This document shows positions 1-53,310 of a DNA stretch of 53,310 nt, one piece after another. The DNA lies in NCBI GenBank assembly GCA_019090225.1, contig JAHRWI010000172.1:1-53310 (forward strand). Direction: 5' to 3'. Position 1 is the first letter of the stretch. Each line of letters begins with the position of its first letter. The position numbers and the translations under genes were made by a program. Below the pieces are notes generated by a model. It searched no databases. It was given only the letters and a program-made list of their open reading frames with translations, and was not told the origin of the DNA. This DNA is from Porticoccaceae bacterium (GTDB taxonomy: Bacteria; Pseudomonadota; Gammaproteobacteria; Pseudomonadales; Porticoccaceae).

Positions 1-61
1 GATTCGAACCAGCGACCAATTGGTTAAAAGCCAACTGCTCTACCAACTGAGCTAACGGCCC
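1..61 (-). tRNA. tRNA-Lys (anticodon UUU), 5' 61 nt only; the 3' acceptor end lies outside the window
   Basis: The reverse complement of 1-61 reads GGGCCGTTAGCTCAGTTGGTAGAGCAGTTGGCTTTTAACCAATTGGTCGCTGGTTCGAATC. It shows a D-arm, the anticodon loop CTTTTAA and the T-arm GGTTCGAATC. It is close to the canonical gammaproteobacterial tRNA-Lys. Confidence 0.9.
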
Positions 62-115
62 GGCGAAGAGGCGCATATCATACTTATCAAGACTTAAAGG
101 TCAAGCTGAATATGG

Positions 116-841
116 CTATTTATAGCGCGTAGGGTCAGGGATCTGAGCTTCTGCAAAACCTTGCTGACGTATCTGGCAGCTGTCACAGCGTCCGCACGCT
201 AATCCGCCTGAGCTGGCCTGATAACAGGACACCGTCAAACTATAGTCAACGCCGAGATCCACACCCTGCTTGATGATCTCTGCCTTAGTCATAGAAATTA
301 GCGGCGTGTGGATATGAAAGGGCTGACCTTCAACGCTAGCGCGAGTAGCAAGGTTAGCCATATTTTCAAATGCAGCAATATATTCAGGCCGACAATCGGG
401 GTATCCAGAATAATCCACAGCATTAACGCCAATGAAGATATCGGTAGCGCCGAGGACTTCAGCCCAGCCCAGGGCAATCGATAAAAATACCGTATTACGG
501 GCTGGCACATAGGTCACAGGGATATTACTTGATGGGTCTTTTGGGGATGGGGCTTCGGAGGATGGCTCACCCACACCATTTCCTTCTGGCACCGCTATGC
601 TGTCGTCCGTGAGCGCAGAGCCACCAATGGCCTGCAGATCCAGCTTGACTAGCTTATGGGCGCTGGCCCCAAATTCATCACTGACACGCTGACCGGCATC
701 TAGCTCGCTACGATGGCGTTGGCCATAGTCAAAAGCCAGACAGTGGCAGGCAAAACCCTGTTTGCTAGCCATAGCTAATACGGTCGCCGAATCAAGTCCA
801 CCCGACACCAGTACAACTGCTTTCTTAATTTCCATAGACAT
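116..841 (-). CDS. queC: 7-cyano-7-deazaguanine synthase QueC
   Basis: 241 aa. PP-loop [16 protein letters not shown] motif and C-terminal Zn-binding cysteines (CGRCDSC). Adjacent to queE. Confidence 0.9.
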
Positions 842-918
842 TACTAATTTATTATCACGATGTCACTCGCCATATTTGTGGGAGCGCTATTTTCTAAAGA
901 CAGTATTTACCAAGCACA

Positions 919-1569
919 TCACTTGCCGGGCACGTCACCCCATAACTGTTTATGGAGCTGGAGCTGCATTCTAACCGGCAGCTTATCTTCTAATATCCAC
1001 TCGGCCAGACTCCGTGGGCTGATTTGACTGAAGCTGGGTGAGAAGAGTATTTCCAGGTCTTGATCGAGAAGGCCATGCTGATCCAACCGTAAACGCGCCC
1101 AGTCGTAATCCTGACGATCACAAATAACAAATTTAATTTCGTCGCTAGTTTTTAGCTCGGCCAAATTTTGCCAATGATTCTTCGTCACTTCGCCTGAGCC
1201 TGGGGTCTTAATATCCAGGATAACCGCCACCCGAGGGTCTACATCTTTAATGGCTAGCGCACCACTGGTTTCCAGGGAGACCTTATAGTTGGCATCACAT
1301 AAGCGGGTCAGCAGGGACAAACAAATGGGCTGGGCCAGCGGCTCACCCCCGGTCACTGTGACATAAGATGCACCAAAGCCCGCCACCTTATTGAGAATCT
1401 CATCGACAGTGAATTTTTCACCGCCATGGAAAGCGTATTCGGTATCACAATACCCACAGCGAAGGGGGCAGCCGGTCAAACGAACAAAGGCCATAGGTAG
1501 ACCAACGGTCGAGGTCTCGCCCTGTAAGGAATAAAAAATCTCTGTAATACGAACGCTGTCGTCAGGCAT
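919..1569 (-). CDS. queE: 7-carboxy-7-deazaguanine synthase QueE (radical SAM)
   Basis: 216 aa. Radical-SAM cluster motif CPLRCGYCDT and TGGEPL motif. Synteny with queC. Confidence 0.9.
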   Translation of the reverse strand: MPDDSVRITEIFYSLQGETSTVGLPMAFVRLTGCPLRCGYCDTEYAFHGGEKFTVDEILNKVAGFGASYVTVTGGEPLAQPICLSLLTRLCDANYKVSLETSGALAIKDVDPRVAVILDIKTPGSGEVTKNHWQNLAELKTSDEIKFVICDRQDYDWARLRLDQHGLLDQDLEILFSPSFSQISPRSLAEWILEDKLPVRMQLQLHKQLWGDVPGK

Positions 1570-1757
1570 AGGGCTGGGAAGATTCAGGTCTTAGTAGGCT
1601 TGGGGCTCGGTAAATATGGGTCTCAATAGCGCAAGGGCCCGGTGATTTCAGTGTCAACAAACAAGGGGAGTAAAGGCTTTGGATCGTAAACTCTAGCAGC
1701 AGACATTTTACCGCAACTGGCCCTGATTCATCTAGCGGCCTACGAGGCCCCAGTGAA

Positions 1758-2657
1758 CTAGAAATTACGTAGTAAATAATCCTGCGCTAAACGGGCGGCG
1801 CTGTCCGAACCTTTTGCTACGCGCTCTAACAGTATTCTGGATTTATCCAGTTGATTTTGCAGGTGATAAACCTTACCTAACTTAAAGGTCGCATCGTTGA
1901 CCTTTCGATGGCCTGGATATTTTTGCACAACTGCGGAAAACTCAGTTGCTGCCTCAGGTAACTCACTACCCAAAAGATACACTTCCCCCAGCCAGTAGTG
2001 TGCGTTAGCCGTATACGGCCCCTGAGGATAATCCAGCAGGAATTGCTTAAGTGCAGCTTTTGCTTTATCTATCTGACGTGCTTTGAGCAGACCATAAGCC
2101 TGATCATAAGCAACTTTCTGCCTCAGCTCATTCTGCCCCGCTTGCGAAGTATTACCGGAGTTAAACTGCCCGTTCGCTAACTCCCTACCAGCCGACTCAA
2201 CTTCATTTGATTGCCGAGCGCTTGCCGTAGAGCCTCGCTCAGAGCCAGGCACCGCCCCCGTGTCTGCCAAGGGGGCTGACGCTAAACTCCCACTTGCCAC
2301 GGCTGATAAACGTCGATCCAGATCCAGGTAGTCCTCGCGCTGCCTTTTTTTCAAGAGGCTAAGCTCGTTGCTCTGCTCTTCCAGCAAGCCCCGCAGTTGT
2401 CGCAACTCTTCCATCAATAACTGCGTACGATAATACGGATCATTGCTGGCAGAGCCGTTATCCACAGCAGGATTGCCCACTGAGTGATTACTCGACCCGG
2501 CCTTTTTTACTTGCCCACCAAGCTCTTCGACCGGTGCGGCCCCATGACCAGGCATCGGAACCAATAAAAGAAGCATCAAAATAGAGGACAGGGAGGTGAC
2601 GATTGCGCGAATATTTTTCAATACTTTACTCGGCGAGTTAATCGATTGTTTATTCAA
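1758..2657 (-). CDS. cpoB: Tol-Pal system protein CpoB/YbgF (coiled coil + TPR)
   Basis: 299 aa. N-terminal signal sequence, coiled-coil segment (LMEELRQLRGLLEEQ) and C-terminal TPR-like repeats (YWLGEVYLL, FKLGKVY). Located directly downstream of pal. Confidence 0.85.
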   Translation of the reverse strand: MNKQSINSPSKVLKNIRAIVTSLSSILMLLLLVPMPGHGAAPVEELGGQVKKAGSSNHSVGNPAVDNGSASNDPYYRTQLLMEELRQLRGLLEEQSNELSLLKKRQREDYLDLDRRLSAVASGSLASAPLADTGAVPGSERGSTASARQSNEVESAGRELANGQFNSGNTSQAGQNELRQKVAYDQAYGLLKARQIDKAKAALKQFLLDYPQGPYTANAHYWLGEVYLLGSELPEAATEFSAVVQKYPGHRKVNDATFKLGKVYHLQNQLDKSRILLERVAKGSDSAARLAQDYLLRNF

Positions 2658-2812
2658 TGGTTTTATTTGAAAAGCAGGTATTCGACCGTGAATTCGGCAA
2701 TACTTTCGGTTGAAGATAACCAGACGCCAGGCCGATTCATAACGCGATTCATCATAGGCCTTTTAAATTATAAACACTTGAAATCACAGCGCTTTAACAA
2801 AATCTGGCGCAA

Positions 2813-2830
2813 GCCCGCCTCGCGGCGGGC
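2813..2830 (-). terminator. GC-rich hairpin between pal and cpoB (possible attenuator or weak terminator)
   Basis: GCCCGCC-tcgc-GGCGGGC perfect 7-bp stem, 25 nt downstream of the pal stop. No contiguous U-run follows. Confidence 0.3.
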
Positions 2831-2854
2831 CATCAAACGGTCGAGCCGCCTGGC

Positions 2855-3361
2855 TTACCTAATCTCTACACGTCGGTTCTGAGCCCAGGCGCTTTCACTG
2901 CTGGCCATAGCTGCTGGGCGTTCTTCACCATAACTGATGACCTCAAGCCCACTACCGTTAACACCTTGAAGCATCAGGAATTCTTTAACAGCCGCGCCTC
3001 GTCGCTCACCTAAGGCCATGTTGTATTCTCTGGTACCGCGCTCGTCGGCATGGCCTTCAAGACGCACACTGACCGGATTAGCAATCAATCGTTGGGCATG
3101 GATACGCAAGGCAGCCAGAGCTTCAGGCCGTAGAATCGCTTTATCGAACTCAAAATAGAACACAGTTTCGACATCGCCAGATGCATCAATAGCGCCGCCA
3201 TTAACACCATCACCACTAACACTGCCCGTAGTGACGTCACCGTTTGAAACCGCCCCGGTATTACTACCAGTACTGGTGGTCGACGGCGAGCTTGAACACG
3301 CTGCCAAAAAGAGGGATAACAGACTGATTATAAAAGTAGTTCTTAAGACCGATTGCTTCAT
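2855..3361 (-). CDS. pal: peptidoglycan-associated lipoprotein Pal
   Basis: 168 aa. Lipobox LAAC and OmpA-like C-terminal domain ([27 protein letters not shown]). Confidence 0.92.
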
Positions 3362-3413
3362 TTGTTTCTCCTGAGGGGGTGGAAACCTGATGGTACAGGC
3401 GTACTGTAAACGA

Positions 3414-4721
3414 TTATCTTAAAAAGGGCGACCATGCTGGCTCTCTTACATCTCCAAGCCGGGAAGGCAGTATGTATTTAACGCCCGCATCTATCGACAC
3501 TGCGGCCAACACGCCTTTACCGCCAGCCTTAGTTGCGTATAACAACATCGCGCCATTAGGTGCCACCGTTGGTGATTCATCGAGACGGGTAGACGTGAGT
3601 ATTCTTAAATCTCCGGTAACAAGATCCTGGGATGCGATATGAAACACACCCTTATTTCTGTGCACCATCACCAATGTTCGACCATCTGCAGCCAGCCGCG
3701 GTCGCGCATTGTAGGATCCGCTAAAAGTTAAGCGTTGCAGCTTGCCCGTAGCGATAGTCAGCTTATAAATTTGTGGCGAACCACCCCGGTCCGAGGTAAA
3801 TACGACAGCATCGCCATCCGGCGTCCAATTGGGCTCGGTATCGATGGAGAAGTGCCGAGTCAAACGGGTAAAACTTCGAGTCAACAAACTATAGAGATAG
3901 ATTTCAGGATTACCGTCTTTAGACAGAACAATGGCCAACTGTTTGCCATCAGGGGACCAGGCCGGTGCGCCATTAAGGCCTCGAAAATTAGTCAGCTGCT
4001 CACGTTTCGCACCGGACAATTTTTGTCGAAAGATCGCCGGGCGACCAGTTTCGAAAGACACATAAACCAGCTCCTTACCATCCGGAGACCAATTTGGCGA
4101 CATAATCGGCTCTTTAGACTTGAGCATCAGCCGTTCCCGCGCCCCATCCGAGTCGGAGACCATCAATCGATAGACCAAAGCCCCACCTTCTGGGTTCGCG
4201 GTAACGTAGGCGAGTCGGGTAGAAAAAGCCCCTCGAATACCGGTAATAGCCTCAAACACTTTATCGCTAATGTAATGCGCGACATCCCGTAATTCATTGC
4301 CGGAACCCTGCACTCGGTGAGTGAATACCGTTCGTTCACTGGGCACTTCAAGCAGGCTGAACGTTATCTGGCTGCGACCATCGGACTGCGTGGCTGCTTT
4401 ACCGACCACCAGATACTCCATGCCGATAATTCGCCAGTCCCGGAAATATACATCTTTGACCGTCGCCGGATGGGACAACATATTGGCCCGTGGCATAGCC
4501 TCAAACAAACCGCTGCGGCGCAAATCCTCAGAGATAATCGCGCTTAGATCCACGTCCGCCGTACTCCCCAGCCGAATTGGTGCTACGGCAATTTGAGTTG
4601 GATTATCTGCGCCGCTGGTGATCTCGATAGTCAATTCCGCATGGGCCTGAGCAACGAGTACCAGCCCGAGCAAGAACGCGAATGCTAACCTGCCAATGCG
4701 TGTGTAAATGGGTTTAAACAA
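3414..4721 (-). CDS. tolB: Tol-Pal system beta-propeller protein TolB
   Basis: 435 aa. Signal peptide (AQAHA) and repeated WSPDG/WTPDG propeller blades. TTG start with a GGAG Shine-Dalgarno sequence 6 nt upstream. Confidence 0.93.
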
Positions 4722-4733
4722 GGGTGGCTCCTT

Positions 4734-4781
4734 TCTAAAGTACGGTTAATCTAAAGTACAGCTAATCTAAAGCACGGTTAA
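4734..4781. repeat. 3 tandem copies of a 16-nt unit in the tolA-tolB intergenic region
   Basis: The units are tctaaagtacggttaa (4734-4749), tctaaagtacagctaa (4750-4765) and tctaaagcacggttaa (4766-4781). Pairwise identity is 14-15 of 16. The array ends 4 nt from the tolB Shine-Dalgarno sequence. Confidence 0.85.
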
Positions 4782-4847
4782 AGTGCTCTCTACTAAATCA
4801 GCTTTAACTAAACAAGTTTCGCTGGGCACCATTTTCATTGGATACCA

Positions 4848-5624
4848 TTACAAACGTAAATCATCGGGGGTGAAAATCAACTTAAAATGCCTGAAGGTCT
4901 CTTCAAAGACCCTTGGGCTCGCCTCCGATAACTCCTGTAGCTTTTCAAAGCGCTCGACCTTATAAACAGCCTGTTCTGCGGAGCGATCAAAGGCATCATT
5001 GCCACTAGACCTCTCCACCGAAACGGCTATCACTCGCCCTGTAGGCACCAACTGAATGCTCAATACCACCTCCATCCCTCTGCGTGCGCTCGGCGGTCGA
5101 CTCCAATTATTGACGATACGATCCCGTATATAGGCACTGTAACTGCCGACTAGCTGGTCGTCCTGTTCCGCAGTGATATATTCTTCTTCTTCATCAAGAG
5201 CGTCAGCAAAAGCCTGCTCCTGTTTACGTCGAAGTGCTTCTGCGGCCTTTTCTCGCTCCTGTCGCAAGCGCTCCTTTTTTGCGAGTTCTTGTTTCTGCTT
5301 CTGTTTCTGCTTTTTCTCATTCCGCAAACGCGTTAGACGTTTGCTTTCCTCCAACTTCTTCGCTTCAGTGCGTTTTTTTGCTGCCAGTTCCTTTTGCTTA
5401 TTATCAACAGGTTTAGGCTTTACCGGCTTTTTGGCCACCTGTTTTTTTGTCACAGGCGCTTTGGGTGGCTTGACCTGTAACAAGGTCGCCTGAATATAGC
5501 GGGGTCGGATCTGCACCTCCTTTTTGCCCGGCGTCCAGCCAATAATCACCACTGCCAACAACAAGCCATGGAGAGTCAGGCTACAAAAAATCGCAGCTGA
5601 ATAGCCCGGCAACTTACCCTTCAC
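4848..5624 (-). CDS. tolA: Tol-Pal system protein TolA
   Basis: 258 aa. N-terminal TM with an S-x3-H motif (SLTLHG), a long K/E/Q/A-rich helical domain and a small C-terminal domain. Located between tolR and tolB. Confidence 0.88.
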   Translation of the reverse strand: MKGKLPGYSAAIFCSLTLHGLLLAVVIIGWTPGKKEVQIRPRYIQATLLQVKPPKAPVTKKQVAKKPVKPKPVDNKQKELAAKKRTEAKKLEESKRLTRLRNEKKQKQKQKQELAKKERLRQEREKAAEALRRKQEQAFADALDEEEEYITAEQDDQLVGSYSAYIRDRIVNNWSRPPSARRGMEVVLSIQLVPTGRVIAVSVERSSGNDAFDRSAEQAVYKVERFEKLQELSEASPRVFEETFRHFKLIFTPDDLRL

Positions 5625-5689
5625 AGGCCTTGCCCACCCTTCGCGAAGCCATGGGCTTTTTGGCCACCAACTTTATTAAACACAAACTA

Positions 5690-6130
5690 TTAGCGCTTCC
5701 CTGCTGGCGCTTCGGTCACCAGGCCGACACTGGCGGCACCAGCACCCTGCAATTGCGCCATCAGGTTAACAACAATACCGTATTCAACCCTGGTATCCCC
5801 CCAGACCAGTACCGGCGTATCGGGCTTCTGGGCCAGCACCTTGCCGACTTTAGTGACAATATCCAGCAAGGGTTCCTGAAGGTTCTTGCCATTACCCAGA
5901 TCGACGTAGTAGCTGCCATCTGCCTTGATAGAAACGATCAGTGGGTCCTTGGCTTTATCGTCCAGAGGGCTGGAGGGTGCTTTCGGCAAATCAACTTTTA
6001 CGCCCTGCATCAGCAGGGGCGCAGTGATCATAAAGACAATCAACAGCACCAGCATCACGTCGATGTAGGGCACAACATTGATTTCGGCGACAAATCGCCG
6101 CTTGCGTCTAGCAGGTTTTTTACTGGCCAT
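5690..6130 (-). CDS. tolR: Tol-Pal system protein TolR (ExbD/TolR family)
   Basis: 146 aa. Single TM AEINVVPYIDVMLVLLIVFMITAP with the conserved intramembrane Asp (D24). Confidence 0.92.
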   Translation of the reverse strand: MASKKPARRKRRFVAEINVVPYIDVMLVLLIVFMITAPLLMQGVKVDLPKAPSSPLDDKAKDPLIVSIKADGSYYVDLGNGKNLQEPLLDIVTKVGKVLAQKPDTPVLVWGDTRVEYGIVVNLMAQLQGAGAASVGLVTEAPAGKR

Positions 6131-6132
6131 AA

Positions 6133-6822
6133 TTAATTACTGTGTACCCGACGATGCAGCACGCTGGAAAACTCATCAGAAAAGGTTTCGTAGGCGTTAT
6201 AAAGCACATCGGCGTTGGCCGAAAAACGGTTATAGGCCAGCACGGCGGGAATGGCCGCGAATAAGCCCATGGCGGTGGCGATTAGCGCCTCCGAAATACC
6301 CGGCGCTACGGTCGCAAGGGTAGCCTGCTGAACATTCGCCAGACCACGAAATGAGTGCATAATACCCCAAACGGTGCCAAACAGGCCGATATAAGGGCTC
6401 ACCGAGGCAACACTGGCGAGAAACGGCAGATGCCGGTTGAGCTTCTCTTCTTCCCTCGACAGGGCCACTCGCATGGCTCGCTCGACGCCTTCCATTACCG
6501 CATCTGGGTCTGTCCCCCCACCTTGAGAAAGGCGGTTGAATTCACGAAAACCGGCGCGAAACAGATTTTCTACACCATCTACCATATTGTCTTTATTAAG
6601 CCGATTATTACCGCTCCGAAACAACTCATTGAGATCCACACCGGACCAAAAGGTGCCTTCAAACTTCTTTAAATCAACGCGGGTTTGCCGAATATACAGA
6701 CCCCGCTGGACGATCATCACCCAGGACACGACGGACGCGGCCAAAAGTATCAGCATCACCAACTGTACCGGTACTGTGGCACCGACGACCAATGCCCACA
6801 AAGATAGTTGTTCAGTCACCAA
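6133..6822 (-). CDS. tolQ: Tol-Pal system protein TolQ (MotA/ExbB/TolQ family)
   Basis: 229 aa. Three TM segments, with motifs PYIGLFGTVWGI and APGISEALIATAMGLFAAIP. Confidence 0.93.
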   Translation of the reverse strand: MVTEQLSLWALVVGATVPVQLVMLILLAASVVSWVMIVQRGLYIRQTRVDLKKFEGTFWSGVDLNELFRSGNNRLNKDNMVDGVENLFRAGFREFNRLSQGGGTDPDAVMEGVERAMRVALSREEEKLNRHLPFLASVASVSPYIGLFGTVWGIMHSFRGLANVQQATLATVAPGISEALIATAMGLFAAIPAVLAYNRFSANADVLYNAYETFSDEFSSVLHRRVHSN

Positions 6823-6888
6823 ATACTCCTGTTCGTGTTTGCCAATAAAACTCTGTTAATAAAGCGATTAGGTTGGTCCGCAAAATAT

Positions 6889-7299
6889 TCAAACCATGTC
6901 CTGGCCAAAAACTTTTTCCAATAACTCTTTAGGCATGGCCACCGGCCGGTTGGTACGCTGATTGACACAAGCGACTTTGATATGCCCGGTGCAGAGTAGT
7001 TCCTCATCTCGGAAAACATTTTGTTCCACTGTGAAATAAGCCCGACCGTGACCTGAACCCTGAGCGGTAACGACGATTTGATCGTCCAGTCTGGCGGGCT
7101 TTTTGTAATCTGCAGTCAGGGAATGGACGACAAATATCTTGTCATCATCCCAAAATGCCGGACTGGCAAAACCATAGCTGCGCAGCCAGTCGGAGCGCGC
7201 ACGTTCCATATACTTAAGGTAATTGACGTAATAGACGATGCCCTGGGCATCTGTGTCTTCAATATAAACCCTGATCGGCAGCCTGAATTCCTTGCTCAC
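6889..7299 (-). CDS. ybgC: tol-pal-associated acyl-CoA thioesterase YbgC (hotdog fold)
   Basis: 136 aa. 4HBT-type N-terminus VYIEDTDAQGIVYYVNY. Positioned upstream of tolQ. Confidence 0.88.
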   Translation of the reverse strand: MSKEFRLPIRVYIEDTDAQGIVYYVNYLKYMERARSDWLRSYGFASPAFWDDDKIFVVHSLTADYKKPARLDDQIVVTAQGSGHGRAYFTVEQNVFRDEELLCTGHIKVACVNQRTNRPVAMPKELLEKVFGQDMV

Positions 7300-7360
7300 G
7301 ATGCTTGCTGTTTCCTTTTCAATTTTAATTTCAATTTAAACTCAAAGACCAATAGCAAGA

Positions 7361-8413
7361 TCAACTATCAAGCAGCGCCTGCTGCTCGGCGAGGTTTTTC
7401 GGCATGCTCAGGCCAAAATGCTCGTAGGCCTGGTTAGTGACTACCCGCCCTCGTGAGGTGCGCATCAAATAACCCTGCTGAATCAAAAATGGCTCGACCA
7501 CGTCCTCGACAGTGCCGCGCTCTTCGCTGATGGCAGCGGCAATACTGTCCACACCTACCGGGCCACCGTCGAACTTTTCGATAATCGTCATTAACAAACG
7601 TCGGTCCATTTGATCAAAACCCAGACCATCGACATTGAGCATATTTAAAGCCAGGTCGGCGATTTCGGCGGTGATATTACCATCGGCTTTTACCTCGGCA
7701 TAATCCCTGACTCGTCGCAGCAGGCGGTTGGCAATACGCGGCGTGCCCCGTGAGCGTCGCGCTATTTCTACCGCGCCCTGAGCTTCAATCGGAACGTCAA
7801 ATATCGTCCCGGCACGGCTGATAATGGCGGTCAGTTCCTCTATGGAATAAAATTCCAGGCGTTGGACAATGCCAAAACGATCCCGTAGTGGCGAGGTCAA
7901 CAAACCGGCCCGAGTAGTTGCGCCGACCAGGGTAAAAGGTGGTAAATCCAGTTTAATGGAGCGCGCCGCCGGACCTTCGCCGATCATGATATCGAGCTGG
8001 AAGTCTTCCATAGCCGGGTAAAGAATTTCCTCCACTACCGGACTTAGGCGGTGGATTTCATCGATAAACAATACATCGTTGTGTTCAAGGTTGGTCATTA
8101 AAGCGGCGAGATCACCAGCTTTTTCCAGCACCGGTCCGGAGGTGGTTTTCAAACCGACACCCATTTCATTGGCAATAATATGAGCGATGGTGGTTTTACC
8201 CAACCCAGGGGGACCGAAGACAAGGGTATGATCCAGGGCTTCGCTACGCTTGCACGCCGCCTGAATAAAAATATCCATCTGTTCACACATGGCGGTCTGA
8301 CCAACATAGTCGGCCAGGCTGGTGGGGCGAATAGCCTTCTCTAAACGCTCTTCGTCCAAACGTTCTTTGGCATCGGTATGGGTCGCAGCTACCAGACGAT
8401 CAGTTTCTATCAT
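7361..8413 (-). CDS. ruvB: Holliday junction branch migration ATPase RuvB
   Basis: 350 aa. Walker [10 protein letters not shown], Walker [10 protein letters not shown] and sensor region [16 protein letters not shown]. Confidence 0.95.
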
Positions 8414-8552
8414 GGTTTCCAGTGGCGCTTATTTCTGGTGACTGTTGCCAGCATGGAACCTGGCTTGGTCATGACTGCTTGAGTCGCGGCTGATGCCACC
8501 AGATTCGTTAAATCGAACTCGTTTAATTCGTTGCTAGAATAGCGCTACAGCC

Positions 8553-9164
8553 TTAACTTTTCACTACACTTTTTAGGGCCAGGCGAATCAATTCTTCACT
8601 GGGTGGCGTATCTTCGCCTTTAATAAGATGCGCACCCACCATGCGCGTGGCTTCCTGAGGTTTATAGCCCAGGGATATCAAGGCATGTTCAGCTTCAAGA
8701 ATACCGGCTTTACCTGTCGCCTGTTGAGGGATAGCTCCCCCAGCGTCAGGCGTGCCACTCCAGTTATCAAGGCGATCACGCATTTCGACCAACAAACGCT
8801 CCGCCGTTTTTTTGCCGACCCCCGGCAAGCGCACCAGAGTCGCGCTGTCATTATTTTGCACGCAGCTAACAAATTCATGAGCACTCATGCCCGACAAAAT
8901 CGCCAGGGCTAACTTTGGGCCAACGCCACTAATCTTGATTAGCTCTCTAAATAGTTGCCGCTCGCTATCTTCACCAAAACCGTAAAGCAGTTGCGCGTCT
9001 TCTCTGACCACCAGGTGGGTGTGCAGACTAAGTGGCTGATTCAGCTCCGGCAAATTAAAAAAGGTATTGAGTGAGACCTGCACCTCATAGCCGATGCCCT
9101 GCACATCAATCAACAACTGAGGTGCCTGTTTTTCTAGCAAGGTGCCGCGAATCCGGCCAATCAT
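8553..9164 (-). CDS. ruvA: Holliday junction DNA-binding protein RuvA
   Basis: 203 aa. N-terminus MIGRIRG..L and helix-hairpin-helix motifs ([21 protein letters not shown]). Confidence 0.93.
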
Positions 9165-9280
9165 AGGTAACTGCCTTTGAGGATAATAATTGCTCTTGGT
9201 TTAGTGATTTCCATCAATGCCTTCAAGTTCTGCACCTTTAAATTCCGAGAAGTTACCATTGAATCGACGCCTTATTTTCG

Positions 9281-9799
9281 CTACTTTCTACGACCATGAG
9301 AGTAACCTTTAGACGCTATTAAATCGGGATGCCTGGTCAGGCTGTGAGCATGACAGATTGCCACTGCCAACGCATCGGCGGCGTCTTCTGCAGGAGCGGC
9401 CGACAAACTCAACAGGCGCATCACCATATGCTGCACCTGCTCTTTAGTCGCTGAACCGGTTCCCACCACCGCTTGCTTGACCGTACGAGCGCTGTATTCA
9501 GCCACCGGCAAGTCGGCATCAACACCCGCAACAATCGCCGCACCACGAGCCTGTCCCAAACGCAGCGCCGCCCGGGGGTCTCGGGCAAAGAAGACTTCCT
9601 CGACGGCCATTAATTCCGGTTGATGTTGCTCAATCAATTCCCCAACACTATCGAAAATCACCTTCAGGCGCGCCGGTAATTCGCCCTCCGAAAGACGGAT
9701 AATCCCGCTGGTAACATAGCTCGTTACCGCTCCCTTCGCATCAATGATGCCGAAGCCCGTCTTGCGAGAACCGGGATCTATGCCGAGTATTCGTGTCAT
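9281..9799 (-). CDS. ruvC: crossover junction endodeoxyribonuclease RuvC
   Basis: 172 aa. [15 protein letters not shown]-terminus and RNase H-like fold signature. Confidence 0.93.
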
Positions 9800-9989
9800 C
9801 GATTAATTGTCATGGCTTAACAGTCATAGATAAGGTGTCATGAATTAATTGTCCTCGTCGAGCATTAACTAAACAGGTTAATCAATGTCCGACAGATTGC
9901 CAACAGATAACAGCGGGGCAAGCTATTTGCTATGCCTTATCCATATACAAAAATTCATATGCAAAAACTCTTATACAAAGCTCATATAT

Positions 9990-10012
9990 AAAAAAAGGCG
10001 ACATAAGCCGCC
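9990..10012 (-). terminator. Rho-independent terminator downstream of the small acidic ORF
   Basis: The minus strand reads GGCGGC-uuau-GUCGCC followed by UUUUUUU (A-run at 9990-9996 on the plus strand). It lies 32 nt after the stop at 10045. Confidence 0.7.
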
Positions 10013-10044
10013 CTCAGATATCCAGCCCAATCCGGGCACGGACA

Positions 10045-10326
10045 CTACGACTCTTTGGCAGCTTCTTCTGAACCAGCTTCGTCAGCCGCGGCTTCTACTT
10101 CTGGCACCAGCTCTTTTTCTGCTGGTGCTTCTTCAGCGGCCTCCGCTTCAGAGGCTTCCTCTATTTCAGGGGCTTTAGGGGCAGGCGCTTTAATCAGATC
10201 TTCGGCTAACAAAATCGCAACCTTGTCATCTTCGTTAATGGCTTTGCCATCAGCGCCAGTGACGGCATATCGGCCGGATCGTTTTTGGTAAACAGTATAT
10301 TCTGCGGTTTTCTTGATGACTTTCAT
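10045..10326 (-). CDS. small hypothetical protein with a basic N-terminal domain and an acidic A/E/P-rich tail
   Basis: 93-aa ORF between yebC and ruvC. An AGGAG Shine-Dalgarno sequence (taggagcaataccgATG) lies upstream, and it has its own terminator. I recognise no family. Confidence 0.6.
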   Translation of the reverse strand: MKVIKKTAEYTVYQKRSGRYAVTGADGKAINEDDKVAILLAEDLIKAPAPKAPEIEEASEAEAAEEAPAEKELVPEVEAAADEAGSEEAAKES

Positions 10327-10458
10327 CGGTATTGCTCCTATGACTACTCGTTAGATGGATGGTGCATGCGTACAACTGGTTTTCTGGATAAAACATACGT
10401 CGCTAAAAAGCGGGTATTCGTGAATAGCGGGCAAAGCCGCCAGCTATAAAAACAAAAT

Positions 10459-11205
10459 CTAATCAAACTCGGCTAATACTGCGTCGGGGATATCCGCGTT
10501 GGTATAGACATTTTGCACATCGTCCAAATCCTCCATGCTGTCTACCAGAGCCATAATTTTCTCAGCCCCGTCTTTGTCCAGCTCAACGGTAGTAGAAGCT
10601 ACCATGGTTACTTCTGCGGATTCCGGCTCAAGCCCCGCCGCGACAAGCGCATCTTTCGTGCTAAGAAAATCTTCCCAGGCGGTCAAGACATCGATGGAGC
10701 CGTCGTCGTTGGTCACAACATCTTCAGCGCCCGCTTCAAGGGCCGCTTCCATAATCTGATCTTCGTCGCTGCCCGGTGGATAAGTGATTTGTCCGGTGCG
10801 CGTAAACAGATAGGCCACCGAGCCGTCGGTACCCAAATTACCACCGCGTTTGGTAAAGCCATGGCGCACATCGGAGACTGTTCGATTGCGATTATCGCTT
10901 AAGCATTCAACCAATACCGCGACGCCATTGACGCCATAACCTTCGTAGGTGATTTCTTCATAATTTTCACCATCGGCATCACCGGCACCGCGCTGAATGG
11001 CCTTGTCGATAGTGTCTCGCTTCATGTTCGAGCCGAGACTTTTATCGACAGCTGCGCGCAGGCGCGGGTTGTCTTCAGGATTACCGCCGCCCATTTTTGC
11101 GGCAACGACTAGTTCCCGTATCAGCTTGGTAAAAACCTTACCGCGCTTGGCATCCTGGGCAGCTTTGCGATGCTTGATATTTGCCCACTTACTGTGACCT
11201 GCCAT
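10459..11205 (-). CDS. yebC: YebC/PmpR family DNA-binding transcriptional regulator
   Basis: 248 aa. Signature N-terminus [14 protein letters not shown]. Positioned between aspS and ruvC as in Pseudomonas. Confidence 0.92.
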
Positions 11206-11247
11206 ACCCGTCTCTCAACCTCTCTTCTTCAGTCCACCTTAAGCTAA

Positions 11248-13041
11248 TTATTCTTCACCAATTTTTTGTTCAACGACTTTTTCACGCAGGCGAATATTTA
11301 GCTCTTGCAGTTGATCATTGGCTACCGCACCCGGGGCATCGGTCATTAAACACTGGGCCGACTGGGTTTTCGGAAAGGCGATAACATCACGAATAGATTC
11401 CGCCTCGACCATCAGCATTACAATGCGATCAAGCCCAAAGGCCAGGCCACCATGAGGAGGACAACCGTAGTTAAGCGCATCCAGTAAAAAGCCAAACTTT
11501 TCCTGCTGCTCTGCTTCGCCGATCGACAATATTTCAAATACCGCTTTCTGAATAGGCTGTTGGTGAATCCGTATCGAACCACCACCCAGCTCCGTACCAT
11601 TTAAGACCATGTCGTAGGCCTGGGACAAAGCAGCACCGGGATCGGCGAGTAATTCTTCTGCCGAACAAGCTGGTTGGGTAAAGGGATGGTGTAGTGAAGT
11701 CCATTCGCCACTACCCGCCTTCTCAAACATGGGGAAGTCCACTACCCACAGCGGCGCCCAGGGGCAGGTGTACAAACTAAGATCTTCACCCAGCTTGCAA
11801 CGCAGGGCACCTAGGGCCTCGGACACGACTTTACTGCTGTCGGCACCAAAGAAAATCAAATCGCCGTTTTCGGCTTCGAGTCTGTCGAGCAATTGTTGGC
11901 GAATATCGTTGGGAAGGAATTTGACGATGGGCGACTGCAGGCCCTCTTCGACATCGCTTTTATCATTAACCTTTATATAAGCGAGTCCACGAGCGCCGTA
12001 GATGCCAACAAACTTGGTATAGCCATCGATCTGCTTGCGACTTAGCGCATTGCCGCCAGGCACTTTCAAAGCTGTGACGCGACCAGCGACATCATTGGCG
12101 GGGCCGGAGAAGACTTTAAAATCCACCTCCAACATTAGATCTTTAACATCGACCAGCTCAAGAGGAATACGTAAGTCCGGCTTGTCGCTACCGAAACGCC
12201 GCATGGCTTCGGCGTAAGTCATGACAGGGAATTCACCGAGGTCAACATCCATCAGCAAGGTGAAAAGCTCGCGAAGCATGTTTTCGGTGATCTTCATAAT
12301 TTCCTGTTCGGAAATAAATGACGCTTCGATATCGATTTGAGTAAATTCAGGTTGGCGGTCAGCCCGCAGATCTTCATCCCGAAAGCACTTGGCAATTTGA
12401 TAATAGCGATCAAACCCGGAGACCATTAATAGCTGTTTAAATAGCTGCGGTGATTGGGGCAATGCGAAAAACTTGCCGCCATGGGTACGACTCGGCACCA
12501 AATAATCTCGTGCGCCTTCCGGCGTGGCGCGGGTCAATATGGGTGTTTCGATATCGAGGAAACCGCCATCGTCGAGGCAGTTACGAATAATCGAGGTCAC
12601 CTTAGAGCGGAAATACAGGTTCTTCTGCATATCCGGTCGCCGCAAATCCAGATAACGATATGTCAGGCGCACGTCCTCACCCACCCTGGTGTGATCATCG
12701 AGCTGAAAAGGTGGCGTCGCTGAAGCATTCAAGATTTCGACCGCAGTGGCATAGACCTCGATGGCACCGGTTTTCATCTCAGGATTGATGGTCGCCTCAG
12801 TCCGCGCCCGCACGCGCCCGGTAACCCGCAATATGTATTCACCACGGACCCGATCCGCAGTATTGAAGTGCTCCCCGGCATCCGGATCAAACACCACTTG
12901 CACGATGCCTTCTCGGTCGCGCAAATCGATAAAGATCACACCACCGTGATCTCTACGCCGGTCAACCCATCCACACAGGGTCACTTCGCTGTCGATAAGA
13001 GAAGATTCCACAAGCCCACAATAACTAGACCGCATATTCAT
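11248..13041 (-). CDS. aspS: aspartate--tRNA ligase
   Basis: 597 aa. Class II aaRS motifs ([34 protein letters not shown]), an OB-fold N-domain and the bacterial insertion domain. Confidence 0.95.
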
Positions 13042-13083
13042 ATTATTCCCAATTCAAAGACTTAATCGTGTGAGTTCCGACTT

Positions 13084-13458
13084 TTAGCCAGCGCCAGAGG
13101 CTGCTGGCTTGCTTTTGTTGTCGGAGCCAGAACTTTTGCTCTCGGTTTTTTTAGTCTCGGCTTTTTTGCTATCACCGTCTTTCTTAGTGCTTTCTTTAGA
13201 GCCGCCATCAGAAGAACTACTTTTGTCACCACTTTCAGATTTCGCCTGCCTGTCACCGCTCAAGTTTTTCTTATCCCCGGTTTTGAAATCAGTTTCATAC
13301 CAACCACTGCCACTGAGCCGAAAAGCACTCGCGCTGACTTTTTTCTTGAGCTTCGGCTTGTCACACTCAGGACAGACCTTTAAAAGGTCGTCGGAGAGCT
13401 TTTGAATAACCTCTAACTCGTGACCACAGGCCTGGCAAAGATATTCATAAATAGGCAT
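13084..13458 (-). CDS. FmdB-family zinc-ribbon protein with a K/S/D-rich tail
   Basis: 124 aa. MPIYEYLCQACGH...CPEC zinc ribbon followed by a low-complexity basic/serine tail. Confidence 0.8.
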   Translation of the reverse strand: MPIYEYLCQACGHELEVIQKLSDDLLKVCPECDKPKLKKKVSASAFRLSGSGWYETDFKTGDKKNLSGDRQAKSESGDKSSSSDGGSKESTKKDGDSKKAETKKTESKSSGSDNKSKPAASGAG

Positions 13459-13689
13459 AGCAGGTAATTCTCCAAACGGCCCACGCTTGATGAGCCAAAA
13501 TTTTCAGTGGGTTCGAAAGCGGCGCGCATTATACCCCAGGACCCAGCAAGCCTAAAATCTAGTTCACCACCTGGCAAACCATTTGCAGATGAACACTTGC
13601 GCAACAAACTCATTCGCTGCTCGATCATAAGCATATATTCAAATAAATTCGTTTTTTTACTAAAAAAACAGGTTTTTTCCCGAATAAGC

Positions 13690-13718
13690 TTGCGAGCTGT
13701 TTACGTATACTATATACA
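13690..13718 (+). promoter_or_regulatory. candidate sigma70 promoter for the HU-like gene
   Basis: TTGCGA (13690-13695), a 15-17 nt spacer, then TATATA/TATACA (13711-13718). It sits in an AT-rich 360-nt gap. AGAGGA Shine-Dalgarno sequence before the ATG at 13821. Confidence 0.3.
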
Positions 13719-13820
13719 TGGCGTCAGGGTTAGAGGGATCATTATCTCGTCGTTTAGAGGTGGTTTCCAGGCTCGTAAATTAGCAGTTCAAATCATCACA
13801 ATGTTTAAGAGGAAGCCAAT

Positions 13821-14243
13821 ATGGCAGCTAAAAAACCGACAGCCAAGAAAACTCCAGCTAAAAAGATCCCAGCTAAAAAAGCTCCGGCCAAAAAGGCAGC
13901 AGCTAAAGCCGCTCCCGCCCGAAAAATCACCGCTGTTAGTGAGCGCTATACCAAAGCTCAAATCATCAATGAACTCGCTGAGAATACTGGCCTCAACAAA
14001 AGTCAGGTTAATTCTGTACTTGAAGAACTCAATGTTGTTATTGAGAGACACATTAAGAAGCGTGCCGTTGGCGAATTTTCTCTACCCGGCTTATTGAAAG
14101 TCAAAACTGTCAAGAAACCTGCGCGAAAAGCCCGTAAAGGTATTAACCCCTTTACTGGTGAGGCGACCACTTTCAAGGCACGCCCAGCCAGTACTGGCGT
14201 GCGAATCACAGCGCTAAAACGTCTGAAAGATATGGCTCTCTAA
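13821..14243 (+). CDS. HU/IHF-family DNA-binding protein with an N-terminal histone-H1-like AKKP-repeat tail
   Basis: 140 aa. Residues 1-35 are A/K/P repeats (AAKKPTAKKTPAKKIPAKKAPAKKAAAKAAPA). The rest resembles the HU fold, including the beta-arm (RKGINPFTGEATTFKARP). Confidence 0.8.
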   Translation: MAAKKPTAKKTPAKKIPAKKAPAKKAAAKAAPARKITAVSERYTKAQIINELAENTGLNKSQVNSVLEELNVVIERHIKKRAVGEFSLPGLLKVKTVKKPARKARKGINPFTGEATTFKARPASTGVRITALKRLKDMAL

Positions 14244-14305
14244 GGTCAGTCCTAGACCGGCAGTTCAAGGCCATCAGTTCAAAGTAACACCAGCACGGAT
14301 GCTAC

Positions 14306-14336
14306 TAAAAAAGCCCTGATTTTCAGGGCTTTTTTA
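14306..14336. terminator. bidirectional Rho-independent terminator (HU-like gene and HIT gene converge here)
   Basis: AAAAAAGCCCTG-atttt-CAGGGCTTTTTT: a 7-bp GC-rich stem flanked by an A-run and a T-run. Confidence 0.8.
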
Positions 14337-14382
14337 GTTTGGGCGCACTACCCTCCTGAAACGTTAAGGCCCTGCGGAAACG

Positions 14383-14802
14383 TCAGATAAAACCTCGGGC
14401 ACCATCTAGTTCGCTGCGTAAAACCTCGACACGCTCCCTTAAGTTACTATCTTCATAGTCCTTTTCAACCACCGCTCCCCACACTGGCGCTGGCCACACA
14501 GCATCATCCACGTACCGGGCGATATGATGGATGTGCAATTGCTTCACCACGTTACCCAAAGCTGCAATATTCATTTTATCGGGAGCAAAAACAGTGGTCA
14601 TTACCCTGCTCAGCAGGCGTGATTCCTCGAATAGCGCCTGCTGATCCAGATCATTGAGTTGATAAATCTCAGTCACACCTTCTCGCCTCGGCACCAAAAT
14701 ACACCAGGGAAAATTGCTGTCTCGATGCAATAGCACTGCCGACAGAGGCCACGCACCTATGACATAAGTGTCATTTTTTAATCTGCTATCCAACTCGAAC
14801 AT
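14383..14802 (-). CDS. HIT-family nucleotide hydrolase/transferase
   Basis: 139 aa. Histidine triad LHIHHIAR. Confidence 0.8.
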   Translation of the reverse strand: MFELDSRLKNDTYVIGAWPLSAVLLHRDSNFPWCILVPRREGVTEIYQLNDLDQQALFEESRLLSRVMTTVFAPDKMNIAALGNVVKQLHIHHIARYVDDAVWPAPVWGAVVEKDYEDSNLRERVEVLRSELDGARGFI

Positions 14803-14919
14803 CTCTCAACTCCGACATCCATCCATTAGCACTGACCTATTAGCCCTATACCCACAGGCTCCAGCCCCTTAAACTAGCCGCCAGCATAAGCCCAAACAAA
14901 CCTTAGCGGAATTATTTAT

Positions 14920-16668
14920 ATGCGTGCCAGCCAGCTCCTTCTTGCCACCCAAAAAGAAACACCCGCCGATGCCGAAGTCATCAGCCATCAATTAATGATC
15001 CGTGCCGGGATGATTAGAAAACTTGCCTCCGGCTTGTACACCTGGCTGCCCCTGGGCCTGAGGGTGCTACGCAAGGTAGAAGCAATTATTCGTGAAGAGA
15101 TGAACCGAGCCAATGCCCAGGAAGTCATGATGCCGGTAGTGCAACCGGCAGAGCTTTGGCAGGAGTCAGGTCGCTGGGAGGAATACGGCCCAGAGTTGCT
15201 ACGCATCAATGATCGTCATCAACGGTCATTTTGTCTGGGGCCTACTCACGAAGAAATCATTACCGACTTAATTCGCAATGAAATTCGCAGTTACAAACAA
15301 CTGCCCGCCAACTTTTATCAGATCCAAACCAAATTTAGAGACGAGATTCGCCCCCGTTTCGGCATTATGAGAGCGCGGGAATTCATTATGAAAGACGCCT
15401 ATTCTTTTCATACCGATGCGGAGAGTCTGCAGGGAACCTACGATGTCATGCATGCCGCCTATACGCGAATATTCGAACGGCTGGGCCTGGATTTTAGACC
15501 GGTACTGGCCGACACCGGCAGCATTGGTGGCAACCACTCCCACGAATTCCATGTCCTTGCCGAGTCGGGAGAAGACGCCATCGCTTTCTCAACAGAAAGT
15601 GATTACGCCGCCAATGTCGAAAAAGCCGAAGCTCTGGCCCCCACCGGCCCACGACCCGAGCCAACTCAAGCAATGGAAGAGATCGCCACGCCGGGACAGC
15701 ACAGTATTGAGGAGGTCTGTCAGTTTTTAAATTGCCCTGCTGAAGCCACTGTTAAAACCTTGATTGTTGTTGGTGAGCAGGACGAAGAAAATGATACAAA
15801 TGATAGTAATTTAATTGCCCTGGTATTGCGTGGCGACCACGCCCTGAATGAAATCAAAGCTGAAAAATTACCCGGTGTAGCCAGCCCCCTAACCTTTGCC
15901 AGCACAGAACAAGTGCTCGCCACACTGGCTTGCAATGTCGGCTCCCTCGGACCAATGAAGCTATCTATACCTGTGTTTACTGATCGCAGTGCCGCCCACC
16001 TCAGTGATTTTGTCTGCGGCGCCAACAAAGATGGTTTTCATTTACGTGGCACCAACTGGGACAGGGATTGCTCACCGAGCACCATAGTCGATATTCGTGA
16101 AGTCATCACCGGTGATCCAAGCCCGGACGGCCAGGGCACTCTGGAAATCAAACGCGGCATCGAAGTGGGTCATATATTCCAGCTCGGCACCAAATACAGT
16201 GAAGCCATGGGCGCAACGGTGCTCAATGAATCTGGCAAAGAGCAAGTCATGACCATGGGCTGCTACGGCATTGGCGTTACCCGCGTCGTTGCCTCAGCCA
16301 TAGAACAAAACTACGATGGGCAAGGCATCATTTGGCCAGACAACATTGCTCCTTTTACCCTGGCCATTATTCCCATCAACGCCCATAAATCAGAGGCTGT
16401 TCTCAAGACCTGCGAAACGCTCTATCAGGAATTAGGTGAGGCCGGTTACGATGTATTATTGATGGATGAAAAGAAAGTCAGGCTCGGTGTCATGTTGGCG
16501 GATGTTGATCTCATCGGCATTCCCCATCGTCTGATCATCGGCGAGCGAGGGCTGGAAAACGGCTCCGTGGAATATAAACGACGAGGCGATAGCGATTCGC
16601 TTGATGTTAAGCTCGATGAACTATCAGCTTTTTTAACAGAACAACTCACCGGCCCAGGAGCAAAATAA
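14920..16668 (+). CDS. proS: proline--tRNA ligase (bacterial type with INS editing domain)
   Basis: 582 aa. [12 protein letters not shown]-terminus, class II motifs ([26 protein letters not shown]) and a central insertion domain. Confidence 0.95.
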
Positions 16669-16669
16669 A

Positions 16670-17284
16670 ATGAAGGCAGTGGCTATGGCAATGTTCTTGA
16701 CGGTCAGTCTTTCTAATCTTTCCGCCTCTAATCTTTATGCGCAGGATAAAGCCCCGGCCAGATCTAACCTTGAACAAGCGAATACGCCAGCAGCGCAAAG
16801 CCACCAGGAGACACCGGGCTCGCTAAACACCCTTACACCACTTATTGCTATCCCCAACGCTAAGGCTCCTTTCCCTAACAGCCCCTCTGCCAATATCCTG
16901 GTCGGCGGGCAACCGAGTGTAGAAAATATTCGCGCAGCACATCGGGCAGGATACAAAACCATTATAAACCTACGTCCGAAAGGGGAATTCAAAGTCTGGG
17001 ATGAGGCTGCTCTCGCAGAACAACTCGGCATAAACTATATTCTGATACCTATCGATGGCAAGGCCGACATCACCTCCGAAAATGCTCTACGTCTGGATCA
17101 GGCCCTGCAGGCAAGGGCTCACTCACCCACCATTGTTCACTGTGCCAGCGGCAACCGCGTCGGCGCGTTGTTTGCACTTCGCGCGCAATTACAGGGTAGT
17201 GATCCAGAGGCCGCCATGGCAATTGGTCGGGCAGCAGGCTTAACCAGCCTGGCACCTCTGCTTAAAAAATTATTACAACCGTGA
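16670..17284 (+). CDS. secreted DUF442/PTP-like protein with a CX5R motif
   Basis: 204 aa. Signal peptide (ASNLYA-QD) and P-loop VHCASGNRVG. The start is 1 nt after the proS stop. Confidence 0.65.
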   Translation: MKAVAMAMFLTVSLSNLSASNLYAQDKAPARSNLEQANTPAAQSHQETPGSLNTLTPLIAIPNAKAPFPNSPSANILVGGQPSVENIRAAHRAGYKTIINLRPKGEFKVWDEAALAEQLGINYILIPIDGKADITSENALRLDQALQARAHSPTIVHCASGNRVGALFALRAQLQGSDPEAAMAIGRAAGLTSLAPLLKKLLQP

Positions 17285-17401
17285 TAAAACCATAGAATAC
17301 GCAGACACTGGAACATTTCCACAAGCTAGCACTCAAACTACGAACTATGCTGCCGTGGGCAGACCCAACACTCAGTGATCCGCACAAGAGCTAAAGGACA
17401 A

Positions 17402-18736
17402 ATGATCAAGTCGCGGCATATATTTAAGCTATGTCTGGCCCTCACACTGCTCATCACAGCTGGTGCATTCGCTTATGGGGATATGCTCCCAGATATAAGC
17501 AGCTCCGAAAACGCTGACACCCTCGAAGCAACTACAGAGAACAGCTCTACAACCAGCCAGCCGGTGGATCCCGGCGAGACTGATTCCACATCAGATATCG
17601 ATCACAACGATCACAAAAAGGATATGCAACAGGCCTTGGTAAGCTATCGCGCCGCCATTAAAGAACTCGACGAAAACGGGCCTTACCACGAACAGTCATC
17701 CGAGGCACTTTATGGACTCGGCATAGCGCTGAAAAGACAGGGCTTTTATGACGAGGCACTCAGCACTCTAGAACGAGCCATGCACGTCAACAGAGTCAAC
17801 CACGGCCTGCATAGTTTCTCCCAGACACCGATACTCAGAAGTATTATCGAACTCCAAAAAGCCCTCCACCAATTTGAAGAAGTGACTACGGACTATAATC
17901 GTCTGCTAAGGCTATTCCAGAAAAATCATGCCCGCAATGACCCCGCATTAATCCCTGTCTTTCAGGAATTAGCGCTTTGGCATGTCGATATTTATCAGCT
18001 AGATAACAGTGCTGAACGGGTCGATCATTTGACTACTGCACACAGCTTCATCAACGCAGCCATTAAAAAAGCCCAGCCCCCAAACCAACTGATCACCGAG
18101 GAAAAGATTGAGCTATTGCGAACCTCAGCGCTGATTAGTTTCTATTCCTCACAACATAAGGGCGATGAATGGCTTACCGCTACGGACTCCCGCTACAGCG
18201 CCAGTTCCGACAAAGACTTTATGGTTCCAACGCGCATGGCTACCCTGTCCAAAACCGGCTATCGACAGGGCCGTATCGCCCACGAGCAGATCATCGCCCT
18301 GGTTAATGCTGATCCCAACACCACGGCTCATCAAAAAATTAGCGCCTACGTAGAAACTGGCGACTGGCATTTGCTCTTCAATCATCGCAACGCAGCTATG
18401 CAGTATTATCAGCAGGCCCGCATACTGATGACACAAACAGACATGCCCCAGGAACTCAGCGAGCTATGGTTCTCACAGCCGAAAATTTTACCGAGTCTCA
18501 GAGCAGAAGATGGATCAGGAAACTCTGCGAGGCAATACATCAGCGCCCAGGTAGATATTTCTAAAAATGGACACCCCAGCGACATAAATATCCTCGAACC
18601 CGCCCCGGAAAAAAATGTGATGCTACGCAGAGCGGCTATCAAGACCCTTAGGAACGCACGTTTTAGGCCGCGCTTTGTTGGAGCTGAAGCTGTTAATAGC
18701 CCTGCCGCACTGATTAAAATACCTTTAATTCACTAA
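17402..18736 (+). CDS. secreted TPR-like protein with a C-terminal TonB_C-like domain
   Basis: The ORF track gives 17375 (GTG). The ATG at 17402 has an AAGGA Shine-Dalgarno sequence and gives the signal peptide MIKSRHIFKLCLALTLLITAGAFA-YG. TPR-like helices (EALYGLGIALKRQGFYDEALSTLERA). The C-terminus AQVDISKNGHPSDINILEPAPEKNVMLRRAAIKTLRNARFRPRF..IKIPL resembles the TonB C-terminal domain. Confidence 0.6.
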   Translation: MIKSRHIFKLCLALTLLITAGAFAYGDMLPDISSSENADTLEATTENSSTTSQPVDPGETDSTSDIDHNDHKKDMQQALVSYRAAIKELDENGPYHEQSSEALYGLGIALKRQGFYDEALSTLERAMHVNRVNHGLHSFSQTPILRSIIELQKALHQFEEVTTDYNRLLRLFQKNHARNDPALIPVFQELALWHVDIYQLDNSAERVDHLTTAHSFINAAIKKAQPPNQLITEEKIELLRTSALISFYSSQHKGDEWLTATDSRYSASSDKDFMVPTRMATLSKTGYRQGRIAHEQIIALVNADPNTTAHQKISAYVETGDWHLLFNHRNAAMQYYQQARILMTQTDMPQELSELWFSQPKILPSLRAEDGSGNSARQYISAQVDISKNGHPSDINILEPAPEKNVMLRRAAIKTLRNARFRPRFVGAEAVNSPAALIKIPLIH

Positions 18737-18748
18737 TACGCTGTCGCC

Positions 18749-19456
18749 ATGTCAAAACTTTATCGACCCTGCATCGCTATCGTTTCCACCCTCCTGCTCT
18801 TGGGTGTAACGGCCTGCGAAAGCACCTCCAGTAACAGCAGTTCCAGTAGTAGTTCTAGCGATAGCTCATCCACGAGCAGCTCCACTGCGTCATCCCAAAA
18901 CTCAGGCGCAGATTCATTAGAGTCCTCGGCTAACAACTCAACTAATTCAGCCGGATACCCGTCAGACGGTGGCCTGACAAACGAGGAGATCATCGGTGGT
19001 CTGGATACAGAGCTGGACGAATCCATCGCTGTCTTTGACGGTATGATTCTCGATGAGAGAGCTAAAGCCGAAGCCATTGTCGCTGACAGCTATGAGTCAG
19101 CAGGTGGAGACGGTGGCGATCCAGGTGAAGTCCTGTTTGAGGAAGGTGATCTCGAAGAAGGCCTGCCCGGCTATGGGGACTTCCCAGAAAGTGATGCTGA
19201 ATCAGACGAAGCCTCTGATTCCTCAGGCGACAATACGGATAATGGGGAGGATGGCGAGTCAACACCCAGTGACAAAGGCACCACCGGAGGTTCTTCGACC
19301 GCAGGTGGCATCCCCGAAGATATCAACGATGGCAGTGATGATGATATCGTCGCCCGCCAGATTCGCGAAGCCGCCCAAAAAGAAAAAGACCCTGTGCTAA
19401 GAGAAAAACTCTGGGACGAATACCGTAAATATAAAAATCAGCAGCGCGGAGGTTGA
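18749..19456 (+). CDS. lipoprotein: Ser-rich linker, strongly acidic region, conserved-looking C-terminal helix
   Basis: 235 aa. Lipobox LGVTAC, poly-Ser (SSNSSSSSSSSDSSSTSSS) and D/E/G-rich middle. C-terminus DDDIVARQIREAAQKEKDPVLREKLWDEYRKYK. Confidence 0.65.
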   Translation: MSKLYRPCIAIVSTLLLLGVTACESTSSNSSSSSSSSDSSSTSSSTASSQNSGADSLESSANNSTNSAGYPSDGGLTNEEIIGGLDTELDESIAVFDGMILDERAKAEAIVADSYESAGGDGGDPGEVLFEEGDLEEGLPGYGDFPESDAESDEASDSSGDNTDNGEDGESTPSDKGTTGGSSTAGGIPEDINDGSDDDIVARQIREAAQKEKDPVLREKLWDEYRKYKNQQRGG

Positions 19457-28203: not shown

Positions 28204-29183
28204 GGATTAGAAGGCGACCAGCGCCGGAGATCAGTATCTCCTTTCTCGATGTTATCAGCTGTGGCTTTGGTGCCATTGTGCTGCTCTTGCTAATTGCTCA
28301 AACTGTGGAATTTAGTGCGGTCGAATCCGGCGAACCCGAACAACAAAGCGTCGCAGCCCTACAGGAACAGCTATTCGCCCTGCGTGGCGATAACACAATC
28401 CTCAATCGCGAATTGATCACTAAGCAGGAGCAACTATCAGACCTGCGTGCTCGTATCGCCCGGCTCCGAGAACAATTGGCCAGCGTTGACAAAAGCCAGC
28501 AACATATTCCGGCGGACAATTCCGAACGTGATGAGCTAGCCCTCGCCCTGCAAGTGCTACAGGAAGAAATGGCGCGCCTGCTTGCCAGCCAGCCTCACAA
28601 GGATAATCAGGTGGTCGGCGGCATACCGGTCGATAGCGAATACATTGTTTTTATCGTCGATACCTCGGGCAGTATGTTTGATTTCGCCTGGCCAAAAGTA
28701 CGTCGTGAAATGATCAATATTCTCGACATATACCCCCAGGTCAAAGGTATTCAGATCATGAACGATATGGGTGACTATATGTTTTCCGGCTACAAAGGCC
28801 GATGGATACCCGATACCCCAGGGCGCCGCAAAGCCATTATCAATCGCCTCATCACCTGGACGCCATTCAGCAACTCCAGCCCAGTAGAGGGTATACAAAG
28901 AGCCATTCGAGCTTTTTACGCCCCCGACAAAAAAATCAGTCTGTATGTTTTCGGGGATGATTTTACCGGCGGCTCAATTCACACCGTACTCAAGACCGTT
29001 GATCGTATTAACGCAAGCCGACGCAAGGGCGATCGTCTGGTGCGCATTCATACTATTGGCTTTCCGGTGCATTTTCTGGTCCCTGGCGGGCGAGCGCAAA
29101 CAGCGACACGTTTTGCAGCATTGATGCGCGAACTCAGTTATCGTAACGGAGGAACCTTTGTTGGCCTAAACAGCCTTAATTGA
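28200..29183 (+). CDS. TolR/ExbD-like TM helix + coiled coil + vWA domain protein (paralog 2, partly degenerate MIDAS)
   Basis: The ATG at 28200 overlaps the upstream stop (ATGA); the track alternative is the TTG at 28194. N-terminus RRPAPEISISFLDVISCGFGAIVLLLLIA with Asp17 (gat at 28248-28250). Coiled coil present. vWA motif IVFIVDTSGSMF (DxSxS), but the GGT and TDG positions read SSPVEG and FGDDFTG. Confidence 0.75.
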   Translation: MRIRRRPAPEISISFLDVISCGFGAIVLLLLIAQTVEFSAVESGEPEQQSVAALQEQLFALRGDNTILNRELITKQEQLSDLRARIARLREQLASVDKSQQHIPADNSERDELALALQVLQEEMARLLASQPHKDNQVVGGIPVDSEYIVFIVDTSGSMFDFAWPKVRREMINILDIYPQVKGIQIMNDMGDYMFSGYKGRWIPDTPGRRKAIINRLITWTPFSNSSPVEGIQRAIRAFYAPDKKISLYVFGDDFTGGSIHTVLKTVDRINASRRKGDRLVRIHTIGFPVHFLVPGGRAQTATRFAALMRELSYRNGGTFVGLNSLN

Positions 29184-29253
29184 CTCAGACCTTTACTCAC
29201 CTGATTCAGGTAGCAACAGTGCAGAATATAGCGCTAACAACTCTCTAAACAAT

Positions 29254-29949
29254 ATGAGAACACTACGCCTAACATTCATGATTCTTTGGTCTGCGCTGAT
29301 ACTAACTAGCTGCGCGACCCATGTTGAGGTGAGCGGAACCTTTCCTACGCCGCTCAACAAACAACTGCCCATAAGCTCGGTGGTGGTATTCGACCAGGCA
29401 TTTAGCTCCTACCGCTTTGAAAACACCGATGGCCGGGAAGTCAGCATCGCCGTCGGCCAAACTCAGGTCGATCTATTTACTGCCATAACAAAAAGCGTAT
29501 TTGAAAGCGCTACCTTTACCAATACTATGCCGACAGCGGCTGACACCGACCTGATCCTCGTGCCTAGAGTCGAGGAAGTACAAATATCCATGCCCTATCA
29601 AACCAAGCTCAACGTCTTTGAGGTGTGGATCAAATACAATCTCCAGGTCTTTGACCACAACGGCGAAGCCGTCGCTGACTGGATTATGTCGGCCTACGGT
29701 AAAACCCCGACTAAATTTCTGAAATCCGACAGCAAGGCTCTAAACCAGGCGGCAATCGTTGCTCTGCGCGATGCCGGCGCCCACTTTATTATCGCCTTTG
29801 ACCGCGTGCCAGAAATCCGCCAGTGGCTCGATAACAAAAACGGCCAGGCCCGCTTATCCACAGACACTCTTTCACAAAGTAAGCCTTCACAAGCTAGGCC
29901 CCCAGAAAACAAAACACCATCGGATAAGCCAGAGGCCACCACCCTGTGA
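29254..29949 (+). CDS. lipoprotein of unknown function
   Basis: 231 aa. Lipobox LILTSC and a P/S/K-rich C-terminal tail. Confidence 0.6.
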   Translation: MRTLRLTFMILWSALILTSCATHVEVSGTFPTPLNKQLPISSVVVFDQAFSSYRFENTDGREVSIAVGQTQVDLFTAITKSVFESATFTNTMPTAADTDLILVPRVEEVQISMPYQTKLNVFEVWIKYNLQVFDHNGEAVADWIMSAYGKTPTKFLKSDSKALNQAAIVALRDAGAHFIIAFDRVPEIRQWLDNKNGQARLSTDTLSQSKPSQARPPENKTPSDKPEATTL

Positions 29950-30605
29950 CTAAAGCTTGTCTGATCACAGCCATTGCCTGTCTGTACGTACTCCTTGTCG
30001 GGTGTACCACCACCACAGTCGATGAGTACCGCGAAAGCAATGAACAGTTGTCCCTTCTAAGTGGTGACAAAGTGGTCGTACTCGGTCGCCGACACGCCAG
30101 TGATCACGAAACCGAGCCGGACTTTATTGACTGCATCGGCAAAGAGCTAGGTAACGCCACCGCCCTAAACGTCATCAATGAACCTGCTTTTATGGATTCT
30201 GTTTACCCCTGGTTTGAGCCGCGCACCGCGCCCCTGGGTCTTAAGCGTATGAGCAAAATGCTCAACGAACCAATGATAGCGACACGTATCCAGTCACAAA
30301 ACCTGCGCTACATCATCTGGATAGATGGCAGCACGGAGACCACAGACCGGGAAGGTTCTGTGAGTTGCGCCATCGGCCCCGGCGGCGGTGGTTGCTTTGG
30401 CTTTGCTACCTGGGAAAAGCAGGGGGTTTACGAAGCCATCATATGGGATCTCAAAGACATGGCCGAACACGGGCGGGTTAAGGTCAATGCCAAAGGTTCG
30501 TCCTACATGATCGCTATCGGCCTGCCGATACCAATTATTGCTCAAGTTCAAGACCAGGCATGTGAAGGTATCGGCAAACAATTGCGCGCTTTCTTTACGG
30601 GCTAA
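29946..30605 (+). CDS. lipoprotein of unknown function
   Basis: 219 aa. GTG start overlapping the upstream stop (GTGA). Lipobox LLVGC. Several cysteines and a GPGGGGCFGF segment. Confidence 0.55.
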   Translation: MTKACLITAIACLYVLLVGCTTTTVDEYRESNEQLSLLSGDKVVVLGRRHASDHETEPDFIDCIGKELGNATALNVINEPAFMDSVYPWFEPRTAPLGLKRMSKMLNEPMIATRIQSQNLRYIIWIDGSTETTDREGSVSCAIGPGGGGCFGFATWEKQGVYEAIIWDLKDMAEHGRVKVNAKGSSYMIAIGLPIPIIAQVQDQACEGIGKQLRAFFTG

Positions 30606-30615
30606 GGTGCCAAAT

Positions 30616-30653
30616 AACCATTAACCATTAACCATTAACCATTAACCATTAAC
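30616..30653. repeat. heptanucleotide tandem repeat (AACCATT) x5.4 just upstream of the M48 protease gene
   Basis: aaccatt occurs at 30616, 30623, 30630, 30637 and 30644, plus aac at 30651-30653, followed by an A7 run. It ends 18 nt before the ATG at 30671. Confidence 0.95.
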
Positions 30654-30670
30654 AAAAAAATCAGCAAAAT

Positions 30671-32143
30671 ATGCTCATACACATATTACGTTTACCGCAT
30701 TTTTTTATTATCAGTCTTGCTGTGTTGTTCGGCCTACAGGCTAATTTTTCGCTCGCCATATCTGAAAAAAAAGCCGCCGAAATTGGCAAGAAAATGTACG
30801 AAGAAATCACCGCAGAAATGCCCATTTACATAGATAAAAAACTTAACGATTACGTCTCAGGTGTCGGCCAAAAGCTGATCAAATATTCCGACCAACCTGA
30901 CCTCAACTATACCTTTACTATTATCGACAGCCCCGATATCAATGCTTTCGCGACACCCGGCGCTTACATTTACGTCAATCGCGGCTTGTTGGCCTACATG
31001 AATTCGGAGGCTCAGTTGGCTGCGGTTCTGGGTCATGAATTAGCCCATGTCACTGCCGACCATGCCTCCCGTCAAAAAAACGCTCAAACAGGCTCCAACG
31101 TCGTGGCAGGATTATTGGCTGTGCTCACTGGCAGCGCCGACGTCGGTGAAGCCTCTGCGATGTGGGGCGCAGCGACGGTAAAAGGCTACGGTCGCGACAT
31201 GGAACTGGAAGCAGACGCCATTGGTGCAAAAACCATGGCTCGGGCGGGCTACCCCGTGGATGCAATGATCACCATTATTTCGCAATTGAAAGACCACGAG
31301 CGGTTTATGAAAAAACGCAATAAGGACTCCGGTAAAAAAACCCAGAGTTACCACGGCATATTTTCAAGCCACCCCCGCAATGACAAACGTCTACGAGAGA
31401 TAGTCAAGAAATCGGGCGCTGACCTGGACAGCTCTAAAACCGGCGACCCCGGCATCGTACCGTTCAGAGTCGCCACCCAAAACCTGCCCTGGGGTCAGAC
31501 CACCCAAACACCGGCACGACAGGACAAGCGCTACTATGATGACAAATTAAATTTTAGCTTCGATTACCCAGACGGTTGGCAGTTCCAGGAAAAGGCCAAA
31601 CAAGTGCTTGGCAACAGAGAAGATGATTCAGCCAGCCTGGTGCTGGATGTTAAAGCCCGCACACTCGACTCACCCGAGCAATATATCAAGAAAGTTCTTG
31701 GCATCAGTTTTATTAAAAAGTCCGAGTCAACTGTCGTCAATCGCCTGAAAGGCCACACAGGAACCATCCCCGGTAAAAATAACGCTAACGACATCCGCAT
31801 TGCGGTTATTTATTATGGCCGACACGCCTTTGTGTTCAGGGGGATTGTCGATGCTGGCTCCGCTCTCGACAATACAGCGCCAAAAATCGGCGAGTCCTCT
31901 GCACAATCGTATGACGCAGAATTCAAGAGCATTATTGCCAGCTTTCAGCCGCGCTCGCCCCGCCGAAGTACTGCGCACACCGGTACTATCAAATATGTCA
32001 AAGCCAGCTCATCGGCCACTTACGCCAAGCTGGCGAGACAACTTAATCTCGGCAAATACGGCAAAGACCAGCTACAACTCATCAACGGACATTACCCAGG
32101 TAGCGAGCCTCAGGCCGGGCAGTGGATAAAGATTATTCGCTAA
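30671..32143 (+). CDS. secreted M48-family zinc metalloprotease with a C-terminal LysM domain
   Basis: 490 aa. Signal peptide and HExxH (LGHELAHV). C-terminal LysM-like segment (IKYVKASSSATYAKLARQLNL...LQLINGH...GQWIKII). Confidence 0.8.
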   Translation: MLIHILRLPHFFIISLAVLFGLQANFSLAISEKKAAEIGKKMYEEITAEMPIYIDKKLNDYVSGVGQKLIKYSDQPDLNYTFTIIDSPDINAFATPGAYIYVNRGLLAYMNSEAQLAAVLGHELAHVTADHASRQKNAQTGSNVVAGLLAVLTGSADVGEASAMWGAATVKGYGRDMELEADAIGAKTMARAGYPVDAMITIISQLKDHERFMKKRNKDSGKKTQSYHGIFSSHPRNDKRLREIVKKSGADLDSSKTGDPGIVPFRVATQNLPWGQTTQTPARQDKRYYDDKLNFSFDYPDGWQFQEKAKQVLGNREDDSASLVLDVKARTLDSPEQYIKKVLGISFIKKSESTVVNRLKGHTGTIPGKNNANDIRIAVIYYGRHAFVFRGIVDAGSALDNTAPKIGESSAQSYDAEFKSIIASFQPRSPRRSTAHTGTIKYVKASSSATYAKLARQLNLGKYGKDQLQLINGHYPGSEPQAGQWIKIIR

Positions 32144-32181
32144 CCCGCGACTCCATTCCACACTCAACATAAAGGATCACA

Positions 32182-32679
32182 ATGACTGTAGAAGTCAACG
32201 GCATCGCCCATATTCAGCTAAGCGTCAACGACGGCCCCCGCTGCCTGCCTTTCTGGGAAAAACTCTGCCATTTTCTCGAAATGAAAACCCTGATCCGCAA
32301 TGAAGAGACGATTTATTGTATCGGCAGTCGCACCGGCATACTGGTTCGGGTGGCACCACCAGACAAACGAAGCAAAGCGTTTGAGCAGGACACCAGCGGC
32401 CTGCATCACTTTTGTTTTCGAGCACGCAGCAAAGACGATGTCGACAAAATTTATCAGTTTGTCGAGACCCAACTCGACGCCAAAATCATCCATGGCCCCG
32501 AAGACAGTTCACGCTTCGCACCGGGCTATTACTCCATTCTATTTGAAGACCCGGATGGTATTCGGGTAGAAGTCAATTACGTACCCGGCAAAGGTCATTT
32601 TGGCGAACAGGGCCGACTCGGGGAACAGGGCCACGGGCCAGCCAGTCAATATGGGGAAGATGGCTTAACGGATACCTGA
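32182..32679 (+). CDS. VOC (glyoxalase/bleomycin-resistance/dioxygenase) family protein
   Basis: 165 aa. GIAHIQLSV ... HHFCFRA ... YSILFEDPDGIRVEV pattern typical of the VOC fold. Confidence 0.7.
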   Translation: MTVEVNGIAHIQLSVNDGPRCLPFWEKLCHFLEMKTLIRNEETIYCIGSRTGILVRVAPPDKRSKAFEQDTSGLHHFCFRARSKDDVDKIYQFVETQLDAKIIHGPEDSSRFAPGYYSILFEDPDGIRVEVNYVPGKGHFGEQGRLGEQGHGPASQYGEDGLTDT

Positions 32680-32962
32680 AGATTTTTATCCGCGTCTGAC
32701 TTCAGACACCGATGGTTTACGAAAAGTCTTTATGAGATCGCGATGCCAGGCTCTTAAACTAATCTGCGTATTTAGAGGAACTCAAAGCTTTACCAGGAGA
32801 ACCATCCGCGCAAATTCAGAAAAAATTAAAACTTTCGCCGAATTAGGCCTCCGCGACGCAACTAGGCTGGCTTTCCTCAGTCAGAAACAGACGCGCGTTA
32901 AAACCTCGGATACAAGGCCGTTAAATTTCTGACCTTATAACTCTCGGCGAAAGGATGGGGAA

Positions 32963-33823
32963 ATGCAGCTTCGCCAGATAAGTTCGACGGTGTATTTCAA
33001 ATGGGGTTGGGGAAAACGCCTGGCACTGTGTTGCGCGGTGTTCATCACTGCCATCAGCATTCCATCACCTGCCCGTGCTGAGCTTTCTATTCATTGGCGA
33101 GATACCTTCACAATCGCAGAGCGAGAAAAACTCACCACCTGGGTTTCGGAGGTCAATACAACTATTGAATCACTGGTCGGCCCACTGCCTTACCAAATAC
33201 ATCTGCGGTTTTATCGCCGCGATAGAGCCCGTGAACCGGTGCCCTGGGCAAACACCCGTCGCGGTAACAGATTAGGCATCGATTTCCACGTAGACCCTCG
33301 GTACTCCCTGGACGCTTTCCGTAAGGACTGGACCGCAGCCCATGAATTTAGCCATTTGATACTGCCCTACCTCGGTTCCAGTAACGCGTGGTTCGCCGAA
33401 GGTTTCGCCAGTTTTATGCAGTACCAGGTCATGGAAACCATGGGTATCTTAAGCAGGGAAGAAAAGCGCCGACGCTATCTTCATAGCCTGAACCGGGCGC
33501 GTCGCAACTACGCCTATGCAGGCCAACCATTCACCGAAGCAACCCGACGCTTGCGCAGAGAAGGCAAGTATTCGCTTATGTATTGGGGCGGCGCGGTGTA
33601 TTTCCTACAAATCAATGATCGTCTTGTACGAACCAGGCGCTCAACGCTGATCGATGTACTGAGGGCTTACGTGGCATGCTGTCGGCGTAACTACGATGAC
33701 TTGCAACACCTCATTGAGGCACTTGATGGCTTCACAAACTCCAGGTTATTTAGCCAGGAACTTGAGCGATTCAAAATAACACCGGGTTTTCCCAGGTATC
33801 AGCATCTCGATCTGGCTAAGTGA
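32963..33823 (+). CDS. secreted putative gluzincin-type metallopeptidase
   Basis: 286 aa. Signal peptide (PSPARA-EL). HEFSH followed by WFAEGFA 15 residues later, resembling the M1-type HExxH...E arrangement. Confidence 0.5.
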   Translation: MQLRQISSTVYFKWGWGKRLALCCAVFITAISIPSPARAELSIHWRDTFTIAEREKLTTWVSEVNTTIESLVGPLPYQIHLRFYRRDRAREPVPWANTRRGNRLGIDFHVDPRYSLDAFRKDWTAAHEFSHLILPYLGSSNAWFAEGFASFMQYQVMETMGILSREEKRRRYLHSLNRARRNYAYAGQPFTEATRRLRREGKYSLMYWGGAVYFLQINDRLVRTRRSTLIDVLRAYVACCRRNYDDLQHLIEALDGFTNSRLFSQELERFKITPGFPRYQHLDLAK

Positions 33824-34093
33824 GTGCCGAAAAGACCGCTCATATTGTCTGGTCACCAACCATTAATCATCCACCCGCAAGGCAATTGCTTACGTTAAAC
33901 CCATTCCTAACCAGGCGGTGTCTGTAGTATGAAACACTAAGCTACCCTGGTGCATACAATCAAAAGAACGTTCGCTCAGAAGCCCCTATAAGAACTTTGT
34001 GTTGACCGACCTTGCCCCCAATATAATCCATGCAAGTTGTTTTCCAGATAAGATGGCATTTAAAAGAAACTTTATAAAAAAAGGATCATACCG

Positions 34094-35032
34094 ATGCGCT
34101 ATTTAATCTGTGTTGTTTTGGTCTTGCTCTCAGCCTGTGATAGTCGCGATGAAAATGTCGCACTTGGTACGCTGGAAAGGGACCGCATCGCCCATACGGC
34201 CACGGTTAACGAGGTAGTGACATCGCTCCCGGTGGCGCAGGGCAGCCTCGTTTCTAAAGGCACTATGCTGGTTCAGCTTGACGATACGCAACAAAAAGCC
34301 CGGATCGCCAAAGCCGAGGCGGAAGTCGTTCAGGCTGAGGTCAATCTCGAGAAACTGCGTAATGGCGCGCGTGAAGAAGAAGTTGCCGCAGCCCGCGCCA
34401 GGGTCGCTGGTGCCAAAGCCGCATTGGTTGAAAGTGAAGCCAACTACAAACGGGCAAAAAACCTGGTCAAGCGCAAGCTAAGCAGCCAGGCCAGTCTCGA
34501 TCAAAGTCTGGCCGCTCGCGATGCCGCGCTGGCCAATTTGCAAACTGCTCAGGAGCATTTACGAGAGCTTACCAATGGTACCCGTGAAGAAGATCTACGT
34601 ATAGCCGAAGCCAGCCTTGACGCGGTTATCGCGATATTAGCCAGCGAAAATAAGAAGCTGGCTGACTTAACTATTATTGCTACCCGCGATGGCATTCTCG
34701 ATAACTTGCCTTGGAACCTGGGAGAACGCGTCAGCTCGGGCAGTCCACTGGCCATTGTATTGGCGGGTAAAGCGCCCTACGCCCGGATTTATGTGCCTGA
34801 ACCCTATCGAGTGAAAATAAAAGTCGGCGATAAAATGGCTGTCCACGTTGACGGCCTGGAGCAAGCCATTACCGGGGAGTTACGCTGGGTTTCCAGCGAG
34901 CCAGCATTTTCGCCTTATTACGCCTTAAACCAGGATGAGCGTTCCCGCCTGATGTACTTAGCAGAAGTGCAGCTCCCGGACAGCGAAGCCCACTTGCCTA
35001 ACGGGGTGCCTGCGCAAGTTGAGCTGCCATGA
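34094..35032 (+). CDS. HlyD-family membrane fusion/periplasmic adaptor protein
   Basis: 312 aa. Lipobox-like LLSAC, long coiled-coil hairpin and beta-barrel motifs (ATRDGILDNL, GDKMAVHVDG). Confidence 0.85.
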   Translation: MRYLICVVLVLLSACDSRDENVALGTLERDRIAHTATVNEVVTSLPVAQGSLVSKGTMLVQLDDTQQKARIAKAEAEVVQAEVNLEKLRNGAREEEVAAARARVAGAKAALVESEANYKRAKNLVKRKLSSQASLDQSLAARDAALANLQTAQEHLRELTNGTREEDLRIAEASLDAVIAILASENKKLADLTIIATRDGILDNLPWNLGERVSSGSPLAIVLAGKAPYARIYVPEPYRVKIKVGDKMAVHVDGLEQAITGELRWVSSEPAFSPYYALNQDERSRLMYLAEVQLPDSEAHLPNGVPAQVELP

Positions 35033-35970
35033 ACGACTATGTCATCAAAGCATCTAATTTAAGCCGAAATTTCGGTGATATAAAGGCCATACAAGGCCTC
35101 GACCTTAACGTGGAAAAAGGCCGAATATACGGGTTTTTGGGCCCTAACGGTTGCGGCAAGACCACCGCCATTCGCCTCTTAACCGGGCTCTTAAAACCAA
35201 GTGCCGGTGAGATTCAGGTATTGGGATTTACACTGCCAAGAGATGCTCAAAAACTGCGCCTGCATATTGGCTACATGACACAAAAATTCTCACTTTACGA
35301 TGATTTAACAGTCCAGGAAAACCTGGGGTTTATTGCAAAAATATATGGCTTGTCTGGTCGAGCAAAACGCCAACGCATTGATGAACTGATAAGCACCTAC
35401 GGACTTGAGCAAACAACTCAACAGTTGGCCGGGACCATGAGTGGAGGACAAAGACAACGACTCGCTCTGGCAGCCGCCACTTTACACAAACCTGAATTAT
35501 TGTTTCTTGATGAACCGACTTCGGCTGTCGACCCTGAGAATCGGCGTGATTTTTGGGAAAAATTATTTGACCTCAGTGACCAAGGCGCCAGCATCCTGGT
35601 TTCCACTCACTATATGGATGAAGCAGAACGCTGCCACAAGCTGGCGATATTAGAGACGGGTATTAAGCGCGCCGATGGTTCACCCGAGACGCTGATGGAA
35701 GAAATGGGCGCCCATGTTGTCGAAGTAGCGTCATCCGACCTGCGTCAGCTGAAACAAAGTTTACTCGTAATTCCTGAAGTAATTACCGCTGCTCAACTAG
35801 GCGCTCGCCTGCGGGTACTGCTTAAAAATACTGTCGCTGACCCCCTGGCGTTTTTAAGACAGCAAAAAAATATTGCTCCTGAAGACACCTTAAGTCTGGT
35901 TCGACCCAGCCTGGAAGACGTATTCGTGACTTGTACCGGCAAGAGTCGGCAATTGAGCAAAGCTTCGTGA
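35029..35970 (+). CDS. ABC transporter ATP-binding protein (ABC-2 exporter type)
   Basis: 313 aa. Walker A GPNGCGKTT, signature MSGGQRQRL and Walker B LLFLDEPTS. Overlaps the HlyD stop (ATGA). Confidence 0.92.
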   Translation: MNDYVIKASNLSRNFGDIKAIQGLDLNVEKGRIYGFLGPNGCGKTTAIRLLTGLLKPSAGEIQVLGFTLPRDAQKLRLHIGYMTQKFSLYDDLTVQENLGFIAKIYGLSGRAKRQRIDELISTYGLEQTTQQLAGTMSGGQRQRLALAAATLHKPELLFLDEPTSAVDPENRRDFWEKLFDLSDQGASILVSTHYMDEAERCHKLAILETGIKRADGSPETLMEEMGAHVVEVASSDLRQLKQSLLVIPEVITAAQLGARLRVLLKNTVADPLAFLRQQKNIAPEDTLSLVRPSLEDVFVTCTGKSRQLSKAS

Positions 35971-37112
35971 AGGGACTATCGAGAATCCAGGCGATCTTTA
36001 GCAAAGAGCTCACTCAACTCAAGCGGGACAAAATGACCTTTGGCATGGTGATAATGATCCCGCTCATCCAGCTTATGCTATTTGGTTTCGCCATCAACAC
36101 CAACGTTCGCCACATACCAGCAGGTATCGTTGATTACAGTCAAACGGGCTTGAGTCGAATTTTAATTCAAACCATAGGCGCCACCCAGGTAGTCAAGTTT
36201 TCTCAGCAGTATATGAATGTCGATCAGGCTGAAGCGGCCATTGCCCGCGCCGAAATACGCGCGGTTTTGGTGATACCCAAAGATGTCAGCCAACGCCTGG
36301 CCCGCCATCCAACCGTTGGTTTGGGCTCGCCTCCCTCAAGCGATGAAGAAACCAGCCGCGCCATTGCCCAGTGGGTGGTCGACGGCTCCGACACCATGAT
36401 TGCCGCAGCGATTAAAAGCTTACGCTATATGCCGCTGGCAGAACTGCTCAACAAGCCAGTCAACCGGAGCACCCCTACCTTCGAGGTGACCTTACTTTAT
36501 AACCCTGAACAACGTACCGCCGTGAACATTGTCCCCGGCCTGGTAGGCATCATCTTAACCATGACCATGATTATGTTTACTTCAGCAGCTATTGTCCGGG
36601 AGCGGGAGCGAGGCAATCTGGAAATGTTGATTACCACACCAGTACGACCCATTGAACTAATGCTGGGGAAAATTATTCCCTACATGTTTATTGGCGCTTT
36701 ACAGGTCGCCATTATTTTAGGCCTGGGCTACGTGGTATTTAATGTGCCTTTCAATGGTGGCCTGTGGCAACTGGCCGGGGCGACCTTGATGTTTATCGCC
36801 GCTAGTCTAGTGCTCGGTTTAGTGATTTCGACCCTGGCGAAAAACCAGCTGCAAGCAACGCAAATGACCATATTTGTATTGCTACCTTCGATACTCTTAT
36901 CCGGATTTGTCTTTCCCTACGAAGGCATGCCCGAACTCGCTCAACGCATCGCCGAAATCTTACCAGCCACACATTTCATGCGCTTGGTTCGTGGCGTAAT
37001 TTTACGTGACGTAGAAATAATCGATATGAGATATGACATGATCTGGCTAGCACTATTCACAGCGATCGGTTTAGCAATCGCATCTTTTAGATTTAAGAAA
37101 AATCTGGATTAG
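35967..37112 (+). CDS. ABC-2 type transporter permease
   Basis: The track ORF starts at 35931. The GTG at 35967 overlaps the ATPase stop (GTGA) and gives the typical N-terminus VKGLSRIQAIFSKELTQLKRDK. Six predicted TM segments. Confidence 0.85.
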   Translation: MKGLSRIQAIFSKELTQLKRDKMTFGMVIMIPLIQLMLFGFAINTNVRHIPAGIVDYSQTGLSRILIQTIGATQVVKFSQQYMNVDQAEAAIARAEIRAVLVIPKDVSQRLARHPTVGLGSPPSSDEETSRAIAQWVVDGSDTMIAAAIKSLRYMPLAELLNKPVNRSTPTFEVTLLYNPEQRTAVNIVPGLVGIILTMTMIMFTSAAIVRERERGNLEMLITTPVRPIELMLGKIIPYMFIGALQVAIILGLGYVVFNVPFNGGLWQLAGATLMFIAASLVLGLVISTLAKNQLQATQMTIFVLLPSILLSGFVFPYEGMPELAQRIAEILPATHFMRLVRGVILRDVEIIDMRYDMIWLALFTAIGLAIASFRFKKNLD

Positions 37113-37174
37113 TGCTTTTAATCGGCGCTGTTCCTTTAATGGGTACTGTTTTTGAGCTTTGGTATGTTTGATAT

Positions 37175-37210
37175 GACAAGCGATAGTCTTTATAAACGCT
37201 ATCGCTTGTC
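37175..37210. terminator. 12-bp perfect hairpin between convergent genes
   Basis: GACAAGCGATAG-12 nt-CTATCGCTTGTC, located between the ABC-2 permease (+) and the LLM oxidoreductase (-). No strong U-run. Confidence 0.45.
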
Positions 37211-37268
37211 CACCAAACTTTAGAAATTAAATCGCGAATTTATTTAGACAAAAATAGTTAAACCTGAC

Positions 37269-38132
37269 TCAGCTTTTAGCAATCACCGCTTCGGCAAACT
37301 CACCCAGGCCACGTTTAAGACCTTCGGTATCCCTGGCCGGCGGATTAATCATCATCCGCGACACACCGATATCTTCGTACTGACGAACTCTGCCTGGATC
37401 AAGATTACCGCCCGCAACCGTGATTTCAATCTCTTCGGGATTACGGCCCGTCTTGGCACACTCATCACGCATCGCATCAAGCAGAGTCGGCAGGGTTTTA
37501 AAACTGCCGGAGGCGGGATAAAAACCATCACCGACTCTCGCCGCTCTTCGTGCCGCGCCTTCGACGTTGCCGCCAACAATAATTGGCACACCGGGTTTTT
37601 GTACCGGCTTGGGATTTGAGTTCTGAGGGCCCCAATTATAAAACTTACCGTCAAAGGCTTCTGGTTCATCCCTCCACAGCGAGCGAATCGCCTGGCAGGA
37701 TTCTTCGGTACGGGCGGCCCGCTCTTTAAAAGGTATCCCGACGGTTTCCATTTCTTCTTTCAACCAGCCAATGCCGATGCCCATCATGGCCCGGCCACGG
37801 GAAAGCACGTCAAGAGATGCCCATTCCTTGGCAACATAGAGCGGATTACGCTGGGGCAGAATCATAATGCCAGTGGCGAGACGAATATTTTTGGTCATGC
37901 CAGCTGCGTAGGACAGCGCTACCAGAGGATCGGGGATAGGGGCTTTTTCGCCACCAGGAAACGCGCCATCCTTACTGTAGGGATATTTTGACTGGAAACC
38001 CTGGGGCAATACTACGTGCTCCACAGCCCAGATAGATTCCATACCGACTTCTTCCGCCGTCAGCACCAAGGATTCAAATAGGTCCGGATTGGCAAAAGGC
38101 CCGGCAGTTGCAAAGGCAATTCCAAATTTCAT
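37269..38132 (-). CDS. LLM-class (luciferase-like) flavin/F420-dependent oxidoreductase
   Basis: 287 aa. MKFGIAF... N-terminus, LDVLSRGR and GIGIGW motifs typical of the luciferase-like monooxygenase fold. Confidence 0.8.
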   Translation of the reverse strand: MKFGIAFATAGPFANPDLFESLVLTAEEVGMESIWAVEHVVLPQGFQSKYPYSKDGAFPGGEKAPIPDPLVALSYAAGMTKNIRLATGIMILPQRNPLYVAKEWASLDVLSRGRAMMGIGIGWLKEEMETVGIPFKERAARTEESCQAIRSLWRDEPEAFDGKFYNWGPQNSNPKPVQKPGVPIIVGGNVEGAARRAARVGDGFYPASGSFKTLPTLLDAMRDECAKTGRNPEEIEITVAGGNLDPGRVRQYEDIGVSRMMINPPARDTEGLKRGLGEFAEAVIAKS

Positions 38133-38478
38133 AGTTATTCTCCTAACAGGCTAAATTTGATTGTGTAAGTGCTGCTTTGAGCAGATCAGCGGTAAATTAT
38201 CCCGCCAAAGGGTATCAGGCTGAACACTGAGTGTCAGCCTTTTGTCCCGGTTCAGCAGCTTTGCGGACTTCGCTCTGCCAAACTGGAAATAAGACTAGAA
38301 GCAAAGCCATTATTCAATAATGTTGACGACCGACCACCCTCCAATCTGCAGCAAACATTTAATTCATGAGCTCTTGATATACAGCACGCTGCTTGTCCGC
38401 CAAATACCTGCCCGTTTGGGATAGAATAGCGGCCAGGTATTTCCCTGTAGAGTCAGATAGTTGGTAAGCGCTCAATTT

Positions 38479-39168
38479 ATGTCTCATCTTTATTCAGCAA
38501 AAAGATCCATCTGGCTGATTACCCTGCTTGTTACCTCTGTTATCAGTGGCTGCGCGTCGTTGACGACCCCGCTTGATGACCCGATGGTTGATGCAAGACC
38601 TGAAGCAGAATGTACTCAGCCAGAATCAGCAGATGCAACAATAGACACGACCACACAAGGCACAGGCGCAAAAGAACCTGCAGCTATCTGGCCGCGACCG
38701 GTTTGCCCAAAAGCCGAACCCAAAAAATGTCCGGTCTGCGCAGCTGCCATCATCGCCAACAAACCCGTTTTGGGCGAGTATGAGTTGGTAACAGTTGCCC
38801 CGCCGGGCTTTAAGTATCTGTCCAGGATCGATACCGGGGCCACGAGTACAGCCATCCACGCCACAGATATCACCCGCTTTGAGCGCGATGGTCAAAAGTG
38901 GGTGCGTTTTGACCTGACCAACCCGGATGATCAACTTACGGTAACCCTGGAACGTAGGCTGATTAGACGCATTCGCATCAAGCAGACGGAGGATCTTCTT
39001 GATCGCCGCCTGATCGTAATGATGAACCTGCAGCTGGGCAAGATCGAGCGGCAGGTCGAAGTGTCACTAACCGACCGCTCGAAGATGGAGTTCCCTCTAC
39101 TCATTGGTCGTAACTTTCTGCTAGATACCGCAGTTGTCGATGTAAGTTTGCGGCGCACCGTTAAATAG
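38479..39168 (+). CDS. retropepsin-like aspartic protease domain protein (DUF785; often annotated as 'ATP-dependent zinc protease'), predicted lipoprotein
   Basis: The track start is the TTG at 38461. The ATG at 38479 gives the lipobox VISGC. Cys-rich linker. C-terminal domain with IDTGATSTAIHA (D-T-G active-site-like) and LIGRNFL. Confidence 0.7.
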   Translation: MSHLYSAKRSIWLITLLVTSVISGCASLTTPLDDPMVDARPEAECTQPESADATIDTTTQGTGAKEPAAIWPRPVCPKAEPKKCPVCAAAIIANKPVLGEYELVTVAPPGFKYLSRIDTGATSTAIHATDITRFERDGQKWVRFDLTNPDDQLTVTLERRLIRRIRIKQTEDLLDRRLIVMMNLQLGKIERQVEVSLTDRSKMEFPLLIGRNFLLDTAVVDVSLRRTVK

Positions 39169-39186
39169 TGGATAGGTAGCAAGGTT

Positions 39187-40722
39187 GTGATGACATCCCG
39201 CAAGCAGATTTACCTGTTATCGACGATACTTATCTGCGTCGGCCTGGGTCTGACCCTCTATAAATACTTTTTCCTGCACTTTCCTCTGTTACCCGGCAGC
39301 GTCCGCACGGTGTGGAGTGTAGAAGCAAAAATTTCTTTTAACGCTAGAGATAATTCCGTGTCGGCCGACCTGGCCTTACCCAGTATGCAGGGCGGTTATG
39401 AAATTCTTGACGAAACATTTGCGTCTTCGGGCTACCAGTTCAACATCGAAAACTTTGACGGCCAGCGCCGCGCCATCTGGGCAAACGACCACAATTCAGG
39501 TGCGCAAAATTTGTACTACAGCATGCAGGTAACACCTCGCATCAGTCGAGATATAACAACGACAGCAGCCGGCAAACCACCCAGCCATGTGTCAAAACCC
39601 ATCTGGTTAGCCGCGCAACGAGAAGCTGCATTAAGCATTATCAAATTGGCGGAAGAGCGGGCGGCCACGCCGGATAATTTCACCTACGAACTACTAAAAA
39701 TACTCAGCGGTGATCAACAGGCCGACGATACCTACCGGCTCATTAGCGCCGACAAGAGCATCTCGCGGGCCAATATGGCGTTGAAGTTGCTGGCTGAAGC
39801 CGGTGAGCAGGCGCATATTATTCGCGGCGTACAACTGGGTAACCGCACCCATAATGACCCCCCAGCGGAATTGATCGAAGTCTATGAGTCTTCCCAGTGG
39901 AAAATTTACAATCCTGACACCGCAACAGTCGGTTTACCTGATGATTTTTTTATCTGGCAACGGGGCGGCCCTTCGTTGCTTGATGTGGTCGGCGGCAGTC
40001 AGTCAAAAATTCGCTTCTCGGTGTTGTCCAATGTGATTCCGGCCAAGAATATCGCCCTCAAGCTGGCCAGAGAGCAAACCGTCGCCCTGGTCGATTTCAA
40101 CATCTACAGCTTGCCGGTGGAAAAACAGAATGTCTTCAAGTCTCTATTGCTGGTGCCAATCGGCGCGCTGGTGGTGGTGATTTTCCAGATATGGATTGGC
40201 GTGCGCACCTCAGGCACCTTTATGCCGGTGCTGATCGCGCTGGCCTTTATCCAAACCACCCTGTTCACTGGTATCGCCATCCTCCTGGTTCTCGTGGGCA
40301 TGGGCCTGTGGATACGCTCTTATCTGAGCAAAACGGATTTGCATATGGCTGCCCGCATCGGCGCAGTGTTGATAATCGTGGTAATTCTGATGGCAGGTTT
40401 TAGTGTGGCCAGTCATAAACTCGGTATCGATCAGGCCCTTAGTCTGACTTTTTTCCCCATGGTGATACTGGCCTGGACCATAGAACGCATGTCCATCACC
40501 TGGGAGGAAGACGGACCCAAGGAGGTCGCTATTCAGGGCAGCGGCAGTTTGATCGTAGCCATCGCTGCCTATCTGGCAATGACCAATAGTCTGGTCGAGC
40601 ATCTAACCTTTAACTTTCCCGAGCTACTTTTAGGCGTCCTCGGAGTTATTCTCCTGCTCGGTCAATACACCGGTTTCAGGCTGCTTGAATTCTACCGGTT
40701 TCGGCATATGGATAGCGACTAA
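39187..40722 (+). CDS. 7-TM protein with an N-terminal transglutaminase-like (probably inactive) periplasmic domain
   Basis: 511 aa. One N-terminal TM, a soluble domain of about 300 aa, then about 6-7 TM helices. Positioned between the retropepsin-like gene and the RimK-like gene. Confidence 0.65.
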   Translation: MMTSRKQIYLLSTILICVGLGLTLYKYFFLHFPLLPGSVRTVWSVEAKISFNARDNSVSADLALPSMQGGYEILDETFASSGYQFNIENFDGQRRAIWANDHNSGAQNLYYSMQVTPRISRDITTTAAGKPPSHVSKPIWLAAQREAALSIIKLAEERAATPDNFTYELLKILSGDQQADDTYRLISADKSISRANMALKLLAEAGEQAHIIRGVQLGNRTHNDPPAELIEVYESSQWKIYNPDTATVGLPDDFFIWQRGGPSLLDVVGGSQSKIRFSVLSNVIPAKNIALKLAREQTVALVDFNIYSLPVEKQNVFKSLLLVPIGALVVVIFQIWIGVRTSGTFMPVLIALAFIQTTLFTGIAILLVLVGMGLWIRSYLSKTDLHMAARIGAVLIIVVILMAGFSVASHKLGIDQALSLTFFPMVILAWTIERMSITWEEDGPKEVAIQGSGSLIVAIAAYLAMTNSLVEHLTFNFPELLLGVLGVILLLGQYTGFRLLEFYRFRHMDSD

Positions 40723-41682
40723 ATGATGTGGCTAAACCGGCGCAACAACCTGCGCGCCAAGGGTATTGTCGGTATTAACGAACGTAATATCTCGTTTATA
40801 TCAAAATATAACGAGCGTTGCCGCTTTCCTCTGGTGGACAACAAGCTGCTCACCAAGCGTGCTGCTGCGCAGGCCACTATCGCCGTGCCTGAACTCCTCG
40901 GTGTTATCGAGTCACCCTATCAGCTAAGAAAGCTGGCGAAGCTGTTAGACCCACTTGAGCAGTTTGTGGTCAAACCGGCGCGGGGCAGTGGCGGTAAAGG
41001 CATTTTGGTCATCGACCAACGAGAAGGGGAACACTTCTGCAAACCCAGCGGACAAACCCTGAGCCTGCGCAATATTCGCCACGATATATCCAATGTTCTC
41101 AGTGGCGTGTACAGCCTCGGCGGCAAGCCGGATTCGGCATTTATCGAATCCCTCGTCCTTTGCACCCCCGGCCTGCAGCACTACAGCTATGAAGGTTTGC
41201 CCGATATCCGGGTCATTATTTTTCAAGGTTTCCCCGTCATGGCCATGCTCCGCTGCCCCACCCACGCCTCGGATGGCAAGGCCAACCTGCATCAGGGTGC
41301 CGTCGGCGTTGGCCTCGATATTACTACTGGCAGCGCCCTTAATGCAGTGCAGCTTAATCGGGTTATTCATCAACATCCCGATACCGGCGTCGACTTTTCA
41401 GATCTTATTATTCCCGACTGGCCGACCTTGCTGCGACTAGCCGCCAGTTGTCACGAGTTGACCGGCCTCGGCTACCTGGGTTGCGACATCGTCATCGACA
41501 AAAACCGCGGTCCTTTATTACTTGAGATCAATGCTCGCCCAGGACTAAGCATTCAGACCGCCAGTGGCATGGGTCTAAAACAACGTCTAAGCGCCATTGA
41601 GCAACTGGCTCAGCAGGATTGGGACATCGAACAGCGGCTAAGTTATATTGAAAATAATTTTAGCCTGGCCCGCAGCGCTTAA
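40723..41682 (+). CDS. alpha-L-glutamate ligase-like (RimK-related) ATP-grasp protein
   Basis: 319 aa. The start abuts the upstream stop (TAAATG). Motifs FVVKPARGSGGKGI and LEINARPGLSIQ are typical of ATP-grasp ligases. Confidence 0.8.
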   Translation: MMWLNRRNNLRAKGIVGINERNISFISKYNERCRFPLVDNKLLTKRAAAQATIAVPELLGVIESPYQLRKLAKLLDPLEQFVVKPARGSGGKGILVIDQREGEHFCKPSGQTLSLRNIRHDISNVLSGVYSLGGKPDSAFIESLVLCTPGLQHYSYEGLPDIRVIIFQGFPVMAMLRCPTHASDGKANLHQGAVGVGLDITTGSALNAVQLNRVIHQHPDTGVDFSDLIIPDWPTLLRLAASCHELTGLGYLGCDIVIDKNRGPLLLEINARPGLSIQTASGMGLKQRLSAIEQLAQQDWDIEQRLSYIENNFSLARSA

Positions 41683-41695
41683 ACCTGATCAGCCC

Positions 41696-42730
41696 CTAAG
41701 CCAGGCTAGCCCCCAAACCGGAAAAGCTGGCCACAAATGGCCCATGATCCGACTCCGGAAATTTGCTATCAAAAGAAAACGGTAGACTTTCATCGTGGAG
41801 GTTTTCATTAAATATTTCAGCGCCGTCGAAATACTCGAGAAGACCCTGAGAAATCATCATGTGATCGAGCAAATTTCCCTGCCCGTGGTGGTAATGACTA
41901 AAGCGCACCGACTCGGGAATATTATTACTACAGGGCAGCAACACCCGCGCCCGTAAATTGGCATTATTGGTATTCTCAACACGGCCACTAATAGCCTCCA
42001 CCGGCACTTCGCCCGGCTCGGCATTAAAATCCCCACAAACCACAATTCGAGCGGCGGGGTCAGCATCGAAAATCTTGTCTACAAGGATGCGCGTTTCCAG
42101 CGCCTGACCGACCCGCTTGATCGACGACAGAAAATACCCCTCCGCCCAACCCGCTGCACTTTTCCAGGAAAAACCAGCTTTTTGCCCGCTCACGTTCGAC
42201 GCCAGTCGGGACTTTAAATGCAGGTTAATAACATGCAGCGTGGCATCCGGCAGGGCAATTTCAGCGTGCAAAATTGGTCGCTCCCAATTCAGCTCTTTTG
42301 CAGTGGTTTCCCCCGGGCTAGCCGTGACCTTGCGGTACAGTAAGGGATCGATATGGTCATTTCTGACCTGGCTAAAGTTGCTGATAGGAAATGCCGATAA
42401 AATCACCAGATTACGTTTATCGTAGGGGACATTATCTGAGGTAACGGTAAAAACCCGGTGGTAATGCTCATAGCGGGTACCCACTATGAGCTGATCCAGG
42501 GCTAGCAATTCTCGCTTCGGTGAAGAAGAGGTATGCGCAGGTAATTCCTGACCGTGGACTTCCTGCAAGCAAAGGACATCGGCCTGTAGGCGCTTAAGCG
42601 CAGTTCGCAAAACAGGTATTCGTCTCGCGAACTGGGGGTTATTGTCATCGGGTTTATCGTCGAGATTTTCTATATTAAAGGTGGCTATTTTTAACATCGC
42701 TGCACTCCCTGTATTAACGCATCGGTCCAA
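41696..42730 (-). CDS. endonuclease/exonuclease/phosphatase (EEP) family protein
   Basis: 344 aa. MLKIATFNIENL, CLQEV and SDHGP motifs. The ATG at 42697 (M12) is a more likely start than the TTG at 42730. Confidence 0.8.
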   Translation of the reverse strand: MDRCVNTGSAAMLKIATFNIENLDDKPDDNNPQFARRIPVLRTALKRLQADVLCLQEVHGQELPAHTSSSPKRELLALDQLIVGTRYEHYHRVFTVTSDNVPYDKRNLVILSAFPISNFSQVRNDHIDPLLYRKVTASPGETTAKELNWERPILHAEIALPDATLHVINLHLKSRLASNVSGQKAGFSWKSAAGWAEGYFLSSIKRVGQALETRILVDKIFDADPAARIVVCGDFNAEPGEVPVEAISGRVENTNNANLRARVLLPCSNNIPESVRFSHYHHGQGNLLDHMMISQGLLEYFDGAEIFNENLHDESLPFSFDSKFPESDHGPFVASFSGLGASLA

Positions 42731-42765
42731 ATTTTACTATTTGCTAACTCACTTCCTGGGCCAGT

Positions 42766-42800
42766 AATCCTGTTCTAGCAATCCTGTTCTAGCAATCCTG
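42766..42800. repeat. 14-nt direct repeat (aatcctgttctagc) x2.5 upstream of the EEP gene
   Basis: Copies at 42766-42779 and 42780-42793, plus a partial copy at 42794-42800. A related agcaatc recurs at 42819-42825. Confidence 0.85.
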
Positions 42801-42854
42801 ACCCCGGAATTTAAACCCAGCAATCAGTCTTATTATAAAGATAGTATAAGCAAC

Positions 42855-43691
42855 TCAGCTTACAGTAATGATCTTCGCAAAAACCTCTTCGTCGTCTAAA
42901 GCCTCCTGGCGAGCGCTTAAATCCAGCGACCCACACAGCGCCCGCAAAGGAACTTCCAGTACCTGCTCAGCATTGCTTAGTAAGAGCTGCTGGGCCTCCG
43001 CAGTCGGATGAATACCATCTTCCTGCATAAGCCTCTCGTGCTCTGCTACCCCGGTGAGAAAAAAATTTAGCAGGGCCACTTGTTCATCCCGTGCAACATC
43101 GGCAATGGCCTGTTCAAATAAACGCCGATAGGCTTCACCATAATTGGGCGGGATCAATATTCCCAGCAACACCGGCTCGGCACCTGACTCCCTCACTAAA
43201 CCTATCATTGTTTGAAAATTATGTTGCATTTGTGCGGGCGACAAACCCCGTAAACCATCATTACCCCCCAGCTCGATAACCACCAGGGCCGGTTTCAGTC
43301 GCGCCAGTAAGTCTGGCAAGCGAAGCAAGCCACCGGCCGTTGTCTCACCACTAACCGAGGCATTATGTACGGCGATATGAGGGCATTGTTGGTGTAATTG
43401 ATCCTCCAGCAAAGCGACCCAACCCGCCGACTTGTCAATACCGTACGCTGCACTGATACTGTCTCCCAGTACGAGCACACCACCGGCTAGCTCAGTAGGT
43501 GGTGACTCAGCCGCAAGCCGGTCAGAGGCCAGCGTTTCGCCGCTTTGCAAAACGCAGACCATAAACACCAGAGCAAAAGGCACTATGCCTAATAGCTTCA
43601 GAACCGAGCCTCGTATGGCTAAACTCCGAAAAACTAAACTCTGAAAAACTAAACCCTTAACAAAAGCCCTCATGAATAAAATTCCCGACAT
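42855..43691 (-). CDS. tesA: SGNH/GDSL arylesterase-thioesterase TesA-like
   Basis: 278 aa. GDSIS catalytic block (VLVLGDSISAAYG), GGNDGLRG and DGIHP. Divergent from ybbA as in E. coli. The start is ambiguous (ATG at 43691 or 43673). Confidence 0.85.
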   Translation of the reverse strand: MSGILFMRAFVKGLVFQSLVFRSLAIRGSVLKLLGIVPFALVFMVCVLQSGETLASDRLAAESPPTELAGGVLVLGDSISAAYGIDKSAGWVALLEDQLHQQCPHIAVHNASVSGETTAGGLLRLPDLLARLKPALVVIELGGNDGLRGLSPAQMQHNFQTMIGLVRESGAEPVLLGILIPPNYGEAYRRLFEQAIADVARDEQVALLNFFLTGVAEHERLMQEDGIHPTAEAQQLLLSNAEQVLEVPLRALCGSLDLSARQEALDDEEVFAKIITVS

Positions 43692-44481
43692 TAATCAAGC
43701 CTCGTCTGAGACATCAAATTTGAAAACACCTCTACAATCAGAACCACTTTTGCAAACCCAGCCGCTTCTAGTAGCCGAGTCCCTGGGTAAAACCGTACCC
43801 GGCCCCGATGGCGAACTCACCTTGCTCGAAGGCATTGATTTTACCCTATCCCCCGGCCAAAGCGTGGCCATTACCGGCCCTTCTGGGAGTGGCAAATCGA
43901 CCTTGCTGGGTTTACTGGCGGGACTCGACACGCCCACATCAGGGCAAGTCTTGCTTGAGGGCAAGCCATTCAGCCAGCTTGATGAGGATGGCCGGGCCAT
44001 TCGGCGTGGACAACTTTGCGCCTTTGTGTTCCAGCATTTCCACCTGGTCAACGATTTAAACGCCCTGGAAAATGTCATGCTGCCCCTGGAGCTCAAGGGT
44101 GCCGCCAACCCGAAAGTCACTGCCAGTCACTGGCTGGAACGAGTTGGTCTGGAGCATCGACTCAAGCATTTCCCCTCTACGCTCTCCGGTGGGGAACAAC
44201 AGCGTGTTGCTCTGGCCCGGGCCTTTGCTGTACAGCCGCGCTTACTCTTTGCCGACGAACCCACGGGCAGTCTGGACCATGCCAATGGCGGACGCATCGG
44301 GGAGTTATTATTCGATCTGAATCGCGAAACCGGCACCGCCCTGGTACTGGTCACCCACGACGAACAACTGGCCGGGCGTTGCCAGCGCCACCTGCAACTG
44401 GAAGAAGGTCGTCTTTTTGAAAAGCCGGAGCCCGGTCCCGTAAGTACGAAGGAAATAAGCGCCAGGGACGCTGCCCCATGA
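43672..44481 (+). CDS. ybbA: ABC transporter ATP-binding protein YbbA-like
   Basis: 269 aa. Walker A GPSGSGKST, signature LSGGEQQRVALAR and Walker B LLFADEPTGSLD. The conserved core starts near LLVAESLGK, so the TTG at 43750 is an alternative start. Confidence 0.88.
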   Translation: MNKIPDINQASSETSNLKTPLQSEPLLQTQPLLVAESLGKTVPGPDGELTLLEGIDFTLSPGQSVAITGPSGSGKSTLLGLLAGLDTPTSGQVLLEGKPFSQLDEDGRAIRRGQLCAFVFQHFHLVNDLNALENVMLPLELKGAANPKVTASHWLERVGLEHRLKHFPSTLSGGEQQRVALARAFAVQPRLLFADEPTGSLDHANGGRIGELLFDLNRETGTALVLVTHDEQLAGRCQRHLQLEEGRLFEKPEPGPVSTKEISARDAAP

Positions 44482-46922
44482 TTAAAGCCTGGTTACGGCC
44501 CTGGCGGGACAGGGCCTTTCAGTTACTTGCCCTCGCAATCATCATTGCAGGCTTTGCCCTCTCCTCGATCATTTTATTGCACGCCGAACTGGAGCAGCGC
44601 TTTGCCGTGCGCACCGCTGAAATGCTCGGCGGCGAACTGACCTTAACCGGCACCCGCGCACCGGAACCCGACCAGCGTGAATTATTGAAAAACAAGCCTA
44701 TCGCCACGGTGGTCGACTTCTCTACCGTGCTGGTTCACAACGATGAACTACTGCTGGTCAGCGCCCGCGCGGTAGACGATCACTATCCCTTGTACGGCCA
44801 AATGCAAACGGCCCAGGGTCGTTTTGACAAAGCCCAGGCCGCACCTCAAGGCCCTTCGCCCGGCGAGCTGTGGGTTGCTGATCAAGTGCTTGATCGCCTA
44901 AACGTTAAACCCGGCGACAGGCTGGCGATTGGCAGTAAAGAACTCCTGCTCAGCGCGGTGATCCGACAACTGCCGGACCAAAGTGCGGGTTTTTATAGCA
45001 TGAGTCCGCGTATCGTTTTTAATGCTAAAGATTTGGCCTCGACCGGAGTGCTCGGCCCCGGCACGCGGATCACCTACCGCCAAATGATTAGTGGCGACGC
45101 TGCCACTATCGCCAAATTACAGGACAATCTCGACGCTACATTGAGGCCGGACCAACGGCTGGAAGACATCGAAAATGCCGCCGTGCGTTCCATGGGCCCT
45201 CTGCGGCAATTAACCCTGTGGGCCAACCTGGCGGTCTTGCTGGTTGCCATGTTATGCGGCGCGACGATTTATTTGGCCACCTCTGAGCGCGTGGCTCGGC
45301 GAGCGCGGCTAGCAGGTTTGTTACGCAGCTTCGGCGCACCCCGCCGCCAGATCATCTCGCGACTGCTGGGCGCAGAATTTATCGCCATACTGCCCGCCTC
45401 CGCCGCCGGTAGCCTGCTCAGCATCGGCTTAATCACGATCATTCACCAAAGCCTCGACTGGCAGGGTTCACTGGCTGCCACCGGCGTTCAATGGCTGACC
45501 ATCCTGATTGCACCCCTGGTGCTGTGGCTGGCCTTCGCCCTGCCCCGCTTGACCGCGCTAATCCGTGTCCCGGCCATAGACATACTCAATCAACGCAATA
45601 AAGCCAAACCCCTGTCGACCAATATCGAGCTGACCGCCGCCCTGGGCGCGCCGGTGCTGCTGGCAGGGTTTTTAACCAGCTCGCTGGCTGACCTGGGCAA
45701 CCTGCTTGTTCTATTAGTCGTTTTAGGTGCAGGCTTACCTGCTCTACTTTGGCCACTGCTAAAAGGGCTTGATTTAATCAGCGGCAAATTACCCCTGGCT
45801 TCTCGCCTGGCGCTACGCCGCCTGAGCCGCCGACCAGCACTGACCCTACCCCTGCTGGCAGCTTTAACCATGGCCATGGCGGTGATCGCCCTGGCCGGTC
45901 AAACCGGCAATCAGTTGCTCGACGAATGGCGCTCACGTCTGCCCGAGCAAGCACCCAATCATTTCGTGCTCAATCTGTTTGAAAAAGATTTCCAGGTCTT
46001 TAATCAATGGCTGGATAAACAAGAGGCCGTCACCCAACCCCTCTATCCCATTGTGCGGGGCCGCCTGACCGAAATTAATGGCGTGCCTGTGAGCCAGGCC
46101 GTCACCAAAGAAAAAGAAAACCGCAACGAAGCCCTGAACCGCGACCTGGCGCTGACCGAAGCCGCCGACATGCTGGCCAGCAACAAAATTAATTCCGGTG
46201 CCTGGCACCCGGCAAAGAATACTGTCTCCGTAGAACAGGAACTGGCCGATCGACTGGGCCTAAAACTGGGCGACAAACTCATGTTTATCACCAGTCGCGG
46301 CTCGGTGAATACGGAAATCGCCAGCCTGAGAGAAGTCGACTGGGATACCTTTGAACCCAATTTTTATTTTATGTTTGCACCCGGTGGCCTGGCCGAACAG
46401 GACATCACCTGGTTAACCGGCTTCTGGTTGCCAGACGGCGACGGCAAGCGCCTGGCCGAACTGATGATGCAACTGCCGCATATCACCCTCCTCGACGTAA
46501 ATACCCTGTTAAATAAAGCTAATGAAATTATTGGCCAGGCCAGCGGCGCCACCGCCTTGCTCGCCGTGCTGCTGATGATCGCCGCAGTCCTGGTGCTCAC
46601 CGCCGCACTGCTCGGCGGTCAGGCTCAAAGGGGTCGGGATAACGCGCTGCTGCGCACCCTCGGCGGAGACCGCGCTTTGCTTTACCGTGTCACATGGGCG
46701 GAATTTATTACTCTCTGTGGATCTGCAGGCCTAGCCGCGACTATTATAATTTTTTCAGCACTCTACCCACTCACCGCCCAATTGCTGAATGACACACCTA
46801 CGCTGTCATACTGGCAGTTGACACCACTGCTAATTGGTATCGTAGTCGCCAGTATTGGTGTGCTCGCCAGTCGCGGAGCTTTGAATATTCCGGCCCTGAG
46901 TTTATTGCGGGATGAAAGCTAG
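44478..46922 (+). CDS. ybbP: FtsX-like ABC transporter permease YbbP-like (duplicated FtsX domains)
   Basis: 814 aa. ATGA overlap with ybbA. Two blocks of TM helices separated by large periplasmic domains. Confidence 0.85.
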   Translation: MIKAWLRPWRDRAFQLLALAIIIAGFALSSIILLHAELEQRFAVRTAEMLGGELTLTGTRAPEPDQRELLKNKPIATVVDFSTVLVHNDELLLVSARAVDDHYPLYGQMQTAQGRFDKAQAAPQGPSPGELWVADQVLDRLNVKPGDRLAIGSKELLLSAVIRQLPDQSAGFYSMSPRIVFNAKDLASTGVLGPGTRITYRQMISGDAATIAKLQDNLDATLRPDQRLEDIENAAVRSMGPLRQLTLWANLAVLLVAMLCGATIYLATSERVARRARLAGLLRSFGAPRRQIISRLLGAEFIAILPASAAGSLLSIGLITIIHQSLDWQGSLAATGVQWLTILIAPLVLWLAFALPRLTALIRVPAIDILNQRNKAKPLSTNIELTAALGAPVLLAGFLTSSLADLGNLLVLLVVLGAGLPALLWPLLKGLDLISGKLPLASRLALRRLSRRPALTLPLLAALTMAMAVIALAGQTGNQLLDEWRSRLPEQAPNHFVLNLFEKDFQVFNQWLDKQEAVTQPLYPIVRGRLTEINGVPVSQAVTKEKENRNEALNRDLALTEAADMLASNKINSGAWHPAKNTVSVEQELADRLGLKLGDKLMFITSRGSVNTEIASLREVDWDTFEPNFYFMFAPGGLAEQDITWLTGFWLPDGDGKRLAELMMQLPHITLLDVNTLLNKANEIIGQASGATALLAVLLMIAAVLVLTAALLGGQAQRGRDNALLRTLGGDRALLYRVTWAEFITLCGSAGLAATIIIFSALYPLTAQLLNDTPTLSYWQLTPLLIGIVVASIGVLASRGALNIPALSLLRDES

Positions 46923-46924
46923 TC

Positions 46925-46943
46925 GGCCAATTTCAAATTGGCC
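46925..46943. repeat. 19-nt perfect palindrome GGCCAATTTcAAATTGGCC, 3 nt after the ybbP stop
   Basis: Read directly from the sequence. Its half-site GGCCAAT is shared with the palindrome at 48202-48218. It may act as a terminator hairpin between convergent genes. Confidence 0.6.
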
Positions 46944-47019
46944 AGAGAGTACTGAGCTAAGTTCCCCCCAATTGATCCAAAGATGAGGGACATTCCAAGA
47001 TCTAAGCTCGGATACTCTA

Positions 47020-47592
47020 CTATTCTTCCAGATCTTCAGCGGTAGGTGACAGTTCGCCAAACTCTCCTCCTGTAGGTAATGCAGGCTTGAAGTCGATATG
47101 GCAACCCTCGCAGATTTTTACAATTTCATCACCAACTGTAGATATTTTTTTAAGATCCCGCGCTTTGACGGCTACAACCGCGCTCGCGCCAACGTCGCGC
47201 AGCTGATCTGCCCACTGCTTCCAGCCTTTCTTGCTAGTCCATTCGTTATCCATAGGCCCTGTACCCGGCACACTCAACAAAGCGCCGCCAAGCTCAAGCT
47301 GCACGGCCCGACGCTCTAGCTCGCGCCACTCCTTGTCGGTTTCCGGATTATGCCAGGCTGCTACCCATAAGGGATCCGCAGCCTGATTAATCATAGCTAC
47401 CATCACTGTGTTTAGACTTACAGGCAAACGCACCACCGCCTGAGCAGGTTGAGCGGTTAACTCCATTGGAGCTACAGAGACCGGTTCGGCCTCAATCGTA
47501 GGCACCTTTTGCTCTGAACAAGCAGTAGCTAACAGTAGACTGGTACCTGCCAGGATCAGGCAGCTGTTACAAATTTTCTGGATTTTTTTCAT
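47020..47592 (-). CDS. lipoprotein c-type cytochrome, cytochrome c'-like (C-terminal CxxCH)
   Basis: 190 aa. Lipobox LLATAC and a single heme motif CEGCH near the C-terminus, as in class II cytochromes c. Confidence 0.6.
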   Translation of the reverse strand: MKKIQKICNSCLILAGTSLLLATACSEQKVPTIEAEPVSVAPMELTAQPAQAVVRLPVSLNTVMVAMINQAADPLWVAAWHNPETDKEWRELERRAVQLELGGALLSVPGTGPMDNEWTSKKGWKQWADQLRDVGASAVVAVKARDLKKISTVGDEIVKICEGCHIDFKPALPTGGEFGELSPTAEDLEE

Positions 47593-48201
47593 TCTTCTTA
47601 GTCCCCACTATTAAGAAACTTCTGATCGGGCAAAAACGTAACACAGAGCAAATACATAATAAATGACTCCAATCATGTCTTGGCTGATTATTTGGGTACT
47701 AGCTCGACCCTCGTGCGAGACCGGGGTTTTTAATCATGACAAAATTATAACGGTATCTCTGGCAGACTTATGTGAAAAACCAGTTTCACGACTTTAATCC
47801 TCACGCTTACTTCTAGCAATGCAACAGTGTGAATGTGCTTTTTCATAAAACAGCGATCTTTATGGCATTAATAAAATGTCAAGCCTGGACAAGATTCCTT
47901 GTCAATATCTTAGTGATCGTCATGAATTTGAAGAGGTACTCTCGGCCATTAAATCGACATTCAAATCGCAACTATCCGCTGAGCTCTAAAAGATCAATCC
48001 CCTCGCTTATCGGGTGCTAAAGTATTCAGCAAACTAAACCTTGCTGCTTGTTACTGGGCATCACTGCTGCCTCCTCACGCTGACAAGTAAACCCCATTAC
48101 CAACAAAATTCAAAAAACAACGATAGAGCCGCTAAGGCATCGTGGTGTCGGAATACAGATAAGACCGCATTTCAGCTTGCCGGGCGACACACCGAATCAT
48201 C

Positions 48202-48224
48202 GGCCAATATAATTGGCCTATAAT
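48202..48224 (+). promoter_or_regulatory. 17-nt palindrome GGCCAAT-ata-ATTGGCC abutting a consensus TATAAT box (candidate operator/promoter of the BVMO gene)
   Basis: Palindrome at 48202-48218 and TATAAT at 48219-48224, about 118 nt upstream of the ATG at 48342. The -35 region is poor (atcatc). Confidence 0.35.
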
Positions 48225-48341
48225 AAGCAAACTAAATACTATTCAAGCTAGTCTGCAAGTCCGAGTCAGGCACCGGGCCTTCGCTAAATCAACCACCTCT
48301 TTAACACCAACACTACGCACCTAAATTTGAAGGTATAAGTA

Positions 48342-49967
48342 ATGACAGAACCGAATAAGCAACTCAGCCAGACCAACGCCTCAACTCACCTCGATGCCCT
48401 TATCGTCGGCGCGGGCTTTGCCGGGTTATATATGCTGCACAAACTTCGTGAACAAGGCCTGACGGCGCGAATCTATGAGGCAGGTAGCGGCCCGGGAGGT
48501 ACCTGGTTCTGGAATCGTTATCCCGGTGCACGGGTCGATATTGAGAGCATGCAATATTCCTATCAATTCTCGGAAGAACTCCAGCAGGAGTGGGAGTGGT
48601 CGGAGCGCTACGCCCCCCAAGCGGAACTGCTAGACTACATCAACCATGTGGTTGAGCGTTTTGATTTGGCTAGAGATATTCAGTTCAACACCCGGATAGA
48701 CTCTGCCCTTTTTGATGAAGCCAACAATCTGTGGCAGGTCTCCGCGAGCAATGGCGATAAGCTCAGCGCCAAATATTGCATTATGGCTACCGGTTGTTTA
48801 TCTGCCGCCAACAAGCCCGATATTCCAGGCCTTAGCTCGTTTACTGGCCCGGTTTACCATACTGGCGAGTGGCCCCATGAAGCGGTGGATTTCACAGGCA
48901 AGCGGGTTGGTATTATCGGTACGGGGTCATCCGCTATCCAGGCAATTCCGATCATTGCTGAGCAGGCGGATCATTTAACGGTCTTTCAGCGTACGCCAAA
49001 TTTTTCCGTACCCGCCCACAATAAAGCCCTTGACCCTAACTACATCACAGACATCAAACAAAACTACACGGCCTTGCGGGACAGAGGCAAACAGGGATTC
49101 ACCGCTTTTGATACGCAATCGAATGAAAAAGCAGCGACAGAAATGACCGCAGAGGAAATCAAAGCTGAACTGAACAAACGTTGGCAAATGGGCGGATTAA
49201 ATTTTTACGGCGGATTTGCAGATTTCATGGTCAACCAGGAGACCAATGACATGATTGCTGATTTCGTTCGCGAAAAAATTGCTCAAAAAGTTAGCAATCC
49301 CGAAACCGCCAAATTACTCTCACCGAAAACCGTATTTGCCTGCAAACGCTTGTGCGCAGACACCGGTTATTTTGAAACCTACAATCGCGATAACGTGACT
49401 TTGGTGGATATCAGCAAGGCGGGCATTTCCACCATCACCCCAGAAGGCCTTAAGGTCGGTGACGATGCGTACACCTTTAACTGTCTGGTCTTTGCCACGG
49501 GCTTTGATGCCATGACCGGCTCATTGAATAAAATCGATATTCGCGGTATCGATGGTAAAACTTTGAAAGACAAATGGGCTGCGGGGCCTCGCACCTATTT
49601 GGGCCTGTGCTCAGCGGGCTTCCCTAATTTGTTTACCATCAGCGGGCCAGGCAGCCCCTCCGTGTTTACCAATATGATCACATCCATCGAACAGCATGTG
49701 GAATACATCAGTGACATTATTACTTATCTGGACGAGCACAAGCTATCGACCATAAACGCCACCGAGGAAGCCGAAGATGCCTGGGTGAATCACGTTAATG
49801 AAGTCGCCGATGGCACACTGTTGAACTCCTGTAGCTCCTGGTACCTGGGCGCAAACATCCCCGGTAAAGAAAGGGTATTTATGCCTTACATCGGTGGCTT
49901 TCCGCCCTATGTAGAAAAATGCGAGGAGGTTGCGGAAAGGGGCTATGAAGGGTTTACGTTGGCCTAA
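48342..49967 (+). CDS. type I Baeyer-Villiger monooxygenase (FAD/NADPH-dependent, cyclohexanone-monooxygenase-like)
   Basis: 541 aa. Rossmann motifs VGAGFAG and GTGSSA. BVMO fingerprint FxGxxxHxxxWP present as FTGPVYHTGEWP. Confidence 0.88.
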   Translation: MTEPNKQLSQTNASTHLDALIVGAGFAGLYMLHKLREQGLTARIYEAGSGPGGTWFWNRYPGARVDIESMQYSYQFSEELQQEWEWSERYAPQAELLDYINHVVERFDLARDIQFNTRIDSALFDEANNLWQVSASNGDKLSAKYCIMATGCLSAANKPDIPGLSSFTGPVYHTGEWPHEAVDFTGKRVGIIGTGSSAIQAIPIIAEQADHLTVFQRTPNFSVPAHNKALDPNYITDIKQNYTALRDRGKQGFTAFDTQSNEKAATEMTAEEIKAELNKRWQMGGLNFYGGFADFMVNQETNDMIADFVREKIAQKVSNPETAKLLSPKTVFACKRLCADTGYFETYNRDNVTLVDISKAGISTITPEGLKVGDDAYTFNCLVFATGFDAMTGSLNKIDIRGIDGKTLKDKWAAGPRTYLGLCSAGFPNLFTISGPGSPSVFTNMITSIEQHVEYISDIITYLDEHKLSTINATEEAEDAWVNHVNEVADGTLLNSCSSWYLGANIPGKERVFMPYIGGFPPYVEKCEEVAERGYEGFTLA

Positions 49968-50045
49968 GCCTGCAGGCCCCTATCGAAATATCCGGAGTTA
50001 TTTTAGCCGCATAAATACTCAGCACCTTAACAGGCCGCCTTAGAA

Positions 50046-51263
50046 TTACTTCTTGAGGTGGCCCTTTTCAATGTAACGCATTAAGGGTTTAAAGGTCGTG
50101 CCCTGCACCAGTAGACTAAATATCACCACGCCAAACACCATGGACTGTATGGTCCACCAGTAAGGCAGCGATACCGGTAGTGAGAGAACCAGCGCGATGG
50201 CGATGGCACCTCGCAGACCACCCCAGAACAACAGCACCTGCCAGACGCCGGATATGGGCCGCAGCATCGGTTTTGTTAACAGACCACAAAAGCCTACAGC
50301 TAGCGCTCTTGCAGCTAAGGCTGCTCCTATGGCAATGACCATCGCTAGCCATTGTTCCCGAAACATATTCCAGGTAATGACCAGGCCCATCAAGACAAAT
50401 AGCAGGCTGTTGAAGAGTAGCCCCAACCAGCTCCAGGTGTCGGCGATACCCGATAAAAACGTGGTTTCCTGCTCCCGTAACGCAATGCGCGCCACCAGAG
50501 CGCTGGCAACAATAGTCATAATGCCCGAGACATGGAGTAACTCTTCGGCCAGATAAAAACCGCCAAAGGCGGTAAAAACCAGTACCACGCTAGTGGCAGG
50601 AACCTTGCCCAATAGCAAAACCACGATTGCGGCCACCAGGCCCAGCAGTGCACCGAGCACCAGACCACCGAGAAATACCGTGCCAAAAAACACCAGATGG
50701 TTGGACGACTCCGCCATACTCCCGGTCGCAAAACTAAACACAATAACGAACAGCACCACAGCCGCGCCATCGTTAAAAAGACTCTCGCCCTCAAATAATG
50801 TGCCGAGATCAGCCGGTGCATTTAAGGTTTTTAATTGTGAGACCACCGCAATGGGGTCGGTTGCCGCCAGAATCGCTCCGGTCAGCAAGGCAGCTATCCA
50901 CGGGAAACTCGTGGGGTGGCCAACGCCCAAATACACCAGGCCTGCGGTAACAAAACAACTTACCAGCACGCCGAGGGTAGCCAGCAGCATAATGGGACTC
51001 AACCAACGCTTCAGCAAAGCAGGGTCAAGATGCCATGTTGCTTCAAATATCAACACGGGCAGAATGACAAAGAACACCAGGTCTTGCAGGCTATGGGCGC
51101 GTATGCCTGTGTCAATGCCCAGTAAAGGCACGGCCCAGCCAGCGAGCATTCCAGCGCCAAGACAAGCCAGGGTCAGATCGAGCCGTAACAGGCGGTGAAT
51201 CAGCATGCCGATAATAGCGACGCCGCTAAGAAATAGTATTTGGCCAATTAGTTCGGGAATCAT
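50046..51263 (-). CDS. cation:proton antiporter (CPA1, NhaP-type Na+/H+ exchanger), membrane domain only
   Basis: 405 aa with about 11-12 TM helices. Motifs ILAATDPIAV, FEGESLFNDG and WGGLRGAI. Confidence 0.85.
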   Translation of the reverse strand: MIPELIGQILFLSGVAIIGMLIHRLLRLDLTLACLGAGMLAGWAVPLLGIDTGIRAHSLQDLVFFVILPVLIFEATWHLDPALLKRWLSPIMLLATLGVLVSCFVTAGLVYLGVGHPTSFPWIAALLTGAILAATDPIAVVSQLKTLNAPADLGTLFEGESLFNDGAAVVLFVIVFSFATGSMAESSNHLVFFGTVFLGGLVLGALLGLVAAIVVLLLGKVPATSVVLVFTAFGGFYLAEELLHVSGIMTIVASALVARIALREQETTFLSGIADTWSWLGLLFNSLLFVLMGLVITWNMFREQWLAMVIAIGAALAARALAVGFCGLLTKPMLRPISGVWQVLLFWGGLRGAIAIALVLSLPVSLPYWWTIQSMVFGVVIFSLLVQGTTFKPLMRYIEKGHLKK

Positions 51264-52837
51264 GATGCTGACTCTGGCCCGGTCACCGATTGACCCACGC
51301 CGACCTGCACTGCAGGAATGATGTCGTATTCGGGCCGAGGCACCGCTGGCGGAAACAAGATTTCCATGGGTTCCGGAATACCCTGGGCATTGATGATTTG
51401 CGCGTGTTTTCGGGCCAGCTTGCGTGGCTGTTCAACGCCACAAGAATGGGCGATCACACCCACTTCGTAAACCAGATTTTTGGCAAAATTCGCCACCCGC
51501 TCAGCTTTGTCGGTGGGATCAAGCCCCCTCTGTAAAGCAATATCGTGAGTGGCAATTCCGGTTGGGCAGGTGTTTTTATTGCACTGCAAAGCCTGAATAC
51601 AGCCCAGGGCAAACATAAAACCCCGTGCTGAGGTGACAAAATCCGCGCCCATGCTCAGCGCCCAGGCTACATCAGCGGGGTTGATTAATTTCCCTGAGGT
51701 AATCACCTTGATGCGATCTGTTAGGTTGTACTCCAACAGTTTATCGACAACTAGAGGCAGACTGCGCCGAATCGGCAAACCCATATAATCTATTAGGCTT
51801 TGCGGGGCCGCACCCGTGCCACCATCGGCGCTATCGACAGTGATAAAGTCCGGCGCGTATTCAAAGCCACGTCGATGAATTACCTCACACATTTCATCCA
51901 GCCAGGTGCTGTCACCGATCACGGTTTTAAAGCCCGTGGGTTTCCCGGTAATAGTGCGGACATGAAGAATCTTGTCGAGTAGATCGTCAATACAACGAAT
52001 ATCGGTATGGCCATTTGGGCTAATGGAATCACTGCCCGCAGGTATGCCACGAATTTTTGCGATTTCTTCAGTGACCTTAGCACCCGGTAAAATCCCGCCT
52101 TTGCCGGGTTTGGCGCCCTGACTCATTTTGATTTCGAACATGCGTACCTGGGTGTATTCCGCGATGTCCCTGAGTTTGTCATCGGACAATTCACCTTCTG
52201 GGGTGCGCACGCCGTACTTCGCGGTGCCGATCTGAAAAACAATATCGCAGCCGCCTTCCAGATGATAAGGCGATAAACCGCCTTCCCCCGTGTTCATCCA
52301 GATACCGGCTTTTGCAGCACCAGCGGATAAAGCTCGCACGGCAGGAGTCGATAAGGCCCCATAACTCATACCAGACACATTGACCAACGAGGCAGTGGTG
52401 TAAGGCTCTGCGGCGAAACCCTCGCCAATAGTCACTGGCTCCGGCGGCAGGGCATCTTCGGTCAAGGTGGGAAACAGCCCATTCAAATAAATAATATCGC
52501 CGGGCTCATTGAGCGGCCGAGTCGAACCAAAGGCCACAGTGGAATCAACATTTTTAGCGGCCCGGTAGGCCCAGGAACGCTGGGCGCGGTTAAACGGTAA
52601 TTCTTCCCGATCCTGTGCGAAAAAATACTGGCGAAAAAATTCACCCATGTGTTCAAAAAAATAGCGAAACCGACCGACGATGGGATAGTTTTTTCTGATC
52701 GCCTGCTTTGTTTGTGTCACGTCGGCGAGGTAAAGGTAGGTAAGGATTAGCACCCCAACACCCAATACGAACACGAACAGCAGGGAGCTAATTTCTAATA
52801 CATTTACGGCAAATATTTTTAGTAGGTCCGTATCCAT
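51260..52837 (-). CDS. FMN-binding glutamate synthase (GltS domain 2-like) family protein with an N-terminal TM anchor
   Basis: 525 aa. N-terminal TM. Motifs MSYGALS, KMSQGAKPGKGGILPG and DSADGGTGAAP. Its stop overlaps the antiporter start (ATGA at 51260-51263). Confidence 0.85.
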   Translation of the reverse strand: MDTDLLKIFAVNVLEISSLLFVFVLGVGVLILTYLYLADVTQTKQAIRKNYPIVGRFRYFFEHMGEFFRQYFFAQDREELPFNRAQRSWAYRAAKNVDSTVAFGSTRPLNEPGDIIYLNGLFPTLTEDALPPEPVTIGEGFAAEPYTTASLVNVSGMSYGALSTPAVRALSAGAAKAGIWMNTGEGGLSPYHLEGGCDIVFQIGTAKYGVRTPEGELSDDKLRDIAEYTQVRMFEIKMSQGAKPGKGGILPGAKVTEEIAKIRGIPAGSDSISPNGHTDIRCIDDLLDKILHVRTITGKPTGFKTVIGDSTWLDEMCEVIHRRGFEYAPDFITVDSADGGTGAAPQSLIDYMGLPIRRSLPLVVDKLLEYNLTDRIKVITSGKLINPADVAWALSMGADFVTSARGFMFALGCIQALQCNKNTCPTGIATHDIALQRGLDPTDKAERVANFAKNLVYEVGVIAHSCGVEQPRKLARKHAQIINAQGIPEPMEILFPPAVPRPEYDIIPAVQVGVGQSVTGPESAS

Positions 52838-53310
52838 GATTTTTGCCTCTCGGTATCAACAGTAGAATTTGCTAGAGCCTGGATTTGCCAAAACGTGCTT
52901 TATTTAGATAAGCACAGCATCTAAATTTTATGTGGTGAGCCAATCCTGATGCTTCTGCTGCTTTTTATGGTGCACGCTGCGTGCCAATATCGATCTCTTT
53001 GTTTTATATCTATTTTCTTTATTCTGTTTATCCAATTTGTAACGAATTGATACCCACTGCCTTATCTCTTTAATTCGATTCATTACATTGGTCTGTCAAG
53101 CAACGCAGCATTAATAAATAACTGTCTCAAACGAAATACCGTTCAAGAGGAGACTTGGCCCCTATTTCAAATTATTCCAAATAATGGACGGAAAGCAGTG
53201 ACTTTGCCCTCTCTCAACAATTATCTACTTACTCGTTTCGTTACAAAACCCCTGTTTAGCACTCATCAATTCGTTACTAACTATAAATAATATTTATTAT
53301 TAATTTAATA

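Follow-up and report, generated by a model that had tools for sequence, protein, structure and literature searches.

Twelve conserved genes of a Porticoccaceae bacterium are predicted to encode a trans-envelope machine around a TolQ-fold motor with vWA-type axle proteins

The analysed stretch of DNA (53,310 nucleotides, referred to below as the window) carries between positions 17402 and 30605 a block of twelve genes, g1 to g12, all located on the plus strand (Table 1). An earlier note made from the sequence had correctly described a run of same-strand ORFs but had counted thirteen genes; its own component list also totals twelve. The six gene junctions given there were re-read and proved exact: TTGA at 19453-19456, a 4-nt overlap (g2/g3), TAATG at 22207-22211 (g4/g5), a 2-nt gap before ATG 24317 (g5/g6), a 1-nt gap before ATG 27133 (g8/g9), ATGA at 28200-28203 (g9/g10) and GTGA at 29946-29949 (g11/g12). 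The start of g3 may be ATG 19468 instead of TTG 19453, in which case the overlap with g2 would vanish. Three intergenic gaps of 70-136 nt are present inside the block, scans of the block for promoters and terminators gave only chance-level hits, and the operon is putative.

Table 1. Features of the twelve-gene block and the adjoining downstream gene in the window
Gene	Position	Strand	Feature	Evidence
g1	17402..18736	+	periplasmic TPR + TonB_C-domain protein, cleavable signal peptide	Pfam TPR_12 2.5e-9, TonB_C 8.7e-5
g2	18749..19456	+	acidic Ser/Asp/Glu-rich lipoprotein, conserved C-terminal helix	lipobox LLGVTAC read in sequence
g3	19453..20664	+	403-aa lipoprotein, Gly-zipper-like C-terminal segment, core component	lipobox LLSGC
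g4	20677..22209	+	bitopic inner-membrane protein	short cytoplasmic tail, one TM helix, periplasmic TPR, C-terminal beta domain; Pfam TPR_1 2.3e-13
g5	22209..24314	+	bitopic protein, universal core	acidic cytoplasmic tail, one TM helix, five PEGA repeats, non-catalytic FGE-fold (GldK-like) head; 53/53 loci
g6	24317..24610	+	small secreted protein, 97 aa, poorly conserved	signal peptide by reading
g7	24707..25504	+	TolQ/ExbB-fold MotA_ExbB channel protein, predicted pentameric stator	Pfam MotA_ExbB 2e-15
g8	25641..27131	+	cytoplasmic Hsp70-NBD-like domain, disordered linker, degenerate FHA-like beta domain	AF2 + Foldseek
g9	27133..28203	+	single TM helix (N-in), predicted coiled coil, periplasmic vWA	VWA_2 3e-9; complete MIDAS; 53/53 loci
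g10	28200..29183	+	paralogue of g9, predicted coiled coil, vWA-like domain with DTSGS	BLASTP vs g9 7e-10; 53/53 loci
g11	29254..29949	+	lipoprotein, accessory	invariant lipobox Cys20; 51/53 loci
g12	29946..30605	+	lipoprotein, accessory	51/53 loci
	30671..32143	+	M48 (BepA-like) periplasmic metalloprotease	Peptidase_M48 4.5e-35; BepA model 6.6e-36, below cut-off

The neighbours of the block are housekeeping genes (proS, aspS, ruvB and tol-pal) and a search with g9 against plasmids and phages gave no match; on both grounds the block is of housekeeping rather than mobile character. The presence of genes was counted in 53 species genomes or loci with enough flanking DNA. Each of the twelve genes was found in 50-53 of the 53 complete loci with the order unchanged, and all twelve were collinear in the best 80 genome loci, whereas the flanking genes were not conserved (at most 12 of 54 loci). 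Hundreds of marine bacteria share this gene order. Collinearity, present in practically all related loci that were inspected, extends over more than 100 loci of Gamma- and Alphaproteobacteria with protein identities down to 25-40 %; the sequence identity of the block follows taxonomy and the gene order is fixed across whole families. The neighbourhood check proposed in the earlier note thus found the genes together far beyond the source genome, the opposite of the confinement to one genome named there as counter-evidence. The block is a real unit.

Distant relatives of the block fall into three architectures, of which the full 12-gene form is the one present in the window. In the kinase architecture g4 is fused to a Ser/Thr kinase; some of these loci also encode a further, separate kinase and a PP2C phosphatase, and their Hsp70-like g8 bears a canonical FHA domain. 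The minimal architecture, (g2)-g3-g4-g5-g7-g9-g10, occurs in Idiomarina, Alteromonas, Methylophaga, Sneathiella and SAR116. Down to g7 identities of 30-40 %, and in Alphaproteobacteria too, loci retain the core g3-g4-g5-g7-g9-g10 with few exceptions (L119 and L137). The universal core, with single exceptions for g3 and g4, comprises a TolQ-fold channel, two vWA paralogues, a PEGA and GldK-like protein, a TM-TPR protein and a lipoprotein. The M48 protease gene adjoins the block in 36 of 53 genome loci and is missing from the kinase and minimal types; it is a frequent downstream neighbour outside the core, possibly a lineage-specific accessory.

The domain calls of the earlier note were verified nearly throughout. 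The predicted MotA/ExbB/TolQ-family channel is g7, the most conserved gene of the block (60-78 % identity across the best 80 genome loci). Its AlphaFold2 model (pLDDT 82) has TolQ and ExbB as the nearest folds (TM 0.65-0.70, in comparison to about 0.39 for MotA), and T189 and T222, located in its two C-terminal helices, are invariant. No ExbD, TolR or MotB gene accompanies g7 in the block. The two paralogous proteins expected to combine a TolR/ExbD-like helix, a coiled coil and a vWA domain are g9 and g10, which have TM and MIDAS motifs in common. Each starts with a short basic cytoplasmic tail followed by a helix SFLD(I/V)xxCGFGA, SFLDIMACGFGA in g9 and SFLDVISCGFGA in g10, whose conserved Asp17 parallels the proton-binding Asp of TolR, ExbD and MotB. 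A predicted coiled-coil segment of approximately 100 residues leads from the helix to a vWA domain whose MIDAS metal site is intact. The Asp and the DxSxS, GT and D of the MIDAS are kept in at least 90 % of g9 orthologues; in g10, which has no Pfam match of its own, the TM motif and the DxSxS MIDAS motif are also conserved. The Asp helix and the MIDAS of both proteins are preserved in all three architectures. With a coiled coil and membrane topology predicted from sequence, g9 and g10 are the putative halves of a motor axle.

The TM-anchored TPR protein g4 is near-universal in the core (missing from L137), and its orthologues of 750-830 aa in other lineages carry an N-terminal Pkinase domain (1e-28 to 4e-10). 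g5 combines, as had been predicted, PEGA repeats (Pfam 1.3e-55 over five stretches) with an FGE-sulfatase fold (7.4e-43). It had been called Cys-less, which is true of the catalytic pair but not of the whole protein, since one Cys (C520) is present. Its best NCBIfam match is GldK (5.5e-36).

Four lipoproteins were expected and four lipoboxes were found; the Cys is conserved in orthologues of g3, g11 and g12, the GC of the g3 lipobox being retained in the family consensus. The acidic g2 (pI 4.05, D+E 21 %) has no Pfam or NCBIfam match and is present in 52 of 53 genome loci and most minimal-type loci. g3, without a Pfam or PDB sequence match, occurs in all three architectures and, among the complete genome loci, in 52 of 53; it is missing from L119, although this locus reaches far enough upstream to show it. 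Neither g11 nor g12 matched any Pfam, NCBIfam or PDB entry. Five Cys residues of g12 are invariant (C20, C63, C141, C150 and C206), and the four beyond C20 likely form two disulfides. No relative of known structure could be detected for g2, g3, g11 or g12, and their outer-membrane location is predicted from the lipoboxes.

The secreted TPR and TonB_C-like protein is g1. For the window protein by itself the TonB_C match is marginal, under Pfam's cut-off, but the family supports the call: 12 of 17 g1 orthologues match TonB_C, and the family profile matched solved TonB C-terminal domains at 2e-10. The N-termini of g1 proteins are signal peptides without a conserved His. This gene, found in 50 of 53 complete genome loci, is an accessory restricted to the full architecture, and in L070, L071, L078, L150 and L159 it has been relocated together with g11 and g12. 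HMM matches to g6 occur in full and kinase loci; among loci devoid of g8 they were obtained only in the atypical L106, L134 and L137, and not in the distant Idiomarina/Alteromonas-type minimal loci.

The cytoplasmic, degenerate Hsp70-like protein of the earlier note is g8. Its sequence matched nothing in Pfam or the PDB, but its AlphaFold2 model (pLDDT 84) matched Hsp70 nucleotide-binding domains in Foldseek (E 4e-16, TM approximately 0.7); by reading, ELNDS and DIQLH take the place of the glycine-rich phosphate loops. An FHA domain, which that note named only among the models to search with, is present in cryptic, degenerate form at the C-terminus of g8; it aligns to the canonical FHA domains of L081 and L147 but has neither the SRRH nor the NG residues. 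The minimal architecture lacks g8, which is therefore dispensable for the basic function; the protein is predicted to be a regulator or scaffold. A separate kinase and PP2C are encoded in L081. Woeseiaceae-like loci also encode a PP2C phosphatase, and the FHA domain of their g8 is of the canonical, phosphothreonine-binding kind; together with the g4 kinase this indicates that the machine is probably gated there by threonine phosphorylation. The g4 of the window has lost the kinase and the FHA site of g8 is degenerate, so g8 probably works there without phosphorylation.

The twelve proteins did not match ExbD, OmpA, MoxR, TonB-dependent receptor, secretin or pilin families, in agreement with the absences reported earlier (TonB-dependent receptor, MoxR, OmpA anchor, secretin and pilin). 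The block is separate from the genuine tol-pal set, a complete ybgC-tolQRAB-pal-cpoB operon elsewhere in the window, on the minus strand, above NCBIfam cut-offs; tolQRAB-pal had been rightly recognized in the window, but pal lies at 2855-3361, outside the interval 3414-6822 given for the set. The likeness to Tol-Pal and Ton includes the TolQ/ExbB fold of g7, an Asp-bearing single-helix partner, the TonB_C domain of g1, lipoprotein partners and the presumed PMF energy transfer to the outer membrane. In the block, however, the axle has a coiled coil and vWA domain in place of the TolR/ExbD periplasmic domain, g1 is secreted and no TM-anchored TolA/TonB with the SHLS/His helix is present, and TolB, Pal and a TonB-dependent receptor are lacking. 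Assignment of the block to Tol, Ton, Agl-Glt, T9SS or Zorya was rejected, as the block lacks the defining features of each, and the view that it is not a recognised characterised system was upheld.

The claim that the system is undescribed was only partly right, because the motor triad has been published and the block and the Idiomarina locus are members of one family. PMC12204202 (Mol Biol Evol 2025, section 8, Fig. 4c-d) reports a TolQ-like gene tightly linked to heterologous vWA pairs whose helix has a conserved Asp, in the absence of tolR/exbD and with no phenotype known, and proposes in silico a 5:2 motor with a vWA axle, with Idiomarina loihiensis as the seed; AlphaFold3 models of the Idiomarina homologues put both Asp inside the Thr ring of the pentamer. 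The I. loihiensis protein AAV83016.1, encoded in locus L087, is 40 % identical to g7 over the full length, and the genes beside it match the g9 and g10 profiles (3e-79 and 2e-67). A MotA/TolQ/ExbB-family gene without tolR/exbD and two heterologous Asp-helix vWA genes are thus common to both. The published description covers the motor triad only. Idiomarina-type loci retain g3, g4 and g5 as well; they lack g8 (Hsp70-like/FHA), g6, g1, g11 and g12, which are additions. Literature searches revealed no paper on the other nine genes, on the extended apparatus or on its phospho-regulated kinase/FHA variant. The motor triad was first predicted by computer in 2025, and the block in the window adds nine more conserved genes.

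The favoured reading, with a probability of roughly 0.6, is that the twelve genes encode one PMF-driven, envelope-spanning machine with a '5:2'-type inner-membrane motor. Five g7 subunits would surround a g9-g10 heterodimer, and proton flow would turn or stroke this axle, whose coiled-coil stalk would carry both vWA heads across the periplasm. The MIDAS sites of the heads might grip an acidic ligand, which is a guess, on a partner such as the acidic lipoprotein g2, the lipoprotein g3 or the GldK-like head of g5. The latter could be held out on the stalk of five PEGA domains, g4 and g5 forming an inner-membrane-anchored periplasmic scaffold that recalls GldK/GldN above the GldLM motor. In the full version g1 and the lipoproteins g11 and g12 would add a module near the outer membrane, and g8 would act at the cytoplasmic face. 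The output may be mechanical: through work done on a lipoprotein complex of the outer membrane, a surface component could for example be tethered, remodelled or moved.

A considerably less probable explanation is a trans-envelope sensing or signalling device, in which a cue from the envelope or from outside the cell is sensed by the periplasmic vWA, TPR and FGE-like domains and passed to the kinase/PP2C/FHA/Hsp70-like module, the TolQ-like channel only coupling sensing to membrane energisation. Bacterial kinases commonly carry FGE-fold and TPR ectodomains as sensors, and the kinase-type loci do contain the g4-fused Ser/Thr kinase, a separate kinase, PP2C and canonical FHA. These relatives resemble the PpkA-PppA-Fha1 threonine-phosphorylation control of type 6 secretion in pairing a membrane Ser/Thr kinase, PP2C and an FHA protein with an envelope machine; they differ in that T6SS structural genes are absent, FHA is fused to an Hsp70-NBD-like domain, and neither the kinase nor the residues that bind phosphothreonine are retained in the window. 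Against signalling, most loci, among them the window and the entire minimal type, lack the kinase, PP2C and the phosphothreonine site of FHA, whereas no locus has lost the motor triad or g5, and g3 and g4 are absent only in single cases. Conservation of the proton-binding Asp and of the Thr-bearing helices exceeds that of any putative sensor part, and no transcription factor or other output gene is linked to the block.

Somewhat more doubtful is a proteobacterial counterpart of the T9SS/gliding or Agl-Glt focal-adhesion machine, which would move or expose a surface adhesin or drive outer-membrane export. As in gldKLMN, a gene for a non-catalytic, GldK-like FGE-fold protein lies just upstream of a 5:2-type motor, with only the small g6 between, and the single-helix partner of the motor extends a long periplasmic arm. 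The GldK score of g5 (124.7 bits) is nevertheless far under the cut-off of 350, g5 is TM-anchored with PEGA repeats and not a lipoprotein, g7 belongs to the MotA_ExbB and not the GldL family, homologues of GldM, GldN and the translocon are lacking, and the hosts are Proteobacteria. One TolQ-like protein with two single-helix partners, TPR proteins, a TonB_C-type protein and lipoproteins recall the Myxococcus Agl-Glt core complex (aglRQS + gltDEGC), which is also present in Cellvibrionales, its function in Gammaproteobacteria being unknown (PMC3169522); a preprint (bioRxiv 10.1101/2020.07.22.216333) presents the vWA adhesin CglB as a partner of Agl-Glt. The gammaproteobacterial AglQ/S homologues are, however, ExbD/TolR proteins of 162-185 aa without a counterpart in the block, the TPR proteins of that core, of approximately 1000 and 650 aa, are not found here either, and the architectures of GltD (approximately 950-1016 aa), GltC (approximately 650-690 aa) and GltG (approximately 325 aa) are absent from it, while Glt lacks the vWA axle, the PEGA-FGE protein and the Hsp70-like protein. 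The vWA domains of the block are fused to the motor helix and therefore stay tethered to the inner membrane, and no conserved outer-membrane barrel, translocon, secretin or cargo gene was found in or beside the block.

An anti-phage or conflict system around the MotA-like channel is highly improbable, although Zorya, too, joins unusual effectors to a 5:2 motor, conflict systems are known to include vWA, FHA, kinase and Hsp70-like parts (PMC7159879) and a faint ZorA match was obtained (E 0.0047). PADLOC gave nothing meaningful for the ten proteins scanned (all but g2 and g6), the block contains no nuclease or other effector, and its housekeeping surroundings, the lack of plasmid and phage matches to g9, its family-wide fixed order and its taxonomy-tracking identity argue against such a role. 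Chance juxtaposition of unrelated operons, for which the three gaps and the unsupportive promoter and terminator scans might speak, is effectively refuted by the collinearity of the block in more than 100 divergent loci between non-conserved flanks.

The block consists of twelve open reading frames, g1 to g12, on the plus strand of the window (positions are collected in the table), and not of thirteen as claimed in the earlier note, whose own list of components sums to twelve; no further conserved ORF was found. The six junctions quoted there all read in the sequence as claimed, and the other intergenic gaps are of 12, 12, 96, 136 and 70 nt. The start of the lipoprotein gene g3 is ambiguous (19453-19470): TTG at 19453 gives the 4-nt overlap with g2, and ATG at 19468 gives an 11-nt gap and a more typical lipoprotein signal peptide (MKACFYY...LLSGC). 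Translation of g3 may begin at ATG 19468 instead of TTG 19453. Promoter and terminator scans of the block gave results at chance level and were uninformative on the operon limits, and no RNA elements were found in it with Rfam. The block is surrounded by housekeeping genes, ruvB, aspS, proS and ybgC-tolQRAB-pal-cpoB, all scoring above the NCBIfam cut-offs. The last of these is a complete operon, so a bona fide tol-pal set is indeed present in the same window.

Positions in the window, and occurrence among the 53 compared loci, of the block, its genes and junctions, and other features
Feature	Position	Strand	Loci	Basis
Block g1-g12	17402-30605	+
g1			50/53	profile HMM
g2			52/53	profile HMM
g3			52/53	profile HMM
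g5 to g10			53/53 each	profile HMM
g11			51/53	profile HMM
g12			51/53	profile HMM
Downstream M48 protease	30671-32143	+	36/53	profile HMM
g2/g3 junction	TTGA 19453-19456	+		overlap, sequence reading
g4/g5 junction	TAATG 22207-22211	+		sequence reading
g5/g6 junction	TAA-cc-ATG 24312-24319	+		sequence reading
g8/g9 junction	TGA-t-ATG 27129-27135	+		sequence reading
g9/g10 junction	ATGA 28200-28203	+		sequence reading
g11/g12 junction	GTGA 29946-29949	+		sequence reading
ybgC-tolQRAB-pal-cpoB	1758-7299	-		NCBIfam
DSP/PTP-like phosphatase	16670-17284	+		Pfam
Adaptor and ABC transporter cluster	34094-37112	+
Transglutaminase-like cluster	38461-41682	+
Inactive-transglutaminase + 7TM_transglut protein	39187-40722			Pfam
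FtsX-like permease gene	44478-46922
tRNA gene	1-61	-		Rfam

An alignment of g7, which encodes the channel protein, was used to scan about 185,000 species-representative genomes, one per GTDB species. Relatives of g7 were found in at least 598 of them, with 598 of the 600 stretches listed confirmed, and the library of representatives comprised 160 g7-family clusters at 50 % identity (E <= 1e-30). The best 80 of the at least 598 loci, which include Porticoccaceae, Microbulbifer, Halieaceae, Arenicella, Thalassomonas and Azotimanducaceae, were used for the genome-locus comparison, and essentially all of them carry collinear same-strand homologues of the twelve window proteins. The genes thus co-occur outside this genome, and the block is a real observation, well above chance. 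The profile-HMM tally in the table covers g1-g3, g5-g12 and the M48 protease in those 53 loci whose flanks reach 8 kb or more upstream and 6 kb or more downstream. Clustering of unassigned flanking ORFs revealed no further conserved neighbour outside the block, the best flanking cluster being common to 12 of 54 loci only, and plasmid and phage records contained nothing matching g9.

The domain content predicted from the sequence was supported by Pfam or NCBIfam for g1, g4, g5, g7 and g9, whereas g8 and g10 gave no Pfam match. The g7 protein matches MotA_ExbB (2e-15) and its model (pLDDT 82) has a TolQ/ExbB fold, with TM-scores of 0.65-0.70 to TolQ/ExbB versus about 0.39 to MotA. It is by far the most conserved product of the block (60-78 % identity across the best 80 of the at least 598 genome loci), with T189 and T222 invariant within its C-terminal pair of helices. 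The g9 protein matches VWA_2 (3e-9); g10 is its paralogue (7e-10) and shares the helix motif and the DxSxS of the MIDAS, the metal site of the vWA domain. Both proteins start with a short basic tail followed by the helix SFLD(I/V)xxCGFGA, then a putative periplasmic arm made up of a heptad-rich stretch about 100 residues long and the vWA domain. The helix Asp, conserved in at least 90 % of the orthologues of g9 and of g10, resembles the proton-binding Asp of TolR, ExbD and MotB, in agreement with the TolR/ExbD-like transmembrane helix claimed for this pair. The MIDAS residues are conserved in both proteins and complete in g9 (DxSxS, GT, D). Wherever a locus is long enough to show it, the three motor genes are found side by side with one another in the block, as in all 53 with full flanks. 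No ExbD/TolR, OmpA/MotB, MoxR, TonB-dependent receptor, secretin or pilin model matched any of the twelve proteins, which bears out the absence of such components reported earlier. As the block has no ExbD-type gene, it is most simply read as encoding a g7 pentamer in which a g9-g10 heterodimer would form the axle.

One direct precedent was located in the literature (PMC12204202; Mol Biol Evol 2025, section 8, Fig. 4c-d). It describes heterologous pairs of vWA proteins with a TolR-like 'trans-pore helix' bearing a conserved Asp, which AlphaFold3 places inside the pentamer in a 5:2 assembly, with the Asp pair within a conserved Thr ring. The invariant T189 and T222 of g7 would be compatible with such a ring. 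The gene clusters in its Fig. 4c sample Idiomarina loihiensis homologues, and the paper knows no phenotype. The I. loihiensis channel protein AAV83016.1 is 40 % identical to g7 over the full length (2e-58), and its locus carries g3-g4-g5-g7-g9-g10, the neighbours matching the profile of g9 at 3e-79 and that of g10 at 2e-67. The window shares with the published motor the linkage of channel and vWA genes, the lack of tolR, exbD and motB, the Asp-helix vWA pair and homology to the seed. From the identity of AAV83016.1 to g7 and the gene content of its locus, the window represents an expanded member of this predicted family. The lipoproteins, the kinases and the PEGA/FGE and Hsp70-like/FHA proteins go unmentioned in the text of PMC12204202, and further full-text literature searches returned nothing else on the extended apparatus. 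The interpretation of the block as a PMF-driven trans-envelope system was therefore largely right, but the system is not wholly undescribed, an in silico account of its motor triad having appeared in 2025; it was the other parts that the full-text searches did not find. What appears to be new is the full conserved parts list, its division into core and accessory genes over three architectures, the Hsp70-NBD/FHA adaptor with its link to Ser/Thr kinases, and the identification of culturable hosts.

Among the remaining proteins, g1 combines TPR with a TonB_C match that is marginal in Pfam. TonB_C was matched in 12 of 17 orthologues and the family profile hits solved TonB C-terminal domains at 2e-10, and at the level of family sequences the assignment is solid. 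The N-termini of the orthologues are ordinary cleavable signal peptides devoid of a conserved His, pointing to a soluble periplasmic protein and not to an anchored transducer like TonB. The g4 protein has one transmembrane helix and TPR (Pfam/NCBIfam). In g5, five PEGA repeats (1.3e-55) and an FGE-sulfatase domain (7.4e-43) were recognized by Pfam, and its best NCBIfam match is GldK (124.7 bits versus a cut-off of 350). Its only Cys is C520 and none occurs in the C-terminal RGxSW region of g5 or its family; despite the strong domain match a formylglycine-generating enzyme was rejected, because the catalytic cysteine pair is absent, and the protein is better read as a GldK-like, non-enzymatic FGE fold. 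Lipoboxes are present in g2, g3, g11 and g12, with the lipobox Cys conserved among the orthologues of g3, g11 and g12; searches of Pfam, NCBIfam and PDB profiles detected no relative of these four proteins.

The g8 protein was claimed to be a degenerate Hsp70-like protein, and its fold agrees: residues 1-330 of the AlphaFold2 model (pLDDT 84) match many Hsp70 nucleotide-binding domains (Foldseek E 4e-16, target-normalised TM about 0.7). No sequence-family match was obtained, nor any Pfam HSP70 match in the 39 + 22 homologues scanned. By reading, ELNDS and DIQLH, both conserved in the g8 family, stand where Hsp70 has DLGTT and DLGGGT, and this replacement of the glycine-rich phosphate loops makes ATPase activity doubtful. 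A disordered linker leads to a C-terminal FHA-like beta domain (402-496) in place of an Hsp70 substrate-binding domain. With the phosphate loops, the substrate-binding domain and any sequence-family match missing from the NBD fold, g8 was rejected as an Hsp70 chaperone. The beta domain aligns with the canonical FHA domains (Pfam 4e-13; motifs GVSRRHC and SRYGTFLNG) of the g8 homologues in two relatives' loci, L081 and L147, and itself has no Pfam match and lacks the phosphothreonine-binding residues of a canonical FHA (Gly-Arg, Ser-x-x-His and Asn-Gly), which the window protein has lost.

Three architectures were distinguished by means of a metagenome scan that started from distant relatives of g7, the look-up of one relative's locus, and profile HMMs. 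The full form is the arrangement in the window. In the kinase form, the g4 product (730-830 aa) bears a Ser/Thr kinase at its N-terminus (Pfam 1e-28 to 4e-10), and g8 is kept. Its Woeseiaceae-like subset (L081, L115, L132, L133, L140 and L147) lacks g1, g11 and g12. The metagenomic locus L081 (1-15087) encodes a channel protein with 85 % identity to one from Woeseiaceae. It carries upstream a PP2C gene and an extra stand-alone Ser/Thr kinase that has a double zinc ribbon, and downstream an OmpA/Gly-zipper lipoprotein in place of g11 and g12; an extra kinase was confirmed in L133 too. Features of the kinase-type variant were noted at L081 and also at L133 and L147. In an intermediate group (L070, L071 and L078 of Azotimanducaceae, with L150 and L159) the kinase is weaker and no FHA is detectable; here g2 is preceded by g1, g12 and g11 as a group in which g12 and g11 are inverted, and this joint relocation suggests that the three form a separable module. 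The minimal form, (g2)-g3-g4-g5-g7-g9-g10, has no g8, g1, g11 or g12, and its typical members have no detectable g6; g8 is missing from 19 loci. Exact look-up of the proteins encoded in the loci identified as minimal-type hosts Idiomarina loihiensis (AAV83016.1), Alteromonas, Methylophaga and the alphaproteobacterial Sneathiella and Candidatus Puniceispirillaceae. Distant minimal-type examples of g9 and g10 also read FLD, where the strict pattern missed many, and the DxSxS of the MIDAS was found across all three architectures. The comparison yields a common core of g3, g4, g5, g7, g9 and g10, with exceptions in single loci lacking g3 or g4 (L119, L137), and the accessory modules g8 (with g6), g1 + g11 + g12, and the kinase with PP2C.

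The block rather probably encodes a 5:2-motor envelope machine. We give roughly a 45 % probability to a fuller reading, in which it is the complete apparatus of a widespread class of proton-driven trans-envelope machines, with an axle ending in two vWA/MIDAS adhesion heads that would act on dedicated lipoproteins and a GldK-like scaffold, a Ser/Thr-phosphorylation switch through the Hsp70-like/FHA adaptor in some lineages, and a task distinct from those of the Tol, Ton, flagellar, gliding, T9SS and Zorya motors. The g7-g9-g10 motor would be PMF-driven and its axle would carry the two MIDAS heads into the periplasm, where they might grip an acidic ligand on a partner, either g2, g3 or the head of g5. 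The g4 and g5 proteins would form an anchored scaffold, and g1, g11 and g12 an add-on near the outer membrane. As a cytoplasmic regulator, g8 would be phosphothreonine-dependent where the kinase is present and phosphorylation-independent here. The work at the outer membrane could be tethering, remodelling or displacement of a surface component. The main alternative, a signalling device instead of a machine that performs work, we consider unlikely.

The flagellum, Ton uptake, Tol-Pal envelope maintenance, gliding with T9SS, and Zorya defence all run on ion-driven 5:2 motors. The misfit of the block to Ton/Tol, Agl-Glt and T9SS, pointed out in the earlier note, was borne out feature by feature. 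The Tol-Pal system was rejected for lack of an ExbD-type TolR, a TM-anchored TolA, TolB and Pal in the block, and the Ton system for lack of an ExbD match, a TM-anchored TonB with the His helix and a TonB-dependent receptor. For T9SS GldKLMN, g5 falls below the GldK cut-off and is TM-anchored, and there is no match to GldL, GldM or GldN. A MotAB flagellar stator does not agree with the absence of an OmpA domain and the low TM-score of g7 to MotA. The proteins of the Agl-Glt core complex are not found in the block, being set apart by sizes and annotations in PMC3169522 Table S3 (Luciano et al.), where the gammaproteobacterial AglQ/S are small and ExbD/TolR-type (162-185 aa), GltD and GltC are TPR proteins of about 1000 aa and about 650-690 aa, and GltG has about 325 aa. 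The survey of MotAB proteins in PMC12505986 (mBio 2025) leaves vWA partners unmentioned. A secretion or motility role, with the GldK-like fold of g5 set against these differences, is distinctly improbable. As to Zorya and other catalogued defence systems, PADLOC run on ten proteins gave only ZorA at E 0.0047 (14 bits) over generic channel helices, and the conflict-system survey PMC7159879 (eLife 2020) contains vWA, Hsp70 and PEGA themes and not the system of this block; a defence role is very improbable. Chance juxtaposition of genes that recur so regularly deserves almost no credence.

Each of the newly understood 5:2 motor families delivered inner-membrane energy to the outer envelope in a different way. 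Among the hosts of the present one are groups abundant in the sea (Porticoccaceae, Halieaceae, Woeseiaceae, Alteromonas and SAR116). The analysis yields a parts list of a six-gene core, with few exceptions, and three modular add-ons, together with a likely phospho-regulatory input, and Alteromonas macleodii, Idiomarina loihiensis, Microbulbifer and Methylophaga are culturable hosts in which the task of the motor can be tested.

Several other features of the window were recorded. The phosphatase gene ahead of the block, encoding a signal peptide (Pfam PTP-NADK, BLH_phosphatase), begins 1 nt past proS and stops 117 nt before g1; it had no counterpart beside the block among the best 80 of the at least 598 genome loci. 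The M48 metalloprotease, with weak BepA-like similarity, lies 65 nt past g12; it adjoins the block in 36 of the 53 complete loci, not in the Woeseiaceae-like kinase or the minimal forms, and may be a lineage-specific accessory. A truncated tRNA gene at the window edge scored 50 bits with Rfam and was not called by ARAGORN. Further downstream, genes for an HlyD-like adaptor, an ABC ATPase and an ABC-2 permease follow one another tightly and form a putative efflux or export transporter. The transglutaminase-like protein (Pfam 4e-100 and 2e-40) is flanked by two same-strand ORFs, and the three may constitute a separate small system. The GC content rises to 0.58 at 44001-46922, versus about 0.50 elsewhere in the window, coinciding with the gene for an 814-aa FtsX-like permease.
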